Virus record (IMG/VR): IMGVR_UViG_3300009182_000042
Coordinates: 1 to 64,000 of that record
Length of the DNA stretch: 64,000 nucleotides
Reading direction: 5' to 3' (one strand)
Source: a virus
This document shows positions 1 through 64,000 of this stretch, one piece after another. The position numbers and the translations under genes were made by a program. Within the stretch, counting starts at the first letter, position 1; each line of letters begins with the position of its first letter. The notes under the pieces were generated by a model, which made no database searches, had not been told where the DNA came from, and was given only the letters and a program-made list of their open reading frames with translations.

Positions 1-1
1 C

Positions 2-616
2 CGAGAGAATCTCAGTTTCAACGAAGCAAAAATGGTCGTTGAGTCTGATGACAAAGATGGGAAAAGTTTATACATGTCCGGGATTTGCATCCAGGGCGGT
101 ATAAAAAACGCTAACCAGCGTGTTTACCCTGTAAATGAGATTGGCAAGGCTGTCAAAACCCTTAACGATCAGATTCAAAACGGCTATTCAGTTCTCGGAG
201 AAGTAGATCATCCAGATGATCTAAAAATTAACCTGGATCGTGTGTCCCACATGATAACAAATATGTGGATGGACGGTCCTAATGGTTACGGCAAATTGAA
301 AGTTTTGCCAACCCCTATGGGACATTTGATCAAGACAATGCTGGAAAGCGGAGTCAAGTTGGGTGTTTCAAGTCGCGGATCCGGAAACGTCAGAGATGAC
401 GGATCCGGTGAAGTATCGGATTTTGAGATTATCACAGTAGATATGGTAGCTCAACCTAGTGCTCCAGGAGCATATCCCACACCAATTTATGAACACCTTA
501 TGAATAATAAGGGAGGATTAAGTGCCTTGCGCATAGCGCAAGAGGTCAAGGGTGATCCTAAAGCACAGAAATATCTCAAAGAGAGCTTATTATCAATAAT
601 AAGCCGACTCCAATAA
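2..616 (+). CDS. gp21: Prohead core protease (T4 gp21-like), 5'-truncated at the window edge
   Basis: Motifs GICIQGGIKNANQRVYP, LGEVDHP, GVSSRGSG and DMVAQPSAPGAY are typical of gp21. The frame is open from nt 2 (RENLSFNEAKM), so the true start probably lies upstream of the window. Confidence 0.93.
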   Translation, partial: RENLSFNEAKMVVESDDKDGKSLYMSGICIQGGIKNANQRVYPVNEIGKAVKTLNDQIQNGYSVLGEVDHPDDLKINLDRVSHMITNMWMDGPNGYGKLKVLPTPMGHLIKTMLESGVKLGVSSRGSGNVRDDGSGEVSDFEIITVDMVAQPSAPGAYPTPIYEHLMNNKGGLSALRIAQEVKGDPKAQKYLKESLLSIISRLQ

Positions 617-629
617 CAAGGAGAATCAT

Positions 630-1727
630 ATGTTGGATGCGTTAAAACAATTATTTGAAAACAATGTGATTTCTGAAGAGATCCAGGAGTCTATACAGGC
701 AGCCTGGGAAGCGAAACTCACAGAGAATCGTGACCAAGTTGCAAAGCAATTACGTGAAGAATTTGCACAAAAATACGAACACGATAAAGGCACTATGATT
801 GAAGCAGTGGATCGCATGATCTCTGAACAGTTAAGTGCTGAAATCGTTGAGTTTGCAGATGATCGTGCTCAACTAGCTGAAATGAAAGTCAAGCTAGCTA
901 AAGAAAAGAAGAAGACAGCTGAAGTAATGAAGGAATTTGTTACACGCCAGTTGGCCGCTGAAGTTCGTGAGTTACATGAAGATCAAATGACAATGGTTAG
1001 TAAGTTTGGAAAATTAGAACAGTTTGTAGTAGAGGCCCTAGCTCAAGAAATTACAGAGTTTATGCAAGACAAGAAAGATCTAGCTGAAACTAAGGTTCGC
1101 TTAGTTCGTGAAGGTCGTACAGAAATCAAGAAGGTAAAACAACAATTTGTTGAACGTGCTGCCAAGATGGTCGATCAAGTAGTAACTCAGAACCTAAGTT
1201 CTGAATTGCACAGCTTGAAAGAAGACATCGAAGCCGCTCGTCGTGCAGATTTTGGCCGCAAGTTATTCGAAGCTTTTGCTAGTGAATATCAGGCAAGCTA
1301 CCTAAATGAAAAATCGGAAACAGCAAAATTACTCAAAGTCATAGACTTGAAAGATCATGCAATGCAAGAAGCCGCCCAAGCGGTAGTACAAGCAGAGCAG
1401 TTATTAGAAAGTAAACAAGCTGAAATCCGTGCGTTAGAGGAATCTAAGGCAAGAAAAGAAATCATGAGTGAGTTACTGAGTCCACTTAACAGTGAACAAA
1501 AGGAAATCATGAAAGAGTTGATGGAGTCTGTAAAGACAACTAAACTAAACGAAAGTTTTGAAAAGTACTTGCCGTCAGTATTGAATGGTAAGGCTCCGCA
1601 GAAGAAACAGGCACTAGTAGAGGCTAAAGAAATAACCGGAAATAAAGTAATTTCCAACAATCCCCGTAGAAGCGAAGACGATAGCAACATTGTTGATATT
1701 CGTAAACTCGCTGGACTAAAATTTTAA
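630..1727 (+). CDS. gp22: Prohead core scaffold protein (T4 gp22-like)
   Basis: Acidic, coiled-coil-like protein between the protease and capsid genes; AAGGAG SD upstream. Confidence 0.85.
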   Translation: MLDALKQLFENNVISEEIQESIQAAWEAKLTENRDQVAKQLREEFAQKYEHDKGTMIEAVDRMISEQLSAEIVEFADDRAQLAEMKVKLAKEKKKTAEVMKEFVTRQLAAEVRELHEDQMTMVSKFGKLEQFVVEALAQEITEFMQDKKDLAETKVRLVREGRTEIKKVKQQFVERAAKMVDQVVTQNLSSELHSLKEDIEAARRADFGRKLFEAFASEYQASYLNEKSETAKLLKVIDLKDHAMQEAAQAVVQAEQLLESKQAEIRALEESKARKEIMSELLSPLNSEQKEIMKELMESVKTTKLNESFEKYLPSVLNGKAPQKKQALVEAKEITGNKVISNNPRRSEDDSNIVDIRKLAGLKF

Positions 1728-1739
1728 GGAGAAATTTAA

Positions 1740-2915
1740 ATGTCAGAACTACTTACAGGACGTTGGGCAGAAACTAAGGAAGCCCTATTAGAAGGCTTAC
1801 AAGGCACAAAAAAATCAGTAATGGGCGTAACTCTAGAAAATACTCGTAAGTATTTGATGGAATCTCCAACTGCTGGTGCCACTTCTGCCGGTAACGTTGC
1901 AACTTTAAATCGCGTGATCCTTCCAGTGATCCGTCGCGTTATGCCAACAGTCATTGCTAATGAACTAGTTGGTGTACAACCAATGACTGGACCAGTCGGA
2001 CAGATTCACACACTACGTGTACGCTACAGCGATACATCAAGTGGTGCTAACGTTCTAGCTGGTGAAGAGGCATTGAGCCCATTCAAGATTGCCGCTGCCT
2101 ACTCTGGTAATGCTCTAGATTCGACTGCTAAAGCCGCATCAACAGCAACACTAGAAGGTGTAGCAGGTAACAGAATGAGCATCCAAATCTTGAAACAAAC
2201 TGTTGAAGCGAAGACACGTAAATTGTCAGCTCGCTGGACATTTGAATCAGCTCAGGATGCACAAGCTCAGCAAGGTATCGATGTTGAAGCAGAAGTAATG
2301 GCTGCTTTGGCACAAGAAATCACAGCTGAAATCGACCAAGAGATCATTGCATCATTGATCAGCTTGGCAGGTACTGCAACACAGACTTATGACCAGTCAG
2401 CAGTTTCAGGTACAGCTACATTCGTTGGTGACGAGCATGCCGCATTGGCAGTTCAGATCAATCGTGTTGCTAACTTGATCGCTCAACGTACACGTCGTGG
2501 TGCTGGTAACTACGCTGTTGTTAGCCCATTTGCATTGACAATTTTGCAATCAGCTACAACTTCAGCTTTTGCTCGTACAACAGAAGGCACATTCGAAGCA
2601 CCTACAAACACCAAGTTTGTTGGTACATTGAACAATGCAATGAAAGTGTATGTAAACAGCTACGCTCAAGACTCAGCTTCTATCCTAATCGGATACAAAG
2701 GCGCATCAGAGTCTGATGCTCCAGCTTTCTACTGCCCATACATTCCATTGATGAGCAGTGGTGTTGTTCTTGATCCGTCAACATTTGAACCAGTCGTATC
2801 ATTCATGACACGTTATGGTTATGTTGAATTGTCAAACACAGCAAGTAGCTTGGGTAACGCCGCTGACTATCTAGGTCTAGTTGGTATTACTTCTGCTAAC
2901 GTGAAGTTCAGCTAA
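1740..2915 (+). CDS. gp23: Major capsid protein (T4 gp23-like)
   Basis: Motifs GVQPMTGPVGQIHTLR, VEAKTRKLSARWTFE, AFYCPYIPL and FMTRYG; strong SD. Confidence 0.97.
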   Translation: MSELLTGRWAETKEALLEGLQGTKKSVMGVTLENTRKYLMESPTAGATSAGNVATLNRVILPVIRRVMPTVIANELVGVQPMTGPVGQIHTLRVRYSDTSSGANVLAGEEALSPFKIAAAYSGNALDSTAKAASTATLEGVAGNRMSIQILKQTVEAKTRKLSARWTFESAQDAQAQQGIDVEAEVMAALAQEITAEIDQEIIASLISLAGTATQTYDQSAVSGTATFVGDEHAALAVQINRVANLIAQRTRRGAGNYAVVSPFALTILQSATTSAFARTTEGTFEAPTNTKFVGTLNNAMKVYVNSYAQDSASILIGYKGASESDAPAFYCPYIPLMSSGVVLDPSTFEPVVSFMTRYGYVELSNTASSLGNAADYLGLVGITSANVKFS

Positions 2916-2943
2916 TTCAAACCTAAACAGTTTGTTAGTAATA

Positions 2944-2976
2944 AAACAAAAGGACTCTTCGGAGTCCTTTTTGTTT
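2944..2976 (+). terminator. Intrinsic terminator after the capsid gene
   Basis: AAAAGGACTC-TTCG-GAGTCCTTTT stem with a UUCG loop and a T-tract. Confidence 0.9.
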
Positions 2977-2979
2977 GGG

Positions 2980-2985
2980 TAAATA
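2980..2985 (+). promoter_or_regulatory. Putative late promoter (TAAATA)
   Basis: Core of the T4 late promoter TATAAATA; 4 nt before the ATG at 2990. Confidence 0.65.
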
Positions 2986-2989
2986 TAAG

Positions 2990-3574
2990 ATGCCTACTAC
3001 AACATATTTTCAAACTCCTACACTATTGAATAGTGTGACATCTTTTAACAGCATAATCAATCAGTACTCTATACCTTGGAACTATAATCCAACAGCATTA
3101 ACAGAAAACACCTATGCAGTAACAGCCCGCCCTTTGTATACTATGAGCGGATTTTGGCAGGAAAAATTTCAAAGTTCAACAGATCAATTATGGTGTACAG
3201 GTTATAAATTTCCAGATCTCGGACGTACAGTTTTAGGCATAGAATTAGAACTTGATATCAAACGTGCCGCACGTATAGAAGATTTAGTAGTACAGTTAAC
3301 ACTAAACGGCAGTCTTGTTGGTAACAACTTAGCTAGTACAATAAACCCTGTGCAAGCAGACATGTACACAGCAGAACGTGCTAATTATCCAACACCAGTG
3401 CCTGATTATAGTATCTACGGCGGTAGTGCTAACATGTGGGGAACTGCCCTAACTAGTGCCAACATTGCAAATTCAACATTTGGTGTTGTTGTTAGCTTTC
3501 AAAGCAATGTTATATACCCACACAAAGACTTGGCTTACCTACATAAAGCAAGGCTAAGAGTCACCTACGCATAA
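2990..3574 (+). CDS. Hypothetical virion-associated protein
   Basis: The ORF track starts at TTG 2975 inside the terminator tail; ATG 2990 after TAAATA is more plausible. No family recognised. Confidence 0.65.
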   Translation: MPTTTYFQTPTLLNSVTSFNSIINQYSIPWNYNPTALTENTYAVTARPLYTMSGFWQEKFQSSTDQLWCTGYKFPDLGRTVLGIELELDIKRAARIEDLVVQLTLNGSLVGNNLASTINPVQADMYTAERANYPTPVPDYSIYGGSANMWGTALTSANIANSTFGVVVSFQSNVIYPHKDLAYLHKARLRVTYA

Positions 3575-3577
3575 ATA
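3572..3577 (+). promoter_or_regulatory. Putative late promoter (TAAATA)
   Basis: Overlaps the upstream stop codon and precedes a structured leader. Confidence 0.6.
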
Positions 3578-3660
3578 CATTGTCACGCTTACATAGGGTA
3601 AGTTTATGCGGATAACCCAACCGCGTATGACATAAAACGTCAATTTTAAGGAGAAACAAA

Positions 3661-5811
3661 ATGGGACGTCCATTAAATAAAAAATACTTTGGTAAGAGAA
3701 ATCCAGGTGCCACAGGTACTTTTGGTAATACAAACTTACTACCAACAGACTATGACCTAGGTGGTTCACGTGTTACAGGCGGTACAGTTGGTACAGCAGG
3801 TTCATTTGCATCAACAACACTTGGCAGTCCAGTTATTGCCGCAAGCGGTGCAATTACATTCAGTACAACTACTACAGCACTTCCAGCAGGCACACCAATT
3901 GTTGTAACAGGTACTAACAGCGGTGCTGGTTCTATTACCAACGCAACATATTATGTTGCCGCATCACCAGCTCCAACAGCTACTGGTGTTACACTAGTTA
4001 CTACTTCAGGCGGTTCAACTGTAGCAACAACTACAGCAGGTACTCCAACAGGACTATCATTTACATACACTCAGTTTGCATCATATACATTCCCGGCTCC
4101 AGTTCTACAAACTGAAGGTGCTACTACAGCAGTAGGCGCTCCAATATACAGTATTGTTAGTGCAACTGTAGCCGCTGGTGGTTCAGGATATGCTAACACA
4201 GCAACAGCATTCACAGTCGGTAATGCTACATTAACTATTACTCCAAGTGGTGGTGCAGTTACTGGTACAGTAACAGTTACAACAGCTGGTACATTTACTG
4301 CTCCTTTGGCAGCAGGTCCACAAGCATTAGTTGGTGGTACAGGTACAAGCGGTACAGTCACAATCACTTATGGTCTAGTATCAGGCGGTACAATGTCTAA
4401 CCAAGGTAACGGTTACTTAGCTAATACAGTTGGTACAACTTATGTTAAAGCTACAACAGCTACAGCCAGTGTAAGCTCAGTAACTTCAACAATTAGCAGT
4501 GGAGTGTTAACAGTTACAGCAGTAACCGGTACGATCGCCAACGGTATGATTTTGACAGGCGGTTCAGTAACTGCTGGTGCTTTTATCCAGTATCAATTAA
4601 CATCAACTGCATCTGCCGTAGTTAGCCCAACATTTAGTAGCGGTGGACAAGTTGGTACAAACACAATTACACTAAGTGCTGGTACTAGTGTTGCAGTTGG
4701 ACAAATTGTTACTGGTACTGGTCTAAGCGCAGGTACAACAGTTACAGCAATCAGTGGTGCTACCGCAACATTGAGTAACTATTTTACACAGCAAGCCGCT
4801 GGTACATACAACTTCTATGCATACGGTGGAAACGGTACATATCAATTAGGTCTAAACAACGCAAGCGGATTCCCAACAACAACTACAGCTATTACAGGTA
4901 CTCCAACAGCAGGTAGCGTTGACCTAGTAACAGTTACATCAACAGCCGATATGTCAGCTGGTATGAGATTTACTCCGGCACGTACATTTGGTAACTTAAC
5001 AGGTGGTACAACTTATTTTGTACTAGCAGTATTAAGTTCAACAACATTTACAGTTTGTGGTACAGTTGGTGCTACAAGTGCAACTGCACAATCAACTACA
5101 GCCGCTCCAACTATTGCTGGTACAGTAACAGTAGCCGCTAACGGTGCATTAAGTGGTTTCACTTCAGTAACAACAGCATTGGCAGCAGGTACTCCAGTTG
5201 TTATTACTGGTGACTCATCGGGCTTTATCACTAACGGTACATACTATGTTGCCGCAAGTCCAGCCGCAACAACAACCAGTATGACTTTGGTAACAACACC
5301 AAACGGTACTACAACAGCTACTACATCAGCTGGTAACGCTAACGGTACATTCACATACTACCCAGCCGCACCATTCGGTCAGTACAACGTTATTACAGTT
5401 GGTGGTACAGGTACAAGTAGTCCAGCCGCAACATTACAGTTACAAGCACAAGTAACAAGCGGTTATGTTGGTATGTATCCAGCAATTCAAGCAATTGCCA
5501 TCACAGTGGGCGAAGTTGCTCGTAGCGAAAGTGATATTGTCAAGCAAGAAAATTCACAACGTTTCCGTGTTGAGAACCAAGACGGTGTTGCATATTGCAA
5601 ACTGATCACAAGTTATCCTACAGGTCCAGGTCAAATGGCTATTCAAGCCACAGATTCAACTGGTAACTTGTATTGGGCATCTCGTATCACTAACCGCCAG
5701 TGTGTGGTAACACGTCAGGGTACAACTGGCGAGTTTGCTACAGGCAAGCGTGTTAACTGGGTACTTGGTACAGCCGTACTTAACACATCAGTTAAGTTAG
5801 ACAACGCTTAA
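3661..5811 (+). CDS. Virion structural/decoration protein with Thr/Gly-rich repeated modules
   Basis: Basic N-terminus MGRPLNKKYFG, duplicated ALxAGTPxVxTG..TYYVAASPA modules, charged C-terminal domain; strong SD. Confidence 0.7.
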   Translation: MGRPLNKKYFGKRNPGATGTFGNTNLLPTDYDLGGSRVTGGTVGTAGSFASTTLGSPVIAASGAITFSTTTTALPAGTPIVVTGTNSGAGSITNATYYVAASPAPTATGVTLVTTSGGSTVATTTAGTPTGLSFTYTQFASYTFPAPVLQTEGATTAVGAPIYSIVSATVAAGGSGYANTATAFTVGNATLTITPSGGAVTGTVTVTTAGTFTAPLAAGPQALVGGTGTSGTVTITYGLVSGGTMSNQGNGYLANTVGTTYVKATTATASVSSVTSTISSGVLTVTAVTGTIANGMILTGGSVTAGAFIQYQLTSTASAVVSPTFSSGGQVGTNTITLSAGTSVAVGQIVTGTGLSAGTTVTAISGATATLSNYFTQQAAGTYNFYAYGGNGTYQLGLNNASGFPTTTTAITGTPTAGSVDLVTVTSTADMSAGMRFTPARTFGNLTGGTTYFVLAVLSSTTFTVCGTVGATSATAQSTTAAPTIAGTVTVAANGALSGFTSVTTALAAGTPVVITGDSSGFITNGTYYVAASPAATTTSMTLVTTPNGTTTATTSAGNANGTFTYYPAAPFGQYNVITVGGTGTSSPAATLQLQAQVTSGYVGMYPAIQAIAITVGEVARSESDIVKQENSQRFRVENQDGVAYCKLITSYPTGPGQMAIQATDSTGNLYWASRITNRQCVVTRQGTTGEFATGKRVNWVLGTAVLNTSVKLDNA

Positions 5812-5818
5812 TAACTAA

Positions 5819-5836
5819 GGGGCTCTTCGGAGCCCC
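5819..5836 (+). terminator. GC-rich UUCG hairpin (weak terminator or stabilising stem)
   Basis: GGGGCTC-TTCG-GAGCCCC with no T-tract. Confidence 0.5.
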
Positions 5837-5848
5837 AACAGGATTCTT

Positions 5849-7345
5849 ATGTCAAGAGTAGTTAAAGTAAGCAGTGGCGATTATCGTGTACAACTGACTT
5901 CCGGCGGCAATATCTATTATGATGTTAGTGGCGGTGGACAGGTAATTATCAACGGAAATCTCGATGTTAAAGGCACAACAACTACGATTGAAAGTACAGT
6001 TGTGAATTTGGCTTTGAATTTGTTTGGACTCAACGGCGGCATCAGTCCGACAGCAAATGGTATTCCGTCCGCAACGTATTACCAATCTGGTATCAGTATC
6101 GCACGAGGCGCACTAAACACAGCTGAATTCCTATTTGACGACAGCGTTAATCATTACGATCCCACAACAACTCTTACATGCTCAAGCGGTACTGGTAGCG
6201 GCTCTGTAGTCACATTGACCTTTACAGCACAGTCCAGCATTCCATTTGCCGCAGGCACCAGCATTGTGGTTGAAGGATTTACTCCAACAGGTTACAACGG
6301 AACATACACGGTGTTGGCAAGTCCGGCACCGTCGGTAACCACGGTGAGTTTTAGTAACACTACACAAACCAGTATTTCAACATATGGTACTATAACAGCC
6401 AATGTCAAAGGCACATTCATTGCAAGGACTGCAAACCTAACAGGTGCAACACCAACACAAGCCAGTTTGAATGGAATTCAATTACGCACACTGACTAGCG
6501 ATGGATTAAACAATTTGGTTATAGACATGCAACGTGGCACACCTACCTTGCGCCTAGCCAATAGTGTTGCCAGCTCAGGTAGTGTTCCATATTACCAACG
6601 TGTATTAAACAAAGACGACATTCCCAATGTGGAATGGGTACAGACGTACATTGCATCTAACTATGTGTTGGGTTCAACAACGCCAGGAACTGCAACAGTT
6701 CAGACAATCCAACAACCGGTTGGTATAGCAATTGGATCTGCAAACTCCGCAGTTCAAGCAACCAGTACTGGTTTGCTATTCCAAGTTGGCGGTGTAACTG
6801 TTACTACGATTACCAGCGCAGGTGTGCAGTTAGGCAACCTGTTGGTAGGTGCAAGCGCCAGTCCAAACGAAATCAACAATAGCACTGCAAACAATCTAGT
6901 GCTGAGTTCAAATGCCAACAACATTGAAGTAACCAGCGTATTAAATTTAGATAATCAGATAGCCACGGTAACTGCTACTGCGGCTTCTGCAAACGGAACA
7001 ACTGCAACAATAACATTTACAGCACAAAATGTAAAACCATTTGGTGTGGGTTCAAGCATTACAGTTGCTGGATTTTCAGCACAAACTGGTTTTAACGGAA
7101 CATTTACAGTGACTGGATGCACACTTACCACAGTCAGTTATGCATTAGCTCAAACGCTAACTGGCACAGTGTTTGGCACAGTGACTCAAAGTATAGCATA
7201 CGTGGCAAACAAAACTAAACTTTATTCCTCAGCCACTGTTGGTCCTGGAAAGACTGGAATATATTTTGCCAACACCAACGGATCACAGATCCCAGACGAA
7301 TTAATAAGTAGAAACAGAGCAGTGTTGCTAAGTATTTTACTATAA
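5849..7345 (+). CDS. Tail/baseplate-associated fibre-like protein
   Basis: VIINGNLDVKGTTTTIES motif typical of phage fibres; two copies of a TFTAQ..PF..G.SI.V.GF...[YF]NGT module. Confidence 0.7.
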   Translation: MSRVVKVSSGDYRVQLTSGGNIYYDVSGGGQVIINGNLDVKGTTTTIESTVVNLALNLFGLNGGISPTANGIPSATYYQSGISIARGALNTAEFLFDDSVNHYDPTTTLTCSSGTGSGSVVTLTFTAQSSIPFAAGTSIVVEGFTPTGYNGTYTVLASPAPSVTTVSFSNTTQTSISTYGTITANVKGTFIARTANLTGATPTQASLNGIQLRTLTSDGLNNLVIDMQRGTPTLRLANSVASSGSVPYYQRVLNKDDIPNVEWVQTYIASNYVLGSTTPGTATVQTIQQPVGIAIGSANSAVQATSTGLLFQVGGVTVTTITSAGVQLGNLLVGASASPNEINNSTANNLVLSSNANNIEVTSVLNLDNQIATVTATAASANGTTATITFTAQNVKPFGVGSSITVAGFSAQTGFNGTFTVTGCTLTTVSYALAQTLTGTVFGTVTQSIAYVANKTKLYSSATVGPGKTGIYFANTNGSQIPDELISRNRAVLLSILL

Positions 7346-7355
7346 GGACAAAAAA

Positions 7356-7691
7356 ATGGCATTAACATCAAGCATAATTGGCACCAGCAACACCACAGTA
7401 TATACCAGCACCGTAAGCGGAAGCCAAACAGGCAATGCTATAACTTGCATGATGATTTGCAATTACGGTTCAGCATCGGCCAACATTACAATTTATGCTG
7501 TACCCAACAGTGGTGGCAGCGTGGGAACGGCAGCTAATACAAACATGATTATTAGTGCATTAACTATCCCCATCGGAGAAACTGTAAGTTTAGATCAAGA
7601 AAAATTAGTACTCAGTTCTAATGATACAATCGTAGCGGTAAGCACCGTAGCTACCACACTAGCAATTACCATAAGCACACTACCAGTATAA
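7356..7691 (+). CDS. Small virion structural protein (paralogue of 12099 and 33337)
   Basis: 111 aa, beta-strand-like; TVYT..., EKLVL pattern shared with its paralogues. Confidence 0.7.
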   Translation: MALTSSIIGTSNTTVYTSTVSGSQTGNAITCMMICNYGSASANITIYAVPNSGGSVGTAANTNMIISALTIPIGETVSLDQEKLVLSSNDTIVAVSTVATTLAITISTLPV

Positions 7692-8752
7692 TGAGATTTA
7701 TTAAACGACAATCACTTGACCGTAGAACTGCCAACAATGCAACATTGTATTCGGATGCTGGGCGCAACAACGTCTATGTAAGCCCGTTTGGAGCTGGAAG
7801 TTTGGTAGTTCCAGTGGGCACAGTCACTCAGCGTGATGCCGCTATTGCAACTCCTACCACAGGCATGATGCGATACACATCCGATGCCAGTACAGGCGGT
7901 GAGCTACAGGTTTATCAAGGCGGTGCATCTGGCTCTGGCGGTCGCTGGCGCAATGTTAGATTCAAAGAACAAGGTGGCATACTGCAACAAAATTTAGGTG
8001 CAGGAGATGGTAATACCACATTGTTTGGACCGTTGAACAGCACATACTACAATCCTTTAAACAACAATGCCAGCAATGTAACCGTTGGTGGCCAAAACAT
8101 TTTAGTAATTATAGAAAACGTTATCCAAGTTAACAGTATCAATTACACAATTAGTGCGCTCAATCCAAGTGTTACTGGTGCAACTTACACACCTACTACC
8201 AGTACAGTTACAGCAATTGGTGCAACAACAATGTATTTTAATACTGCATTGGTAGCTACAGGTATAAGCGGATCATCCGGAACAGTCACAATGACATTCA
8301 CAGCACAACCAGCCAATCCGTTTGCAGTGGGATCAACCATTGTGGTTACGGGATTCGTACCGTTGGCTTATAACGGATCGTTCACAGTCACAGCATGTAC
8401 CACCACCCAAGTACAGTGGTCAAATGCCACCACAGCAGTTATGACCATTGCTGGTCAAGGTGCCAGCAGTCAGGCGGTATACCCATCTATCAGTCTTATT
8501 GGTGCAACGGTGACTGGCAGTGCCAGTTTCCAAGCAAGTACACTAGTTACAGCGTATGCAGTAGATCCAATAACCGATGCATTGGTCAGTATTACCTTCA
8601 CAGGCAAACCAACACAAACAAGTACCATTCCAGTAAATACCGGTATCACAATAACTGAAGCTACCACAACTGGCTCGGGTTACTATCTGCAATTTACAGC
8701 ACCAGTGCCATTGGGCAAGGTAGTAATAGCGTTACTGGGTTTTGATCAATAA
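7691..8752 (+). CDS. Virion structural protein, fibre-associated
   Basis: LVVPVGTVTQR...GMMRY motif; one TFTAQ..PF module; start overlaps the upstream stop. Confidence 0.7.
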   Translation: MRFIKRQSLDRRTANNATLYSDAGRNNVYVSPFGAGSLVVPVGTVTQRDAAIATPTTGMMRYTSDASTGGELQVYQGGASGSGGRWRNVRFKEQGGILQQNLGAGDGNTTLFGPLNSTYYNPLNNNASNVTVGGQNILVIIENVIQVNSINYTISALNPSVTGATYTPTTSTVTAIGATTMYFNTALVATGISGSSGTVTMTFTAQPANPFAVGSTIVVTGFVPLAYNGSFTVTACTTTQVQWSNATTAVMTIAGQGASSQAVYPSISLIGATVTGSASFQASTLVTAYAVDPITDALVSITFTGKPTQTSTIPVNTGITITEATTTGSGYYLQFTAPVPLGKVVIALLGFDQ

Positions 8753-8765
8753 TTAGGAGTCTACT

Positions 8766-9827
8766 ATGGCGGGGCGAGAACTTGGTAGGATAAGCGGCCC
8801 GTTGCTAGCAGATAATCTGTTACGTAACGGTACCAATCTTGCCTTTGACACTCAGGTATTATATCTTGATGTAGTTAACAAACGTATTGGCGCAAATAAC
8901 AGTGCGCCAGCCACAGATCTTTATACTCCAACAGCAATCGACTCTACAAACGTAACCGTAGATACTGCCAGCACTATTGCTAATTTTTATATTACTACAA
9001 ATAATATACAAAATGCCACTGCTGGTATTACACTAGGTAGCCCTGTAATTACTCCGGGACTGAGTACAAATAATTTATATCTGTCTACTAATACTGTAGC
9101 CAACACTGTTACTAATAATGATATCAATATCACACCCAACGGCACTGGCGATATTAATTTTGCCAATGGTAACGGAAACGTTCAAGTTACGGTAAACGGT
9201 ACATTACACGCCACCGGCAGCATTACATTTGATGGTGCTGTTGTGCTAGGTGATTCGGCCACTGATACTATTACATTTGGTGCTGAAGTTGGCAGTAATA
9301 TATTACCCTTAACAGATAATTCTTACACTTTAGGTACCTCTGGATTGGTATGGAATAATGTGTACACCAACACATTCAGTGTGACCAGTACAACAGTTCC
9401 CACAACCAGTGCCACCACAATGACAGCTGGAAATTTCAGCTTCAACGGCAACACAATTACCAATACCAGTACTGATCAAAATTTTAGACTTGTTCCTTCG
9501 GGCACAGGAATAATCAGTGTTAATGGCACAGCGTTCAATGCCGCAAACAGTTTTACCAATACCAGCTCAGGTGCATACACATTGGCGGGTACTGGCACCG
9601 GATACTACAAATTCAATAATGCCACTGGTGTTAGTATTGGTTCCGGAACTACTGCACAACGTCCAGGTAATGCCGTAGCAGGTATGACCCGTTTCAATAC
9701 AGATTTACAATACGGCGAAACTTACAACGGATATGCATGGCTTCCAATTGGTGGGCAAGGCTCCAGTTTGACCTTGGCACAAGTCACAACAATCCTGTTA
9801 ACTAACGTCATAATCTTTGGGTTCTAA
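8766..9827 (+). CDS. Tail fibre-like protein (paralogue of 9957)
   Basis: N-terminal GRISGPLL.DNL.RNG.NLAF; C-terminal GTTAQRP...GMTRFNTD..YNG..W motif. Confidence 0.72.
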   Translation: MAGRELGRISGPLLADNLLRNGTNLAFDTQVLYLDVVNKRIGANNSAPATDLYTPTAIDSTNVTVDTASTIANFYITTNNIQNATAGITLGSPVITPGLSTNNLYLSTNTVANTVTNNDINITPNGTGDINFANGNGNVQVTVNGTLHATGSITFDGAVVLGDSATDTITFGAEVGSNILPLTDNSYTLGTSGLVWNNVYTNTFSVTSTTVPTTSATTMTAGNFSFNGNTITNTSTDQNFRLVPSGTGIISVNGTAFNAANSFTNTSSGAYTLAGTGTGYYKFNNATGVSIGSGTTAQRPGNAVAGMTRFNTDLQYGETYNGYAWLPIGGQGSSLTLAQVTTILLTNVIIFGF

Positions 9828-9848
9828 ACCTCAAAATACCAAAACAGC

Positions 9849-9854
9849 TAAATA
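9849..9854 (+). promoter_or_regulatory. Putative late promoter (TAAATA)
   Basis: Intergenic, upstream of a roughly 100-nt structured leader. Confidence 0.6.
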
Positions 9855-9956
9855 CTAATACTGTAAAAGCTGACCAAGTTTTTACGATATTCAACTGTGG
9901 TAAACCCGCAATGCAAGGTGGTTAACCGTGAAACACGGGGTATGCGAGGAGCGTAA

Positions 9957-12095
9957 ATGGCTGTTGGTCGAATTTCAGGTCCGCTCTTAAAGGATAATTT
10001 ACAACGCAACGGTGTAAATTTAGCTTTTGAGACGAACCTTCTTTACTTGGATGTTAACAACAGCCGTATCGGTGTTAATACAACCACGCCCACTAACGAT
10101 TTATCAGTTAACGGAACTACTCGCACTACCAATTTATATATTTCAACCCAAGCCACACTGGCTAATTTAACTATTAGCGGCAGTACAATTTCAAGCTCGG
10201 GTAACATAACTTTTAGTCCAGGCGGCGGCAGTCCTACTGTTTCAATGACTACAGTTAGTCCAGGCAATTTACAGTTGACTGGCAATACAATTAGTTCAAC
10301 CAACACCAACGGCGCAATTAATATCACAGCCAACGGAACGGGTGTAATTAACCTCAACAACAATGTGTTGATCACTGGTAGTTTACATGCCACAGGAACG
10401 ATTACAGCCGACGGAAATATTCAACTTGGCGATGCAACAACCGATACTATTACGTTCACAGGTGAAGTCAACAGTAATATCCTACCATCAACAAACAACA
10501 CTTATACACTGGGTTCTGCCAGTTTACAATGGTCAAATGTTTATACCCAAGGATTAACAACCAGTACTTTTAGTGCTACCACACTAAACACAACAACATT
10601 TAATACTGCTAATCTAACAATATCTGGCAATACTATTAGCGCCAGTACATCCAATACCAATATCAATTTTAACACAACTGGCACCGGTGGTATTGTTTTT
10701 GGTAATTTGAAATTTACCAACAACACTGTTACCAATACAGTGTCTGGTGCAGTTACTAGTTTTACACAAACAGTAAGTTCTGCAAGTTTTACAGGCAGTA
10801 TTGCACCCAGTACTGCTGTCAGTATTGTTGGCAGTACTACGCTGACAACAATGAGTGTTACACAAATACCATTCTGGACTGTGGGCGGCAGTATTGCTCT
10901 TAACGGTAGTTCACAAAATTTAAGTTTTACACCTGGTATCACAATTAACCAGTCTGCATTTACGGCTGAATGTTTCTTTTACATGACTGGCGGAACCACT
11001 GGATTTATATTTGGCGGCAGTACCAACTATGGATTTAGTCTAAAAATAAATTCACTGGCAGGTCCAAATAATATCAGTGTAACACCATACAATCAAGCCA
11101 GTAACAACTACACTGTTCCCACTATCAGTCTTAATACTTGGTATCACATTGCGGTGACTAAAAATAGTTCGGGCGTTGAAACTGTGTTCTTTGGTGGCAC
11201 AAGATCAAGTACTGGTACTATTGCTAATAATTTAAACTATCAGGGCCTAACAACGCTGGTTGGAAGTCAAGCAGGCGCCGGGTATTTCCAAGGAAGTATT
11301 GCCAATATAAGAGTTGTGGTAGGCACAGCAATTTATGATCCAACGGCAAGTACAATTACTGTTCCAACTGTTAATTTAACCAGTGTAGCCAACACAAAAT
11401 TATTACTCACAGCCAGCAATCCAACCACATTTGCTACCGATGCCAGTACAATACAAACAGTTACAAATAACGGAACAACATTTGGGGCATTGACACCATT
11501 CCAAGGTGGTACACCTTCAATCATTACCGGTATGGCATTGACTGGCGGCGGATTGGTTGCTGGTACATATGTTACTAGTAACATCAGTGGCTCTGGAACA
11601 AGCAGTACCAGCAGTTGGGGAATAAATATTTCACAATCAGTTTCAAGTACAACTCTTACTGGTACTCCGATAATCCTCACAGTCACAGGCACACCTACAG
11701 GAACTATCCTTAATGGCATGTCTATCAGCGGTGGATCGGGCGGTAACACGATCCTAGCAGGATCAGTAATTGCATCGTTGGGAACAGGATCAGGCGCCGC
11801 TGGCACATATTATGTGTCACCAAGTCAAACCATTACTTCAATCACTATTTCAGGAACACTGGCAGGTTATGCTCAATTTAGTGGAAACAGTGGTGTGGTC
11901 ATTCCTGTGGGATCAAACAGCAATAGACCCAGTACCCTGTACTCGGAAGTTGGAATGATTAGATACAATACTGATCAACAGTATGTGGAAGTGTATAATG
12001 GATCAAGTTGGTCCAGCGTTGCGGGCAGTAGCACAGGTGTTACCACAGCAACAGCAAACAGTTTAGGAGCTGGTCTAGCACTGGCATTAGGATAA
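9957..12095 (+). CDS. Tail fibre protein with a LamG/concanavalin A-like lectin domain
   Basis: FTAECFFY...LNTWYHIAVT...YFQGSIANIRV...TKLLL pattern of LamG-like domains; same termini as 8766. Confidence 0.78.
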   Translation: MAVGRISGPLLKDNLQRNGVNLAFETNLLYLDVNNSRIGVNTTTPTNDLSVNGTTRTTNLYISTQATLANLTISGSTISSSGNITFSPGGGSPTVSMTTVSPGNLQLTGNTISSTNTNGAINITANGTGVINLNNNVLITGSLHATGTITADGNIQLGDATTDTITFTGEVNSNILPSTNNTYTLGSASLQWSNVYTQGLTTSTFSATTLNTTTFNTANLTISGNTISASTSNTNINFNTTGTGGIVFGNLKFTNNTVTNTVSGAVTSFTQTVSSASFTGSIAPSTAVSIVGSTTLTTMSVTQIPFWTVGGSIALNGSSQNLSFTPGITINQSAFTAECFFYMTGGTTGFIFGGSTNYGFSLKINSLAGPNNISVTPYNQASNNYTVPTISLNTWYHIAVTKNSSGVETVFFGGTRSSTGTIANNLNYQGLTTLVGSQAGAGYFQGSIANIRVVVGTAIYDPTASTITVPTVNLTSVANTKLLLTASNPTTFATDASTIQTVTNNGTTFGALTPFQGGTPSIITGMALTGGGLVAGTYVTSNISGSGTSSTSSWGINISQSVSSTTLTGTPIILTVTGTPTGTILNGMSISGGSGGNTILAGSVIASLGTGSGAAGTYYVSPSQTITSITISGTLAGYAQFSGNSGVVIPVGSNSNRPSTLYSEVGMIRYNTDQQYVEVYNGSSWSSVAGSSTGVTTATANSLGAGLALALG

Positions 12096-12098
12096 TAA

Positions 12099-12431
12099 AT
12101 GGCAACCGTATTTAAAAATGTACTCTTATCAGGATTGGGCACAACGCCTACTACTGTGTTGACTTCAAATGGTAGTGCTACCACTACAGTGATTGGTATG
12201 AGTTTATCTAATACCACACCTGATATTGTTCAGGCAAACATACAAATTCAAGATACCGTGGCCAGCACCAGCGCATACTATGTGTATGGACTAACTATTC
12301 CGCCTAACAGCAGTGCTAGAGTAGTATCGGGTGGTGAAAAATTAAATCTTGGCCCGCTAACCAATGTAATCATGACCAGTAACACAGCTACTAGTTTAGA
12401 TTTGGTTATGAGTTGGGTAGAGATATCATAA
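12099..12431 (+). CDS. Small virion structural protein
   Basis: MATVFKN...IPPNSS...GEKLNL...VMSWVEIS; paralogue of 7356 and 33337. Confidence 0.72.
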   Translation: MATVFKNVLLSGLGTTPTTVLTSNGSATTTVIGMSLSNTTPDIVQANIQIQDTVASTSAYYVYGLTIPPNSSARVVSGGEKLNLGPLTNVIMTSNTATSLDLVMSWVEIS

Positions 12432-12446
12432 AGGATAATTACTATT

Positions 12447-12827
12447 ATGGCATATACAATTGGCTCAGAAATTAATTTAAACGACAGTCTCGGCGAAGGA
12501 AATGCTCGATATTTCCTAGCACTACAACGACTAGACGATGGTACACTTTATTTTTACAAAGTAGATCAAGTGGCCAGCAAAACTACTATTGCAGTAAATG
12601 CACCAGGCCCAAATGCCTTGAATTTTGAAAATTTTGAATACGGTGTTGACTTTTTTGACGGAAGATTGGCTACAGATCATTCTCGACCATATCCAAATTT
12701 AGTATTTGATCAGTATCGATGGGACAGCAAAGACTGTTACTATTACATTGATTCGCAGGGAAATTTAGTAGTAAGAGTAAATCAAGCATACACTTACTCT
12801 GGCTCACAGATTGTAGTAGTAGGTTAA
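12447..12827 (+). CDS. Hypothetical structural protein
   Basis: 126-aa ORF with an SD in the structural operon; ends YYYIDSQGNLVVRVNQ. Confidence 0.65.
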   Translation: MAYTIGSEINLNDSLGEGNARYFLALQRLDDGTLYFYKVDQVASKTTIAVNAPGPNALNFENFEYGVDFFDGRLATDHSRPYPNLVFDQYRWDSKDCYYYIDSQGNLVVRVNQAYTYSGSQIVVVG

Positions 12828-12842
12828 TAGGAAAAATATACA

Positions 12843-15800
12843 ATGGCACAAGAATTTAAAATTGGACGATTACGCTTTGAATGGAGCGGCCCATGGACTA
12901 CTAATTATGAGTATGCAAAAGACGATATTGTCAGCTATCAAGGCAAAACGTATGCCGCACTAGTAGCCAACCGATCCGATGCCACAAGTTTTTATAACGA
13001 CATTGCCAAATGGAGTTTAATACTAGACGGTAAAACTTTTAAAGGTGCATGGACTACCAGTACTTTTTATAGTCAAGGAAATATTATAATTTTTGGAGGC
13101 ATTGTGTATTATTGCACAGTTCCCCATACCAGTACAGTATTTGCCAGCCAACCAGGCTACTGGAGTGTGTACACTCAAAGTATAAATTTACGTCAAGCAT
13201 GGGCGACTAACACAGCATATGGCATCAATGATGTTGTCACATACGGTGGCATCGTTTATACTTGTTTGACAGCACACACCAGCTCTGGAACATCATTGTT
13301 AGGTCTTGAAGCGGATCAAAGCAAATGGTCCATATTAGATAATGGAGTAAGTTATACCGGAGTATGGTTACCTAACACGAGATACAAACTGAATGACATT
13401 GCTACCATTAACGGCAATACTTATATTTGTACAGGTTATCATACCAGTGGTGCAATATTTAACAACAGTTATTTTTCTTCTTTCATACCAGATCAGCAGT
13501 TTTTAGGCACTTATTCAGCGTCGTATTCTTATCACGTGAGTGATGTTGTTACATATGGTGGTAACATCTATACAAGTAACAGTTTTGTCAATATAGGCAA
13601 CACGCCCAGCACGGATTCGGGTACCAATTGGTCATTGCTGACTCCTGGGGCAACCCCACCAACGGACTGGAATTCTGTCACGGCATATCCTGTTGGATCA
13701 GTAGTGAGACGCAACGGCAGATTATTTCAAGCTACAGCTGACAACAATATAACACTGTCCAGTCCTCAGGATCCAGTGGTTAGCAGTTCAACAACCTATA
13801 CATCAGCAGGCAGTAGCGGTACCACATTTGTTGTTGCAAGTACTGCTGGCGCAAGTGCTGGATCGTTTGTACTGGGTGTAGGATTTACTCTAGGACAAAC
13901 TGTAGTATCAGTCACCAACAGTACCACACTGGTACTGAGTGCGGCTCCAGATGGATCACCAGTTAACGGACAAGCAATTGTTTTTACAGGGGTCAATCCC
14001 ACTTATTGGAAATTATTAGTTCCTGAAACATTTTTTGCAGGACGTTGGACTCTGGGACAGACATATCAACCAGGTGATTTAGTAGTTTATAACAACAGAA
14101 CATACAGTGCCATTCAGCAGGGTGTTGCTAGTAATGCAAATAGACCAGATATTGATGTAGCATCAAGTCCGTCACTCTACTGGATCATAGCCATTGACCA
14201 TTTTAGAAAAAATGCCAGTAGCAATCTTGGTGATATAACAACTTATAACAACAACAATTACACTGCTATTCCAGTTGGCACTGCTGGATATATTTTACGA
14301 GCCAACAACACTTTACCAGCATGGGCAGAATTTTCTGCTGTTTCAAATATTTTATATGTGTCAGTGTCTACCGGTGTTGATGCCGCAGGTTACGGTAACA
14401 GTGTAGACAGACCGTTGAGATCTATTGCCTATGCAGCCAATCTAGCTACCAACGGATTGTTTAATCCCAATGCTGTTAGACTATTGACGCAAAATAAAGA
14501 CTGGATAAGAGCAGAAATGTTGGCTTGGACCACCTATCAAATCAACAACAACATTAGTCCGTACACAACCAGTTACGTGTTTGACAGTGTTAAAACTGCA
14601 AGAGATCTTGGATATATCATAGATGCATTAATCTATGACCTAGGTCGCGGAGGCAACAGTCAAACCATATCAACTGCATTGGCATATTTTGCTTTCGGTA
14701 GTACTAGTACATTTTTTAACGCCGCTGTAACAGCAGATATGCCATATTATTTGCCTATTCTGACTTACTTTAACAGTTTGATATCCAGTACAATCAATCA
14801 ATCTGCACCAGCCGCAAACTATCAGGTGCTGAATAATGCCAGTGCAACTTTTAAACAATATCAAGTTACTGGTCTAACTTCTGCAGAAGTTGGTGCTTCA
14901 GGTACAGTGACAGTGTTGCTGAATTACCTAATTAATGCATTAACTATTGCTTCTGCTAGCCAGTTACCAACTCCTAATCAAGGAAAATCAGTATCTATAT
15001 TTGTAAAAACAGGAACATATTTTGAAACATTGCCCATCCTTGTACCAGCCAATTGCAGTATTGTGGGAGACGATTTACGCAGTGTAACTGTGGGACCAAG
15101 AACAAGTATAACATCCGTAGTTACATCGTCTAACGGTGTAACAAATTTAATCACAGTGAACAGCACCACAGGTGCTAGCGGTACTACAATTGCAGATCAG
15201 ATGCCAGTACAATTTATCCCCAATGCCACAGCAGTGCCCAACACTGTTATAACTGTTGTAGGCGGACTAACTGCTGGACAGACTTATTATATTAACGGCC
15301 CTACAATTACTAGCAATTCGTTTGGTCTTGTAAATAGCCCTACTACTGTTTTTACAGGAACACTTACCAATCTTAGCACAACTATATCAGATGTCAGCAG
15401 TGTATATAATTTGGTTGTGGGCAACACCATAACTGGTGTTGGTATTCCTGTGGGAACTACTATTTCTAGCATAGTACCTGGCTCTGCACCCGGCTATAAT
15501 GTATCTTTCAACTATATAACAATCAGCCAGGCAGCCACTGTTACAAACTCAAATGTATCAATTACTTCACGTGGCACGCCAGTCGTAGTGACAACAAGTA
15601 CAGTAAGTTGCACTATGATAGCAGGTGATCAAGTCAGCAACATGTTCTTGTTGAGAAACGGTACCAGTTTACGAAATATGACTGTGGTTGGTTTGAACGG
15701 CACGTACTTGGCCGCTGATAGTAACGGTATACAGCGACCAAGTGGCGGCGCTTATACTAGTTTGGATCCAGGACTGGGACCAAACGATACCAAGGCATGG

Positions 15801-18800
15801 ATTTTGGCTCGTAGCCCTTATGTGCAAAACGTTACTACATTTGGTAATAGTGCTGTGGGATTAAAAATTGATGGAACTCTGCACAACGGCGGCAACAAAT
15901 CCATAGTAGCAAATGATTTTACACAAGTTATACAAGACGGTATAGGTGTATGGTGCACAGGCCCTAGCTCATTGACTGAATGTGTGAGTGTGTTTTCCTA
16001 CTATGCCTACACAGCGTATTTGGCAGAGGCAGGTGGCCGTATTCGTGCTACCAATGGAAACAGCAGTTACGGTTACTACGGTGTTATCGCAACTGGTTTT
16101 GACACTACAGAAACTCCTATCAGCGGAGTAGTGTTTAATCAATCACAACAAAGTCAGGCCAGTGTTCAAAGCAGCCTGGGTGTGACCGCACAAATTGTCA
16201 AATTAAACTACAGCAATGCTGGATCAAACTATCTAACACCGGTAACAAATTTGTTACAACAAAGTAACAGTTTTGTAAATAGCCCATGGGGTAGTGACAG
16301 CAATATAACATTTGACCAGATATTTACAGCTCCTCTAACACCCAATACTAAAGCATGGTATATGATTGGTAATACTCCTGCCGGAACTGCTTTTGTTTTT
16401 CAAAATGTATCAGTTAGTGCGAAAGGTGCAACGTACACAGCTTTAAATATTTCAACCAGTACCGGAGTGGGTATAGGAGCGACAGCCAATGTGACTATAA
16501 GTGCCACCGGTTACAGTGTTACGATCGTTAATGGCGGTTCGGGATATTTTCCAGGAGATCAATTGTTCATTGCTGGACTGGTGTTGGGCGGAAGAACTCC
16601 AGCTAACAACTGTGTTATAACAGTAAACACTGTTTCGGGAACTTCGGTATCAAGTGTTGTTGTGGCAGGCACTGTTCCAGTTGGTAATGCATTACCATAC
16701 ACGGCCAGCATTTACATATATCAAGGTACTGCTACCCAGATAGATTTACAAATGATATTCTCTGGGTCTAGTTCAATGACCAGTGCTGTGAATTATAATT
16801 TTGCTTCGGGAGTAGTGACACCAAGCTCAACAGGCGGCGGCTATACTCCAACCCAATACGGAGCACAAGTCACGTCATCTCCTGGTTGGTATAGACTGTG
16901 GTTTACAGCATACGATGCCAGCGGATTAAATACATCAATTCAGTATAGATTATATCCTAAAGGATTTAACGGCGCTGCCGGACAGTATACCTATTTGTAT
17001 GGCGCACAGTTAGAACAATCGAGAGTTCCTGCCAGTGTGGTTGTAACTACTCCATGGACTGCATCTACCACTGTGACTGTTAACACTTATCTAACATTTA
17101 GAGGAAATGTGTATCAAGTGACCACAGCTGGCACTACTGGTGCCGGTGGTCCAACATTTGTTGTAGGATCAGCTACGGACGGAACTGTTACTGAAGCATA
17201 TGTGGGTAGTTATACTCCTGGCTTCTTCCATGAACAACTATCCACTACATTCACTGCATATGCAAACTATGAAGTTGCTGGATCGGGAATAGATGCCTAT
17301 TTGTTAGGCGACGAAATTAGATCCAGCAGTGTGTTTCAAACAGTTGTTTATACTGGCGGTTCAGGATACTTGACAGCCAGCAACAATGCTCAAGGCGGAA
17401 CATCACAATATGTAACGTTGGCCGCGTCGGATGTCAATACTTCTGGTAATTATATTGGTATGAGAGCTTTTATCTTGGCAGGTACAGGCGCAGGTCAATA
17501 CGGGTATATAGGTTACTATAATGCTTCTTTAAAACAGGCCATTGTATTAAGAGAAAACTTTGTTTCTCCTCCAGTAGTCAGTACCACAGCAGGTACAAAT
17601 ATCTTTACGCTAGTCTTTTACAAACTGGCAAATAATTTTTATATTGATATGCCGGTAATGTTTACACCGACCTATTATTCAACAACAGCAACATCTACTT
17701 CTCTGGCTCAAACATCATGTACACAAGTAACCGGCGGTATTGTTAATACTATCACGGTTGCAAGTTCGTTGGGCATGTATATCAACATGCCCATGTTGTT
17801 TACTGGAACTACATTTGGCGGCATTACACCTAACTTCACATATTATGTTTACTCTATTATTGACAGTGGCACAATTCAAATAACATCTACTTTATTTGGA
17901 TCAGTACAACAGTTGAATACTGCATCGGGCTCAATGACTCTTAATTTTAGTTCGGCAACCAGTTATGTGCAGGCACCAACAGCAAACATGGTGCCAAACT
18001 ATCCTATCCAGTTTACTGGATCTGCTCTTGGGGGAATTAGTGTAGGTAACACATATTATATTTGTGATATTATCGATGCAAATAATTTTACTATATCTGC
18101 TAGCACTAGCAATATTACAGTCACACAGACAGCATCTACCACCAATACACTTACCACCAGTAGTACAGCATCGTTGGTAATTTTAAATCCAATTCTATTC
18201 ACTGCACCTACCATATCCGGTTCGGGTATCACTGATGGTGTTGAATATTGGATCAGCTCTATCGTGGATATCAATACATTTACCATAGCTTCTTCAATTA
18301 TTCAACAAAGAGTAATACAAACTAGCAGTGCTACCAATCAAATCACCATAGCACCTAGCTCTGTTGGTACTGGTTCGTTTGTGATAGGTCAGGCAATAAT
18401 ATTTTCAGGAAATAATTTTGGACAACTACAATCTGAAACAGTTTATTACATTTCAACAGTGAACAGTGCAACAACATTCACAGTAAGCCAATCACCGGGC
18501 GGCGGCACATACGGACTAAGCGATGCCACTGGTAATATGATTTCTAGAACTTGTCCCGCACCGCTTGCATTAAACAACACAACCGGCAGCATGATTGGCT
18601 CAACAACTAGTAAAAAATTGTCGTTATCACTAGGACTGGGTTCTATGAATGGACAGTTCAGTACTGCATTATTTGGCGGAGTTGTAGCAGGACAAATTTA
18701 TTATATCAATAATATTATCAATGCAGGTGCTGGCGCAACATTCCAAGTGTCAACGCTACCCACAACTAGTGGCGGTACACCTATAACATTGTTAACTAAA

Positions 18801-20939
18801 ACAGGATCAATGAGCCTGTCTCAAGTGGGTTGGGATCATGTTACTCCGGCAACACCGATCCTTCCAAGTCTAGACTCCACAACTGTTTACTTCATAGAAC
18901 CCAGAATAACATTCTCAGTACCAGAATTTTACCAAACAGCGGCAACAAGCCCAGTTACCATAACTGGATACAATTGGTCTGCCATGGCGTTTGGCTCAGG
19001 AACATGGGTGGCTATACCAAGTGGCGGCAACATTTCTAGTTATAGTCTAGACGGATCTACCTGGGTCAGCGCCACATTACCGATAGCTTCCACATGGAGT
19101 TGTATTACCTATGGCAACGGATATTTCGTTGCGTTAAGCAGTTCAACTACAACAGGAATATATTCTAACAGTAATGGATTGGGCTGGCGCACATTCACTA
19201 TGCCAAGCAATGTTCCTTATAGTAGTATCGCATATTCAAATGGCACATTTGTAGCAATTGCATCGGGATACAACACTGTGGCATACACATCTAACTTTGT
19301 AAGAGGTGCTGTTTCTTTCACTTCAGCAACATTGCCTAGTTCTAGTGCATGGACAAATTTAGCCGTGGGAATATGCCAGGTAGCGGGTGTACAAAGTACA
19401 ATTTTTGTAACTTTGATCACTGGCAGCAATACAGGAGCCTATAGTACGACCTTTGGTGCAACATGGTTAACAATGACATTGCCCGCAACCGGCGCTTGGT
19501 CGGGTGTTGCTTTTGGAAATAATAGATTTGTAGCAATATCAAGTGTATCAACAACATCTCCGATTTACAGTTTTGATGGTATCAACTGGTATCAAACGCC
19601 TCTGGCAGCCTCTGGCACCCGAATTACCTATGGACAAGGTTTGTTCTTGGTTCTCACATCTGGAAGTACAACTTCTTACACTAGTGAAAACGGATACGAC
19701 TGGGGTGTAAAAACTGTGACTGGTGACAGCTACAGTGCCAGCGCATTTGGCCTAAACACATCCGGTGCCGGCTTGTTTGTAACGTTGGCTGGAACAGGAA
19801 TAGGTAGTCGAATCAGTGCTGGTGTTAGAGCAAAAGGCAGGGTAGGCGTTGCTTCTAATTCGATAACCAATATCAGTATGTTTGAACCAGGTTCTGGATA
19901 TGTAACAGGAGTAAACGGTGCGTTTACTCTACCAACAGTTGAAATAACAGATCCTAATGTAACCAGTTTAGCTACTCAAACACCACGAGTTGGCAACGGT
20001 GTGTTGGGCAATCCTAGTTTCTATAACAAAGGAAAGAACTATAACACAACAACAACCAGCGTGTTAATTACAGGAAACGGATTTGCAGACACCTTTCAAA
20101 CGGGATATAATCTTGTTCTCAATAACATAACTGCGTTGCCAAGCCCGGGTGCCAACTTGACCATAACTGGAAATACTGGTGTTTATAAAGTTACCAGTGC
20201 TACTGCGATTTACGGTACCACTGCTCCAAATTTGGAAGTGAATGTGGCTATCAATCCTGCTCTTAGCATACTTGAAAGTCCTGCGAACGGCACCAATGTG
20301 CAAATACGTGTCAAGTACAGTCAGGCAAGATTGACCAATCATGATTTCTTAAATATTGGATTTGGAGATCTAGTAGAATCAAATTATCCTCTACAGATAC
20401 CACAACCCGGATATAGCAATTTGCTTAACAATCAAACTATTGAAGCCAACTATGGTCGTGTGTTCTTTACAAGTACGGATCAAGACGGTAACTTCAAGGT
20501 AGGTAACTTGTTTGGTGTACAACAGGCTACTGGTATTATTACATTGAGTGCAAGTCAATTTGGATTGTCAGGATTGAGTAGTTTGTCATTGGGTGGTATT
20601 GCATTGGGATCTTCCAGTGTGGTCATTACACAATTCAGTACAGATTCTTCATTCACATCAAATAGTGATGGTATAATACCAACACAACGAGCAATTAGAT
20701 CATACTTGTCAAGTCGCTTGAGTCAGGGTGGTGCAAACACATTCACTGGGCAAATAACAGCAGGTACGGTAGTAGTCGGCGGCCCAAATTACATCAGATC
20801 TAGCATTCCAGCGGGACAAGCAGGATCTTCGGTAAATGTGCAAAGCAAGATGTATATAAATGCTAATGGAGTAGACGGCAATATAGTAGCCCTACATTAC
20901 TTCATACGTTGGGGTGCGCATCGCACTTTCACGCAATAA
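12843..20939 (+). CDS. Giant tail fibre/baseplate structural protein (2698 aa)
   Basis: N-terminal W..xT.Y..[GN]D.V.Y.G..Y repeats (CBM5/12-like), a pectin-lyase-like beta-helix segment, W..[MI]A[FY]G.G.[FW]VA propeller-like repeats and a YSQARLTNHDFL C-terminal block. Confidence 0.8.
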   Translation: MAQEFKIGRLRFEWSGPWTTNYEYAKDDIVSYQGKTYAALVANRSDATSFYNDIAKWSLILDGKTFKGAWTTSTFYSQGNIIIFGGIVYYCTVPHTSTVFASQPGYWSVYTQSINLRQAWATNTAYGINDVVTYGGIVYTCLTAHTSSGTSLLGLEADQSKWSILDNGVSYTGVWLPNTRYKLNDIATINGNTYICTGYHTSGAIFNNSYFSSFIPDQQFLGTYSASYSYHVSDVVTYGGNIYTSNSFVNIGNTPSTDSGTNWSLLTPGATPPTDWNSVTAYPVGSVVRRNGRLFQATADNNITLSSPQDPVVSSSTTYTSAGSSGTTFVVASTAGASAGSFVLGVGFTLGQTVVSVTNSTTLVLSAAPDGSPVNGQAIVFTGVNPTYWKLLVPETFFAGRWTLGQTYQPGDLVVYNNRTYSAIQQGVASNANRPDIDVASSPSLYWIIAIDHFRKNASSNLGDITTYNNNNYTAIPVGTAGYILRANNTLPAWAEFSAVSNILYVSVSTGVDAAGYGNSVDRPLRSIAYAANLATNGLFNPNAVRLLTQNKDWIRAEMLAWTTYQINNNISPYTTSYVFDSVKTARDLGYIIDALIYDLGRGGNSQTISTALAYFAFGSTSTFFNAAVTADMPYYLPILTYFNSLISSTINQSAPAANYQVLNNASATFKQYQVTGLTSAEVGASGTVTVLLNYLINALTIASASQLPTPNQGKSVSIFVKTGTYFETLPILVPANCSIVGDDLRSVTVGPRTSITSVVTSSNGVTNLITVNSTTGASGTTIADQMPVQFIPNATAVPNTVITVVGGLTAGQTYYINGPTITSNSFGLVNSPTTVFTGTLTNLSTTISDVSSVYNLVVGNTITGVGIPVGTTISSIVPGSAPGYNVSFNYITISQAATVTNSNVSITSRGTPVVVTTSTVSCTMIAGDQVSNMFLLRNGTSLRNMTVVGLNGTYLAADSNGIQRPSGGAYTSLDPGLGPNDTKAWILARSPYVQNVTTFGNSAVGLKIDGTLHNGGNKSIVANDFTQVIQDGIGVWCTGPSSLTECVSVFSYYAYTAYLAEAGGRIRATNGNSSYGYYGVIATGFDTTETPISGVVFNQSQQSQASVQSSLGVTAQIVKLNYSNAGSNYLTPVTNLLQQSNSFVNSPWGSDSNITFDQIFTAPLTPNTKAWYMIGNTPAGTAFVFQNVSVSAKGATYTALNISTSTGVGIGATANVTISATGYSVTIVNGGSGYFPGDQLFIAGLVLGGRTPANNCVITVNTVSGTSVSSVVVAGTVPVGNALPYTASIYIYQGTATQIDLQMIFSGSSSMTSAVNYNFASGVVTPSSTGGGYTPTQYGAQVTSSPGWYRLWFTAYDASGLNTSIQYRLYPKGFNGAAGQYTYLYGAQLEQSRVPASVVVTTPWTASTTVTVNTYLTFRGNVYQVTTAGTTGAGGPTFVVGSATDGTVTEAYVGSYTPGFFHEQLSTTFTAYANYEVAGSGIDAYLLGDEIRSSSVFQTVVYTGGSGYLTASNNAQGGTSQYVTLAASDVNTSGNYIGMRAFILAGTGAGQYGYIGYYNASLKQAIVLRENFVSPPVVSTTAGTNIFTLVFYKLANNFYIDMPVMFTPTYYSTTATSTSLAQTSCTQVTGGIVNTITVASSLGMYINMPMLFTGTTFGGITPNFTYYVYSIIDSGTIQITSTLFGSVQQLNTASGSMTLNFSSATSYVQAPTANMVPNYPIQFTGSALGGISVGNTYYICDIIDANNFTISASTSNITVTQTASTTNTLTTSSTASLVILNPILFTAPTISGSGITDGVEYWISSIVDINTFTIASSIIQQRVIQTSSATNQITIAPSSVGTGSFVIGQAIIFSGNNFGQLQSETVYYISTVNSATTFTVSQSPGGGTYGLSDATGNMISRTCPAPLALNNTTGSMIGSTTSKKLSLSLGLGSMNGQFSTALFGGVVAGQIYYINNIINAGAGATFQVSTLPTTSGGTPITLLTKTGSMSLSQVGWDHVTPATPILPSLDSTTVYFIEPRITFSVPEFYQTAATSPVTITGYNWSAMAFGSGTWVAIPSGGNISSYSLDGSTWVSATLPIASTWSCITYGNGYFVALSSSTTTGIYSNSNGLGWRTFTMPSNVPYSSIAYSNGTFVAIASGYNTVAYTSNFVRGAVSFTSATLPSSSAWTNLAVGICQVAGVQSTIFVTLITGSNTGAYSTTFGATWLTMTLPATGAWSGVAFGNNRFVAISSVSTTSPIYSFDGINWYQTPLAASGTRITYGQGLFLVLTSGSTTSYTSENGYDWGVKTVTGDSYSASAFGLNTSGAGLFVTLAGTGIGSRISAGVRAKGRVGVASNSITNISMFEPGSGYVTGVNGAFTLPTVEITDPNVTSLATQTPRVGNGVLGNPSFYNKGKNYNTTTTSVLITGNGFADTFQTGYNLVLNNITALPSPGANLTITGNTGVYKVTSATAIYGTTAPNLEVNVAINPALSILESPANGTNVQIRVKYSQARLTNHDFLNIGFGDLVESNYPLQIPQPGYSNLLNNQTIEANYGRVFFTSTDQDGNFKVGNLFGVQQATGIITLSASQFGLSGLSSLSLGGIALGSSSVVITQFSTDSSFTSNSDGIIPTQRAIRSYLSSRLSQGGANTFTGQITAGTVVVGGPNYIRSSIPAGQAGSSVNVQSKMYINANGVDGNIVALHYFIRWGAHRTFTQ

Positions 20940-20941
20940 GA

Positions 20942-20947
20942 TAAATA
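20942..20947 (+). promoter_or_regulatory. Putative late promoter (TAAATA)
   Basis: Lies in the 31-nt gap before the 4114-aa gene. Confidence 0.6.
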
Positions 20948-20970
20948 TTAATAGACCAGAGGAATAAAAA

Positions 20971-23900
20971 ATGGCAGAATATAAATTAGGTAGAATTAAG
21001 TTTGTATATCAAGGTACTTGGACAGGTAGCAGTACCTATGTGGTAGACGACGTGGTTTCGGTCGGCGGAAAAACTTATATTTGTATCGTAAGTAACACAT
21101 CATCAGCGGTATTTGCAACAGATTTAGCTTCCTCATATTGGAGTTTGGTTGCAGACGGTACTCGTTGGACTGGTACTTGGGCAAATGCTACTTATTATCA
21201 ATTAGGCGATCAGGTGTTGTACGGCGGTATTGTTTATCAAGCAACAACAGCTCACACCAGCGCCACTGCAACAGCCACTTTGACAGCTACTGGATTTACA
21301 GTTAGTGGCGGAACTGCCACACTGACTTATGCCAGCCAAGTGGTGCAACCATTCCTTGTTGGTGCAACTATTACTCTTGCTGGATTTACTCCAACACAGA
21401 CTAGTGGTACAGTTAATACCGTCAACACAACATTTACAGTTGTTACTTGTACTACAACACAAGTTACATTTGCATTGACTGGCACATACACAGTATCGGT
21501 TCTGGGCACTGTGGCAGGAGCAAGCCAATTAGGATTAGAACTTAATCAAGCCAACTGGACAGCATTTGCCAGTAATATCAATTATCTAAGCACATGGTCT
21601 GTCAACACACGATACAAAGTCAACGACCTAGTTACATACGGTGGTTATACATATATTGCTACCACTGCACATGTGTCAGCAAACACAACAGCACTGGGTC
21701 TTGAACAAGATCAAGCCAAGTGGTCAACATTTAATCCAGGTCTAAGTTATCAAGGAGCCTGGAGCGGAAGTAGTGTAAAATATCGTTTGAATGATATTGT
21801 AAAATACGGAGCCAGCTTGTTTATTTGTACAACAGCTCACGTGTCAAGTGCAACATTTAGTACTAGTAATTTTGCCACATTCGTAAACGGACTTCAATAT
21901 GTTCCAGGCGGTAGCAATGCATGGTCAAGTGCGACAACATATGTAACTGGTGATATTGTCACATACGGTGGTAATTTATATGTTGCTTCACAGATTGCAA
22001 GTAATCAAAATCCAACAACTGCAACCACTTATTGGAATTTATACACAGGCGGATTCAGTTATCAGGGTGCATGGACTGGAGTAACCAGTTACAAAATCGG
22101 CCAGGTAGTAAATCTTGGTGGCTATACATATCTAGCTTTGGCAGACAACACTCAAAATGTATTGACTTTGACAGGTACAACAGTAACAACAAACATTATT
22201 ACCTTGAGTGCATCAACAACTGCTTTAGTTGCCAATTTACCAGTTGTATTTGCATCAACAGTCGGCGGACTCACCGGCAGCCAAACTTATTATGTTATCG
22301 GTTCAAGCATTACAGCCAACACATTCCAGGTAGCTTCTATATCCGGTGGTGTTTCACCGGTAACCTTATCAACTACAACAGGGCAAAGTGTTTCGGTAAC
22401 AACTCAGCCTCAACCACCATTTGCTACTTACTGGTCTCGTTTGAATTCTGGTATAAGATACAATCCCACTACCGGTACATATAATGCCGTATCAGCAACC
22501 AATGTGACCGGTACTGGCACTAGTGCAACATTTAACGTTACTGCTAGTAAAACAACTTACAGTGTTACCCTTGCAAGCGGCGGCTCAGGTTACAGTTCTA
22601 CCGGCGGATCAAATACAATTAAAATTGTAGGTACCAGTTTGGGCGGATTGAGCCCAGCTAACGACATCACCATAACAATTACCGGCCAGTCTTCGGGTGC
22701 AATTACAACATTTACTTCTGTAGGCTATGCAGTTACTTGGAGTACAGCAGTTTCTTATGTGTTAGGCGATGTGGTATATTTTGGATCTAATAGTTATATC
22801 TGTGTGTCAGGACACGTGAGTGCATCGGGTAATAAACCAGATGCTGATACTGTTGGTGCCTATTGGAATTTATTGGCAGCAGGTAACGAATCCGCTGTGT
22901 TAACTGTCACAGGCGACTTGTTCTATTATGGTTCTACTGGACCTACACGATTGCCAATTGGCACTGATGGACAAGTGTTACGTGTGAATTCAAATACTCC
23001 AAGTTGGGCTTACTACGGACAAATCAACAATATTGTGTATGTGTCCAGCGCCACAGGTGTAGATACATTGGCAACAAGTCAAGGAACAACTTTAGACAAA
23101 CCTTGGAGAACCATACAGTTTGCTTGCCAGCAGGTAGAAAATGGTTACTTGAATTTAAATTTAGGTAATTTGATTCAAATCAACAAGCAGTTCTTGTTGA
23201 AAGAAGTTAATAATTTTGTTCTTTACAATTACACATTCAACATCACAGCAACAACAACATCAACCAACTTGATAACAGTTGGCGGATCCAGCACAATTGC
23301 ACAGACCACAACTACTAATTTGTATAGTAACATGCCCGTTGTGTTTAACGTGACAGCGGGTGGATTGACTGCTGGTACCACATATTATGTGATTGGGTCC
23401 AGCATTACTTCTACACAGTTTCAAGTGGCCACCAACCCCAGCACATCTGGCGCTCAAACAGCAGTGACTTTATCAACAACCAGCACAGCCAATTTGGGTC
23501 AATATGTTTACAGTCAGTCTAAAACTGAAAGAGATACAGGATTTATTGTTGACGGAATAATTTTTGATATTACACACACTGGTAATAGCAAGACTATTGC
23601 CAATGCATTGACTTATTTCAATAGTGCTGGTACTGGCTATACATCCGGAGTATTGGCATATGATATCAGCCCGTTTGTCAAGGCATTGAATTATCTAAGT
23701 ACCTTGATAACATCAAATGTTGGTGCAAATACTGCTCCTGGTACAAATTATCAAACCACAATCAGCTCAGCAGTTACAGTAACTGGTGCTAGCGGTACTG
23801 GTGCAATAGCAACAATCACATTTTCTGCACAAAGTTATGCTTATAATGTGGGAAGTCAGATAACAGTAGCCAGCGTCAGTCCAGCTGGATATAATGGAAC

Positions 23901-26900
23901 TTATGTGGTACTAAGCAGTACAACCACAAGTGTCAGTTATGCCAACACCACAACTGCCAGCTATATCAGTGGCGGTACTGTGAACTACACAAGAGCTACT
24001 CAGCAAATCAATACTACATACACAGCAGAAGCGGCAGCGTTGACCAGAATTCCAGTATTAGTTGGATTGGTAACAGCGCCATTGAGTTTAGGAAATACAA
24101 CTCCAATAACTGGTATCCTTGCAAATGCAACTACAACCATATCAGTTAAAACAGGAACTTATAACGAAGTATTACCAATCGTGGTACCGTCATACACAGT
24201 GGTGTATGGAGATGAATTGAGATCATCAACTGTACAACCAGCTGTAGCTAATATCACGCTGGCTAACGACAAACCAAAAACTATTGTGGCATTGACTCGT
24301 CTACAGACACAACTTGGCAATTTGCTACAAAACACAAGTATAACAGGTTCAACAGGTAACACACAATATCTGTCAGTATCAGCTTCAACTGGCGCTGCCA
24401 GTGTTGCAACATTGACATTTGCCGCACAAACAACTGCACCATTTAGTGTTGGTCAGTATATCACAGTGAGTGGTTTTACAAGTTCAGCCGCAGGCTACAA
24501 CGGCAGTTATGCAGTAACAGCATGCACCACTACAACTGTAAGTTATGCCAACGCAACAACAGCTTCAACATCTGGATCGCCTATTGTTAGCGGACAAAAT
24601 ACTCAGTTGTCAGTAGCTGATGTGGGAAGTTCTACAGCAGTTAATACAATCAATACATTTACCAGCAGTATCAATAACATGATCTTTAACGGAATTGCAC
24701 AAGTTCCTGCGATTAGTATTACAACTGTTACTGGATACAATAGTTCATTCTTACCAGGCCATAGCACAGGTGTTACACAGATTACCAGCAACTATGGATT
24801 TATTAAAGCTGAATTGACAGCATTCATGAATACCAACTATAGTAGTGTCTGGTCAAGTCTAGGAGTTGCTGGTCAACAAATATATCTATTGCAAATTCAA
24901 TATATTCTGGACGGTATGCAATATGATATGGCTTACGGTTGTAACAATCAAAGTATAATTAACGGCAGCTCATACTACAGTTTAAATATTAATCAAATTC
25001 CTTTGGTTAATCAGCCAGCATATCTTGCAACGTTCCAAAGATTACAAGCCATCGTTGGACAAATTGTACGAGCTCAAAGTGTTGCCGCAACAGCTGGTAA
25101 CGGTGCGACCCAGACAACAGGTTCAGATGCAGGCGTAGCACCAGCCGCATTTGCTTCAGCACGTATTGCTGATGTAATTTATTGGTTCACCAACGGTAAT
25201 GCAAACTCAACAGTTAATACTATTACCGGCAGTATCAGCGGTACTACATTAACTGTAAGCTCACAAACTAGTGCAGTTGCACCGGGCACATTACTAACAG
25301 GAACTGGTATCAATGGCATGTACATTGTTAACCAAATATCCAGCAGTGCTGGCGCCCAAGCTGCCACAACATACAGCAGTGGCGGTGGCAATGGTACAAG
25401 CACATTTGTTGTTGCCAGCGCAACCGGTATTGCCGCAGGTCAATTTATTACTGGTACTGGTATTCCAGCAGGAACATATGTGGCTTCAACATATAGTTCC
25501 GGTAGTACCACAGTGCCTATTGCAAACTATTTTGGTTCACCGGTAACATTTACACTCCAAGCTAGCGGTGCATATTTGTTCTACCCAGCAAATACCGCTG
25601 GTACATATACTCTAAGCATTACTGGTGGCACAGGCACAGCATTTACATCATTGTCAACCTTTACACCAGTCAATAGCGGTGCATACACACTGGTTGGTTC
25701 CAATGCATTACAACTTGCCTACACACAATTACAAGCAAGAGCAACAGAGATTGCTTCGGATACTCAAGTATTTGTTGCAAAATACAATCAACAATACAAC
25801 ATAAGCGCAACATTAACAAGCCGCGATGCGGGATTGATTGTGAACGCCCTAAGTTTTGATGTGTTGTTTACAACCAACTTTAACACCATTGCAGTTGGCC
25901 GTGCATTCAACAGATCAAACACCAGCGCCCAAGCAGTTGTTAATAATGTCAACAATCAACTTTATGCAACAACAGCCGCTATAAATTTTATTGGTTTCAA
26001 AGCCAAAATGATAGCTGCCGCTGGAGGACAAGTTCAGGCACAGACATTGATTGATGATATTATCTATAGAATTAATGGCCAAGCAACTACGACCTTGACA
26101 ACAGCGACAGTTAGTACCAATGTGTTGACAGCATCCAGCACCAGTGCAATGGCAGTTAACCAACCAGTATCATTCACCAACTTGCCAGCCAATATTAACA
26201 CAACTGTAACTTCAACGCTGGCAGCATTTGCAGGATCAATTACTGCAACTGCAACTGTGGCATTGACTGGAGTTGGTACAATTACAAGTAATGGTGGCGG
26301 TAGCTTTACGTTTGGTACTGCACAATCAGCAGGTACATTTTATGTGGGACAAGTACTAACACCAACTGGATCATTGAGCGGTATAACATGGACTGGCTAC
26401 ACAGCCGGTACCAGCTATGTTGTTAGTGTTACCAACGGTACAAGCACTGTTACGTTGACCACGGTGACTGGCAACGTGCTGACTGTCACACAAGGTACAG
26501 CATCTGGCATCACATTCAACACATATCTGGCCACAATAACCACAACGGGTCTAGTTATTGGATCTGCAATAGCATTATCAAGTACTGGTTTTGGTGGATT
26601 AACCACAGCCACTACATACTATGTTATTGGTTTTGGCCCCACAGCAAGTGCATCATGTGCATTGAGTGCAACAGCAGGCGGCAACAGCGTGGCGTTGTCA
26701 AATGGTTCTGGCACAATGATTGCACAGACTACTACAAATTTACTAAATCTAACTGGTTATGTGGGAACGCTGGGTATCACAGTAGGACAACAATGTTATT
26801 TCAGTGGAGGTACCTACGCAGGAATATCTCCTTATCAGTTGTATTACATCGTCAGTGCAAGCGGAACTGGTATTACTGTAAGTACAACATCGGGTGGCTC

Positions 26901-29900
26901 ATCAGTTACAATAAGCACTGTTTCAAGCGGTAGTATGACACTGACTGTGAATGCCGCTGGCGGAATTTGGGCAAACAATCAGTATTATATCAATACAATA
27001 CCAAGCTCTACCACATTCACTATTACCAATAGTTACAAGAGCGGTACAGCCTATACAATCACCAACACAGCCAGCAGTATGACTGCCACGGCAACATTTG
27101 GTCCTACTGCTACTGTGTTGTATTACAACAGTCCTATGATACATGGTAGTGTAACGTACAATGGCACACTGACCACAGTCAATGCCGCTGAGATTATTCG
27201 TGCCAACGTTGGATTTTTAAGTGCAGAAGCAACTGCATATGTGGCTGCCAGTTATGGCGGTTCAATTTCAAGCACAGCCGCAACAACAAACTTGATAACA
27301 ACTTCGGGCAATCACAACTTTACAGTTGGTGATCCTGTACAATTTAGTGGAAGTGTAGTTGGCGGGCTTAGTGCGGCAACAACTTATTATGTGTTGACTG
27401 TAAACAGCAACACAACATTCACAGTGTCGTTGACTCAAGTAAGCCAAGGTACACAAACGGCAGTGGCGCTAACAAATACAAGTAGTGCGTTCACTGTAAC
27501 TTATTTTAACACAGCACAAAGTTATATCACTTCATTCTTAAATGGAATGATCTACGACTTGCAATATACTGGAAACAGTAGAAGTTTGAGAGCTGTAGAG
27601 CTCTACAACAATGCTGTTGGTAGCTCCACTATCAGTAACATGTTCTTGGTACGTAATGGATCTGGACTTCGAAACATGACTTTGTCAGGTATTACAGGTA
27701 CCTTGAGTGCGGCAAATGCCTATGGTACAAAACGTCCAACAGGCGGTGCTTATACAAGCCTTGATCCAGGCTTTGGACCTAACGATACCAGTGTTCAAAT
27801 ATTGACACGCAGTACCTATGTACAAAATTGTACCATGTTTGGTTATGCCTGCGTGGGTGCAAAAGTTGACGGAGCACTGCATAGTGCGGGCAATAAGTCT
27901 ATTGTTTCTAACGATTATACTTGCGTTATCGGTGATGGTATTGGTTGGTGGAATACTGGCACTGGGTCTCTAGCAGAACTTGTTTCAGTTTTTAACTACT
28001 ACAGCTATTCAGGCTATCTAGCTGAGCTAGGTGGACGCATCCGTGCTACAAACGGTAACAGTTCTTATGGCACATACGGTGTGCTTGCCGAAGGTACTGA
28101 CACATTTGAAACTCCAATATATGCCAATTTAAATAACAGAGCGGCTGCCGCCACGATAACCACTGTGGTAACTGACAGCACTACACAGATTCTACGATTT
28201 GAATATGGTAATGCCGGTATCAACTATACAAATTCTGTTCCTACAGTTAACGGATCTGGTTACAACGCAGTGGCTTTCCAAGATGAATTCCGTGATGCCG
28301 CAGTATTTGAAACAAGATTGATTGATCCAAACAACACAGGATTAACTGGCGGAACAAGTTATGTGTCAGCAGTTAATGTGGGACAAACCAACGCCAACGG
28401 CGTGGGTTATCAACTGATTGCGGCTGCCGACACTGCACTAACTGGCGGGTATAATGGCATGAAGGTACAGATAACAGCTGGTACTGGTGTTGGACAAGTT
28501 GCTAATATTTTGGCTTTCAACAATGCCAGCAAATATGCACAAATTATTCGTCCAACATTTGCTACACTACCAGTGACAGCAAGTACAAATGCAACTGCCG
28601 CATCCAGCAGTAGTGCTTTCATAGCAACATATGCAGGAAGATATCCAACGCTGGTAGCACCTGTCATGGGATCAGGCTCTTATGTGGCCGGTATGTATCT
28701 AACTAGTAGCGGTACAGTCACAGCTGGTACATATATCACAGCAATCAACACTGGATCAATCACTAGTGCATCAATAGCCAGTTCAACATTTAGTTCAACT
28801 GGATCAATTGGCGCAAGTATTACCGGTGCTGGTACAGCAGCCAATCCATGGATAGCAACCATCACAGGTATGAGTAGCACCAGCAGTTTTGTAGTTGGTG
28901 CCCAGATCACTGCTACAAATGGTACAGGTACATTATACGGTAGCACTCCAACCAGTGTAATTGTAGCAAGTGTTCCAAGCACAACCAGTATCACATACAG
29001 CGTGATCGGCGGCACAATTCCCACAACAGGAACTGTTACCAACATTCAACAGACCATGTTGTCAGGCTCTGCATTTGCCAACTTGTTACCAGGTATGGTA
29101 CTAAGTGGTGGTAGTGTGATTGCTAGTTATGTTGCAGGACAGGTAACAGCTACTGGAACTGCACTGGCTACTGCCACAATGACTGGAACTATCAGTACAA
29201 ACACATTGACTCTAGCAACATTCACAGTTGGCTCAATTTACACAGTACAAGTTGGGCAATATGTTGCTCAAATTAGCGGAATACCAGCGGGCACATACAT
29301 AACCGCAGTGAACCCAGCAACTGGAGTGATAACAATTAACACAACATTGTATGGTGCAGTCAGTGGTAGCAACAGTACTTACACCGCAGGTGGTGCAGGC
29401 ACATATGCATTAACAGCTAACAGCTTTACAACAGTTACCGGCGCACCAACAACAGGTACTCAATATTTGTTGAATACTGCGCAGACTCAGATAGCCGCTA
29501 CTGTTACAGGCACACAGAACACATTAACTGTGGCCAGCAACGCATCGTTGTATAACACAATGCCGTTGTATCTTGGTACAGCAGTTGCACCGTTGAGTGG
29601 TGTTGCTATTTCGGCAACTGGAGCAATTTCATTTACCTCAACTACAACAGCACTACCAGCTAATACTCAAGTGGTTATTTCTGGTGCTAACGTTGGAACA
29701 GGCATAGTGGCGACAGGAACATTCTTTGTGGCTGCAAGCCCATCGCCAACAACAACTGGTGTAACATTATTAACTGCACTTTCTGGTGGTACAACTATCA
29801 GTACAACAGCAGGTACAGTGGTAACTAGCGGTAACTTATCCAGTGTCAATATTGGTTCAAGTGGTAACTTGACATTTACAGCATTAGGCGCGGCACTACC

Positions 29901-32900
29901 AGCAGGAACACCAGTTGTAATTAGTGGATCAAACGGTGGTGGTGGTACAATTGCCAACGGTACATACTATGTTGCTGTGACACCAACACCAACTTCAAGT
30001 GCAATAACATTGGTTACCACAAGCGGCGGCTCAACAAGCCCAACCACAACATCTGGTACTCCAAGCGGTTTGACATTTGCGTTTAGTTTGGTTAATCCAT
30101 TGACATTCACCTACACATTAACAGCACCGTTTGGATTATCTTCGTTTAGTGTGTACTACGTGAACGGCATCACCAACTCAAATGGCGCTGCCAGCACAAC
30201 ATTTAGTGTGACAACTACTGCATCTGGAACATCTCCAGTGGCAGTAAATTCTATTACAGGACAAAACGTGTCGCTGTATGCGGCTGGATGGGACCATGTG
30301 GTTCCAGGTAGTGTTATCAATAACACTACTGATTTGACATCAGCATACATTATAGAACCATCAATCAGCTATACAGGTCCAGGTTACACAGGCGTAGCAA
30401 GATCATTGGCAACCAGTGCCAGTTATGTGGGCGTTGCTTACGGTTCTGGAAACTATGTTGCTGTATCAACGGGCGCTACCACTACACAATATAGCACAAC
30501 TGGTCGTGCATGGGCCAACGGCGGCGCATTACCAAGTGCAACATCTTGGAATGCTGTAACATATGGCGGAGGCCAAGGCGCACAAGCCACAGTTACAGTT
30601 GGTGGTTTTGGCGGAAGCGGTGCAGTATTAACAGCAGTTGTGGTGGGCGGCCAAGTAACAGGCATTACTATTGTCAACGGTGGCTTCAACTATAACACAG
30701 TTCCAACAATCACCATTACTCCAGTCAGCGGAGGATCAGGTGCTTCGGCAATCTGTACAGTTCTAAATGGTACTATCACTACAGCTACCATGGTTATTAA
30801 TGGTTCTGGTTATGCTAGTGGTGCTACAGTTGCAGTGGTTACCAGTGCAGTTTCCGCAGTTACCACTGTCACACGAGGACAAAATTACGGATACAACAGC
30901 ACAACTCCATCTGTTACATTAAGTGCTCCATTTAGCGGCACAGTATGGAGCAGTGGTGGTAGTGGCACAAGTGGTAGTTACTACTATTTTGTGAATACTG
31001 GTGTAACTCCTAACGTAACCAACTACTATCAGGCCACAAGTACAGGTACATTTACCACAAGCGGCCCAACACATACCACCGGTACAGTGGCCAACAACAC
31101 AGTAAACTTGTTGTATGTGGGTACACAAGCCACAGTAACACCTACATTAACCAATAATGGTATCAGCAGTTATACAGTAACCGTAGCTGGATTTGGATAT
31201 TCAACTGTTCCTACAATTACTATTGCAGATTTGTCAGCAAGATTTGTGGCAATCAGCACAACAACAGCTGGTGCAAACGTGGCACCTACTGGAGTAGCAG
31301 GCGCATGGAATTCTATGACATTGCCAAGTGCAGGTTATAATGCAATTGCATATGGTCTAGGACAATATGTTGTAGTAGGCGGTACAGCCGGTGCAGGTAT
31401 TATAGCAAGCAGTAGCGATGGTATCAACTTCAATGCACGAACTGTTCCAGCAGGTGCATCAGCTCAGTATTTTAGTGCTGTGGCATACGGTTCTACAGGA
31501 ACAGGCGCATCTGGTAACACGTCAACTGGATTGTTTGTAGCCATACCTTTGTATGGTAACACACCTGTTACAAGTACAAACGGTACCACATGGGCGATTC
31601 CACAAACCGCAGGCGGATCCAATGTGACTTTGCCGGCTTCACTGGCATGGAGCGGGATTGCATATGGTAATGGTCGTTTTGTAGCAATTGCCAGCAATAG
31701 TTCTAGCATAGCTTACAGTCTTAACGGTGGCGGCGCTTGGAACTTGTCCACTGTTGCTGGAGGTTCTGGACTGCCAGGTGTTTACAGTTGGTCAAGTATT
31801 GCTTATGGTGAAGGTCAATTTGTGGCCATAGCCGCAAACAGTGCTGTAAGTGCTACCAGCTGGGACGGTATCAACTGGACTATACAGACATTACCAGCAA
31901 CACAAAACTGGAGCAGTGTGGCATTTGGTAACCCACTGGCCGCAACTATCGGATATAACCCGCTGTTTGTAGCAGTTGCAAATACTGCTGGAACATCTGC
32001 GGCTGTGATACATACTGGCGCAACGCCACAAGGCCGTGTCAAAGTAACTAGCAATGCAGTTAGTGAAATACGTGTGATTGAGCCAGGAAGTGGATTTGCA
32101 AAAGGTATTGTTACTGCAACAACCGCAACCACAAACGTTATCACAGCTGATAATATTGAAAACTTGTCAGCAAATCAACCAGTTGAGTTTAATACAGTAA
32201 GTGCAGGTGGGTTGGCTTTACAAACAACTTACTATGTGATTGGTTCCAGTATTACAACAACCTCAGCACCAGCCGGCACGTTCCAAGTGGCTACCACATC
32301 GGGTGGCACAGTACCAGTGACATTGACAACCACTTCACCAACCGGTATGACATACACAACTGGTCCTATAGTTACTATTACTGATCCAAACCGTATTAAT
32401 GCGGCATTGGTCAGAGTGCGTACAGGTGATGGAGTGCTTGGTAACCCTAGCTTTCCTAACAGAGGTGCTGCCAATGCAACTGCAACAGCAAACACAGTAG
32501 GTGACGGATATAGCGACATCTATCAGACCAGCACATTTATCAACATAAGCAATTTGTATACTTTACCAACTGCTGGTGCAAACGTGCAATTTGCATCAAT
32601 ATCAAATGTTTGGTACAAATTGGTTGCAGTGACAAACTTGTTGGGTATTCCAGGCAACTACACAGCCACATTCCAGATAAATCCAGGACTTAGCGTGTAT
32701 CTTGCTCCTACCACTGGTAATTTGATTACCACAAGATTGAAATACAGTCAGGTTCGCTTGACTGGACATGATTTCTTATATATCGGTACTGGAAACCAGA
32801 CACAGACAAATTATCCGTATGTCAATGTAAGTAGTGCAGTTTCTGCCAATCAAACATTGGGCAGTGTGGGTGGCCGTGTGTTCTTTACAAGTACAGACCA

Positions 32901-33315
32901 GGACGGCAACTTCAACGTTGGAAACTTGTTTGGAGTACAGCAATCAACAGGTACTGCTAGTTTGAACGCCAGTGCGTTTAACTTGGCTGGATTACAGAGT
33001 TTGACACTGGGAGCGGTATCAGTTGGTGTGGGATCCGCTACTATTACAAGTTTCAGTACTGATCCGTACTTTACTGCTAATAGTGACAACATTATTCCTA
33101 CGCAGAAAGCTATCAAGAGCTATATCACAGCCCAGATAGGTGGTGGTTCTAGTAGCTTGAACGTAAATACATTGACAGCGGGCGTGATATTCATTGGTAA
33201 TAATCAAATATATAACACTACCGGATATCAACAGATATACGTAAGCAGTAAAATGCTATTCACAGGTGGAATTGATGGGGCACCAGTTGCTCTTACATTC
33301 TTCGCACAAAGATAA
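20971..33315 (+). CDS. Giant tail fibre/baseplate structural protein (4114 aa), paralogue of 12843
   Basis: Same ordered blocks as 12843 (K.GR..F...G.W start, VKTGTY.E.LPI.VP, NMFL.RNG, GWDHV, YSQ.RLT.HDFL, RVFFTSTDQDGNF) with more inserted modules. Confidence 0.8.
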   Translation: MAEYKLGRIKFVYQGTWTGSSTYVVDDVVSVGGKTYICIVSNTSSAVFATDLASSYWSLVADGTRWTGTWANATYYQLGDQVLYGGIVYQATTAHTSATATATLTATGFTVSGGTATLTYASQVVQPFLVGATITLAGFTPTQTSGTVNTVNTTFTVVTCTTTQVTFALTGTYTVSVLGTVAGASQLGLELNQANWTAFASNINYLSTWSVNTRYKVNDLVTYGGYTYIATTAHVSANTTALGLEQDQAKWSTFNPGLSYQGAWSGSSVKYRLNDIVKYGASLFICTTAHVSSATFSTSNFATFVNGLQYVPGGSNAWSSATTYVTGDIVTYGGNLYVASQIASNQNPTTATTYWNLYTGGFSYQGAWTGVTSYKIGQVVNLGGYTYLALADNTQNVLTLTGTTVTTNIITLSASTTALVANLPVVFASTVGGLTGSQTYYVIGSSITANTFQVASISGGVSPVTLSTTTGQSVSVTTQPQPPFATYWSRLNSGIRYNPTTGTYNAVSATNVTGTGTSATFNVTASKTTYSVTLASGGSGYSSTGGSNTIKIVGTSLGGLSPANDITITITGQSSGAITTFTSVGYAVTWSTAVSYVLGDVVYFGSNSYICVSGHVSASGNKPDADTVGAYWNLLAAGNESAVLTVTGDLFYYGSTGPTRLPIGTDGQVLRVNSNTPSWAYYGQINNIVYVSSATGVDTLATSQGTTLDKPWRTIQFACQQVENGYLNLNLGNLIQINKQFLLKEVNNFVLYNYTFNITATTTSTNLITVGGSSTIAQTTTTNLYSNMPVVFNVTAGGLTAGTTYYVIGSSITSTQFQVATNPSTSGAQTAVTLSTTSTANLGQYVYSQSKTERDTGFIVDGIIFDITHTGNSKTIANALTYFNSAGTGYTSGVLAYDISPFVKALNYLSTLITSNVGANTAPGTNYQTTISSAVTVTGASGTGAIATITFSAQSYAYNVGSQITVASVSPAGYNGTYVVLSSTTTSVSYANTTTASYISGGTVNYTRATQQINTTYTAEAAALTRIPVLVGLVTAPLSLGNTTPITGILANATTTISVKTGTYNEVLPIVVPSYTVVYGDELRSSTVQPAVANITLANDKPKTIVALTRLQTQLGNLLQNTSITGSTGNTQYLSVSASTGAASVATLTFAAQTTAPFSVGQYITVSGFTSSAAGYNGSYAVTACTTTTVSYANATTASTSGSPIVSGQNTQLSVADVGSSTAVNTINTFTSSINNMIFNGIAQVPAISITTVTGYNSSFLPGHSTGVTQITSNYGFIKAELTAFMNTNYSSVWSSLGVAGQQIYLLQIQYILDGMQYDMAYGCNNQSIINGSSYYSLNINQIPLVNQPAYLATFQRLQAIVGQIVRAQSVAATAGNGATQTTGSDAGVAPAAFASARIADVIYWFTNGNANSTVNTITGSISGTTLTVSSQTSAVAPGTLLTGTGINGMYIVNQISSSAGAQAATTYSSGGGNGTSTFVVASATGIAAGQFITGTGIPAGTYVASTYSSGSTTVPIANYFGSPVTFTLQASGAYLFYPANTAGTYTLSITGGTGTAFTSLSTFTPVNSGAYTLVGSNALQLAYTQLQARATEIASDTQVFVAKYNQQYNISATLTSRDAGLIVNALSFDVLFTTNFNTIAVGRAFNRSNTSAQAVVNNVNNQLYATTAAINFIGFKAKMIAAAGGQVQAQTLIDDIIYRINGQATTTLTTATVSTNVLTASSTSAMAVNQPVSFTNLPANINTTVTSTLAAFAGSITATATVALTGVGTITSNGGGSFTFGTAQSAGTFYVGQVLTPTGSLSGITWTGYTAGTSYVVSVTNGTSTVTLTTVTGNVLTVTQGTASGITFNTYLATITTTGLVIGSAIALSSTGFGGLTTATTYYVIGFGPTASASCALSATAGGNSVALSNGSGTMIAQTTTNLLNLTGYVGTLGITVGQQCYFSGGTYAGISPYQLYYIVSASGTGITVSTTSGGSSVTISTVSSGSMTLTVNAAGGIWANNQYYINTIPSSTTFTITNSYKSGTAYTITNTASSMTATATFGPTATVLYYNSPMIHGSVTYNGTLTTVNAAEIIRANVGFLSAEATAYVAASYGGSISSTAATTNLITTSGNHNFTVGDPVQFSGSVVGGLSAATTYYVLTVNSNTTFTVSLTQVSQGTQTAVALTNTSSAFTVTYFNTAQSYITSFLNGMIYDLQYTGNSRSLRAVELYNNAVGSSTISNMFLVRNGSGLRNMTLSGITGTLSAANAYGTKRPTGGAYTSLDPGFGPNDTSVQILTRSTYVQNCTMFGYACVGAKVDGALHSAGNKSIVSNDYTCVIGDGIGWWNTGTGSLAELVSVFNYYSYSGYLAELGGRIRATNGNSSYGTYGVLAEGTDTFETPIYANLNNRAAAATITTVVTDSTTQILRFEYGNAGINYTNSVPTVNGSGYNAVAFQDEFRDAAVFETRLIDPNNTGLTGGTSYVSAVNVGQTNANGVGYQLIAAADTALTGGYNGMKVQITAGTGVGQVANILAFNNASKYAQIIRPTFATLPVTASTNATAASSSSAFIATYAGRYPTLVAPVMGSGSYVAGMYLTSSGTVTAGTYITAINTGSITSASIASSTFSSTGSIGASITGAGTAANPWIATITGMSSTSSFVVGAQITATNGTGTLYGSTPTSVIVASVPSTTSITYSVIGGTIPTTGTVTNIQQTMLSGSAFANLLPGMVLSGGSVIASYVAGQVTATGTALATATMTGTISTNTLTLATFTVGSIYTVQVGQYVAQISGIPAGTYITAVNPATGVITINTTLYGAVSGSNSTYTAGGAGTYALTANSFTTVTGAPTTGTQYLLNTAQTQIAATVTGTQNTLTVASNASLYNTMPLYLGTAVAPLSGVAISATGAISFTSTTTALPANTQVVISGANVGTGIVATGTFFVAASPSPTTTGVTLLTALSGGTTISTTAGTVVTSGNLSSVNIGSSGNLTFTALGAALPAGTPVVISGSNGGGGTIANGTYYVAVTPTPTSSAITLVTTSGGSTSPTTTSGTPSGLTFAFSLVNPLTFTYTLTAPFGLSSFSVYYVNGITNSNGAASTTFSVTTTASGTSPVAVNSITGQNVSLYAAGWDHVVPGSVINNTTDLTSAYIIEPSISYTGPGYTGVARSLATSASYVGVAYGSGNYVAVSTGATTTQYSTTGRAWANGGALPSATSWNAVTYGGGQGAQATVTVGGFGGSGAVLTAVVVGGQVTGITIVNGGFNYNTVPTITITPVSGGSGASAICTVLNGTITTATMVINGSGYASGATVAVVTSAVSAVTTVTRGQNYGYNSTTPSVTLSAPFSGTVWSSGGSGTSGSYYYFVNTGVTPNVTNYYQATSTGTFTTSGPTHTTGTVANNTVNLLYVGTQATVTPTLTNNGISSYTVTVAGFGYSTVPTITIADLSARFVAISTTTAGANVAPTGVAGAWNSMTLPSAGYNAIAYGLGQYVVVGGTAGAGIIASSSDGINFNARTVPAGASAQYFSAVAYGSTGTGASGNTSTGLFVAIPLYGNTPVTSTNGTTWAIPQTAGGSNVTLPASLAWSGIAYGNGRFVAIASNSSSIAYSLNGGGAWNLSTVAGGSGLPGVYSWSSIAYGEGQFVAIAANSAVSATSWDGINWTIQTLPATQNWSSVAFGNPLAATIGYNPLFVAVANTAGTSAAVIHTGATPQGRVKVTSNAVSEIRVIEPGSGFAKGIVTATTATTNVITADNIENLSANQPVEFNTVSAGGLALQTTYYVIGSSITTTSAPAGTFQVATTSGGTVPVTLTTTSPTGMTYTTGPIVTITDPNRINAALVRVRTGDGVLGNPSFPNRGAANATATANTVGDGYSDIYQTSTFINISNLYTLPTAGANVQFASISNVWYKLVAVTNLLGIPGNYTATFQINPGLSVYLAPTTGNLITTRLKYSQVRLTGHDFLYIGTGNQTQTNYPYVNVSSAVSANQTLGSVGGRVFFTSTDQDGNFNVGNLFGVQQSTGTASLNASAFNLAGLQSLTLGAVSVGVGSATITSFSTDPYFTANSDNIIPTQKAIKSYITAQIGGGSSSLNVNTLTAGVIFIGNNQIYNTTGYQQIYVSSKMLFTGGIDGAPVALTFFAQR

Positions 33316-33336
33316 AAATTTTGGAGAAATAATAAC

Positions 33337-33687
33337 ATGGCAACAGGACGATTTACAACACCACAAACAGCAGGGTCAGTACAGGTAACCAACTCAGGTT
33401 ACACTGTGCTGTATACTGTACCCAACAACACTTATAGCATTTTTAATGTGTCGTTAACCAATTCTAGTGCTAGTGCAGTTACAGTAAAACTGGCAATATG
33501 CACAACAGCCAACGTGGCATCCCCATTAGCATCAGACTTCATTGAAAGTTTGACTACTATTGTTGGGTATGGTGTATTTGAACGTACAGGTTTGGTAATG
33601 CAGGCAGGTTTGAACATTGTGTGTCAAGCCAGCGCGGCATCTACTGTAAACGCAACTGTGTACGGTATTGAAACATCAACACAATAA
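33337..33687 (+). CDS. Small virion structural protein
   Basis: TVLYTVP...FERTGLVM...VYGIE; related to 7356 and 12099. Confidence 0.72.
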   Translation: MATGRFTTPQTAGSVQVTNSGYTVLYTVPNNTYSIFNVSLTNSSASAVTVKLAICTTANVASPLASDFIESLTTIVGYGVFERTGLVMQAGLNIVCQASAASTVNATVYGIETSTQ

Positions 33688-33711
33688 TAGGAATACAAGA
33701 GAGAATAAATT

Positions 33712-35655
33712 ATGGCACGTTATAACAGCTCAGCAGTTGCTACACTAAGTTCGGCAACGGTTATCACAACTCCAAGTCAGGGGTTGTTGACAGAATTGGT
33801 CGGATCACCGCCTTATGCGGTGCAAATTCCCGATCCAACTATTTGGTATGGTCAAACACAGACCTACTATAATAACTCAGGAGGTGTTGTAACACTGAAT
33901 ACTCCTGCCGGTACATTTATTGGTCCAGGAAGTTCAGGCAGTTCAAGTTTACAGATGCCCAATCAAAGTGTTGTGGTATTGGCATCGGACACTACCAAAT
34001 ATGTTATCTCATCATTCGACGGCGGCCCAACTTATGCTCAAACTGGTAACGGTAACAGCAGTAGTTATGCATTGTTGTTGAACGGTGACTTGGTGCAAAG
34101 TGCATCAACCATGAACTTGGTCAACACCAACACCACAACTGTCAACGCATTTGGCGCAGCCACAAGTATCAATATTGGTGCTCCATTCAGCACAACAACC
34201 TTTAACGGCAGTGTGTTCGTCAAAGGCGGCTTGGTGCAAGTCAACTCCAGCAGTGTGTTGGTAGAAGATAAAAATATTGAAATTGGTTATATCAACCCTA
34301 TCAGCTACGGCGGCGGCACAATAACAACCATCGGTGGATCCATTTCCGGTTCAACCACATTTACCAGTATTAGTGGTACAAAGATTGCCGCAGGTTATAC
34401 TGGCACAGTGTCTGGTGTGAGTCAATTCAGCACCAGCGGTGCTGGCACTGGTGCAACATTCAACATCACCATAAGCGGTGCTGGCACAACATACACTGGT
34501 GTTACCACAATTACGGTGGTCGCCGGCGGCGTGGGTTATGCACTGGGTGATACTGTAACCATTGGTGGTAGTGTGTTTGGCGGCTCAAGTGCCAACGGTA
34601 CCAACAACCTGACATTCACAATCAGCAACGTGAACGCCAGTCCTTGGTATGCCACAATTACAGGCATAACCAACACCACCAACTTGGTGGTAGGCAGCGC
34701 AATCAGTGCCACAAACGGTACTGGTAGTTTTGGTTCTGGTAATACTTCTCAGTTGGTTTTGAGCAATCTAAGTAGTACCAGCATACAGATTGTGGTCACA
34801 GGCGGCACAACGCCAGTAGCGGGTACAGTTACCAATATTACACCGGGTTCCAACGATGCTTATGCCAATGACGGTGGTATCAAGCTGTATGGCTCAACAA
34901 ACAAAACACTGATTTGGTCGCTGAATTCAGTTGGACCAACCAGTGGCAATACTGGCCAACCATCATGGACCACCAGCGAAGGCTTGTCTTTCAGAAGTGC
35001 CACTGCCAGTAACTTTGGTATCCAAACATACCCTGGATCGGGCACTGGTTTTAACATATTAACCAACGGTGTAACCAACGGCACAGTCAACATTGCTACT
35101 GATGCAGTAACTAATAACCTGTTCACAGCTGGTACTGCAAACACCATTGGTGCATCTGGATCTGGCACAACTACTATTAGAAATACCACTTTAACATTCA
35201 GCGGTACCACTCTAAATGCAACTGCCATGACCAACTTCAACGGTAAAACTACTGGTTGTTTCATGTATATTGGTAGCCTGGCTATTGGTACAACCAACAA
35301 TCCAGGTGACGGTCAGATCAATGCAACCAGCAACATCATAGCGTATTACTCAGACGACAGACTAAAAACACGATTGGGCACCATTGAAAATGCTCTTGAA
35401 AAATTGGAAACACTAACTGGTTTCTACTATGAAGCCAACGAAACAGCACAGGCACTGGGTTACAAATCAGTGCGTGAAGTAGGTGTGTCAGCCCAAGATG
35501 TGCAAAAGATCCTACCAGAAATTATCAAGCCAGCACCTATTGACGCTAAGTACATGACAATTCAATACGAAAAGTTAACACCATTAGTAATTGAAGCAGT
35601 TAAGGAACTGAGTGCCATGGTAAAAGAGTTGAAAGCCAAGATTGATAAGGAATAA
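33712..35655 (+). CDS. Tail fibre with C-terminal intramolecular chaperone (peptidase S74)
   Basis: C-terminal YYSDDRLK...GVSAQDVQKILPE...YEKLTPLVIEAVKEL followed by a coiled coil, the classic S74 autocleaving chaperone pattern. Confidence 0.88.
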   Translation: MARYNSSAVATLSSATVITTPSQGLLTELVGSPPYAVQIPDPTIWYGQTQTYYNNSGGVVTLNTPAGTFIGPGSSGSSSLQMPNQSVVVLASDTTKYVISSFDGGPTYAQTGNGNSSSYALLLNGDLVQSASTMNLVNTNTTTVNAFGAATSINIGAPFSTTTFNGSVFVKGGLVQVNSSSVLVEDKNIEIGYINPISYGGGTITTIGGSISGSTTFTSISGTKIAAGYTGTVSGVSQFSTSGAGTGATFNITISGAGTTYTGVTTITVVAGGVGYALGDTVTIGGSVFGGSSANGTNNLTFTISNVNASPWYATITGITNTTNLVVGSAISATNGTGSFGSGNTSQLVLSNLSSTSIQIVVTGGTTPVAGTVTNITPGSNDAYANDGGIKLYGSTNKTLIWSLNSVGPTSGNTGQPSWTTSEGLSFRSATASNFGIQTYPGSGTGFNILTNGVTNGTVNIATDAVTNNLFTAGTANTIGASGSGTTTIRNTTLTFSGTTLNATAMTNFNGKTTGCFMYIGSLAIGTTNNPGDGQINATSNIIAYYSDDRLKTRLGTIENALEKLETLTGFYYEANETAQALGYKSVREVGVSAQDVQKILPEIIKPAPIDAKYMTIQYEKLTPLVIEAVKELSAMVKELKAKIDKE

Positions 35656-36176
35656 TGATGTCAGATCAAGACAATAATCAGCCAGTCGATCCAAAAGCAA
35701 TCCAACCGCAGACCATTACTGGCGGTACTATTTCGTTCGCCAACATTACAGCTGAAATTGGGCAGGGTAACAGCAATGTGGGTTTGCAATTTTTGAACAC
35801 CTATGTTGCACCCAGTCTAACTGGATATTTTCAAAATGCTCCCAACGGTGGCAACTGTGTGGGCTACAATAGCAACTGCGGGTCAACTCCACGTCCCACA
35901 TTCCGTAGCACATATCCTGACATGAACGAATTTAGGAACTTAACTTATTTCAATAGTCAAAACAAGGGACAATGTAACAACGGTAATTGTACCAACAACA
36001 ACTGTAACTGCGGAAATATCGCCTGCTACAACTGTACTATCAATGGTCGTATTAACTGTCAGAATTGTGACGGACAAGCATGGCTACAAGCTAATTGTAA
36101 CTGCGCCTGTACAATGAATTGTAATTATACCAGCTACAGCGTGGCTTGTAATTGCAACTGCAATTGTAATTGTTAA
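35655..36176 (+). CDS. Asn-Cys-rich protein; candidate radical SAM substrate and fibre-tip protein
   Basis: 19 Cys, 17 of them in the last 67 aa, 15 as Asn-Cys; ends ACNCNCNCNC; coupled to the fibre gene by a TAATG overlap. Confidence 0.75.
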   Translation: MMSDQDNNQPVDPKAIQPQTITGGTISFANITAEIGQGNSNVGLQFLNTYVAPSLTGYFQNAPNGGNCVGYNSNCGSTPRPTFRSTYPDMNEFRNLTYFNSQNKGQCNNGNCTNNNCNCGNIACYNCTINGRINCQNCDGQAWLQANCNCACTMNCNYTSYSVACNCNCNCNC

Positions 36177-36193
36177 TACACTAAAGGTAACCC

Positions 36194-37651
36194 ATGAAAT
36201 TTGAAATATTAGCATCACGGAACAAAGACGACGAGAAGATATTTTATTACGATAACCAAACAAACACGCTGAGTGACGAAACTGGGTTTGTTTATGAGTA
36301 TCCCCATGCTCTGGCCAGTGTTACACATACTCACGTACAAAAACCCTATGTTAGTTTTGATAAAGATCGTCCTCTTAAAAAATCTAAATCCGCACGTATA
36401 GTAAAAATTCAGATGGGGCTTAGTTGCAATTACAGTTGTGACTATTGCAGTCAGAAATTTGTAGAACGTCCAAAAGAAACCAACGCCAAAGATATTGAAA
36501 ATTTTATGGAACTGTTCAACAACCTGGAGTTTGATGAACAACAGGGACTAAAGGTGGAGTTCTGGGGCGGCGAGCCGTTTGTGTATTGGAAAACCATGAA
36601 GCCCCTGGCTGAAGCGATTGCAGATCGTTTTGAAAGCTGGCAGAAAAAACCCATGTTCAGTGTGATTACTAATGGTAGTCTATTGACTGAAGAAATCTGT
36701 GCATGGTTATACAGCATGAATTTCAGTATAGCTATCAGTCATGATGGCCCTGGTCAGCATGTGCGTGGTCCAGATCCATTTGATGATCCAAAAAAGCGTG
36801 AAATTGTGTTGGACCTTTATCAGATTCTTAGACCTTTAGATCGTATCAGTTTCAACAGCATGCTCAACAGCAAGAACACCAGTCGCAAAGAAATTTATGA
36901 TTGGTTTGTGGAATTCACCAACGATCCAAGTGTTGTACTGGGCGAAGGTGCATTTGTTGATGCATATGATGCAGATGGTTTAGAAAACTCAATGAAAACC
37001 AAAGCTGAACATTTTGCTTTTAGACAACGTGCTTTCGGAGAAATTTATGGCTCCGCTGGTGATATTGGATTCACCGGCATCCTACAAAAAGTAGATAATT
37101 TTACTGAAGCTGTGCTTACACATAAAAATGCAGAATTTTTAGGGCAGAAATGCGGTATGGACGACGAGGGTGTTATAGCATTTGACCTAAAAGGCAATGT
37201 TATTACCTGTCAAAACGTCAGTGCATTGGAGATTGGCAAAAACGGTGAATCGCATCTGGGTGGAAACCTTGCAGATCTAGACAGTGTGGAAATCAAAACT
37301 GCCACTCACTGGAGCAATCGTAAAGAATGTAGCGGTTGCCCAGTGCTACATATTTGTCAAGGGGCTTGTATGTTCCTAGACGGTGAATATTGGACTGCCA
37401 GTTGCAACAATGCATATAGTGATGCTATTCCCCTGTTTGCCACCAGCATTATGAAAATAACCAACGGGTATATTCCTATGACTGTAAAAAGTGAAGAATT
37501 GCCCTTAGAAAGACAGGATATCTTTGGGACTATGATGAAACACCAAGAATGGACACCAAAAAAGATAATCCCCATCAAAGTTGTAAGCGAAAAAGTAGCT
37601 GTTATTGACAATGTCGAAGTCTACGGACAAAGCACTGTGATAAATAGTTAA
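36194..37651 (+). CDS. Radical SAM enzyme with SPASM domain (peptide/protein maturase-like)
   Basis: CNYSCDYC (CxxxCxxC), FWGGEP, ITNG, ISHDG; full seven-Cys SPASM pattern Cx13Gx4C...Cx2Cx5Cx3C-x11-C. Confidence 0.92.
   Translation: MKFEILASRNKDDEKIFYYDNQTNTLSDETGFVYEYPHALASVTHTHVQKPYVSFDKDRPLKKSKSARIVKIQMGLSCNYSCDYCSQKFVERPKETNAKDIENFMELFNNLEFDEQQGLKVEFWGGEPFVYWKTMKPLAEAIADRFESWQKKPMFSVITNGSLLTEEICAWLYSMNFSIAISHDGPGQHVRGPDPFDDPKKREIVLDLYQILRPLDRISFNSMLNSKNTSRKEIYDWFVEFTNDPSVVLGEGAFVDAYDADGLENSMKTKAEHFAFRQRAFGEIYGSAGDIGFTGILQKVDNFTEAVLTHKNAEFLGQKCGMDDEGVIAFDLKGNVITCQNVSALEIGKNGESHLGGNLADLDSVEIKTATHWSNRKECSGCPVLHICQGACMFLDGEYWTASCNNAYSDAIPLFATSIMKITNGYIPMTVKSEELPLERQDIFGTMMKHQEWTPKKIIPIKVVSEKVAVIDNVEVYGQSTVINS
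37641..37646 (+). promoter_or_regulatory. Putative late promoter (TAAATA)
   Basis: At the 3' end of the rSAM gene, upstream of the AAGGAG SD of 37674. Confidence 0.45.
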
Positions 37652-37673
37652 AGAGAGCACAAGGAGCCATAAA

Positions 37674-38654
37674 ATGAATTTGTATATTTCCACACATTGT
37701 CGTAGATATTATGCTGTTGAAGCAGTTGTTACCTCTGAAGGGATCGAATATAAAACTTATCCAGCATATCTAATATCAGAACTGAAAAAATACTGGGCCT
37801 CCTTGGCAAACAGTGGTATTCCGGGTACTTTGATTTTTGATGATCAACATCCTATGATTACCCCTGATATGAAACCACTGTGGACTACAGATACTGTTGC
37901 TGTGTATGATGTGCAAGTTGCAAACAACACCTATACCAGCGGAGTTATAGATTTTCAATTGGATATAAAAAATAATAATGATTATAGCGATCATGCACAA
38001 TACGATATATATTCTCCAGGGTGCCTGGCTGTAACAACGGTATTTGACGAACATAGAGACAAACATAGCAATGATATTATGAGCTATAGCGCAATGACCA
38101 AAGCACAGACAGTATCCAACGGTATATCTAGAGGCTACATGATTCCGATACATAACTCTGTGGCACAAACATCTCATTCAAGAATGAAGCCGCATGTGCA
38201 TCAGCGTTTGACAGGCAATGCACCTATGATCAGCATCATGGTTCCACTAGCAGACATGGACCCAACAGATTGGGAGATTGTGTTCACTGTGGCAGAAGAA
38301 GGACTGCTACGTGTGAACGGCAATACTGTTGAACCAATTCCAGTGGGATACCTATTGAATCATATGCCTAAAGTATGGTTTAAGAAAAACACTGCCACCG
38401 TAAACACTAATAATTTTGTTGATTTAGAATTTTATTTAGGCACTGCTAGCGGAAGCCCGATTACTGGCCACGATGCAACAGTGTATATCAAAACCACTGG
38501 CGGCCAACTCAATAAAACTCAAGTGCGAACAGTTAACGGAGAAGGTAAAGTGAAACTGATTTCAAATCATTTGGAATCAGGCGATGTTATCAAAGTAAGT
38601 GTTGGCTTTCAATACTATTCCGGCACAGATGATTGTATTGTTACAGTCAAATAA
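37674..38654 (+). CDS. Hypothetical protein with a probable C-terminal Ig-like (Big_1-like) domain
   Basis: SD present. The C-terminal ~95 aa (ATVYIKTTGGQL...VRTVNGEGKVKL...IKVSVG) resembles bacterial Ig-like folds. Confidence 0.6.
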   Translation: MNLYISTHCRRYYAVEAVVTSEGIEYKTYPAYLISELKKYWASLANSGIPGTLIFDDQHPMITPDMKPLWTTDTVAVYDVQVANNTYTSGVIDFQLDIKNNNDYSDHAQYDIYSPGCLAVTTVFDEHRDKHSNDIMSYSAMTKAQTVSNGISRGYMIPIHNSVAQTSHSRMKPHVHQRLTGNAPMISIMVPLADMDPTDWEIVFTVAEEGLLRVNGNTVEPIPVGYLLNHMPKVWFKKNTATVNTNNFVDLEFYLGTASGSPITGHDATVYIKTTGGQLNKTQVRTVNGEGKVKLISNHLESGDVIKVSVGFQYYSGTDDCIVTVK

Positions 38655-38660
38655 CATGGC

Positions 38661-39827
38661 ATGAAACTGGCCATAATAGGCGATGGCAAAGCCAGTGCCA
38701 TAGCAATACTAACAGTTCTAGATCTAGTAAAAAATAAAAATTACACAGATCTAGAACTTTTTATTTTGCACGATACTATACGTGCCAACGACCAGTTGGC
38801 AACCGCTGCCAATCCTGTGTTAAATCGATTGCTCAAAAATGTGATTAACTTTAATGATCACGCGGACATTAAAAAAATACAAGGCAGCATGAGACTAGGA
38901 ATCAGCCACACGTGGCACGATGACTCGTTGGCCAAATGCTGGATACAATCTCCAAGTCCGGGTCTACATTTTAATGGTAATATTTTCTTTGATTTTGTAG
39001 TAGAGTCAGTATGTAATCTTTATGCGAATGTCACTTATCAAACTGGGAAAATGCGAAAATTAAATCAGTCTGATCAGTATGCCACGGTGTCACTGGACGA
39101 AACTGAATTGCTATTTGATTATGTAATAGACACAACCGGATTAGATCAGACCAATTATACAGTACCGGACTTTGCTCCAGTAGACAAAATAATAACAGCC
39201 GAAACTAAAAATTCCTATAATGAATCGCATACATCGATTACATTCCATGACAATGGCTACAGTTTAGGAATACCACTAGTAGGCAAGAAAGTTGTATATT
39301 ATTTTTATAACAGTAAAATTATCAATGTAGATCAAGCAGTGGACAATTTTAATCAAATTGCCAGTTTAAATACCGATCCTCAATTGAAAGATTTCAATCC
39401 CAGATATAAAAAATACAGTATAAATGATAGAATCATATATGCAGGACCCGGTTTGTTCTATATGGAGCCAATACAGGCATTGCCCTTTCACTTTTATCAA
39501 GATACAATAAAAATAATATTGTCTAATCTCATGTTAGAAAATTATAACAAATCGTTAGACATAGAAGCTAATCAAGGTTATATTACCAACATGGAATTAA
39601 AACAAGACTTGATTGCACTTACCTATCATAATAAAAATAATTATTCATCAGAATTTTGGAAACAAGCTAGAGATAACAGTAAAAAATACTTGTCGCAGTC
39701 AGAGCATTTTAAAAAATTTGTAGATAATTATAAAAATACAGGTAATTTAGAATATGATTTGCATGACAACAAAGTGGCCGTGAAATATATCACAGGCTTG
39801 GGCATAGATCTAGATAAGATCTACTAA
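38661..39827 (+). CDS. Tryptophan-halogenase-like flavoprotein, divergent
   Basis: KLAIIGDGKAS Rossmann-like start, FDYVIDTTG, GYSLGIPL (in place of WxWxIP), FYMEPIQA and SEFWK, in the family order. Confidence 0.65.
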   Translation: MKLAIIGDGKASAIAILTVLDLVKNKNYTDLELFILHDTIRANDQLATAANPVLNRLLKNVINFNDHADIKKIQGSMRLGISHTWHDDSLAKCWIQSPSPGLHFNGNIFFDFVVESVCNLYANVTYQTGKMRKLNQSDQYATVSLDETELLFDYVIDTTGLDQTNYTVPDFAPVDKIITAETKNSYNESHTSITFHDNGYSLGIPLVGKKVVYYFYNSKIINVDQAVDNFNQIASLNTDPQLKDFNPRYKKYSINDRIIYAGPGLFYMEPIQALPFHFYQDTIKIILSNLMLENYNKSLDIEANQGYITNMELKQDLIALTYHNKNNYSSEFWKQARDNSKKYLSQSEHFKKFVDNYKNTGNLEYDLHDNKVAVKYITGLGIDLDKIY

Positions 39828-40259
39828 ATCAAATACAGTTTGCAATTTGGTACGTATAGTTTTACTGCTAAAACTGTTTCGTAACCCTTGATGTAGGGGT
39901 TTAGGTGCGCGGTCGATCACGGTCCACGCCCATCCCAGGTGTTCATCGCTCAATATGGGAACAAATTCCGTTTCAACCACGCACAGATATGTGTGAAAAT
40001 TAAACACACGGTCGTTGGATACAAATGTTTCTAACGGAATAGTTTTAAGTAGTGATGGTATACTGCCAATTTCTTCTGTAATTTCACGTTGAAGTCCTTG
40101 CCATGGAGTTTCGCCATGCACATTGGTACCACCCACTAAACCCCACGTGCCTTCATGTTTGCCTGATTTCTTTTGCAATAGCAAAAATCTCTTGGTGGCC
40201 TTGGCATAGAACAGCGCACCACTACAAACTATTTGGTCTTTTATAATACGATTTTCCAT
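39810..40259 (-). CDS. NUDIX hydrolase
   Basis: Nudix box G-TNVHG-E-TPWQGLQ-REITEEIG. Confidence 0.88.
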   Translation of the reverse strand: MENRIIKDQIVCSGALFYAKATKRFLLLQKKSGKHEGTWGLVGGTNVHGETPWQGLQREITEEIGSIPSLLKTIPLETFVSNDRVFNFHTYLCVVETEFVPILSDEHLGWAWTVIDRAPKPLHQGLRNSFSSKTIRTKLQTVFDLVDLI

Positions 40260-41707
40260 TGGTCAGATCTATATTCACCTTCAAAGCTCTTGACCCATGA
40301 AACACCGTTCCATAAGTATTGAACTCCAGTGTATATATTCGTTTGCCAGACCATGGTGTTGGTTTCTTGAGCACTGTGAAATATCACTTGCCATGCGCTT
40401 CCGGTATATTCTATAATATCGTTGGCTTTTGCCACTAAACTGCCCCATGTGATTGCAGGATCAGTGTTATCTGTACTGCCTATATCTTCTATTACGAGAT
40501 AACGAGTGCCAGCGGCCACTGTACCAAGGTTATATGTTAGTGGGTTAATGATGGCATCAAATGTACCAGGGCTGGCAGGCCTATTGGATGATGCGGCATT
40601 GTAATGTGACACGTCGTAACTCAGATAACCACTGCTGTCAATGCCAGTGTTTGATGTGAGACTATCGGGATTATAATTAACAGTGAGTTTGGTTGAATCC
40701 AACGAATTGATAGCAACAGTGCCTATAACGTAGGTGCCATTGGGTTGTTGCAAATACAATGTACTACTGCCGGCAGCATATTGTCCTGGATATTGACTAA
40801 ACAACACGTTCCAGTCTATGGCATTTCCGGTAGGTGTGGGTATGCCTAAAGTGGGCTCCATGGGGTTGAAGCCATCTGTTTGATTTAGCAAAACAGCTTG
40901 ACCATTGTATACCTGTATGGTATAACCTGTAATAGTTGTGGTCTCTGTGGCCAACAGCGGATTAAAAGCAGTGGTGCCACCGTCGCTTTGTACAGCAGGA
41001 TCAATACCCAACCCATTTTCATATCCAGTTGGATATGTGTTGGATCCGTTGTACACACTGGCAATGATTTTTGTAATAACTCCAAGATGTTTGACTTTGA
41101 CTGGGGGACTGATCCATATGGGGCTATCAAGTGTTAGGCTAGCAACTTCAATAGGAGTGTCGTTGCCCACTGGAACTTGTCTACTGCTCCAATTTATCGC
41201 CCCCAAATTCAATACACTTATACTGGTCCAATCAATGTAGTTGTCTGTGGTTTGCAATTCCAAACTGGGATTGAACAACACTAAAATTTGCTCTAGGATC
41301 TGTAATTTTTGTTCTGTGCTACTGCTCCAGATGTCGCATTTCATGGTCAATTTGTATGGCGTTGGCATCAGTCGTTCCACAGTATAGTTACGACCTTGCC
41401 CTGTGGTATATTGCCCACTGTTATTAACGTCACGCTCTCTAAAATTCAATTTGCTAACAAATGATTGATCTGCCAAACGATCTCTATCAAGATCCAAACC
41501 GCTGATATAGATGCTTATTCTTGGCACACTATTGACCACGTTTTCGCTGTTTTGTCTAATGATGCTGGCAACTGCTCGATCCGGATCACCGTACATGACA
41601 GGCACTTGATGCAAACTGCCGTCGCCGTATTTCACAACAAAATTACTAAACGCACGAATAGTTTGTGTAAGATAACGTCTTACCTGACCATCATAAAAAA
41701 ACTGCAT
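40241..41707 (-). CDS. gp15: Tail terminator/sheath stabiliser (T4 gp15-like) with C-terminal extension
   Basis: MQFFYDGQVRRY...VPVMYG...MPTPY...QILEQILVLFNP resembles gp15. Confidence 0.78.
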   Translation of the reverse strand: MQFFYDGQVRRYLTQTIRAFSNFVVKYGDGSLHQVPVMYGDPDRAVASIIRQNSENVVNSVPRISIYISGLDLDRDRLADQSFVSKLNFRERDVNNSGQYTTGQGRNYTVERLMPTPYKLTMKCDIWSSSTEQKLQILEQILVLFNPSLELQTTDNYIDWTSISVLNLGAINWSSRQVPVGNDTPIEVASLTLDSPIWISPPVKVKHLGVITKIIASVYNGSNTYPTGYENGLGIDPAVQSDGGTTAFNPLLATETTTITGYTIQVYNGQAVLLNQTDGFNPMEPTLGIPTPTGNAIDWNVLFSQYPGQYAAGSSTLYLQQPNGTYVIGTVAINSLDSTKLTVNYNPDSLTSNTGIDSSGYLSYDVSHYNAASSNRPASPGTFDAIINPLTYNLGTVAAGTRYLVIEDIGSTDNTDPAITWGSLVAKANDIIEYTGSAWQVIFHSAQETNTMVWQTNIYTGVQYLWNGVSWVKSFEGEYRSDQWKIVL

Positions 41708-43158
41708 TATAGATCCGCCCTGGGTTTGAGTGCTTTGCTAAGACTGTTTCGTTGAGCATCTCGTGTGTTATATAGTGAAACAGTGTATTGACCGCTGTAT
41801 AGAATGGTTTGCTGTTGAGCACTTATGATAGGTAATGTGATTCTCAAACAAGCAGTCACAGTTCCAGTAATACTGGTGTAATTGTATGTGGAATACAAGG
41901 CTGGATAATCAGCCAAAGCATATTCTAGGGTAGTTACACCTATCTTGATCACAACATACGGAGCAGTACTGCCTAAGGAATACAATATTCTTGTGGAAAT
42001 AGTTGCCGCACCCGCTGTTAACGATATCACATCGCTGGCCAGCTGATTGTTGTATGTGTAATTGTTGTTGTTGATAAAACTGGTCTTGAGTGTGTTTCGT
42101 GTATCAGTATTGGTCATGTCCATGCGCACACTGTCCTCAACTTTGACCCATGTTTGTCCCGTGCCGTCAAAACGGAATAATCTGTTGGGTAAAAAATCCG
42201 TTCTCAAAAAGAAATCATTCGCCGCAGGCGCATTTGGAAATTGTACTCCAAATCCAAATGCATAGCCATTTTGCGGATATCCATCGCCCACCAAGTAACC
42301 GGTATATCCAGTACGTACAGGCACATCGCTCACGCTACTTGCTAGATAGCTGGTGTTGCTACCATCCAGTGTTGTTTCATCCACTGATGTCAATAGCGGT
42401 TTACCGTTGGCTGGGTCAACTGCCAGCGTGTAGAACTGTCTAGTTTCGTAACCGCTCTTTGGAGCGTCTGCTTGTGCCTGGGCCACCACTTGATTGTTGA
42501 TTTGTATTTCTTTGTTGTAAGTGCTTAACAAATCACGCAATGTGGTGTTGGCTACTGGATCGCCGTTGGCATCTTTTGCCTGTTCATTGAATATGCTGGC
42601 AAATTTCTGGTTGTCTGTGATACGCTTGATTCGTAATCTAAATAGATGCGGGAACCATGTGACACTAAAACCCTCGCTGGCACGACCCACATCTTCTATC
42701 ACATAGTATCTTGGTAAACTGAAATCAAAATCATTAAGCGCAAAATCATCTCGCAGATGCGGTAGTTCTATTACATCTCCGCTGATAGGTTTACGACCAA
42801 CATATTTTACAAAATCATTTATATGCACAGTCATGTATAGAGTATCGTTGTCTATAAACAGGCCAAACTGACTTAGATTAAAGTCGATATTTTGTACATT
42901 ATAAATGCCACGGATTCTATAGATTTGTGTGTCGTATGTGCTGTCACGATTTTCTAAAAAAAGCAAGTCTTGAATATTACCCACACTGGTATTAGCATAT
43001 ACTGGACGATCTGCTATGTTAGCTTCTGTATTATTTGCACCTAAATATTTGTGAATATATACGTCTGTTCCGCCAGCCTGAAACATCTCGCTGGCTTGAC
43101 GATCTATAAACTTATAGTCGTTACTTTTCTCTGGTCTATATAGGGATAATCTTGGCAT
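41707..43158 (-). CDS. gp14: Neck/head-closure protein (T4 gp14-like) with extension
   Basis: GTDVYIHKY, LSQFGLFI.ND, GDVIELPHL; lies next to gp13- and gp15-like genes. Confidence 0.68.
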   Translation of the reverse strand: MPRLSLYRPEKSNDYKFIDRQASEMFQAGGTDVYIHKYLGANNTEANIADRPVYANTSVGNIQDLLFLENRDSTYDTQIYRIRGIYNVQNIDFNLSQFGLFIDNDTLYMTVHINDFVKYVGRKPISGDVIELPHLRDDFALNDFDFSLPRYYVIEDVGRASEGFSVTWFPHLFRLRIKRITDNQKFASIFNEQAKDANGDPVANTTLRDLLSTYNKEIQINNQVVAQAQADAPKSGYETRQFYTLAVDPANGKPLLTSVDETTLDGSNTSYLASSVSDVPVRTGYTGYLVGDGYPQNGYAFGFGVQFPNAPAANDFFLRTDFLPNRLFRFDGTGQTWVKVEDSVRMDMTNTDTRNTLKTSFINNNNYTYNNQLASDVISLTAGAATISTRILYSLGSTAPYVVIKIGVTTLEYALADYPALYSTYNYTSITGTVTACLRITLPIISAQQQTILYSGQYTVSLYNTRDAQRNSLSKALKPRADL

Positions 43159-43162
43159 ATGA

Positions 43163-43182
43163 TATTTATCGCCAGCTAAATA
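43163..43182. promoter_or_regulatory. Back-to-back divergent late promoters
   Basis: TATTTA (minus-strand TAAATA) at 43163-43168 and plus-strand TAAATA at 43177-43182. Confidence 0.65.
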
Positions 43183-43200
43183 TACTAGGAGAACAAAAAC

Positions 43201-43986
43201 ATGGATGATTTAGCACCGTCAGTAGCGTCAAATTCGACAGCAGAACGCAACAAAGTATTTGATTATATCAGAACTATGTTGGGCGATGGCATGATTGAAG
43301 TTGAGCTAGATCCTATACATTACGAAACAGCACTAGATCGTGCGTTAAATCGCTTTAGACAACGCAGTCCAAATGCTGTGGAAGAAAGCTATTTGTTCTT
43401 GGAATTAATACAGGATCAAAATGAATACAGATTACCCGATGAAGTTATTACAGTGCGTCAAGTATTCCGTCGCGCTATTGGGTCTCGTAGCGGTATTGGT
43501 GCTGGCGGCAGTTTGTTCGAACCCTTCAACTTGGCATATACAAATACATATTTGATGTCAGGTAGTATGATGGGCGGACTTGCAACTTATGATGCATTTG
43601 CAGGCTATCAAAAATTAGTAGGACGTATGTTTGGTAGTTACATAGAATTTCTATGGAAGCCCACCAGCCATTTACTAGATATTTTACAACGACCATTTGC
43701 ACAGGGCGAACAAATCTTAATACAGAGTTATAATTTTCGTCCTGACTGGGTGTTACTGCAAGATGTTTACGCTAAACAATGGCTCAAAGATTATGCACTT
43801 GCCACAGCTAAAGAAATGTTGGGAGAAGCTCGCAGTAAATTCGGCAGTATCGCCGGCCCTGGCAGTGCTATCACATTGAACGGCACTGCACTAAAGAGTG
43901 AATCCAAAGACGCATTGGAAAAACTAGATAAAGAATTAGAGAATCTCGTGTCCGGCGGCACCGGATATTACATGGTAATTGGCTAA
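43201..43986 (+). CDS. gp13: Neck protein (T4 gp13-like head-tail adaptor)
   Basis: YIRTMLG..MIEVEL, WLKDYALA..K.MLG.ARSKF, ITLNG..L..E. Confidence 0.85.
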   Translation: MDDLAPSVASNSTAERNKVFDYIRTMLGDGMIEVELDPIHYETALDRALNRFRQRSPNAVEESYLFLELIQDQNEYRLPDEVITVRQVFRRAIGSRSGIGAGGSLFEPFNLAYTNTYLMSGSMMGGLATYDAFAGYQKLVGRMFGSYIEFLWKPTSHLLDILQRPFAQGEQILIQSYNFRPDWVLLQDVYAKQWLKDYALATAKEMLGEARSKFGSIAGPGSAITLNGTALKSESKDALEKLDKELENLVSGGTGYYMVIG

Positions 43987-43993
43987 AAATAAT

Positions 43994-44022
43994 TTGACCT
44001 TGTAACAAAACTGTTATATACT
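43994..44022 (+). promoter_or_regulatory. Sigma70-type early promoter
   Basis: TTGACC-N17-TATACT upstream of the dNMP kinase gene. Confidence 0.75.
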
Positions 44023-44045
44023 AGCACTACATTAAGAGGTGCTAT

Positions 44046-44732
44046 ATGATCATAGGTGTGTGCGGTTTTATTGGTTCTGGCAAAGACACTGTTGCCGATT
44101 ATCTCACTAACTTTCACGGATTTAGACGAGAATCGTTTGCCAACAGTCTTAAAGATGCAGTGAGTGCGGTATTTGGTTGGGATCGTACCATGCTGGAAGG
44201 TCGTACAAAACAGGCTCGTGAATGGCGTGAACAGGTAGATCCTTGGTGGGCGGAACGACTGGGCATGCCACATTTAACCCCCCGCTGGATCTTGCAATAC
44301 TGGGGCACAGAAGTTTGCCGTCAGGGATTCCACGATGACATGTGGATTGCGGCACTGGAAAACAAACTGCGTACAAGTACAGATAATATTGTTATTTCTG
44401 ATTGTCGTTTCCCAAATGAAATTAAATCAATCAAAAGTGCAGGCGGCCAGATTGTGTGTGTGGAACGTGGCATGCGGCCGCACTGGTATGATATTGCTTT
44501 GCAGGCAAATCGAGGCAGCGCCAATGCCCGGGATTGGTTAAAAACTGAAATGATCCATGCAAGTGAAACCAGTTGGGTTGGTACTAATTTTGATGCGGTT
44601 CTGGATAATAACGGCACTATCGAAGACTTGTTTTCGCAAGTCAAAGATCTGGTACAAGATCCCCTTGTCGCCATTGGTGCCCTTCTCGATGAAGAACCCG
44701 TTGACAGTTGGCGCACACTGTCTTTAAGTTAG
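44046..44732 (+). CDS. Deoxynucleoside monophosphate kinase (T4 gp1-like)
   Basis: GFIGSGKDT P-loop, FANSLK, PRWILQYWGTE, ISDCRFPNE and HASE motifs. Confidence 0.92.
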   Translation: MIIGVCGFIGSGKDTVADYLTNFHGFRRESFANSLKDAVSAVFGWDRTMLEGRTKQAREWREQVDPWWAERLGMPHLTPRWILQYWGTEVCRQGFHDDMWIAALENKLRTSTDNIVISDCRFPNEIKSIKSAGGQIVCVERGMRPHWYDIALQANRGSANARDWLKTEMIHASETSWVGTNFDAVLDNNGTIEDLFSQVKDLVQDPLVAIGALLDEEPVDSWRTLSLS

Positions 44733-44967
44733 TGTGTTTGCAATTATTTAAATCACCGTCCACATGAAATACTGCAAAGATATCTAGGTACGGTGATTTA
44801 TATCCACATTTGTCGCAGGAATTTTTGATTCGATAGCCGGCTTTTAACCACCTGGGAACTTTGACTCCGCGTAAACAATGCCCACACTGAGTTCTATAGT
44901 AGGGTTTTTTGTTTTTATAATAGTTAATGGCTACTGGATGTAGTCCGCACAAGCACAAAGGTCGCAT
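44641..44967 (-). CDS. HNH-like Zn-finger protein
   Basis: CxC and CxxC pairs plus FHVDGDLNN...NLKTVCANCQR; own TAAATA at 44973-44978 on the minus strand. Confidence 0.75.
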   Translation of the reverse strand: MRPLCLCGLHPVAINYYKNKKPYYRTQCGHCLRGVKVPRWLKAGYRIKNSCDKCGYKSPYLDIFAVFHVDGDLNNCKHTNLKTVCANCQRVLHREGHQWRQGDLVPDL

Positions 44968-45034
44968 ACGATTATTTAAGCCTTTTTGCCACCTTTTCTC
45001 GAGGCTATTACAGCTACAAATTAATCAAAAGCCA

Positions 45035-45040
45035 TAAATA
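45035..45040 (+). promoter_or_regulatory. Putative late promoter (TAAATA) for sheath and tube
   Basis: Intergenic, upstream of the GGAG SD of the sheath gene. Confidence 0.62.
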
Positions 45041-45072
45041 CATGAACAACATGTCATCATGGAGATCATACA

Positions 45073-48000
45073 ATGGCCATACTTCAGTCACCAGGCGTTA
45101 GCGTAACAGTAGTAGACGAAAGTTTCTACACACCAGCCGCGCCAGGCACCGTACCTTTAATCGTAATTGCTACAGAATCAAATAAACAAAATGCTGCCGG
45201 CACAGGTATTGCACCGGGCACATTGGCAGCCAATGCAGGAACAGTTTATTTGCTAACAAGTCAAATGGATCTGGGAGCCACTTTTGGTATTCCTATGTTC
45301 CAGACTGATGCAGAAAATAACCCTGTACATGCAAGTGAAGTTAATGAATACGGATTACAAGCCGCTTACAGTTTTCTAGGAGTCAGTAATCAAGCATATG
45401 TAGTACGTGCTAATGTTGATCTAGGACAACTAACAGGCAGTGGCACAATTCCAGCAGGCAGTCCAGTAGACGGAACATATTGGTGGGATACTGCAACAAC
45501 CAGCTTTGGCGTATTTCAGTACTCCGCTGGCGGCGATCCATCGAACACAGCATTCTATGTAAAAACAGTCAACACAATTACCAATGTGGCTTACACAACA
45601 GGATCGGGCACTTATTCTCCGCTGGGCAGTTATGGCCAAGCAGGCGATTATGCTGTAGTGGCCCTGGGTTCCACATTGCCTACCAATACCTTGTGGTTTA
45701 AAAAATACAATACACTGAGCGATGGTACTGCTGGTAGCACTGCCGGCAACAACGTTTCATGGGTAGCAGTAGGTTCAACAGCATGGACATCTGGCTGGCC
45801 AACAGCAATTGGTACAGTGGCAGGTGTAAGTTTTATCACAAGCGATACCTTGGTTATTAACGGGTACACAGTAACAGGCGCAACCACTTACGGTGGCCTA
45901 GTAACTGCAATTGGCTCAAACGTAACTGGCGTCACAGCCAGTATACAAAACGGTTTGTTGAATTTGTATTCAACTGGTGTTGATATCGTTATCAGTGGTA
46001 CGCTAACCAGTGGTGCAAAAACAATCATAGCTCCTGGCACATACAAAGCTCCGGCGCTATCAATCAGCCCACACTACACTGTCCCACAATACAGTACCTA
46101 TTTGAATTCCAGCACAGTGGCAGGTTATCCAACAGGCAGTTTGTGGATCAAGACAACCACTGTAAATCAAGGTGCCAACTGGGACATTGAAAAATACAAT
46201 GCTACCACAAGTACATGGATTCGTCAAACAGTTAGTCAGTTGTATGCAAACAATCAATCAGCAATGGCTGCGTTGGACGTAAGCGGCGGCGGAATCAACA
46301 TTCCGGTAGGACAAGTTTATATCAAGTTTAATGATACAGAAGCAAGTCCCACACAGGCTAATTTTAAGATCTATCAACGTCAAGTAACTGGGGCCACAGT
46401 AACTACATCAGCCATCATTACTTCAGGAACATTGACCAGTGGCTCAAATACATTCCAGATCACCAGCAGTCAAACCGGTAGCAGTTCATTACCATCACTG
46501 GTAACTGTGACATTCACAGCGGCTGGTACCACAGCAGATGCTAACACATTGGCTTCAGCTATCAATGCTCAAACTGTGGGATTGGTCAATATCAAAGCAT
46601 CAGTGACCAGCAGTAACCAAGTGACGTTGCAACACATCTACGGCGGCGATATCAGATTGGTAGACGGTACTAATACTCCAATCACTAAACTATTCAACAT
46701 AACAACAAGTGCAAACTTTGATCCAGATCCAACAAGCAATGGCAGCGATGGTAAATTCATTGTCACAGCATGGAATTGGGTGAATGGCAGCAATGTAAGT
46801 TTGGTCACTCCAAGTGCCACTGCACCAACTACCAATCCAACCAATGGTACATTATGGTACAACACCAATATTGATGTTGATATCATGGTAAATGATGGCA
46901 CACGTTGGAGAGGTTATTTGACCTCTGAAGGCAAGGCCGTGGTAAATCCCGGTGTTGGTTTTGCCAGCGGTACCACAAGTACAGATCCAAATGGTCCTAT
47001 CATATCTGCTACAGAACCCACTGTTCGTAGCGATGGCCTGGGATTAAATCACGGTGATATTTGGGTCAGCACAGCAGATTTAAGCAAGTTTCCAACAATT
47101 TACAAATACAATTTTTTAACTAAAAAATGGAGACTGATTGATGTAACGGATCAAACTGGCAGTTTGGGTATGTTGTTTGCAGATGCACGTTGGAGTGACA
47201 ACAGTGCGAATTCAGGAGTCAGTACAGGCGCAGGCACACCAGGCACCATTGTCAGCTTGTCCGCCAGCAATTATGTAGACTTTGACGCACCAGATCCAAC
47301 TGTGTATCCAAAAGGCATACTGTTGTATAACCTACGTCGTAGCGGTTTTAATGTCAAGAAATATGTAACAGGATATGTAAATACCAATGCATACAATACC
47401 AGAGTAACAGGTAGTCCGTTGATGACTAACTACAATCCGGATCGTTGGGTCACTAACTCTCCTAACAGTTACAAAGGTGTTGGACAGTTTGGTGCAAATG
47501 CTCAACGTGCAGTTGTTGTTCAAGCATTAAATGCATTGATTCAAAGTAACGATCAAATTCGCGACGAAGACAGCAGAGTATTCAACTTGCTAAGTTGCCC
47601 AGGGTATTTAGAAACTACTCCAGCACTGGTTGGATTGAACACAGATCGTGGACTGTTATCGTTTATCGTAGCAGATGCTCCAGCACATTTGACTCCAGAT
47701 GCAACATCATTGAGTAACTGGGGCAACAACGTAAACAAAGCAACTGTGGATGGTCCAGACGGGCTTATTGAAAATCATGCATACTCAGCAGTTTACTATC
47801 CATGGGGCTACACAACTGACCTAATGGGCAACAACATTGTTGTTCCCCCAAGCCATATCATGTTACGCACAATCGCACTCAGCGACAATGTGAGTTACCC
47901 ATGGTTTGCACCAGCTGGTGTACGTCGTGGCGGAGTTACAAATGCCAGTAGTGTTGGCTATGTCAACGCCGCAACAGGTGAATTTGAAACTGTGGCATTG

Positions 48001-48441
48001 AATGCCGGACAGCGCGACACATTGTCAGCGGTACATGTGAACCCAATCACATATATTGGCGGTGTTGGTTTAGTAGCATACGGACAAAAGACTCGACAAC
48101 TGGTAGCTAGTTCGTTGGATCGTATCAACGTGGCACGTTTGGTAATTTACTTGCGTTATCAACTGAACACAATTTCCAAGCCGTTTATATTTGAACCCAA
48201 CGATACGATTACTCGTAACACAATTAAACAACAGATTGAAAAACTATTGCTTAACCTAACAGCAGAACGTGCTCTATATGACTTCTTAGTTGTATGTGAC
48301 AGTTCAAACAACACACCAAGCAGAATTGATGCTAATGAGCTACATGTAGATATAGCCATTGAACCAGTTAAAGCTGTGGAATTCATCTATATTCCACTAC
48401 GTTTAGAAAATACTGGCGCAATCAAAGGTCTGAGCAAATAA
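45073..48441 (+). CDS. gp18: Contractile tail sheath protein (gp18-like), enlarged
   Basis: SPGVSVTVVDES N-terminus; PWFAPAGVRRG, DRINVARL, FEPND, IEPVKAVEFI C-terminus. Confidence 0.95.
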   Translation: MAILQSPGVSVTVVDESFYTPAAPGTVPLIVIATESNKQNAAGTGIAPGTLAANAGTVYLLTSQMDLGATFGIPMFQTDAENNPVHASEVNEYGLQAAYSFLGVSNQAYVVRANVDLGQLTGSGTIPAGSPVDGTYWWDTATTSFGVFQYSAGGDPSNTAFYVKTVNTITNVAYTTGSGTYSPLGSYGQAGDYAVVALGSTLPTNTLWFKKYNTLSDGTAGSTAGNNVSWVAVGSTAWTSGWPTAIGTVAGVSFITSDTLVINGYTVTGATTYGGLVTAIGSNVTGVTASIQNGLLNLYSTGVDIVISGTLTSGAKTIIAPGTYKAPALSISPHYTVPQYSTYLNSSTVAGYPTGSLWIKTTTVNQGANWDIEKYNATTSTWIRQTVSQLYANNQSAMAALDVSGGGINIPVGQVYIKFNDTEASPTQANFKIYQRQVTGATVTTSAIITSGTLTSGSNTFQITSSQTGSSSLPSLVTVTFTAAGTTADANTLASAINAQTVGLVNIKASVTSSNQVTLQHIYGGDIRLVDGTNTPITKLFNITTSANFDPDPTSNGSDGKFIVTAWNWVNGSNVSLVTPSATAPTTNPTNGTLWYNTNIDVDIMVNDGTRWRGYLTSEGKAVVNPGVGFASGTTSTDPNGPIISATEPTVRSDGLGLNHGDIWVSTADLSKFPTIYKYNFLTKKWRLIDVTDQTGSLGMLFADARWSDNSANSGVSTGAGTPGTIVSLSASNYVDFDAPDPTVYPKGILLYNLRRSGFNVKKYVTGYVNTNAYNTRVTGSPLMTNYNPDRWVTNSPNSYKGVGQFGANAQRAVVVQALNALIQSNDQIRDEDSRVFNLLSCPGYLETTPALVGLNTDRGLLSFIVADAPAHLTPDATSLSNWGNNVNKATVDGPDGLIENHAYSAVYYPWGYTTDLMGNNIVVPPSHIMLRTIALSDNVSYPWFAPAGVRRGGVTNASSVGYVNAATGEFETVALNAGQRDTLSAVHVNPITYIGGVGLVAYGQKTRQLVASSLDRINVARLVIYLRYQLNTISKPFIFEPNDTITRNTIKQQIEKLLLNLTAERALYDFLVVCDSSNNTPSRIDANELHVDIAIEPVKAVEFIYIPLRLENTGAIKGLSK

Positions 48442-48453
48442 TAGGAGATTATA

Positions 48454-49086
48454 ATGGCAATTGCGGCACTATCAAACTTTACGGTACCACTAGCTTCGGA
48501 TCAAAGCGCAAGTTCACAGGGCATGTTGATGCCCAAGTTGAAATATCGTTTTAGAATTTCATTTGAAAACTTCGGAGTAAGTACACCAACAACAGAATTG
48601 ACCAAACAGGTTGCAGAAGCGGCTCGTCCAAAAGTTGAATTTGAAAATCAAACCATTGACATTTACAACAGCAAAGTATACTTTGCCGGTAAACCCAAGT
48701 GGAGTCCAATCGCAATCAAATTGCGTGACGATGTAACCAATGCTGTTAGCAAATTGGTTGGTGAACAGAATCAGAAACAGTTTGACTTCTTTGAACAGAG
48801 TTCAGCGGCTTCAGCTGGTGATTACAAGTTTACCATGCGTATTGAAATCCTAGACGGTGGCAACGGCACCAGCACTCCTAACGTTCTTGAAACTTGGATC
48901 TGTTATGGTTGCTATATCCAGAGCACCAACTGGAACGATTTGAAGTATAGCGAGCAAGGTCCAGTATTGATTGATTTGAGCATTCAATTTGACAATGCTG
49001 TACAAGCACCAAGCGAATTGGCTATCGGTAGTCCAACATCAGTTCAGACTAATCGCGGCAATAACACCAACGCATTGGGCGGTTAA
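48454..49086 (+). CDS. gp19: Tail tube protein (gp19-like)
   Basis: Follows the sheath gene; PKLKYRFR, YFAGKPKW, IQFDNA. Confidence 0.85.
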   Translation: MAIAALSNFTVPLASDQSASSQGMLMPKLKYRFRISFENFGVSTPTTELTKQVAEAARPKVEFENQTIDIYNSKVYFAGKPKWSPIAIKLRDDVTNAVSKLVGEQNQKQFDFFEQSSAASAGDYKFTMRIEILDGGNGTSTPNVLETWICYGCYIQSTNWNDLKYSEQGPVLIDLSIQFDNAVQAPSELAIGSPTSVQTNRGNNTNALGG

Positions 49087-49094
49087 TATTTAAT

Positions 49095-49117
49095 AAGCCT
49101 ACGAAAGTAGGCTTTTT
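49095..49117 (+). terminator. Intrinsic terminator
   Basis: AAGCCTAC-GAAA-GTAGGCTT followed by TTT. Confidence 0.85.
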
Positions 49118-49165
49118 AATGGTTGCTCATTAACTACGTACTTTATATATTAAATAAATAATAGT

Positions 49166-50140
49166 ATGTCCTTCACCTCTAACCCCAATTTAAAACATGA
49201 TCCTGCACTTAATTTCCGAGATCAGCGCCATGCCAGTAGGCTGTTTACAGCAGATCAGTTTAGGCTTGCACCCAAACAAAATTTCCTATTTCATGTGGCA
49301 TTTGGCATCAACAAGGCGGCACTGATAAATTCAGAACTGGTACAGCGATACGGCAATGAAATTAACATGCTGGTGAAGAGTGCAGACTTACCAAACATCA
49401 CACTAAAAGTAGATACTGTGCATCAGTACAACAGAAAAAAGAATGTGCAATACATAAGTGAATTTACAGATTTGAGTATCAAGTTCCATGACGACAATAT
49501 GGGATTGATTAATCATCTTTGGCAAAATTACTACACTTACTATTATGCAGATCCGAGATCTGCCACAGTCAATGGATCATACACTAGAAATGCTACAAAA
49601 AACAGTAATTTTATTCCAACAGCATACGGCTTGGATAATAAAAGCACACGACCATTCTTTGATTACATAAAAATATATCAAATGGCTCGCCATGAATATG
49701 TTGAATATTTTTTGCATAATCCAATCATTACCAACTGGAATCACAACAAACTGGATTACAGTCAGGGTAATACTCCGCATGATTTTGATATGAAAATAAA
49801 ATACGAAGCAGTGAGCTATAGTCAAGGCAGTGTTAACGCTCAAAACGATGCTCCTGAAGGATTTGGCCAAACACATTATGATTTCACGCCCAGTCCGCTA
49901 AGTGGCATCAATCCTGATCCCAGTACAATAAGTCCCAGCTTTGTAGCGGCATTGGATATTGAAACTATTGCTCCTGGAATTATTAACAATGTGATAAAGC
50001 AAATCAATACAGCACAGAACACAAAACAATCTTCAGCACCGCCATCAGCTAATCTAACAACTTCAGCCAATACTCAAAGCACTGGCGGATTGCAAGGATA
50101 TGCATTTCCGCAAAGTAGTAATACAAACAAGGCCACATAA
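49166..50140 (+). CDS. Tail-tube-like baseplate protein (gp48/gp54-like)
   Basis: Tube-fold pattern LVKSADLP...QYNRK...IKFHDD...NPII..W.H..LDY; TAAATA at 49155-49160. Confidence 0.68.
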   Translation: MSFTSNPNLKHDPALNFRDQRHASRLFTADQFRLAPKQNFLFHVAFGINKAALINSELVQRYGNEINMLVKSADLPNITLKVDTVHQYNRKKNVQYISEFTDLSIKFHDDNMGLINHLWQNYYTYYYADPRSATVNGSYTRNATKNSNFIPTAYGLDNKSTRPFFDYIKIYQMARHEYVEYFLHNPIITNWNHNKLDYSQGNTPHDFDMKIKYEAVSYSQGSVNAQNDAPEGFGQTHYDFTPSPLSGINPDPSTISPSFVAALDIETIAPGIINNVIKQINTAQNTKQSSAPPSANLTTSANTQSTGGLQGYAFPQSSNTNKAT

Positions 50141-50505
50141 TGATGATTAATAACTTACCTAATACTACTAACGGTCCAGTTGCAGTCAAACAGTTTTTTG
50201 ACAATTATTTTACAGGGACCGTTACATTTCCTGCAAATCAGATTGATGCCACCACTGCATTCTTTACCAAACGAGGATTTGATAAAGTCAGCGCCGCAAG
50301 CACTGCAATTATTTTACTTAACCAAGCCAAAGCAGAAAGTGTCAGTGTGTTCACATTGTTAGACAAGTTTAAAAGTCTTACCGATGTACAACTCAATCAA
50401 ATTATTGTACAAGTGTTGAACGCATACAGAGAAAAAACCAGTTTACTAGGTTATAGAACTGCCATGCAAACTGATACATTTGAAGCTCGTAATATTTTAG
50501 TGTAA
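50140..50505 (+). CDS. Hypothetical protein
   Basis: 121-aa ORF overlapping both neighbours by TAATG. Confidence 0.65.
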   Translation: MMINNLPNTTNGPVAVKQFFDNYFTGTVTFPANQIDATTAFFTKRGFDKVSAASTAIILLNQAKAESVSVFTLLDKFKSLTDVQLNQIIVQVLNAYREKTSLLGYRTAMQTDTFEARNILV

Positions 50506-50933
50506 TGGCCAGCAAATTTGCACGTGGTAAGTTTACCATGACAACTCCTGAAAAATATGTAGGTACCAAGATGCCCACATATCGCAGTAGTTGGGAACTC
50601 ACATTCATGAGATTCTGCGATACAAATCCCAGTATCTTAAAATGGGCCAGCGAAGCAATACAAATTCCCTACAAAGATCCCTTGACTGGCAAGAGCACAG
50701 TGTATGTGCCTGATTTTTTTATACAGTACGTGGACAAGCAAGGACGCATGCTGACAGAACTGATAGAAATAAAACCCAGCAGTCAGCAGATACTGGAGCG
50801 GGTGGGCAAGAACAAATTCAATCAAATGCAGTTTGTCAAGAATCAAGCCAAATGGGCTGCCGCTGGTGCCTGGTGCAAACAGCAAGGATTGCGATTCAGA
50901 ATACTGAATGAAAATGATATATTCCATGTTTGA
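50505..50933 (+). CDS. gp4: Head completion nuclease (T4 gp4-like, TnsA-like fold)
   Basis: YRSSWE..FM.FCD.NP.I.KW.SE...IPY, YVPDF, IEIKP, NQAKW.AA. Confidence 0.9.
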   Translation: MASKFARGKFTMTTPEKYVGTKMPTYRSSWELTFMRFCDTNPSILKWASEAIQIPYKDPLTGKSTVYVPDFFIQYVDKQGRMLTELIEIKPSSQQILERVGKNKFNQMQFVKNQAKWAAAGAWCKQQGLRFRILNENDIFHV

Positions 50934-50950
50934 TCTGGATAAGTAATTGT

Positions 50951-51433
50951 ATGACTAAAAAACTAGAGGAAGTGTTGAATCTTCCAGAAAACAAAAAGAT
51001 CATCAAGGACGAAGAAAAGCGTCAAGTAAAAGCTGAAGTTGCACAGCCATTTCTTCGTGATATGCAAGAGTTTGATAAAATATCAGCCGCACTACCGCAA
51101 GTCAAAGGCTTGGGCGATTTGGGCGATAGCGAACTGGATGCCTTGGCACAAAAAGCTCAGGACGCTTATGAAGACATAATGGATCTTGGTATGAATGTGG
51201 AAGCCAGATACAGCGGCAGATTGTTTGAAGTGGCTGCCAGCATGCTGGGTCATGCTATACAAGCCAAAACTGCCAAACTGGATAAGAAATTAAAAATGGT
51301 TGATTTACAGCTGAAAAAGCAGAAAATTGACCAAGACGCTATGGGCATCGACGACAGTGTGACACTTCAGGGCGAAGGTGTAATTGTTACAGATCGCAAT
51401 AGCCTATTAGAAAAATTAAAGAATTTAAAATAA
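50951..51433 (+). CDS. Hypothetical protein, possible terminase small subunit
   Basis: Helical, R.FEVAA.ML and DRNSLL motifs, near the terminase gene. ATG 50951 preferred (TAAGTA 5 nt upstream). Confidence 0.5.
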   Translation: MTKKLEEVLNLPENKKIIKDEEKRQVKAEVAQPFLRDMQEFDKISAALPQVKGLGDLGDSELDALAQKAQDAYEDIMDLGMNVEARYSGRLFEVAASMLGHAIQAKTAKLDKKLKMVDLQLKKQKIDQDAMGIDDSVTLQGEGVIVTDRNSLLEKLKNLK

Positions 51434-51454
51434 ATACATGACTAGGATCCTAAC

Positions 51455-52087
51455 ATGAAATCATTTACCGAATACTTAACAGAGAGTAAAAAAGTTTACC
51501 AATTCAAGGTAAAAATTGCTGGCGAACACCCCAACAATGCAGTTGAACAACTTAAAGGGTCTTTGGACCAATTCCATGTTAGTAGCGTTAGCAAAGGCGG
51601 CACTACACCAATTCAAGAACGTCACAGTGAATTTCCAGAGCATGCTAACATCGGTATGACCATTTATGACGTGACTACAGATTATCCAGCAACTGCCATG
51701 CAAATTCGTGATATGGTTGCAACTGGACTAGGTATTACACACAGCCACGTGGTTGTGCGTAACATGGCAGAAGAACGTGAATACGAAATTAATCACGAAC
51801 ATGATGATCGCACACATACTGCCTTAGTGGGTACAACACAATCACCTAGCAATCATGGCGACATGATCAACGACACATACAAATATAATTTGCTTAAAGA
51901 ACTAGGCAAAGAAAAACATTCCATGACGCAGGTCAAAGGATTTAATGACCAAATTTTAGCCAAGAGTGCTCCGGGGCCGGCTAAAGAATATGGCAAGAAC
52001 AAAACAACAACTAAAAAATCTGGGACTATAAGTGCTATTGGCACCAAACAGAATAAAATCCCTGATCCAATGAAGGGAGCAAAATAA
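51455..52087 (+). CDS. Hypothetical protein, probable internal head protein
   Basis: MKSFTEYLTES resembles the T4 capsid-targeting sequence (MKTYQEFIAE-type); TAAATA at 51431-51436. Confidence 0.65.
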   Translation: MKSFTEYLTESKKVYQFKVKIAGEHPNNAVEQLKGSLDQFHVSSVSKGGTTPIQERHSEFPEHANIGMTIYDVTTDYPATAMQIRDMVATGLGITHSHVVVRNMAEEREYEINHEHDDRTHTALVGTTQSPSNHGDMINDTYKYNLLKELGKEKHSMTQVKGFNDQILAKSAPGPAKEYGKNKTTTKKSGTISAIGTKQNKIPDPMKGAK

Positions 52088-53172
52088 TGCAGTTATACGA
52101 TTTGATAGCAAAATTAAAAACAATTGAAGAAGATACTGCTAGTATCGGCGGAACTACAGTTCAGGATCCAAGAAATCCAGATATGATTACTTGGACCGAT
52201 CTATTACAAAAGGGAATGTCCAACCAGATGATTCAAGCCAAATACCCAGGTTTAGATCCTAAACAAGGTTTAGTTTCTATTTGGCGACTACAGCAACAAG
52301 TTAATAAAACATATCCAGATATTAAATTTCGTCGTACCGACGGGAGTGTGGGGTTTGATGGCCGCAATGGTCCAGATACGATTGCACAATTTGAAAAAGC
52401 TCTCAAGTACGAAGAGATGAAAAAACAACAAGCCGGCGACACGCTGGCCGCACAAACTCCAGACAATTATAATAGCGGCTATAATTTAGTTGACAACTTA
52501 AAAAAATGGGTAAGTGCAAATGTCATTGCTCCAATAACTGGTGCTAGCGATGCATATAATGATGCGTCTAGGCGTGTTCCACACCCGCAGACTGCCAATA
52601 ATTCACCTATGGAAAGTATTCATAGTTTAGCAGAAAAAATGCGTAGATTAGATGAAGGTTTGGAAATTATGCCTATGATGCCAGGACATTCAGACCATCA
52701 ACCCGACAATGTGTCCATGAGTATCAATGTCAACGGTCAAGGCGAAGGCGGCATCCGTAGCATTATGAATATTCTACGCGACATAGAAGGCAATAACAGT
52801 CACGGCGCACCAAGTCACGAACATGATCCAAAAGAGCCGCTAATTGGCGACATGGTAAAAGACATGCACGATGATATTGATAATGATAACGGCGAAGAAA
52901 GTCCACTATCAGATGCTCCAGAAGAAGAAATGGAAGAAGGTAACGAGAATGACGATGCAGAAATATGGGCAAATAGTGCTCACGGTGATGCGGGGCATCA
53001 TACGCACGGAGTTGATGCAGTCACATTCAGCGGTGATGACATGAACAGCAAAGGTAAGATTAGTCCAGTAAGTCGCGCACCAGGTACCAACCCATTACGT
53101 GAACCAAGTAATTTTGATGAATCATTAGTTCGTAGATTGCAAGAGCACTACGAACAAATTAAAAACAATTAA
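52087..53172 (+). CDS. Hypothetical acidic/His-rich protein, probable internal head protein
   Basis: Several hydrophobic-x-E sites (PMES, LDEG, FDES); a DG..GPDT segment. Confidence 0.6.
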   Translation: MQLYDLIAKLKTIEEDTASIGGTTVQDPRNPDMITWTDLLQKGMSNQMIQAKYPGLDPKQGLVSIWRLQQQVNKTYPDIKFRRTDGSVGFDGRNGPDTIAQFEKALKYEEMKKQQAGDTLAAQTPDNYNSGYNLVDNLKKWVSANVIAPITGASDAYNDASRRVPHPQTANNSPMESIHSLAEKMRRLDEGLEIMPMMPGHSDHQPDNVSMSINVNGQGEGGIRSIMNILRDIEGNNSHGAPSHEHDPKEPLIGDMVKDMHDDIDNDNGEESPLSDAPEEEMEEGNENDDAEIWANSAHGDAGHHTHGVDAVTFSGDDMNSKGKISPVSRAPGTNPLREPSNFDESLVRRLQEHYEQIKNN

Positions 53173-53206
53173 GTTTCGTCGCAGTTAGCACTCTGTAACC
53201 AGTGCC

Positions 53207-53234
53207 AAATAGACCCTCCGGGGTCTATTTTTTT
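53207..53234 (+). terminator. Intrinsic terminator
   Basis: AAATAGACCC-TCCG-GGGTCTATTT followed by TTTT. Confidence 0.88.
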
Positions 53235-53248
53235 GATTAAATAAACAT

Positions 53249-54853
53249 ATGGCCAAATCACTAGACGGCGTCTTAACCAAAAAGGCGCACAGCAAAGAAA
53301 AGTTCACGGAAGAACAAGTACAGCATTTGCTGGCATGTTCTGACCCTAAGAATGGGTATGCGCACTTTGCTAGAAACTTCTTTCACATACAGCATCCTGT
53401 CAAAGGCAAGATGATGTTCCAACCGTTTGAATATCAAGATAGACTACTGCAAAGTTATCACAATTTTAGATTCAACATAAACATGTTACCACGTCAAAGT
53501 GGCAAGACCACTTGTGCGTCAGCATACTTGCTTTGGTTTGCCATGTTCCATCCGGATCAGACCATTCTGGTGGCTGCACACAAGTACACAGGCTCGCAGG
53601 AAATTATGCAACGTATCCGTTATGGATATGAATTGTGCCCAGATTTTTTAAGGGCAGGAGTTGTGAGTTATAACAAAGGGAGTATAGATTTTGACAACGG
53701 ATCACGAATTGTATCAGCTACTACTACTGGTAATACCGGTCGTGGTATGTCCATATCCTTATTATATTGCGATGAGTTTGCTTTCGTACAGCCTAACATT
53801 GCTACGGAATTTTGGACCTCAATATCACCAACCCTGGCAACTGGCGGACGAGCAATCATTACTTCAACACCCAACAGTGACGAAGACGAATTTGCCATCA
53901 TCTGGAAAGAAAGTCAAAACCTCTTAGACGAATATGGCAACGAACGCACGGACGGCCTGGGACTTAATGGGTTCCACGGGTTTCGTGCAGAATGGCACGA
54001 ACATCCAGATCGAGATGATGCATGGAAAGCAGTTGAGATGGGCCGTATTGGAGAAGAACGTTTCCGTCGTGAGTATGGATGCGAATTTTTAGTTTATGAC
54101 GAAACATTGATCAGTAGTCTCAAACTAGCAGAAATGTTAGGTAAAGAACCTGCGTTCAAAATGGGCCAAGTGCGCTGGTACAAGAAACCCACATCTGGCA
54201 ATGTGTATTTGTGTGCGTTAGATCCCAGTTTAGGAACAGGCGGCGATTACGGTGCTATTGAGGTATTTGAAATGCCCAGCTTTGTGCAGGTAGCCGAGTG
54301 GCAACACAACATCACACCCATCCAAGGGCAAGTTAAGATATTTAGAGATATCTTAAAATACATACAAGATGAAATTGGCGGCATAGAAAGTTTTGATCAG
54401 ATCTACTGGAGTGTAGAAAATAACACTGTAGGCGAAAGTGCGTTGGTAGTTATTGATAATCTAGGAGAAGAAACATTTCCTGGTATATTTTTAAGCGAAC
54501 CCATACGCAAAGGCAATGTGCGCAAATTCCGCAAGGGTTTTAACACCACATTTGGCAACAAGATCAGCAGTTGTGCCAAGGTGAAATTCCTTATAGAAGA
54601 GGAAAAAATGGTGATAAACAGTCGCAGTCTGATCAGTGAACTAAAGACTTATGTTGCGGCAGGCACCAGCTTCAAGGCCAAAATTGGCGAACACGACGAC
54701 TTGGTAGCGGCACTGCTTCTAGTGGTACGTATGGGTAATGTGCTGGCAGAATGGGATCCGGAAGTGTTTGAACACTTAAAGGTAACTAGCGACTGGGAAT
54801 CAGATCCTGATTTTGAGCCGCCATTGCCTATATTCATATCAACCGGTCTGTGA
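53249..54853 (+). CDS. gp17: Terminase large subunit (gp17-like)
   Basis: PRQSGKTT Walker A, LLYCDEFAF Walker B, ITSTPN, ALDPS.G.GGD and HDDLV nuclease motifs. Confidence 0.96.
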   Translation: MAKSLDGVLTKKAHSKEKFTEEQVQHLLACSDPKNGYAHFARNFFHIQHPVKGKMMFQPFEYQDRLLQSYHNFRFNINMLPRQSGKTTCASAYLLWFAMFHPDQTILVAAHKYTGSQEIMQRIRYGYELCPDFLRAGVVSYNKGSIDFDNGSRIVSATTTGNTGRGMSISLLYCDEFAFVQPNIATEFWTSISPTLATGGRAIITSTPNSDEDEFAIIWKESQNLLDEYGNERTDGLGLNGFHGFRAEWHEHPDRDDAWKAVEMGRIGEERFRREYGCEFLVYDETLISSLKLAEMLGKEPAFKMGQVRWYKKPTSGNVYLCALDPSLGTGGDYGAIEVFEMPSFVQVAEWQHNITPIQGQVKIFRDILKYIQDEIGGIESFDQIYWSVENNTVGESALVVIDNLGEETFPGIFLSEPIRKGNVRKFRKGFNTTFGNKISSCAKVKFLIEEEKMVINSRSLISELKTYVAAGTSFKAKIGEHDDLVAALLLVVRMGNVLAEWDPEVFEHLKVTSDWESDPDFEPPLPIFISTGL

Positions 54854-54863
54854 TAAATATATC

Positions 54864-57632
54864 ATGAACATCAACTTGAATAGAATTGCCAAGGATCTGT
54901 ACGGTAAGATCGAAACACGATTTAGCGACATCAAAATCGGTGATGAAAATGCCGAAGTTTTAAGTAAAAAGACAGATATTCCCGAAGCACGTTTCTTTGA
55001 GTTTGAGTACAAGCACAATGGTGTTCCTTTAGGCACAATTACAATTACACTGGATGAAGATGACGGTGTAGTTGTACAAATCAGCGGAAACTTAGCTGAG
55101 AAGAAACACCCAGGCGCTTTTAAATTTATTCGTGGTCTACGACAATTTGCTAAAGACAGATTACTGAACTTTGATGTACAAAACATCGGCAAAGATAATT
55201 TAGACAAACGTGATTATGAATTTCAAGCCAAACCCAAGGAAGAAACGATGGACCCGATTATGGAAAGTAAACTATATGGTACTAATAAAATAAGTTACCA
55301 AGATTTAGGAGAAGCTAGACTAGTAATCAAACACAGTCAGCCTGTTAACCTTGATCTAGCCGCTGGCCGTACAATGCATATCGAAGGCATTTACATTGAA
55401 AATACAGAAGGCGAACGTTTCCGTTATCCATACAAACATCTTAATGGCGCTCGCGCACTAGCAGAACATATCAAACACGGTGGCAATCCTTATGATGCTA
55501 TTGGTAAACATATTTGCGGACTGAGTGAAGAACTGGCACAACTGCGCAAGTTCAAAGGATATGTTGGTCGCAATGAAGCATTATCAGAAGCAATGGGCGA
55601 CATTACTAGTAAAGTATTTGAACGTATTGAACAAGTTAAAAAAGAAGTCAACATGCTACAACGTAGCAGTTATTACGAACAATTTGCAGAGTCATTTGAA
55701 GATCGTGAAGAACAAATGATTCCAGAAGATATCATGAGTGACTGGATTGATCGATTGACAATCCGCACATTTAATGAAGAATTAAAAACAGCGTTTCCTT
55801 ACATCTTTAAACTGGTAAGTGAAACTGATATTCCAGTCAAAAACATATCGCCTGATGAAATGTTAGACGAACTGCGCTCAGAAGAAAAAGACAAAGACGG
55901 CAAAGTGATTCGTTGGAAGGAAGAAGGCGAGTGGAAAAAATCTGAAAAGAAAGATCCTAAAGGTAAGATTTTTAACCTAAGCGACAAAGCTCGTCGCGAA
56001 ACAGAAAAGATGTCTAAAGAAGTTTCTGAAGGCGGCTGGACCTTACCACCGGCAGACGCTAGCCCAGAAGAAGCAGATGCTATAATGAAAAAGAATCAAG
56101 CTAGTCAAGATTATATTAATAAAACTGTTAGCCAAAATATGAATCAAAAAGATTTAGGCGATGGATTTATGTTAACCTCTATTGATGCATTTGGTGAACA
56201 ACGCTCTGCCATCTTAGATACCCAAAGCAATACATATTTTATACTCAATTTAACTAAAGATGGTTCGGCTATTGCTAGGACTCCTGCGACTTATCTTACT
56301 ATAAAAGATGGAAAAACAGGATCAAGCATGGGTGGGCCTAAAACTAATGCGGCATTTGAAAAAGCAGGGTTGACTCGAGCGAAGCCAACTCCACCAACAC
56401 AACCAGCCGCACCGACATTGGAAGATCAGTTTGAAAGTTTCTTGGATGGCATTGTCAACGAAGACGAAAGTGATCAAGAAGGCCATAACACATTGTTCAG
56501 TAAAGATGTAAGTGTACGAACACAAGCTATTGAAAATTTAAAAGATGCGTTAGGCAATGAAATGCTCACTGTGCAAACAGCACCAGACGAATTAAAATCC
56601 TTGTTGCCCATGGATCAATTTCAAGAATATCTAGAAGATCAGGATCAGGATGCCGGCCCAGAAGTGGTCAAGAGTCTTGTGGTGAATTACTTGAACGATT
56701 TGTCAGACGGCAAACTTGACAATCCGTTGCTGGGTCACAACGCCGCAGAAATCGCATCCATGATCATTGATCAAGTGAAACTTACTGACGTTGACAAAGA
56801 TCTACCACAGGATCTACCACCAGCAGATGCCGGCACACCTGCTCCACCCGCACCAGCACCGGACATGGGTGCAATGCCTCCACCAGCACCGGACATGGGT
56901 GCAATGCCTCCACCAGCACCGGACATGGGTGCAATGCCTCCACCAGCACCAGGAGCACCTCCTCCGTTACGCGAAGGGCAGTTGGCCAAGATGAAAGCCA
57001 AATTCATCCGTGCCAAGGAACAAGGTGCCACGTTGGAAACCACCATGGACTTTGGTGACAGAGAATTGACACTGCATGATGCCATGAAAGAGTGTGGAAT
57101 ACGACCACATGATGTGGGATTCAGCAACGGTGATGAAGGTGTACAAGAAATATTGCAAAGCATAAGCGGATTCTATAATAGAAATGTCACAGAAGGCAAT
57201 TTCACTATTGGCGGTACTAGAGTAAAGACCAAAATAATAAAAGCCTACAAGAATGGCGAATACGAACATGCTGATCCAGCAGACGTGAGAAAAGTATGCA
57301 AGTTAGTTGACAAACTGGATCCTCCCAGCAGTACAACGGGCGCATTATCACATATTAAAAAGCTGGCTGGGTTAAATAGTACTAGTTATAGTATGGCCGA
57401 AGATCCTGAAGAGTTCAATTTGGATACCATGTTGAAACAGTTAACCGCTTTACAGAACAATCCTCAGGCACAGGACCAGCTGGGACAACAGTTGAAACAA
57501 AAGTTCGCTACTGATATAGCGCCAAAGATGCAGGCACAGATGCCTAATCAAACAGTGGAATTTCCTGGAGGTCAGATGAACCCACAGGAAATGATGAAAG
57601 CTATCATGCAAAAAATTTCGCAGAGTCAATAA
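54864..57632 (+). CDS. Large hypothetical virion/internal protein
   Basis: ATG 54864 after TAAATA preferred over TTG 54813. Acidic, Pro-rich repeat, IKKLAGL motif. Confidence 0.7.
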   Translation: MNINLNRIAKDLYGKIETRFSDIKIGDENAEVLSKKTDIPEARFFEFEYKHNGVPLGTITITLDEDDGVVVQISGNLAEKKHPGAFKFIRGLRQFAKDRLLNFDVQNIGKDNLDKRDYEFQAKPKEETMDPIMESKLYGTNKISYQDLGEARLVIKHSQPVNLDLAAGRTMHIEGIYIENTEGERFRYPYKHLNGARALAEHIKHGGNPYDAIGKHICGLSEELAQLRKFKGYVGRNEALSEAMGDITSKVFERIEQVKKEVNMLQRSSYYEQFAESFEDREEQMIPEDIMSDWIDRLTIRTFNEELKTAFPYIFKLVSETDIPVKNISPDEMLDELRSEEKDKDGKVIRWKEEGEWKKSEKKDPKGKIFNLSDKARRETEKMSKEVSEGGWTLPPADASPEEADAIMKKNQASQDYINKTVSQNMNQKDLGDGFMLTSIDAFGEQRSAILDTQSNTYFILNLTKDGSAIARTPATYLTIKDGKTGSSMGGPKTNAAFEKAGLTRAKPTPPTQPAAPTLEDQFESFLDGIVNEDESDQEGHNTLFSKDVSVRTQAIENLKDALGNEMLTVQTAPDELKSLLPMDQFQEYLEDQDQDAGPEVVKSLVVNYLNDLSDGKLDNPLLGHNAAEIASMIIDQVKLTDVDKDLPQDLPPADAGTPAPPAPAPDMGAMPPPAPDMGAMPPPAPDMGAMPPPAPGAPPPLREGQLAKMKAKFIRAKEQGATLETTMDFGDRELTLHDAMKECGIRPHDVGFSNGDEGVQEILQSISGFYNRNVTEGNFTIGGTRVKTKIIKAYKNGEYEHADPADVRKVCKLVDKLDPPSSTTGALSHIKKLAGLNSTSYSMAEDPEEFNLDTMLKQLTALQNNPQAQDQLGQQLKQKFATDIAPKMQAQMPNQTVEFPGGQMNPQEMMKAIMQKISQSQ
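56851..56950 (+). repeat. 30-bp coding tandem repeat (3.3 copies)
   Basis: CACCAGCACCGGACATGGGTGCAATGCCTC x3 exact plus 10 nt; encodes PAPDMGAMPP. Confidence 0.95.
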
Positions 57633-57643
57633 GGAAAAGAATT

Positions 57644-58522
57644 ATGAAAAAAATAACAGAACAACAACTGATACAATCAGCAAGAAGATTACGAACTATC
57701 GTTAGAGAAGCTGATGATGATGCACCAAGTGCAACAGCTGGCCCCAAAGATGATAAACCTATAAACTATGATACGCTTGGCAATTATGTTGGCGGTGCCA
57801 CTGGCACCTTTGCAGTCAGCGCTATCGCCATGCGAAGATATTGGCCTGCCGCGGCAGCATTCATTGAAAAACTTGCTCAGAGAAATATTTGGGGGAAAGC
57901 ATTAAAGTATGTAGCACTACCGACTCTTGGGTGGTTGGTGGGGTCTGGCTACGGAAAAGGTGCTGGAGTAGATGTGGACGATTGGAATCAAACTATTAAA
58001 GATGTGGACCATTCGCTTGGTATATCAGGTATTCCTTTTAAACCAGACTGGATTGCCCCAGAGCTAAACCTAGCCAAATACCAAGGAAAATCTGCACAAA
58101 AAAGCACCAGCTCGGGTGTGTGGGTGGTATTAGATTCGGCGGGCCTTAAAGGAAAAATACCAACTCCAACAGTTGATAGATTGCTGGATTTGAATATAAG
58201 AATACGAGACAGTGCTCAATCGGTAGCATTATCAGAGCAACTGTTGCTTCAAATGGCGCAAGGAAAAACTACTGCGCAGACTCCAAACGGCGGCTGGAAG
58301 ATTACAATAGCTGATCACGTAAATGCATTGTCAAAAGGCAATCCTACTCTGCGAGATCGACTGTATGATGACTATGTGAAAGAGCATCCAGAAGACACAA
58401 CAACAGCAACTAAGAAGGCTACGTTTAAACCAGAGTATAAACCAGCGGCACAGCCGAATGGTCAGCAAAATGATGTTGCTACTCCAGCACCTGTTGTTCA
58501 GGGTTTTCCAGGTAGACAATAA
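57644..58522 (+). CDS. Hypothetical protein with hydrophobic Gly-rich segments
   Basis: SD present; MKKITEQ start; YVGGATGTFAVSAIA and VALPTLGWLVGSG segments. Confidence 0.62.
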   Translation: MKKITEQQLIQSARRLRTIVREADDDAPSATAGPKDDKPINYDTLGNYVGGATGTFAVSAIAMRRYWPAAAAFIEKLAQRNIWGKALKYVALPTLGWLVGSGYGKGAGVDVDDWNQTIKDVDHSLGISGIPFKPDWIAPELNLAKYQGKSAQKSTSSGVWVVLDSAGLKGKIPTPTVDRLLDLNIRIRDSAQSVALSEQLLLQMAQGKTTAQTPNGGWKITIADHVNALSKGNPTLRDRLYDDYVKEHPEDTTTATKKATFKPEYKPAAQPNGQQNDVATPAPVVQGFPGRQ

Positions 58523-58524
58523 GT

Positions 58525-60648
58525 ATGGCAAAACTTTATAAAATAGTTGTGACAAGTGTGGCAGACGGCGGCCACATTCAGACTTATGATAATGTTCAGC
58601 CACCATATCCAGAGCCCGCAGCCGTAAAGGCTGATATTGAAAAAAATTATCCCAAAGCCCGTTGGGTGAAAGGTATCAATATTAATTATGTTGAAATACC
58701 ATCAGGCAATAATCAAGAAACTAATGATAATGGTAGAGCTGCCGAAATTGCTCGACTTGAGGCATTGATACCAGATAGCGAAAAAACTGATCTTGGCGAC
58801 AGAAAGGTCCCGGTGACAGCAGTTAATCCACAGTCAAGTACAAATCCAAAGTCAACATTTAAACGTGGTCTCGCTGAACTTGCATATGAAATAAATCAAG
58901 GTGAGACCTCTATAGAGAAATTGCTGTCACGTTCTAGCACCCGAGGATGGGACGAAGGTGATATAAATCTTCTGGTAAAATACAACCTAATCAAAGACAC
59001 TAGAACCGGGTCCAACAACAGTAGCGCCAGAACTTGGAAACCAGGAACAGTGGGACGTGGCATGTCTGGTGATGAGGTCACGGCCTTACAGACAAATCTA
59101 ATTGCCGGTGGATTTTTAGCTCCACAGAAAAATGGAAAAACGTCTGCTGACGGCAATTTTGGCACAGATACCGAAACCGCAGTAAAGGCGCTTCAGAAAA
59201 AACTAGGGTTTACAGGCGATGCAGTTGATGGTGCATATGGTAAAGATACCAAAAAAGCAGTAGAAGCCAACCCTGCTATATTTAAATCAGCTAGAGAGAA
59301 AGCAATTGACGCACTTGAAGCCAAATTTCCCCAAGGCCAACAGATCTCTACAGGCAAACCACCAAAATTGATTCCTCTAACAACTGTTGCCGACTGGGAC
59401 ACGGTGGAACCAAAACGTACATACGCCCGCATGCTTGCAATATGGGCCTATTCGATAAATCAAGATCTAAAAACAGTGGACGAATTTGCTAAGTCCTGGG
59501 GCGAATCCTCCTTGGAACTGCTTATAAAAAACAACCTGATCGATCCTGCCAAAGACACTAGACAAAAAAAATCTAATACCAGCAGTAATGGTAATACCCT
59601 TCAAATGATAATCGATCCGGCTGAAATTGCTAGACTAAACGGAAATAAAACTCAAGCAGACCAAATTAATAGATTTAGAGAATTAATTGACAAGGCCAGT
59701 ACTGGCGCTCCTATACAAGAAAATCGAGATCCTGCCATATACTTTTTACACAAAATAAAATTGCTTGAAGGTATACTGCATGAAGGGATAACTCCTGCCG
59801 AAGTTCTAGAACTGGAAGATCTAGCCCAAAAATTAGGCCAGCAAGGTGCTGAAAACAATCCAGAATTGGTTAAATTGATTAATGTATATAATGGATTGAA
59901 AGCTAACGGCACTATTGCGGCCAATACTATAAAAGCACCAGCACCACCAGCAGACGGTGCGGCGGCTAGTGCAACTACGGTTGCGGCAAACGGTGCTGCC
60001 GCAACTCAAAGCTCATCGGAAGAAGATCGACGAGCTGAATCTCAAAAATTCGCAGACGAACGAGAAGCAGCCGCCGCTCAAAAATCTGCCATGGCACTTA
60101 TTAGAAGTAGGGTCGTAAGTCGTTATGAAGTACCACCAGGTAAGACTGTGATTGGCAAAGAAGACGGTGTGTTCTATTATGGCGATTCAAACAATAGAGA
60201 TGCTGGTAGTACTGACACCAGCACCGGTAGAGCAATAAGCATGGCCATGTACAAACAAGGAACAAACTTTGTGGACCAGCCACTGAAAGATGCCATTGCC
60301 AAGTGGCCACAGATAAAAATAGTGCAGTATGTCAAACCCGCAGGGCTGGGATTTTGGAAAGGCATGCAGGCCGCACCTACCGGATCTGCAAGTATAAAAG
60401 GGTGGGTAGCCGATGGAAACGGCACGGCTATCGATCTTGGAATTACTGATGCAGACCGCGCTACTGCACCAAAAAATCCAGATAGTTCTGTAAAACTCGG
60501 CGACCCCGGCGCCAAAGTAGATGCAACGACACCACTAAATCCAGATGGTTCTGTAAAATTAAATACATTTTCTAAAGACGTAAAAGAGTCAGTTGGTTTT
60601 CAACCAGACGAATTAAACCGTATAGTAAGTTTAGTGCATTATAGATAA
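58525..60648 (+). CDS. Protein with a peptidoglycan-binding (PG_binding_1-like) domain
   Basis: GMSGDEVTALQ..L...ADGNFG.DTETAVKALQK.LG....VDG.YGKDT. Confidence 0.78.
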   Translation: MAKLYKIVVTSVADGGHIQTYDNVQPPYPEPAAVKADIEKNYPKARWVKGININYVEIPSGNNQETNDNGRAAEIARLEALIPDSEKTDLGDRKVPVTAVNPQSSTNPKSTFKRGLAELAYEINQGETSIEKLLSRSSTRGWDEGDINLLVKYNLIKDTRTGSNNSSARTWKPGTVGRGMSGDEVTALQTNLIAGGFLAPQKNGKTSADGNFGTDTETAVKALQKKLGFTGDAVDGAYGKDTKKAVEANPAIFKSAREKAIDALEAKFPQGQQISTGKPPKLIPLTTVADWDTVEPKRTYARMLAIWAYSINQDLKTVDEFAKSWGESSLELLIKNNLIDPAKDTRQKKSNTSSNGNTLQMIIDPAEIARLNGNKTQADQINRFRELIDKASTGAPIQENRDPAIYFLHKIKLLEGILHEGITPAEVLELEDLAQKLGQQGAENNPELVKLINVYNGLKANGTIAANTIKAPAPPADGAAASATTVAANGAAATQSSSEEDRRAESQKFADEREAAAAQKSAMALIRSRVVSRYEVPPGKTVIGKEDGVFYYGDSNNRDAGSTDTSTGRAISMAMYKQGTNFVDQPLKDAIAKWPQIKIVQYVKPAGLGFWKGMQAAPTGSASIKGWVADGNGTAIDLGITDADRATAPKNPDSSVKLGDPGAKVDATTPLNPDGSVKLNTFSKDVKESVGFQPDELNRIVSLVHYR

Positions 60649-60881
60649 TAAGGAAATATCATGCCAGTAATATTAACATCAGAAGTATCATTCCAAGGAT
60701 TGCAAGCCGCTTTGACGCAAGCAAGGGCGTCTCTTGATAAAGTCTATCAGATATCATCAGCCCTCCAAGCAAGAGCAAGTAAAGCAGAACAAAATACACA
60801 GGCTCCAAGCAGTGTTGATCTTGGAATTACTGATGCAGACCGCGCTACTGCACCAAGAAATCCAGATGGTTCTGTAAAACT
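60433..60881 (+). repeat. 65-bp direct repeat shared by two adjacent genes
   Basis: 60433-60497 and 60817-60881 differ at 2 positions; partial third copy at 60537-60558. Confidence 0.93.
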
Positions 60882-60936
60882 TGAAAGTTTTGAAGAAAGC
60901 ATTGCCGAAATGCGCAGGATCGCTGGACTGAGATAA
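60661..60936 (+). CDS. Small hypothetical protein ending EMRRIAGLR
   Basis: AAGGA SD; contains the duplicated 65-bp segment in frame. Confidence 0.65.
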   Translation: MPVILTSEVSFQGLQAALTQARASLDKVYQISSALQARASKAEQNTQAPSSVDLGITDADRATAPRNPDGSVKLESFEESIAEMRRIAGLR

Positions 60937-60972
60937 TTGAGTAAACCGCTCACATTTAGAGCATAATTTCTC

Positions 60973-61001
60973 TTGCTTTACTAAATAAAAGTGCGTACAA
61001 T
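60973..61001 (+). promoter_or_regulatory. Sigma70-type promoter with a nested late promoter
   Basis: TTGCTT-N17-TACAAT with TAAATA (60982-60987) in the spacer. Confidence 0.68.
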
Positions 61002-61077
61002 AACATGTATGCACTTTTTGTTTTACAGGGTGTAAAACAATATTAGGCAAACAAAGGCATATTTAAGGAGAACAATT

Positions 61078-62049
61078 ATGGCATCTTTGGCTGAAATTAG
61101 AGCAAAACTAAAGGCATCTGAACAACGTGGTTCGGAAAACAAATCCGGTGGGGACAAATCAATTTACCCATTCTGGAATCTAAAAGAAGGCGGCGAATCT
61201 ACACTTAGATTCTTACCAGACGGTAACGCTGACAACACTTTTTTCTGGGTAGAACGTGCAATGATCAAATTGCCATTCGCCGGAATCAAAGGTGAAAGCG
61301 AAAGCAAATCAATCACGGTACAAGTACCCTGCGTGGAAATGTATGGCGACACTTGCCCAATCTTGAGTGAAGTGCGTGGCTGGTTCAAAGACCCTGCACT
61401 GGAAGATATGGGTCGTAAGTACTGGAAAAAACGCAGTTACATTTTCCAAGGTTTCGTCGTTGAAGACGGACTTGGCGAACAAGCAAGTGACATTCCAGAA
61501 AATCCAATCCGCAGATTCATTATTGGTCCACAGATTTTTCAATCAATCCGTGCGGCCTTGGTGGATCCAGAATTGGAAGACTTGCCAACTGACTTGGTGC
61601 ATGGCTTGGACTATCGCATGAAGAAAACTTCCAAAGGCGGCTATGCTGACTACTCAACTTCCAGTTGGGCACGTCGTGAGCGTCCTTTGAGTGATACAGA
61701 AAATGCGGCTGTCAAAACGCATGGTTTGTATAACTTGAATGACTTCTTGCCCAAGAAGCCAGGTGAAGTTGAACTCAAGGTCATGAAAGAAATGTTTGAA
61801 GCAAGTGTTGACGGCGAACCATATGACATGGATCGTTGGGGACAATACTTCAAGCCAGCAGGTATGAGCCAAAATACTGGTGATCCTGTCAAGTCAACTC
61901 CTAAAGCTACAGCACCTGTAGCGCATGACGAAGATGATGCTCCAGTGGCCAAAGCGGCTCCTGCTCCCAAGGCAGCAACTGCACCAGCTGGTGGCGAATC
62001 ACGTGCCGAAGATATCTTGGCCATGATCCGTAATCGTCAAAAAGCATAA
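61078..62049 (+). CDS. gp32: Single-stranded DNA-binding protein (T4 gp32-like)
   Basis: LRFLPD, C.EMYGD.CP, YWKKRSY, GGYADY.TS motifs; Ala/Pro/acidic tail. Confidence 0.9.
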   Translation: MASLAEIRAKLKASEQRGSENKSGGDKSIYPFWNLKEGGESTLRFLPDGNADNTFFWVERAMIKLPFAGIKGESESKSITVQVPCVEMYGDTCPILSEVRGWFKDPALEDMGRKYWKKRSYIFQGFVVEDGLGEQASDIPENPIRRFIIGPQIFQSIRAALVDPELEDLPTDLVHGLDYRMKKTSKGGYADYSTSSWARRERPLSDTENAAVKTHGLYNLNDFLPKKPGEVELKVMKEMFEASVDGEPYDMDRWGQYFKPAGMSQNTGDPVKSTPKATAPVAHDEDDAPVAKAAPAPKAATAPAGGESRAEDILAMIRNRQKA

Positions 62050-62050
62050 T

Positions 62051-62072
62051 GTAAAGGGCTTCGGCCCTTTAC
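62051..62072 (+). terminator. UUCG hairpin / weak terminator
   Basis: GTAAAGGGC-TTCG-GCCCTTTAC. Confidence 0.65.
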
Positions 62073-62095
62073 TCATCATTTAGGAGAATTAACTT

Positions 62096-63154
62096 ATGGC
62101 CACAAAAGCCTTCGATTTATCGAAATTTAGAAAGACCTTGACCAAATCAATTGATGGTCTCGGTGTTGGATTCAACGATCCAACAGATTGGATCAGTACC
62201 GGTAATTATACACTTAACTACTTGATCAGTGGTGACTTCCACAAAGGTATTCCTTTGGGCAAGGTCACTGTGTTTGCTGGTGAGTCGGGTGCAGGTAAAA
62301 GTTTTATCTGTTCAGGCAATCTAGTACGCAACGCACAAGCACAGGGCATCTATGTTATCTTGATTGACACAGAAAATGCACTGGACGAAACATGGCTACA
62401 CGCACTTGGTGTAGACACAAGTGAAGAAAAACTTCTTAAACTCAACATGGCCATGATCGATGATGTGGCTAGAACCATTCATGAATTCATGAAAGAGTAC
62501 AAAGAAATGGCAGAGCGTCCCAAAGTCTTATTTGTCATAGACTCATTGGGTATGTTGCTTACCCCTACTGACATTAACCAGTTCCAGGCTGGTGACATGA
62601 AAGGAGACATGGGCCGTAAACCTAAAGCACTCACAAGTCTTGTTCGCAACTGTGTGAACATGTTTGGCAGTTACAATGTGGGCATGGTATGTACAAACCA
62701 CACCTATGCATCACAAGACATGTTTGATCCGGATGACAAGATCTCGGGCGGACAAGGCTTTGTGTATGCAAGTTCTATCGTTGTTGCCATGAAAAAACTC
62801 AAACTCAAAGAGGATGAGGATGGCAATAAAATAAGCGAGGTAATGGGCATTCGTGCATCATGCAAGATCATGAAGACTCGTTACAGCAAGCCTTTTGAAA
62901 CTGTGCAAATTAAAATTCCATATGAAACTGGTATGAATCCTTATAGCGGCATGGTGGACATGTGCGAGAAGGCAGGCTTGTTGAAACAGGAAGGCAACAG
63001 ACTCAAGTGGATTGATCCAGAGACAGGTGAGGAATTCAAATTCTATCGAAAAGAATGGAAAGATGATAAATTAGATATGATAATGAATAAATTTCATATC
63101 AAAACTTTGACAACAACTACCATTCCTGAGGAGATAGAAGATAATGTTGAATGA
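62096..63154 (+). CDS. uvsX: RecA-like recombinase UvsX
   Basis: AGESGAGKS Walker A, IDTENA, VIDSLG, NHTY, SGGQG. Confidence 0.94.
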   Translation: MATKAFDLSKFRKTLTKSIDGLGVGFNDPTDWISTGNYTLNYLISGDFHKGIPLGKVTVFAGESGAGKSFICSGNLVRNAQAQGIYVILIDTENALDETWLHALGVDTSEEKLLKLNMAMIDDVARTIHEFMKEYKEMAERPKVLFVIDSLGMLLTPTDINQFQAGDMKGDMGRKPKALTSLVRNCVNMFGSYNVGMVCTNHTYASQDMFDPDDKISGGQGFVYASSIVVAMKKLKLKEDEDGNKISEVMGIRASCKIMKTRYSKPFETVQIKIPYETGMNPYSGMVDMCEKAGLLKQEGNRLKWIDPETGEEFKFYRKEWKDDKLDMIMNKFHIKTLTTTTIPEEIEDNVE

Positions 63155-63374
63155 ACAACAAGTCGGTGACATCTGGGTGTTCTTTACCGAATTTATTGAA
63201 AAGAAACAGTTAGAAACTGCGGCAGAGAGATATGTTGATCTACTTGCTGACTTTGGCACAACAGACAGAGTCATGCAAGGTGCGATTGGCATCGATCCGG
63301 TACTAGATCAAGCAATCGAATACTACATGGATGAAGAATCTGACGAAGACGACGTTGACGAATTGGAGTTTTAA
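63144..63374 (+). CDS. Small acidic hypothetical protein
   Basis: 76 aa between uvsX and uvsY, overlapping both. Confidence 0.65.
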   Translation: MLNEQQVGDIWVFFTEFIEKKQLETAAERYVDLLADFGTTDRVMQGAIGIDPVLDQAIEYYMDEESDEDDVDELEF

Positions 63375-63829
63375 TGGGCTGGTATTCTAGTGTAGCTAAA
63401 GACATTTCTAATATACCCGATGCGGCAGAATATTTTGAAACTGAATTACTGGTGGCAAAATCTGAATGTCGTGTTAGTGGCAATATCGAACGTGCCGCGG
63501 CCGCAATGCCCGGTGTGGTTGAACAGAGATTCAGTCAACTACAGGAAATTGAAGCTATATTAGAATATCTCAACATTGAATTACGAAGATTGAAAAGCAG
63601 TCACTTTCGCAAATATCTCGAAAACTATCAACGTGCTCTCAGCAGTAGAGATTGTGAACGCTATGTTGAGGGTGAGTCGGATGTTGTTGACTTTGAAAAA
63701 ATCATCAACGAATTTGCCTTGCTACGCAACAAGTGGTTGAGCATAACCAAGGCACTGGATCAAAAACAATGGATGATTACCAACATTGTTAAATTGCGTG
63801 TTGCAGGCATGGAAGATTCCAGTCTCTAA
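63374..63829 (+). CDS. uvsY: Recombination mediator UvsY-like
   Basis: Helical; KALDQKQWMITNIVKLR C-terminus; next to uvsX. Confidence 0.75.
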   Translation: MGWYSSVAKDISNIPDAAEYFETELLVAKSECRVSGNIERAAAAMPGVVEQRFSQLQEIEAILEYLNIELRRLKSSHFRKYLENYQRALSSRDCERYVEGESDVVDFEKIINEFALLRNKWLSITKALDQKQWMITNIVKLRVAGMEDSSL

Positions 63830-63852
63830 TCAATTCTCCCAAAATCATCACC

Positions 63853-63886
63853 ATAGGCCTTAAATAATACTGAGGCCTATTTTTTT
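63853..63886 (+). terminator. Intrinsic terminator with TAAATA in its loop region
   Basis: ATAGGCCT...AGGCCTAT followed by a T-tract. Confidence 0.75.
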
Positions 63887-63894
63887 CTAACCGG

Positions 63895-63923
63895 TTGACC
63901 TTTGAAAATAGTAAGCGTATACT
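63895..63923 (+). promoter_or_regulatory. Sigma70-type promoter
   Basis: TTGACC-N17-TATACT, the same hexamers as at 43994. Confidence 0.75.
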
Positions 63924-63930
63924 TAAACAT

Positions 63931-64000
63931 ATGAACGTAGATCAGTTATTATATAAAATTATCAAAGAAGAGGAAGTGTACACTCGGGCCAATCTTAACA
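63931..64000 (+). CDS. Start of a hypothetical protein (3'-truncated)
   Basis: ATG 7 nt after the -10 box; open to the window end (MNVDQLLYKIIKEEE...). Confidence 0.5.
   Translation, partial: MNVDQLLYKIIKEEEVYTRANLN

What the first reader, a model, noticed from the sequence alone, without database searches (positions are those of the whole stretch)
33712..39827. Phage-encoded RiPP-like cassette at the tail-fibre locus: Asn-Cys-rich protein, radical SAM/SPASM enzyme, Ig-like protein and halogenase-like enzyme
Seen: five co-oriented, tightly spaced genes (overlap, then gaps of 17, 22 and 6 nt): S74 fibre, 173-aa Cys-rich protein, rSAM/SPASM enzyme, 326-aa unknown, halogenase-like flavoprotein. 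Known: rSAM/SPASM enzymes encoded next to Cys-rich substrates install thioether crosslinks (sactipeptides, ranthipeptides/SCIFF, QhpD on the protein QhpC), and NxxcB links Cys sulfur to the Asn beta-carbon in an NxxC motif. Inference: the phage uses natural-product-style chemistry to staple a virion protein, probably the receptor-binding tip, in a cytoplasm where disulfides do not readily form. I know of no characterised system of this kind, but could not search the literature.
Basis: partly seen in the sequence, partly recalled or inferred. Interest (0 to 1): 0.92.

Follow-up and report, generated by a model that had tools for sequence, protein, structure and literature searches.

The report
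Radical-SAM enzyme paired with cysteine-rich fibre-tip protein
A freshwater phage, and many related phages and prophages, encode an iron-sulfur radical enzyme right next to a tail-fibre-associated protein that ends in alternating cysteines, which suggests (untested) that these viruses chemically cross-link the tip of a fibre.

Summary
Observation confirmed. Five co-oriented genes lie at 33712-39827: an S74 fibre, a 173-aa protein with 19 Cys and 35 Asn, a radical SAM enzyme with CxxxCxxC and a 7-Cys SPASM pattern, a 326-aa ORF, and a degenerate halogenase-like flavoprotein.

The conserved unit is the rSAM plus a Cys-rich "NC module". All 39 IMG/VR loci found through the rSAM carry the module within 36 nt. 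Of 80 loci found through the module, 79 carry the rSAM; the exception is a truncated contig.

In bacterial genomes (prophage tail regions, rSAM 32-64% identical), 45 of 46 full-flank loci carry a co-oriented (xC)>=3 run. It is usually the extreme C-terminal tail of a tail-fibre-type protein, or sits just before a Hint domain. Such runs were absent from farther flanks (0 in 0.65 Mb against 221 in 1.50 Mb).

p326-like and 2OG-oxygenase-like genes are frequent partners. The halogenase-like gene is dispensable.

The enzyme groups with thioether-forming maturases but meets no named family's cut-off.

Best reading: radical-SAM cross-linking of a fibre-tip module. The chemistry and the virion location are untested.

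I found no paper on this system; the nearest characterised analogue is CrpC/CrpA (2026).

The parts
33712..35655 (+). Tail fibre with a C-terminal S74 intramolecular-chaperone domain (647 aa). Its stop overlaps the start of the Cys-rich gene.
   Evidence: One search gives the ORF. One search gives PF13884 at E 9.5e-10 (residues 547-604). One search gives 13 tail-fibre PHROGs, best E 9e-21. S74-type fibres lie directly upstream of the short-form module in relatives.
35655..36176 (+). 173-aa Asn/Cys-rich protein ("NC module", short form), the proposed rSAM substrate. It has a conserved N-terminal ~55-aa domain and a Cys-rich core.
   Evidence: 19 Cys, 35 Asn. No Pfam, PHROG or NCBIfam family. 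Homologous module next to the rSAM in 39/39 loci and in the alignments.
36063..36089 (+). Invariant signature N137-C-D-x-Q-x-W-L-Q145 of the module. It contains C135xxxD139 and C138xxQ141.
   Evidence: Invariant columns of A3/A4. This motif alone retrieved 80 loci, 79 of them with the rSAM..
36147..36173 (+). Terminal CNCNCNCNC run (residues 165-173), the extreme C-terminus.
   Evidence: Equivalent (xC)n tails occur in 74 loci at <=6 aa from the stop, in 40 before the end domain and in 6 before a Hint domain.
36194..37651 (+). Radical SAM/SPASM enzyme (485 aa) of an unnamed maturase-like family.
   Evidence: PF04055, PF13353. (phrog_1802, E 4.5e-63). (best hit PapB, 73 bits against a cut-off of 340). 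(2730 homologues at E<=1e-20)..
36425..36448 (+). CxxxCxxC radical SAM cluster motif (C78, C82, C85).
   Evidence: Conserved in 32/32 sequences.
37151..37405 (+). SPASM-type seven-Cys region (C320, C339, C379, C382, C388, C392, C404).
   Evidence: for the spacing. Conserved in 32/32 sequences, with C404 in 31/32.
37674..38654 (+). p326: a fast-evolving partner protein with a conserved C-terminal Ig-like end. It is a candidate fibre-tip partner or assembly factor.
   Evidence: alignment A1. (homology to RSP15 ORF047, E 5e-9). (45-60% identity where flanking genes are 91-100%). (p326-like gene in 37/46 full-flank bacterial loci). The Ig-like call is weak.
38661..39827 (+). Halogenase-like flavoprotein (388 aa) with degenerate motifs. 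It is an optional accessory.
   Evidence: PF04820, E 6.9e-15. (phrog_2928). (GDGKAS, ATAANP, GYSLGIP against the canonical GWMWKIP of L020). Absent in L004/L005.

Best explanation
The 485-aa radical SAM/SPASM enzyme post-translationally modifies the 173-aa Asn/Cys-rich protein encoded 17 nt upstream. The most likely chemistry is the joining of cysteine sulfurs to carbon atoms of nearby residues (thioether cross-links), as its nearest characterised relatives do.

The modified protein is a fibre-associated virion part. Its conserved N-terminal domain would dock it on the S74 fibre encoded just before it. Its Cys-rich core and (NC)4 tail would form a covalently stapled distal tip.

p326 is a co-evolving partner, either a tip partner or an assembly factor. 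The halogenase-like flavoprotein here, and the 2OG oxygenases and Asp/Asn-hydroxylase-type enzymes in relatives, are optional tailoring or accessory genes.

Shown: gene content, motif conservation, tight and reciprocal co-occurrence, and tail-fibre context.

Inferred: that the Cys-rich protein is the substrate, that the bonds are thioethers, and that the product sits in the virion.
For: Pairing of the rSAM and the module:
- 39 of 39 IMG/VR loci with a full rSAM have a co-oriented Cys-rich ORF <=36 nt away, in two different gene orders.
- 79 of 80 loci retrieved with the module motif alone contain the rSAM. The exception is a contig that ends where its siblings carry the rSAM.

Deep conservation:
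- In 80 bacterial-genome loci (rSAM 32-64% identical), 50 have a + strand CxCxCxC run within 3 kb. There were 59 near hits against 13 far hits in ~404 kb each.
- With full flanks, 45 of 46 loci have a run.
- (xC)>=3 runs number 221 in 1.50 Mb near the rSAM and 0 in 0.645 Mb far from it.

Fibre link:
- The window module follows an S74 fibre.
- NC-tailed prophage proteins hit tail-fibre PHROGs (E 6e-10 and 4e-11), and one such cassette (L138) lies beside the central tail fibre J gene (E 1e-137).
- JWF gp028 carries NCNCDCNCNCSC immediately before a Hint domain.
- The long form's end domain caps virion-type proteins of up to 1859 aa.
- The run is C-terminal, that is, at the distal end of a fibre.

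Enzyme class:
- The radical SAM and SPASM Cys are conserved.
- The best NCBIfam hits are thioether and Cys-peptide maturases.
- The best PDB hits are 8VPO, CteB and anSME.

Precedent: CrpC (rSAM/SPASM) installs thioethers on the 28.8-kDa Cys-rich protein CrpA (PMC13692751; abstract and passages read).

Candidate acceptor motifs: C135xxxD139 and C138xxQ141 include invariant residues.

Expression: RNA-library contigs with 0 mismatches cover parts of the fibre, the fibre/Cys-rich junction, the rSAM and p326. This is weak evidence.
Against: - There are no biochemical or proteomic data.
- No named maturase family's cut-off is met (best 73 bits against 340), so the chemistry cannot be transferred by homology.
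- In the terminal run Asn is freely replaced by Ala, Asp, Gln, Ser or Tyr, so no acceptor residue is fixed there.
- 61 of 80 module loci are the long form, placed after the rSAM among PhoH, 2OG-oxygenase and B12-rSAM genes rather than next to a fibre. That form ends in a hydrophobic segment that could be a membrane anchor.
- No recognisable RRE was found in the rSAM N-terminus.
- RSP15 has only a weak ...NTNCQCGN end.
- One full-flank bacterial locus (L198) lacks a run.
- The loci are related to one another, and some contigs were fetched twice, so the counts are not independent events.
- RNA-library contigs cannot exclude DNA carry-over.
- No structure model could be made.
Confidence: 0.55

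Rival explanations
1. The partnership is the same but the chemistry differs. The rSAM modifies the NC module by something other than thioethers. Candidates are oxidation of Cys to formylglycine (anSME-like), a carbon-carbon cyclophane link at the invariant W-L-Q or the Y-N-C triplets, epimerisation, or a cross-link between chains or to p326.
For: anSME aligns over the full length (TIGR03942 residues 74-392, E 2.6e-14; 4K36). The cyclophane formers YhhB and AmcB, DynA and the epimerase YydG are also among the hits. W143, L144 and Q145 are invariant or nearly invariant. No family cut-off is met, so the reaction is open.
Against: The highest-scoring named relatives act on Cys sulfur (PapB, QhpD, CcpM, SCIFF/CteB). 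The only universally conserved feature of the tails is Cys itself. There is no anSME-type C/S-x-P/A-x-R motif in the 173-aa protein. The aromatic residue is Tyr instead of Trp in some members.
Confidence: 0.22
2. The product is not a virion part. The Cys-rich protein is a precursor of a released or membrane-anchored RiPP-like product, such as a bacteriocin, a superinfection-exclusion factor or a host-manipulating factor. Its conserved N-terminus would be a leader, and the position beside fibre genes would be incidental.
For: The module has a leader-plus-core layout. RP12 has a 65-aa precursor-like ORF ending SNCNCNCACTRGSL before three rSAM genes, and no fibre gene is annotated beside it. The long form ends in a hydrophobic segment and sits among auxiliary-type genes.
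Against: In bacterial loci the run is part of proteins that match tail-fibre PHROGs, and the loci examined lie among tail genes. The JWF run is inside a fibre-type protein. The end domain of the long form caps long virion-type proteins. No protease or exporter gene was seen in the cassettes examined.
Confidence: 0.13
3. The alternating Cys run is a metal-binding or iron-sulfur-binding element, metallothionein-like or analogous to the HxH iron sites of the T4 gp37 tip (recalled). It is not an rSAM substrate, and the rSAM acts on another target.
For: C-x-C runs are classic metal ligands (general knowledge). The residue between the Cys is unconstrained but small, as expected for one face of a strand. 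The CrpA paper also raises metal binding (Discussion passage).
Against: This does not explain the reciprocal, very tight gene linkage across rSAM identities from 93% down to 32% and across three architectures. SPASM maturases with adjacent Cys-rich genes act on those genes' products in every characterised case named and in PMC13692751.
Confidence: 0.07

Closest known systems
CrpC/CrpA of Methanococcus voltae (PMC13692751, 2026; abstract and passages read)
   Same: A SPASM radical SAM enzyme encoded beside a large Cys-rich protein rather than a short peptide. The substrate has a conserved N-terminal part and a repetitive Cys-rich C-terminal part, and C-X-X-Q/D-type motifs. CrpC installs thioether (ranthionine) links.
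   Different: CrpC/CrpA is archaeal and cellular, with unknown function, possibly metal-related. The paper does not mention phages. Its repeat is a 17-residue unit, not an (NC)n run. Sequence relatedness to the window proteins was not tested because no Crp sequence was available to me.
QhpD/QhpC (with flavoprotein QhpG) of quinohemoprotein amine dehydrogenase
   Same: An rSAM/SPASM enzyme cross-links Cys to Asp/Glu in a small Cys-rich protein subunit. TIGR03906 is the second-best NCBIfam hit (E 8.3e-19). A flavoprotein partner that acts on a Trp of the same substrate (recalled) parallels the halogenase-like gene and the near-invariant Trp.
   Different: The score of 67.6 bits is far below the cut-off of 453, and only residues 70-187 align. 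There is no dehydrogenase context. The flavoprotein here is dispensable. The QhpG parallel is recalled, not tested.
Ranthipeptide and SCIFF maturases (PapB, CteB) and other Cys-rich-peptide maturases (CcpM, CefB)
   Same: These are the best full-length NCBIfam hit (PapB, residues 71-394, E 1.8e-20) and the second-best PDB hit (CteB 5WGG). They have an adjacent Cys-rich substrate, and the window protein has a CxxxD motif.
   Different: All scores are far below the equivalog cut-offs. The substrate here is a 125-340-aa protein or a fibre tail, not a ~45-aa peptide. The context is phage structural genes.
NxxcB (streptococcal NxxC radical SAM RiPP system)
   Same: The window protein has ten overlapping NxxC registers. 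A Cys-to-Asn beta-carbon thioether is a known rSAM reaction (recalled; only a search listing was seen).
   Different: Asn is not conserved in the terminal run of relatives; Ala, Asp, Gln, Ser or Tyr replace it. NxxcB was not among the 25 listed of 48 NCBIfam hits. Membership was not tested.
T4-type fibre tips: the gp37 HxH iron-binding needle and the gp38-type adhesin encoded after an S74-bearing gp37 (recalled)
   Same: An alternating-residue motif lies at the distal end of a fibre. A small protein is encoded directly after a chaperone-bearing fibre gene and has an N-terminal attachment part and a repetitive C-terminal part.
   Different: There is no sequence similarity. Cys replaces His or Gly motifs, and a dedicated radical enzyme is encoded alongside, which those systems lack. 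This comparison rests on recall only.
Flavin-dependent tryptophan halogenases (PrnA, RebH)
   Same: Pfam PF04820 is met (55 bits against a cut-off of 21). The family profile hits PrnA and RebH at 1e-37 (that profile included the canonical L020 sequence).
   Different: The window copy is 388 aa against ~510-550 aa. It has GDGKAS for GxGxxG, ATAANP for the GEAT-type motif and GYSLGIP for WxWxIP (motif names recalled). Halogenase activity is doubtful.

Membership tests
Radical SAM / SPASM-domain maturases (superfamily level) | CxxxCxxC motif for the SAM-binding 4Fe-4S cluster | tested here: met
   CNYSCDYC at residue 78. C78, C82 and C85 are conserved in 32/32 sequences. PF04055 at E 8.7e-9.
Radical SAM / SPASM-domain maturases (superfamily level) | C-terminal seven/eight-Cys SPASM pattern for auxiliary clusters | tested here: met
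   C320-x18-C339 (with GxxxxC), C379xxCx5Cx3C392 and C404, conserved in 31-32 of 32 sequences. Caveat: PF13186 was not reported for the window protein at E<=0.1, and the motif definition is recalled.
Radical SAM / SPASM-domain maturases (superfamily level) | Substrate encoded next to the enzyme | tested here: met
   39/39 and 79/80 loci. 45/46 full-flank bacterial loci.
Radical SAM / SPASM-domain maturases (superfamily level) | RiPP recognition element (RRE) in the enzyme or a partner | tested here: inconclusive
   The ~70 aa before the core have no Pfam or NCBIfam match. No structure model was possible.
Radical SAM / SPASM-domain maturases (superfamily level) | Demonstrated modification of the substrate | not testable with these tools
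   This needs co-expression and mass spectrometry.
PapB-family ranthipeptide maturase (NF047865) | Score at or above the NCBIfam equivalog cut-off | tested here: not met
   73.4 bits against a cut-off of 340.
QhpD (TIGR03906) | Score at or above the NCBIfam equivalog cut-off | tested here: not met
   67.6 bits against a cut-off of 453. Only residues 70-187 align.
Anaerobic sulfatase-maturating enzyme (TIGR03942) | Score at or above the cut-off, and a C/S-x-P/A-x-R substrate motif | tested here: not met
   53.1 bits against a cut-off of 349.45. No [CS].[PA].R motif in the 173-aa protein (the motif is recalled).
NxxcB-type NxxC system | Conserved NxxC acceptor/donor register in the substrate | tested here: inconclusive
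   There are ten NxxC registers in the window protein, but Asn is replaceable in the tails of relatives. Enzyme relatedness was not tested.
CrpC/CrpA-type protein thioether system | Sequence relatedness of the enzyme and substrate to CrpC/CrpA | not tested
   No Crp sequence was available in a tool. The comparison is by architecture only.
Flavin-dependent tryptophan halogenase (PF04820) | Pfam gathering score | tested here: met
   55.3 bits against a cut-off of 21. Residues 99-363 match profile positions 150-422.
Flavin-dependent tryptophan halogenase (PF04820) | GxGxxG FAD motif and WxWxIP motif (recalled definitions) | tested here: not met
   The window copy has GDGKAS and GYSLGIP. The canonical L020 homologue has GGGSAG and GWMWKIP.
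Peptidase_S74 intramolecular chaperone fibres | PF13884 domain at the C-terminus of a fibre | tested here: met
   E 9.5e-10, 39.1 bits against a cut-off of 22, residues 547-604 of 647.
Bacterial Ig-like (Big_1/Invasin_D3) domain in p326 | Significant profile match | tested here: inconclusive
   Invasin_D3 matched in 2 of 7 family members, best E 0.0019, and not in the window copy. ESM Atlas scores were <=0.86, which are leads only.

The most novel reading that the evidence does not exclude
A widespread, so far undescribed class of enzymatically cross-linked phage receptor-binding tips. A dedicated radical SAM/SPASM enzyme, often with 2OG oxygenases, Asp/Asn-hydroxylase-type enzymes or halogenase-like flavoproteins, installs covalent thioether staples in the C-terminal (xC)n module of tail-fibre proteins. 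It occurs in freshwater T4-like phages, siphoviruses such as JWF, and prophages across Alpha- and Betaproteobacteria. This would be the first use of RiPP-type radical chemistry to build a virion part.
Probability: 0.4. Interest if true: 0.9.

Novelty: new variant of a known kind. Interest (0 to 1): 0.8.

Why it matters
Radical SAM/SPASM maturases are known from small natural-product peptides and from very few proteins (QhpC, and since 2026 CrpA). A phage structural protein as substrate would extend this chemistry to virus assembly.

It would explain how a cysteine-rich fibre tip can be stabilised when it is made in a reducing cytoplasm. It would also add a new, enzyme-dependent determinant of fibre maturation and possibly of host recognition.

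The family is large: 2730 rSAM homologues at E<=1e-20, and 1335 hits to the profile of module plus end domain.

The idea is directly testable, because cultured carriers exist: Achromobacter phage JWF, Ralstonia phage RSP15, and isolate genomes such as Thalassobacter stenotrophicus CECT 5294, Limnohabitans parvus II-B4 and Burkholderia paludis MSh1.

For RiPP enzymology it offers a new SPASM clade with an unusually simple alternating-Cys substrate.

Tried and rejected
- DNA search of the cassette against cultured phages (blastn) gave no match.
No AF2 model and no fold search were made.
- ESM Atlas: p326 has only a poor model (pLDDT 0.43, pTM 0.37) and all neighbours score <=0.86. The Cys-rich protein has no model, and its only neighbours are unnamed viral clusters.
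- The PDB profile search for p326 found nothing meaningful (best E 0.068).
- Pfam, PHROGs and NCBIfam have no family for the Cys-rich protein, for p326, or for the long form with its end domain.
TATAAATA occurs 0 times. The sigma-70 and terminator scans were near background (30 against 20.7 and 8 against 5.8). I therefore make no operon or promoter claim.
- An Asp/Asn-hydroxylase EGF-type consensus in the module was considered and dropped, because by eye I could not fit the recalled consensus to the sequence.
- A correlation between halogenase presence and Trp at the invariant aromatic position was rejected. L020 has a canonical halogenase, but its module has Tyr at that position.
- The halogenase-like gene had no RNA-library contig in the three runs laid.
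- Small-share runs (X4-X21) are not used for habitat beyond "freshwater", which is carried by the high-share DNA runs. Two of those may be the source sample.
- Literature: nine searches, with passages read in PMC12801897, PMC7159879, PMC9959647, PMC9228384 and PMC2853527. None describes an rSAM acting on a phage fibre or an (NC)n protein.
The genome paper on JWF (not held) and supplements with virion proteomics or Crp sequences may bear on this and were not seen.

Full report
**The observation**

One search confirms five co-oriented ORFs at 33712-35655, 35655-36176, 36194-37651, 37674-38654 and 38661-39827. They are separated by a 1-nt overlap and by gaps of 17, 22 and 6 nt.

- The first is a tail fibre with a C-terminal Peptidase_S74 chaperone domain (PF13884, E 9.5e-10; tail-fibre PHROGs down to 9e-21).
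- The second has 19 Cys and 35 Asn in 173 aa. Fifteen of the 19 Cys follow Asn, 17 Cys lie in the last 67 residues, and the protein ends CNCNCNCNC, written with mixed codons.
- The third is a radical SAM protein (PF04055). It has CNYSCDYC at residue 78 and a SPASM-type seven-Cys pattern at C320-C404. All of these Cys are conserved in 31-32 of 32 non-redundant homologues, including very distant ones.
- The fourth has no family in any library.
- The fifth passes Pfam's Trp_halogenase threshold.

The window is the structural block of a distant T4-like myovirus. It encodes a sheath, a tube, a terminase, a gp15-like protein and UvsX. It lies on an 84,052-bp contig from freshwater metagenomes. In that contig the 173-aa ORF is the only real ORF with dense Cys.

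**What is conserved**

The rSAM belongs to a large unnamed family, with 2730 proteins at E<=1e-20 and phrog_1802 at E 4.5e-63.

Forty-two IMG/VR loci were fetched with it. In all 39 where my pattern found a full-length rSAM, a co-oriented ORF with at least 8 Cys lies within 36 nt. Three loci were not evaluated in that count:
- L015, because my pattern missed its rSAM, although it has the module upstream;
- L044 and L045, because they are truncated.

The partners are homologous (alignments). They share a conserved N-terminal ~55 aa (MTLPssG.I....I..E.G...L.FLNgY), followed by GNCNNGNC..NCNC..GNIQC.NC...NC.NCD.Q.WLQ..C..C..YNC...NCNC. The invariant columns are G105, C107, C124, N137, C138, D139, L144, Q145, C148, N155, C156, C167 and C169.

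Two architectures exist.
- A short form (125-176 aa) lies upstream of the rSAM and ends in (NC)n, (AC)n or (DC)n. It usually follows an S74 fibre, as in the window.
- A long form (~300 aa) lies downstream of the rSAM. In it the module continues as SKIIC[TA]KL... into a further ~160-aa domain.

The reciprocal test used only the module motif NCDxQx[WY]LQ. It returned 80 loci, of which 79 contain the rSAM. The exception, L066, is a contig that ends about 200 nt after the module, exactly where its siblings L064, L068 and L069 carry the rSAM. Some contigs are shared between the two IMG/VR sets, and the loci are related to one another. The counts therefore describe conservation, not independent events.

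**Deeper relatives and the fibre link**

Three cultured phages carry rSAM homologues at 43-46% identity: RSP15, JWF and 2-1.
- In JWF the gene two places upstream (gp028) is a fibre-type protein, with Shufflon_N similarity and a T4 gp36 note in its annotation. It contains NCNCDCNCNCSC immediately before a Hint domain that begins CFPAGT.
- In RSP15 a "side tail fiber" fragment ends ...NTNCQCGN, which is a weak case. It is followed by a homologue of the window's 326-aa protein (E 5e-9), a 288-aa ORF and the rSAM.
- The jumbo phage RP12 has an rSAM at 25% identity. It also has an unannotated 65-aa ORF ending SNCNCNCACTRGSL ahead of three rSAM genes.

A scan of one genome per prokaryote species gave 80 loci in Beta- and Alphaproteobacteria and a few other groups, with rSAM identity of 32-64%.
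- Fifty of the 80 have a + strand CxCxCxC run within 3 kb. There were 59 hits near the rSAM against 13 in equally large far flanks.
- Among the 46 loci with at least 3.5 kb on both sides, 45 have a co-oriented (xC)>=3 run, 37 have a p326-like gene and 31 have a 2OG-oxygenase-like gene. These counts come from my own iterated HMMs.
- The loci without a run are almost all cut upstream. L198 is the one full-flank exception.

Over all 202 loci, such runs number 221 within 4.5 kb of the rSAM (1.50 Mb) and 0 farther away (0.645 Mb).

The run-bearing proteins in these genomes are tail-fibre-type. The PHROG tail-fibre matches are E 6e-10 for L151, 4e-11 for L169 and weaker for L138. Two others, L132 and L185, had no PHROG match. 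In the eight loci inspected the cassette lies among tail genes, in L138 next to the central tail fibre J gene (E 1e-137).

The position of the run within its protein is as follows:
- extreme C-terminus (<=6 aa from the stop) in 74 loci;
- followed by the end domain in 40;
- followed by a Hint domain in 6;
- elsewhere in 21, many of these being inner runs of long forms or within 11 aa of the stop;
- not found by this strict pattern in 61, mostly long forms that have only NCNC, or cut contigs.

The long form's end domain is itself a terminal module of proteins of up to 1859 aa. These include Gly-rich fibre-like proteins and one with an N-terminus like that of RSP15 ORF044, by eye. Among cultured phages only Synechococcus phage SynMITS9220M01 has this domain. 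If Hint and the end domain are removed after folding, the (xC)n run would be the mature C-terminus, the distal end of a fibre, in all architectures. Hint self-cleavage is established knowledge, but removal of the end domain is pure inference.

**The enzyme**

All 25 listed of 48 NCBIfam hits are radical SAM families, almost all of them peptide or protein maturases (one is a viperin family). In order, the best are PapB (ranthipeptide; residues 71-394; E 1.8e-20), QhpD, geopeptide, Nif11-type, CcpM (Cys-rich peptide), HxsB and anSME. Every score is far below its curated cut-off, for example 73 bits against 340.

By sequence the nearest solved structures are 8VPO, CteB (the SCIFF thioether synthase), anSME and YydG.

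The enzyme is therefore a new clade of SPASM maturase-type enzymes. It is not a member of any named family, and its reaction cannot be read off by homology.

Within the substrate, C135xxxD139 and C138xxQ141 resemble the CxxxD motif (recalled) and the C-X-X-Q/D motif (PMC13692751) of thioether systems, and D139 is invariant with Q141 nearly so. In the terminal run only Cys is constant. The alternating residue is Asn, Ala, Asp, Gln, Ser or Tyr in different lineages. This argues against an Asn-specific (NxxC-type) reaction there.

**The accessory genes**

p326 evolves much faster than its neighbours. It is 45% identical in L004 and L005, where the rSAM is 91-93% identical. In L044 it is 60-64% identical, while the flanking genes are 98-100% identical. 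Its ends are conserved and its middle is variable. In bacterial loci it sits directly after the run-bearing fibre gene. That is the usual place of fibre assembly or adhesin genes (recalled). I read it as a tip partner or an assembly factor. The Ig-like call for its C-terminus is only weakly supported.

The halogenase-like gene is absent from the two nearest relatives. It is only 28-32% identical in the other window-type loci, apart from 98% in L044, which is nearly the same phage. The window copy lacks the GxGxxG, GEAT-type and WxWxIP motifs. Canonical 500-aa halogenases occur in 8 of 80 module loci and in L020.

Long-form loci instead carry 2OG-FeII_Oxy_5 genes (58 of 80) and an Asp/Asn beta-hydroxylase-family gene (56 of 80, by tblastn similarity to the L023 proteins), and sometimes a B12-rSAM (12 of 80). 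The window's own contig has two 2OG-FeII_Oxy_5 genes about 27 kb away. These look like interchangeable tailoring enzymes, but no function can be assigned to them.

**Expression**

Contigs from three lake metatranscriptome libraries match, with no mismatches, parts of the fibre, the fibre/Cys-rich junction (35539-35843), the rSAM and p326. This is compatible with expression but does not exclude DNA carry-over.

**What is known**

Nine full-text searches found no description of a radical SAM enzyme acting on a phage fibre or on an (NC)n protein.

The closest characterised system is CrpC/CrpA of Methanococcus voltae (PMC13692751; abstract and passages read). There a SPASM enzyme installs thioethers on a 28.8-kDa Cys-rich protein. 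That paper stresses how few protein substrates are known and does not mention phages. I checked the paper, and I re-derived the module-rSAM linkage and the end domain independently here.

**Verdict**

The rSAM/NC-module pair is a strongly conserved, fibre-associated system across very different phages and prophages.

The most likely mechanism is radical-SAM cross-linking, probably by thioethers, of a fibre-tip module. My confidence in the whole statement is 0.55. It is about 0.9 for the enzyme-substrate partnership, about 0.65 for a virion location and about 0.5 for thioether chemistry.

Noticed in passing
window 12843-20939 and 20971-33315: Two giant + strand ORFs (2698 aa and 4114 aa) lie directly upstream of the fibre and cassette. 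The C-terminal 600 aa of the larger one is 68-88% identical in the window-type relatives.
   Followed up: no
whole window: The T4 late-promoter word TATAAATA occurs 0 times in 64 kb, against 4.7 expected. GATAAATA occurs 4 times against 2.75 expected, which is not significant.
   Followed up: partly
L023:9895-10398 and proteins P0128, P0159, P0163, P0174: An unnamed ~160-aa "end domain" ([GS]KIIC[TS]KL[YFH].LG...PWAE.MAY.MG... with a hydrophobic end) caps the extreme C-terminus of many proteins of 230-1859 aa. It has no Pfam or PHROG family. Among cultured phages it occurs only in Synechococcus phage SynMITS9220M01.
   Followed up: partly
L003:961-1156 (Ralstonia phage RP12): An unannotated 65-aa ORF ends SNCNCNCACTRGSL. 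It lies just upstream of a cluster with three radical SAM genes and looks like a RiPP precursor.
   Followed up: partly
L023:7195-15313: In the long-form loci there is a dense enzyme cluster: PhoH, the rSAM/SPASM enzyme, the Cys-rich protein, two small ORFs, a 2OG-FeII_Oxy_5 gene, two unassigned ORFs, an Asp/Asn beta-hydroxylase family gene (PF05118) and a B12-binding radical SAM gene.
   Followed up: partly
L044:264-1259 against window 37674-38654: This is a mosaic. p326 is only 60-64% identical, while the flanking rSAM end, the halogenase-like gene, the NUDIX gene and the gp15 gene are 98-100% identical. This suggests recombinational replacement of the middle of p326.
   Followed up: partly
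L126:12570-14894 (contig 76570-78894, outside the window): A 775-aa protein has a Major tropism determinant N-terminal domain (Mtd_N, E 6.5e-14). A carbamoyltransferase lies at L126:8652-10163.
   Followed up: no
P0123 (388 aa): This is a module variant with internal repeat expansions (NGNC..., CSNCQVCTPINC x2, YNCSTSAVSYNC x3). It hints at a repetitive, solenoid-like build of the Cys-rich core.
   Followed up: no
L001:7114-7980 (RSP15 ORF046) and L002:7117-7839 (JWF gp029): The ORFs directly before the rSAM in RSP15 (288 aa) and JWF (240 aa) have no Pfam family. They occupy the place taken by 2OG-oxygenase-like genes in the prophage loci.
   Followed up: partly

What the first reader, a model, noticed from the sequence alone, without database searches (positions are those of the whole stretch)
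35655..36176. Cys-rich ORF looks like a fibre-tip adhesin fused to a RiPP-like core
Seen: a bipartite protein. The N-part has GTISFANITAEIG...PDMNEFRNLTY. The C-part (35973-36173) has 17 Cys in 67 aa with many NxxC registers (NGNC, NNNC, NIAC, NCNC, NCAC) and ends (NC)4. Codons vary (AAC/AAT, TGT/TGC), so this is not a slippage microsatellite. Known: in T2/S16-type phages the gene after the chaperone-bearing gp37 fibre encodes the tip adhesin gp38. From recollection, G.IS...I..E.G...[MF]..F motifs begin small proteins downstream of S74 fibres. Inference: the N-domain docks on the fibre trimer or acts as a leader, and the Cys-rich part is modified and displayed. Alternative: a metallothionein-like Zn/Fe-binding tip.
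Basis: partly seen in the sequence, partly recalled or inferred. Interest (0 to 1): 0.8.

Follow-up and report, generated by a model that had tools for sequence, protein, structure and literature searches.

The report
Radical-SAM-paired Asn-Cys phage fibre-tip protein
A small protein of a giant freshwater phage, encoded right behind a tail-fibre gene, joins a fibre-type adaptor to an asparagine/cysteine-rich knob that always travels with an iron-sulfur radical enzyme, so the phage probably cross-links a fibre tip chemically.

Summary
Window 35655-36176 (+) encodes a 173-aa two-part protein. Its last 67 residues hold 17 Cys and end in (NC)4.

It belongs to a conserved phage family absent from Pfam, NCBIfam and PHROGs.

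- The Cys/Asn module is paired with an ortholog of the adjacent radical SAM/SPASM gene. This holds in 79 of 80 viral loci and 5 of 5 bacterial loci. In the reverse direction it holds in 74 of 80.
- In 80 control loci whose proteins carry the same N-terminal module but another C-terminal domain, the enzyme is absent: 0 of 80.
- That N-module heads at least 469 protein clusters, some with lectin-type ends. It is often encoded directly behind S74-chaperone fibres, as here.
- The modelled enzyme is closest to the thioether synthase CteB.

Best reading: a fibre-docked tip protein whose knob the enzyme cross-links, probably through Cys thioethers. The chemistry, virion location and docking are all inferred.

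Rivals are metal binding, formylglycine formation, a released peptide, and a non-virion role.

This scan has noted the same module on other DNA. My literature searches found no paper on it.

The parts
33712..35655 (+). 647-aa tail fibre with a C-terminal S74 intramolecular-chaperone domain. Its stop codon overlaps the start of the Cys-rich ORF.
   Evidence: Pfam PF13884 at residues 547-604, E 9.5e-10. 13 of its 17 PHROG matches are tail families. Local S74 HMM hit at residues 534-644. TAATG overlap seen.
35655..36176 (+). The finding: a 173-aa Asn/Cys-rich protein made of an N-terminal adaptor module and a Cys/Asn module.
35709..35969 (+). N-terminal module (residues 19-105). It is preceded by an 18-residue extension, and a 28-residue insert within it holds two further NC dipeptides. 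Both are shared with the closest relatives.
   Evidence: N-domain HMM match at residues 20-104, E 1.1e-16. AF2 pLDDT is about 75-80 for residues 20-50 and 85-100. The profile finds 469 protein clusters.
35973..36173 (+). Cys/Asn module (residues 107-173): 17 Cys, mostly in NC dipeptides, one CxxC-x7-CxxC, one aromatic position (W143), and a terminal (NC)4 at 36150-36173.
   Evidence: Cys-domain HMM match at residues 101-172, E 1.3e-24.
36194..37651 (+). 485-aa radical SAM/SPASM enzyme, the inferred maturase. It starts 17 nt after the Cys-rich ORF.
   Evidence: Pfam Radical_SAM. NCBIfam best hits PapB 1.8e-20 and QhpD 8.3e-19, both far below cut-off. phrog_1802 4.5e-63. Ten invariant Cys: three in CxxxCxxC and seven in the SPASM part. 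AF2 pLDDT 88.8. VIA-align best match CteB, Z 23.9.
37674..38654 (+). 326-aa protein of unknown family that follows the enzyme; a possible accessory.
   Evidence: No Pfam, NCBIfam or PHROG hit. Homologs directly after the enzyme in 10 of 80 enzyme-anchored loci. Homologous to Ralstonia phage RSP15 ORF047, E 5e-9.
38661..39827 (+). 388-aa flavin-dependent Trp-halogenase-like protein. It is part of the cassette in only one sub-lineage.
   Evidence: Pfam PF04820 6.9e-15. phrog_2928 1e-31. Best solved relatives LooH, PrnA and RebH at about 6e-5. Present in 8 of 80 enzyme-anchored loci and absent from the two closest relatives.
33337..33687 (+). 116-aa ORF before the fibre gene; syntenic context only.
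   Evidence: Homologs in the same position in 9 of 80 enzyme-anchored loci. No family hit.

Best explanation
The ORF encodes a small accessory protein of the tail fibre.

Residues 19-105 form an adaptor module. Many phages place this module at the N-terminus of small proteins encoded just behind S74-chaperone fibres. It probably docks the protein onto the fibre end that S74 self-cleavage exposes. This step is inferred.

Residues 107-173 form an Asn/Cys-rich knob. It is the dedicated protein substrate of the adjacent CteB-like radical SAM/SPASM enzyme. That relation is inferred from near-obligate, domain-specific gene pairing.

The enzyme most likely turns several Cys thiols into thioether cross-links, probably to carbons of neighbouring Asn. 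This would brace the knob and its (NC)4 tail covalently inside the reducing host cytoplasm, where disulfides do not form. The chemistry is inferred by analogy with NxxcB, PapB, QhpD, CteB and CrpC.

In this sub-lineage a 326-aa partner and a halogenase-like flavoprotein may act on the same protein. That is speculative.
For: Pairing
- An enzyme ortholog (42-93% identity) lies next to the Cys-module gene, on the same strand, in 79 of 80 viral loci. The one miss ends about 150 nt past the gene.
- The same holds in 5 of 5 bacterial-genome loci.
- In reverse, 74 of the best 80 enzyme-anchored loci hold the Cys module. All 6 misses are cut at contig ends, and one of them is known to hold it.

Specificity control
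- 80 loci anchored on proteins with the same N-module but other C-terminal domains hold 0 enzymes and 0 Cys modules.

Enzyme class
- It has CxxxCxxC plus seven invariant SPASM cysteines.
- The best structural match is the thioether synthase CteB: Z 23.9, 354 residues aligned from model residue 1.
- The best NCBIfam hits are PapB and QhpD.

Fibre link
- In the window the S74 fibre's stop codon overlaps the ORF start.
- An S74 ORF ends within 11 nt of the Cys-module gene's start, or is fused to the gene, in 17 of 27 non-CSK viral loci. In the Polynucleobacter and Paraburkholderia loci an S74 ORF overlaps the gene start by 3 and 54 nt.
- 9 of 82 database relatives carry a fused S74 domain.
- Other family members, and the Achromobacter phage JWF fibre gp028, end the Cys run in a Hint self-cleaving domain.
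- The Ralstonia phage RSP15 fibre next to a 46%-identical enzyme ends in an NCQC motif.

N-module
- It heads 469 protein clusters.
- Non-Cys members carry F5/8 type C, fibrinogen C, Gly_rich_2 or NEW3 domains.
- 45 of 77 such loci have an S74 ORF upstream. For 20 of 83 N-module ORFs (the 77 loci hold 83) that S74 ORF ends within 150 nt.

Selection
- dN/dS is about 0.03 in the Cys part.

Precedents in print
- NxxcB makes a Cys-Asn beta-thioether (PMC9389541, passages).
- CrpC cross-links a Cys-rich protein (PMC13692751, abstract and passages).
- QhpD cross-links QhpC (PMC7876137, passages).
Against: - No data here show a modification, a virion location or binding to the fibre.
- AF2 does not fold the Cys module (pLDDT under 50).
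- All 53 CSK-type loci and 10 of 23 stand-alone loci lack a directly adjacent S74 fibre. The CSK type sits in a cassette of oxygenase-like genes and ends in a hydrophobic segment. That could mean a non-virion role for much of the family.
- The Cys module is the most conserved part of the protein, unlike typical receptor-binding tips.
- CxC runs and a CxxC-x7-CxxC fit plain metal binding.
- The enzyme scores far below the cut-off of every characterised family (73 bits against 340 for PapB), so its chemistry cannot be transferred.
- The formylglycine-forming anSMEcpe is nearly as close structurally (Z 20.1; best Foldseek E-value).
Confidence: 0.55

Rival explanations
1. The Cys module is a metal-thiolate domain of metallothionein or zinc-ribbon type, or an Fe-S site, at a fibre tip. 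The radical SAM enzyme does not cross-link it; it supplies or needs the metal centre, or acts on another residue.
For: About 25% Cys, with 7 CxC and a CxxC-x7-CxxC. AF2 fails on the apo chain, as it often does for metal-dependent folds. From recall, not tested here: metal sites in phage fibres and tail tips are known, such as the iron ions in the T4 gp37 needle and an Fe-S cluster in lambda gpL. The CrpA authors also consider metal binding (PMC13692751, passage).
Against: Metal binding alone does not explain the near-obligate, domain-specific pairing with a CteB-like enzyme. It also does not explain why Asn at -1 of Cys is conserved as strictly as the Cys itself (73% against a 24% background). 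No metallothionein family hit in Pfam or NCBIfam.
Confidence: 0.15
2. The enzyme works like anaerobic sulfatase-maturing enzymes. It oxidises Cys to formylglycine or another non-cross-link product, giving a reactive aldehyde-rich tip.
For: anSMEcpe is the best Foldseek match (E 1.2e-11) and reaches Z 20.1 in VIA-align. anSME acts on whole proteins. The JWF homolog was annotated as a sulfatase-maturating enzyme by its depositors.
Against: The NCBIfam sulfatase_rSAM score is 53 bits against a cut-off of 349. The anSME alignment starts only at model residue 66, whereas CteB and TigE align from residue 1. There are seven invariant SPASM Cys, not eight. Eight is called canonical in PMC13692751 (passage); from recall, anSME has both auxiliary clusters fully Cys-ligated and CteB has an open site. 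I saw no sulfatase-type Cys motif in the substrate sequence.
Confidence: 0.08
3. The protein is a precursor of a released RiPP-type natural product, such as a bacteriocin, signal or metallophore. The N-part would be the leader and the Cys part the core.
For: It has a leader-plus-core-like layout next to a SPASM maturase. CSK-type relatives lie beside 2OG oxygenases, an Asp/Asn beta-hydroxylase and, in one locus, an MFS transporter.
Against: No protease or transporter was recognised among the genes scanned, from orf116 (33337) to the Nudix gene (40259). The N-part is a general module that occurs without the enzyme in 80 of 80 control loci and heads lectin-type proteins. Family members carry C-terminal S74 or Hint self-cleaving domains typical of fibres. 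The ORF start overlaps the stop codon of a fibre gene.
Confidence: 0.07
4. The module has an intracellular or membrane-associated role during infection and is not part of the particle. Its place next to fibre genes would reflect cassette insertion into a variable region.
For: 53 of 80 family loci are of the CSK type, with a hydrophobic C-end and no adjacent S74 fibre. A paper on pelagimyophages notes radical SAM cassettes as variable additions in the host-recognition cluster (PMC7029224, passage).
Against: Start-stop overlap with S74 fibre genes recurs in unrelated phage types: a T4-like jumbo phage here, a lambda-like prophage in Polynucleobacter, and Paraburkholderia. True fibres carry the Cys run before a Hint domain.
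Confidence: 0.1

Closest known systems
CrpC/CrpA of Methanococcus voltae (Dieter et al. 2026, PMC13692751; abstract and passages read)
   Same: A SPASM radical SAM enzyme is encoded beside a Cys-rich protein, not a short peptide. The protein has an N-terminal recognition region and C-terminal Cys repeats. Ranthionine thioether cross-links were shown by mass spectrometry.
   Different: It is archaeal and cellular, with a 17-residue repeat and a C-x-x-Q/D motif rather than NC dipeptides. It has no link to phages ('phage' occurs 0 times in the text). Sequence relation to the window proteins was not tested here.
QhpC/QhpD/QhpG of quinohemoprotein amine dehydrogenase (PMC7876137; passages read)
   Same: A small Cys-rich protein subunit is cross-linked by a SPASM radical SAM enzyme (Cys to Asp/Glu). 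It is then modified at one Trp by a flavoprotein of halogenase-like fold. The window has the same three kinds of gene, and the protein has a single Trp (W143).
   Different: The QhpD model scores 67.6 bits against a cut-off of 453. The window flavoprotein is nearest to the Trp halogenases PrnA and RebH, and QhpG is not among its listed PDB hits. The acceptor would be Asn, not Asp or Glu. The halogenase-like gene is present in only 8 of 80 enzyme-anchored loci.
NxxcB/NxxcA streptococcal RaS-RiPP (PMC9389541; passages read)
   Same: A radical SAM enzyme forms a beta-thioether from Cys to Asn within NxxC. The window protein has 10 NxxC motifs.
   Different: NxxcA is a short quorum-regulated peptide. 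In the phage family Asn is enriched at -1 (73%) more than at -3 (37%). None of the 25 NCBIfam families shown for the enzyme (of 47 matched) is an NxxcB model, so membership could not be scored.
CteB (SCIFF maturase, PDB 5wgg/5why) and PapB (ranthipeptide maturase, NF047865)
   Same: CteB gives the best structural match over the whole length, including the N-terminal domain (Z 23.9). PapB gives the best sequence-family hit (1.8e-20).
   Different: Identity to CteB is 14-15%. The PapB score is 73 bits against a cut-off of 340. Their substrates are short leader-dependent peptides.
T-even gp38-type tail-fibre adhesins (T2, S16; recalled, not tested beyond Pfam)
   Same: A small gene lies directly after a fibre gene that carries a removable C-terminal chaperone. 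It has an adaptor-plus-binding-domain logic.
   Different: No Pfam hit to any family, gp38 families included. The C-terminal part is Cys/Asn-rich rather than Gly-rich, is highly conserved rather than hypervariable, and is tied to an enzyme.

Membership tests
Radical SAM/SPASM peptide or protein maturases (neighbouring gene 36194-37651) | CxxxCxxC radical SAM cluster motif | tested here: met
   C78, C82 and C85 are invariant in 42 orthologs. Pfam PF04055 scores 36.2 bits against a cut-off of 29.5.
Radical SAM/SPASM peptide or protein maturases (neighbouring gene 36194-37651) | C-terminal SPASM domain with Cys ligands for two auxiliary clusters | tested here: met
   Seven invariant Cys: C320, C339, C379, C382, C388, C392 and C404. 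The fold aligns through residue about 424 with CteB, ChlB and anSMEcpe. Cluster content itself was not tested.
Radical SAM/SPASM peptide or protein maturases (neighbouring gene 36194-37651) | N-terminal substrate-recognition (RRE-type) domain | tested here: inconclusive
   The model has three strands and one helix in residues 1-44. The CteB and TigE alignments start at model residue 1. Only alignment ranges were seen, not a domain-level match.
PapB ranthipeptide maturases (NF047865) | Score at or above the curated cut-off of the equivalog model | tested here: not met
   73.4 bits against 340.
QhpD (TIGR03906) | Score at or above the curated cut-off | tested here: not met
   67.6 bits against 453; only residues 70-187 match.
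Anaerobic sulfatase-maturing enzymes (TIGR03942) | Score at or above the curated cut-off | tested here: not met
   53.1 bits against 349.45. Structural similarity is Z 20.1 from residue 66 on.
RiPP precursor peptides | Core region co-encoded with, and specific to, its maturase | tested here: met
   79 of 80, 5 of 5 and 74 of 80 loci show the pairing. The control without the Cys module gives 0 of 80.
RiPP precursor peptides | Dedicated leader plus a leader protease or exporter giving a released small peptide | tested here: not met
   The N-part is a general module found without the enzyme. No protease or transporter was recognised among the cassette genes scanned. Release itself cannot be tested here.
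NxxcA-type substrates | Repeated NxxC motif as the cross-link site | tested here: inconclusive
   The window protein has 10 NxxC motifs. Family-wide, Asn is at -3 in 37% and at -1 in 73% of Cys. The cross-link sites are unknown.
gp38-type fibre-tip adhesins | Sequence membership in the Pfam gp38 families | tested here: not met
   0 Pfam families at E <= 0.01.
gp38-type fibre-tip adhesins | Gene directly downstream of a fibre with a removable C-terminal chaperone | tested here: met
   The stop of the S74 fibre gene overlaps the ORF start. The arrangement recurs in 17 of 27 non-CSK loci.
gp38-type fibre-tip adhesins | Physical attachment to the fibre tip and receptor binding | not testable with these tools
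   This needs virion proteomics, cryo-EM or binding assays.
Metallothioneins and zinc-ribbon-type metal domains | Sequence membership in a known family | tested here: not met
   No Pfam or NCBIfam hit. No PDB sequence hit better than E 0.32.
Metallothioneins and zinc-ribbon-type metal domains | Stoichiometric metal binding by the Cys | not testable with these tools
   CxC and CxxC-x7-CxxC motifs are present. Metal analysis is needed.

The most novel reading that the evidence does not exclude
Phages staple a virion fibre-tip protein with radical chemistry. A dedicated CteB-like radical SAM/SPASM enzyme would install several Cys-Asn thioether bridges in a displayed Asn/Cys knob, acting as a cytoplasm-compatible substitute for disulfides. 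In this sub-lineage a halogenase-like flavoprotein would further modify the single conserved Trp, in a QhpC/D/G-like sequence. Virion proteins would then join the substrates of RiPP-type enzymes. The adaptor module would define a large family of exchangeable tip proteins for S74-processed fibres.
Probability: 0.3. Interest if true: 0.9.

Novelty: new variant of a known kind. Interest (0 to 1): 0.77.

Why it matters
If the reading holds, enzymatic radical cross-linking would be part of building phage particles. As far as I know and could find, it has been described only for peptide natural products and a few cellular proteins.

It would identify a widespread module: at least 545 enzyme relatives in IMG/VR. 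It occurs in freshwater jumbo phages and in prophage-like loci of Polynucleobacter and Paraburkholderia genomes. More distant enzyme homologs (about 45% identity) sit beside Cys-tailed fibres in cultured Achromobacter and Ralstonia phages.

The cultured phages JWF and RSP15 make the question directly testable.

It would also name a common N-terminal adaptor for small proteins encoded behind S74-chaperone fibres. That would help annotate host-recognition regions.

Heavily cross-linked small knobs could also serve as stable binding scaffolds.

Tried and rejected
- tblastn of the 173-aa protein against 50,697 phage records found no match at E <= 1e-3.
- blastn of neighbouring baseplate-region DNA against the same records found nothing, so no named relative is known.
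- Pfam, NCBIfam and PHROGs gave no family for the 173-aa protein.
- A PDB sequence profile search gave only chance-level rows, E >= 0.32.
- The AF2 monomer built on a 68-row alignment had mean pLDDT 52.3, with the Cys module under 50. Foldseek with that model found no match.
- Homotrimer prediction (complex prediction, 3 copies, alignment A2) gave 'no answer', score 0.00. It counts neither for nor against trimer formation.
- Profile comparison of the family with JWF gp028 aligned only 22 columns, in the add-on domain. JWF shares the Cys run and the Hint domain, not the whole module.
- An ESM Atlas search with the CSK add-on domain returned only unnamed viral clusters, best score 0.90.
- The promoter and terminator scan of 33000-40400 was at background level.
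- RNA-library contigs of three lake studies match the stretch exactly: 35539-35843 across the fibre/ORF junction, 36241-36505, 36349-36484 and 34949-35187. The tool warns that DNA can be present in such libraries, so I do not count this as proof of transcription. Uncovered parts mean nothing.
- I considered an N-x-C glycosylation sequon and rejected it, because Asn is at -2 of Cys in only 4% of cases.
- I considered that the halogenase-like gene is an essential part of the module and rejected it. It is absent from the two closest relatives and present in 8 of 80 enzyme-anchored loci.

Literature. Five searches found no paper describing this module:
- (radical SAM + tail fiber + cysteine-rich + phage): 0 papers
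- 4 papers
- 4 papers
- 9 papers
- 50 papers, 15 listed

PMC7029224 mentions radical SAM cassettes in a pelagimyophage host-recognition cluster (passage). PMC12801897 calls a cyanophage radical SAM maturase an antibiotic-synthesis gene (passages). PMC10288494 has no mention of phages. For PMC12373016 I saw only the search listing. Supplements were not opened and may hold gene lists that bear on this.


Full report
**What is there**

Window 35655-36176 (+) is an ORF of 173 aa. Its ATG overlaps the TAA of the preceding 647-aa gene. That gene ends in an S74 intramolecular-chaperone domain (PF13884, E 9.5e-10), and 13 of its 17 PHROG matches are tail families.

A 485-aa radical SAM gene starts 17 nt after the ORF. 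It is followed by a 326-aa gene of unknown family and a 388-aa Trp-halogenase-like gene. A 4114-aa fibre-like gene lies upstream, at 20971-33315.

The window belongs to an IMG/VR record of 84 kb that CheckV rates 23% complete, so the phage is probably very large. Near-identical DNA occurs in freshwater metagenomes, including a run that is not the likely source sample.

**The observation**

- Residues 107-173 contain 17 Cys. With residue 106 added, those 68 residues hold 20 Asn.
- The whole protein has 15 NC dipeptides, 10 NxxC and 7 CxC.
- The chain ends in (NC)4.
- Cys and Asn codons are mixed.
- Tandem Repeats Finder reports only a weak 6-nt array over the last 28 nt.

The composition is not a chance or low-complexity effect. 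The Cys part has dN 0.024 and dS 0.97 against one relative, and dN 0.042 and dS 1.37 against another. Across 23 family members 20 columns are invariant, 10 of them Cys and 7 Asn.

In the family, Asn precedes Cys directly in 73% of cases against a 24% background. Asn at -3 reaches only 37%. The repeated unit is therefore NC rather than NxxC.

**A family with four C-terminal endings**

The large protein database returned 82 relatives at E <= 0.01. IMG/VR returned 155, of which 80 loci were fetched. All share three features:
- a short N-terminal module;
- a Cys/Asn module of about 70 residues;
- a final run of alternating Cys.

They differ after that run. Among the 80 viral loci:
- 23 stop there, as the window does;
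- 2 continue into an S74 chaperone;
- 2 continue into a Hint self-cleaving domain (Pfam Hom_end_hint);
- 53 continue into an unnamed domain of about 170 residues that begins with SKIIC and ends in a hydrophobic segment. I call this the CSK type.

Nine of the 82 database relatives carry PF13884. Pfam, NCBIfam and PHROGs contain no model for the family.

**Pairing with the enzyme**

- tblastn found an ortholog of the window's radical SAM protein beside the Cys-module gene in 79 of the 80 loci. Identity is 42-93%, mostly 55-65%. The ortholog is on the same strand and usually 5-80 nt away. The single miss ends about 150 nt after the gene.
- A scan of one genome per prokaryote species found five loci: Polynucleobacter, Paraburkholderia, and MAGs of Lishizhenia, Saccharimonadales and Hyphomicrobiaceae. 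All five have the enzyme adjacent.
- Starting from the enzyme instead, at least 545 IMG/VR stretches encode relatives. Of the best 80 loci, 74 hold a Cys-module ORF. The six misses are all cut by contig ends, and one of them (L028) is known from the first scan to hold it.

**A control that separates the two halves**

A profile of the N-module alone found 469 protein clusters at E <= 1e-3, almost always matching at residues 1-60.

Of the best 147 fetched, 82 have a Cys-rich stretch and 65 do not; some of the 65 are fragments. Ten non-Cys members were scanned. They carry F5/8 type C, fibrinogen C, Gly_rich_2 or NEW3 domains and match two unnamed PHROGs through the N-module.

I then fetched 80 viral loci anchored on such non-Cys proteins. 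None holds the enzyme and none holds a Cys module.

So the enzyme follows the Cys/Asn module, not the N-module. This weakens the idea that the N-part is a dedicated leader.

**Link to fibres**

- An S74 ORF ends within 11 nt of the Cys-module gene's start (mostly within 3 nt), or is fused to the gene, in 17 of the 27 non-CSK viral loci. In the Polynucleobacter and Paraburkholderia loci an S74 ORF overlaps the gene start by 3 and 54 nt. This is the case in none of the 53 CSK loci.
- In the control set, 45 of 77 loci have an S74 ORF upstream on the same strand. For 20 of 83 N-module ORFs it ends within 150 nt.
- The enzyme has 45-46% identical homologs in Ralstonia phage RSP15 and Achromobacter phage JWF, each just after fibre genes.
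- JWF fibre gp028 carries an Asn-Cys run immediately before a Hint domain.
- RSP15 fibre ORF048 ends in an NCQC motif.

The recurring picture is a fibre, or a small protein behind a fibre, whose end is a Cys ladder with this enzyme next to it.

**The enzyme**

- It has CxxxCxxC and seven further invariant Cys in the C-terminal part. A passage of PMC13692751 calls eight the canonical number.
- NCBIfam places it nearest to PapB (1.8e-20), QhpD, geopeptide, nif11 and CcpM maturases, all far below cut-off.
- The AF2 model is confident, with pLDDT 88.8.
- VIA-align ranks CteB first: Z 23.9, 354 residues, from model residue 1. Then come ChlB (20.8), anSMEcpe (20.1, from residue 66) and TigE (18.4).
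- Foldseek puts anSMEcpe and CteB level.

So it is a peptide- or protein-modifying SPASM enzyme of a new subfamily. Cys-directed chemistry is the common theme of its nearest relatives.

**Mechanism proposed**

Shown here:
- the architecture;
- the selection on the Cys part;
- the pairing and its domain specificity;
- the enzyme class.

Inferred:
- The enzyme cross-links Cys thiols to nearby carbons, most plausibly of the conserved Asn. NxxcB does this for Cys-Asn (PMC9389541, passages), QhpD for Cys-Asp/Glu (PMC7876137), and CrpC on a whole protein (PMC13692751).
- The N-module docks the product on the S74-processed fibre.

Such bridges would give a compact, covalently braced end made in the reducing cytoplasm.

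**The window's sub-lineage**

Eight loci with 70-74% identical enzymes repeat the whole cassette:
- the 116-aa ORF;
- an S74 fibre;
- a Cys protein of 125-133 aa;
- the enzyme;
- the 326-aa homolog;
- the halogenase-like gene.

In the five of them whose proteins I printed (L091, L093-L096), the tail runs to three to six NC repeats.

The 326-aa protein is also related to RSP15 ORF047 (E 5e-9).

The window protein has one Trp, W143. That position is aromatic in 67 of 68 family members. This recalls QhpC/D/G, but three points weigh against the parallel:
- the flavoprotein is nearest to PrnA and RebH;
- an earlier first-reader note (not checked here) calls its flavin motifs degenerate;
- the gene is missing from the two closest relatives.

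**What argues against the reading**

- Nothing here shows a modification, a particle location or binding.
- The Cys module is not folded by AF2.
- It is the most conserved part of the protein.
- Its CxC and CxxC-x7-CxxC motifs suit metals.
- The CSK type makes up two thirds of the sampled family. It lies in a cassette with 2OG oxygenases, an Asp/Asn beta-hydroxylase and a desaturase-like gene, without an adjacent fibre.

The family may therefore serve more than one role.

**Novelty**

Five literature searches gave no description of the module. The nearest statement in print is a remark on radical SAM cassettes in a pelagimyophage host-recognition cluster (PMC7029224).

Earlier notes of this scan describe the same pairing on other genomes. 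I used them as leads for the Crp and Qhp papers and checked those papers myself.

Noticed in passing
window 20971-33315 (+): An ORF of 4114 aa, rich in Thr, Ser, Gly and Ala, lies upstream of the fibre genes. Several relatives with the same gene order carry ORFs of about 2120 aa followed by an ORF of about 78 aa in the corresponding place (L029, L050, L057, L071).
   Followed up: no
L005-L028 and other CSK-type loci (e.g. L024:6516-13087, L010:2281-8271): The CSK-type relatives sit in a conserved cassette. The order is enzyme, Cys protein, 2OG-Fe(II) oxygenase, a 121-aa protein, one or two 181-aa proteins, sometimes a fatty-acid-desaturase-like gene, then an Asp/Asn beta-hydroxylase-like gene (PF05118). 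The 121-aa, 181-aa and hydroxylase families occur only with the CSK type (43-48 of 53 loci). An Asn hydroxylase next to an Asn-rich protein is suggestive.
   Followed up: partly
L066:7872-8867, L072:1646-2554, L002:3679-5130: The Cys run is followed at once by a Hint (Hom_end_hint) domain. Self-cleavage there would leave the Cys ladder as the new C-terminus, possibly through a thioester.
   Followed up: partly
L099:311-1405: A 364-aa protein combines the N-module, a Gly-rich domain and the Cys/Asn module. The Cys module can therefore be appended to another tip domain.
   Followed up: no
L234:3860-5503, L198:3299-5398: Three N-module genes stand in tandem, with an S74 ORF upstream on the same strand (ending 2 nt before the first gene in L234, 618 nt in L198). 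They look like a set of exchangeable tip proteins.
   Followed up: no
window 38661-39827 (+) and 39810-40259 (-): The halogenase-like gene is shorter than PrnA (388 aa against 538), and only about residues 81-358 align. Its 3' end overlaps the convergent NUDIX gene by 18 nt.
   Followed up: partly
window 36150-36173; L091, L093-L096: The length of the terminal NC run differs among close relatives, from three to six repeats. Tandem Repeats Finder sees a weak 6-nt period there, so the tail length may change by slippage even though the codons are mixed.
   Followed up: partly
window 35539-35843, 36241-36505, 36349-36484, 34949-35187: Contigs from three lake-water RNA libraries match these stretches without a mismatch. 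One contig bridges the junction between the fibre gene and the Cys-rich ORF. DNA carry-over cannot be excluded.
   Followed up: partly
L029:10470-12966, L037:10191-12742: Stand-alone-type loci share genes of about 245, 373 and 215 aa downstream of the enzyme. The 373-aa one has a weak PP-loop hit and the 215-aa one a cupin hit. They may be further tailoring genes.
   Followed up: partly
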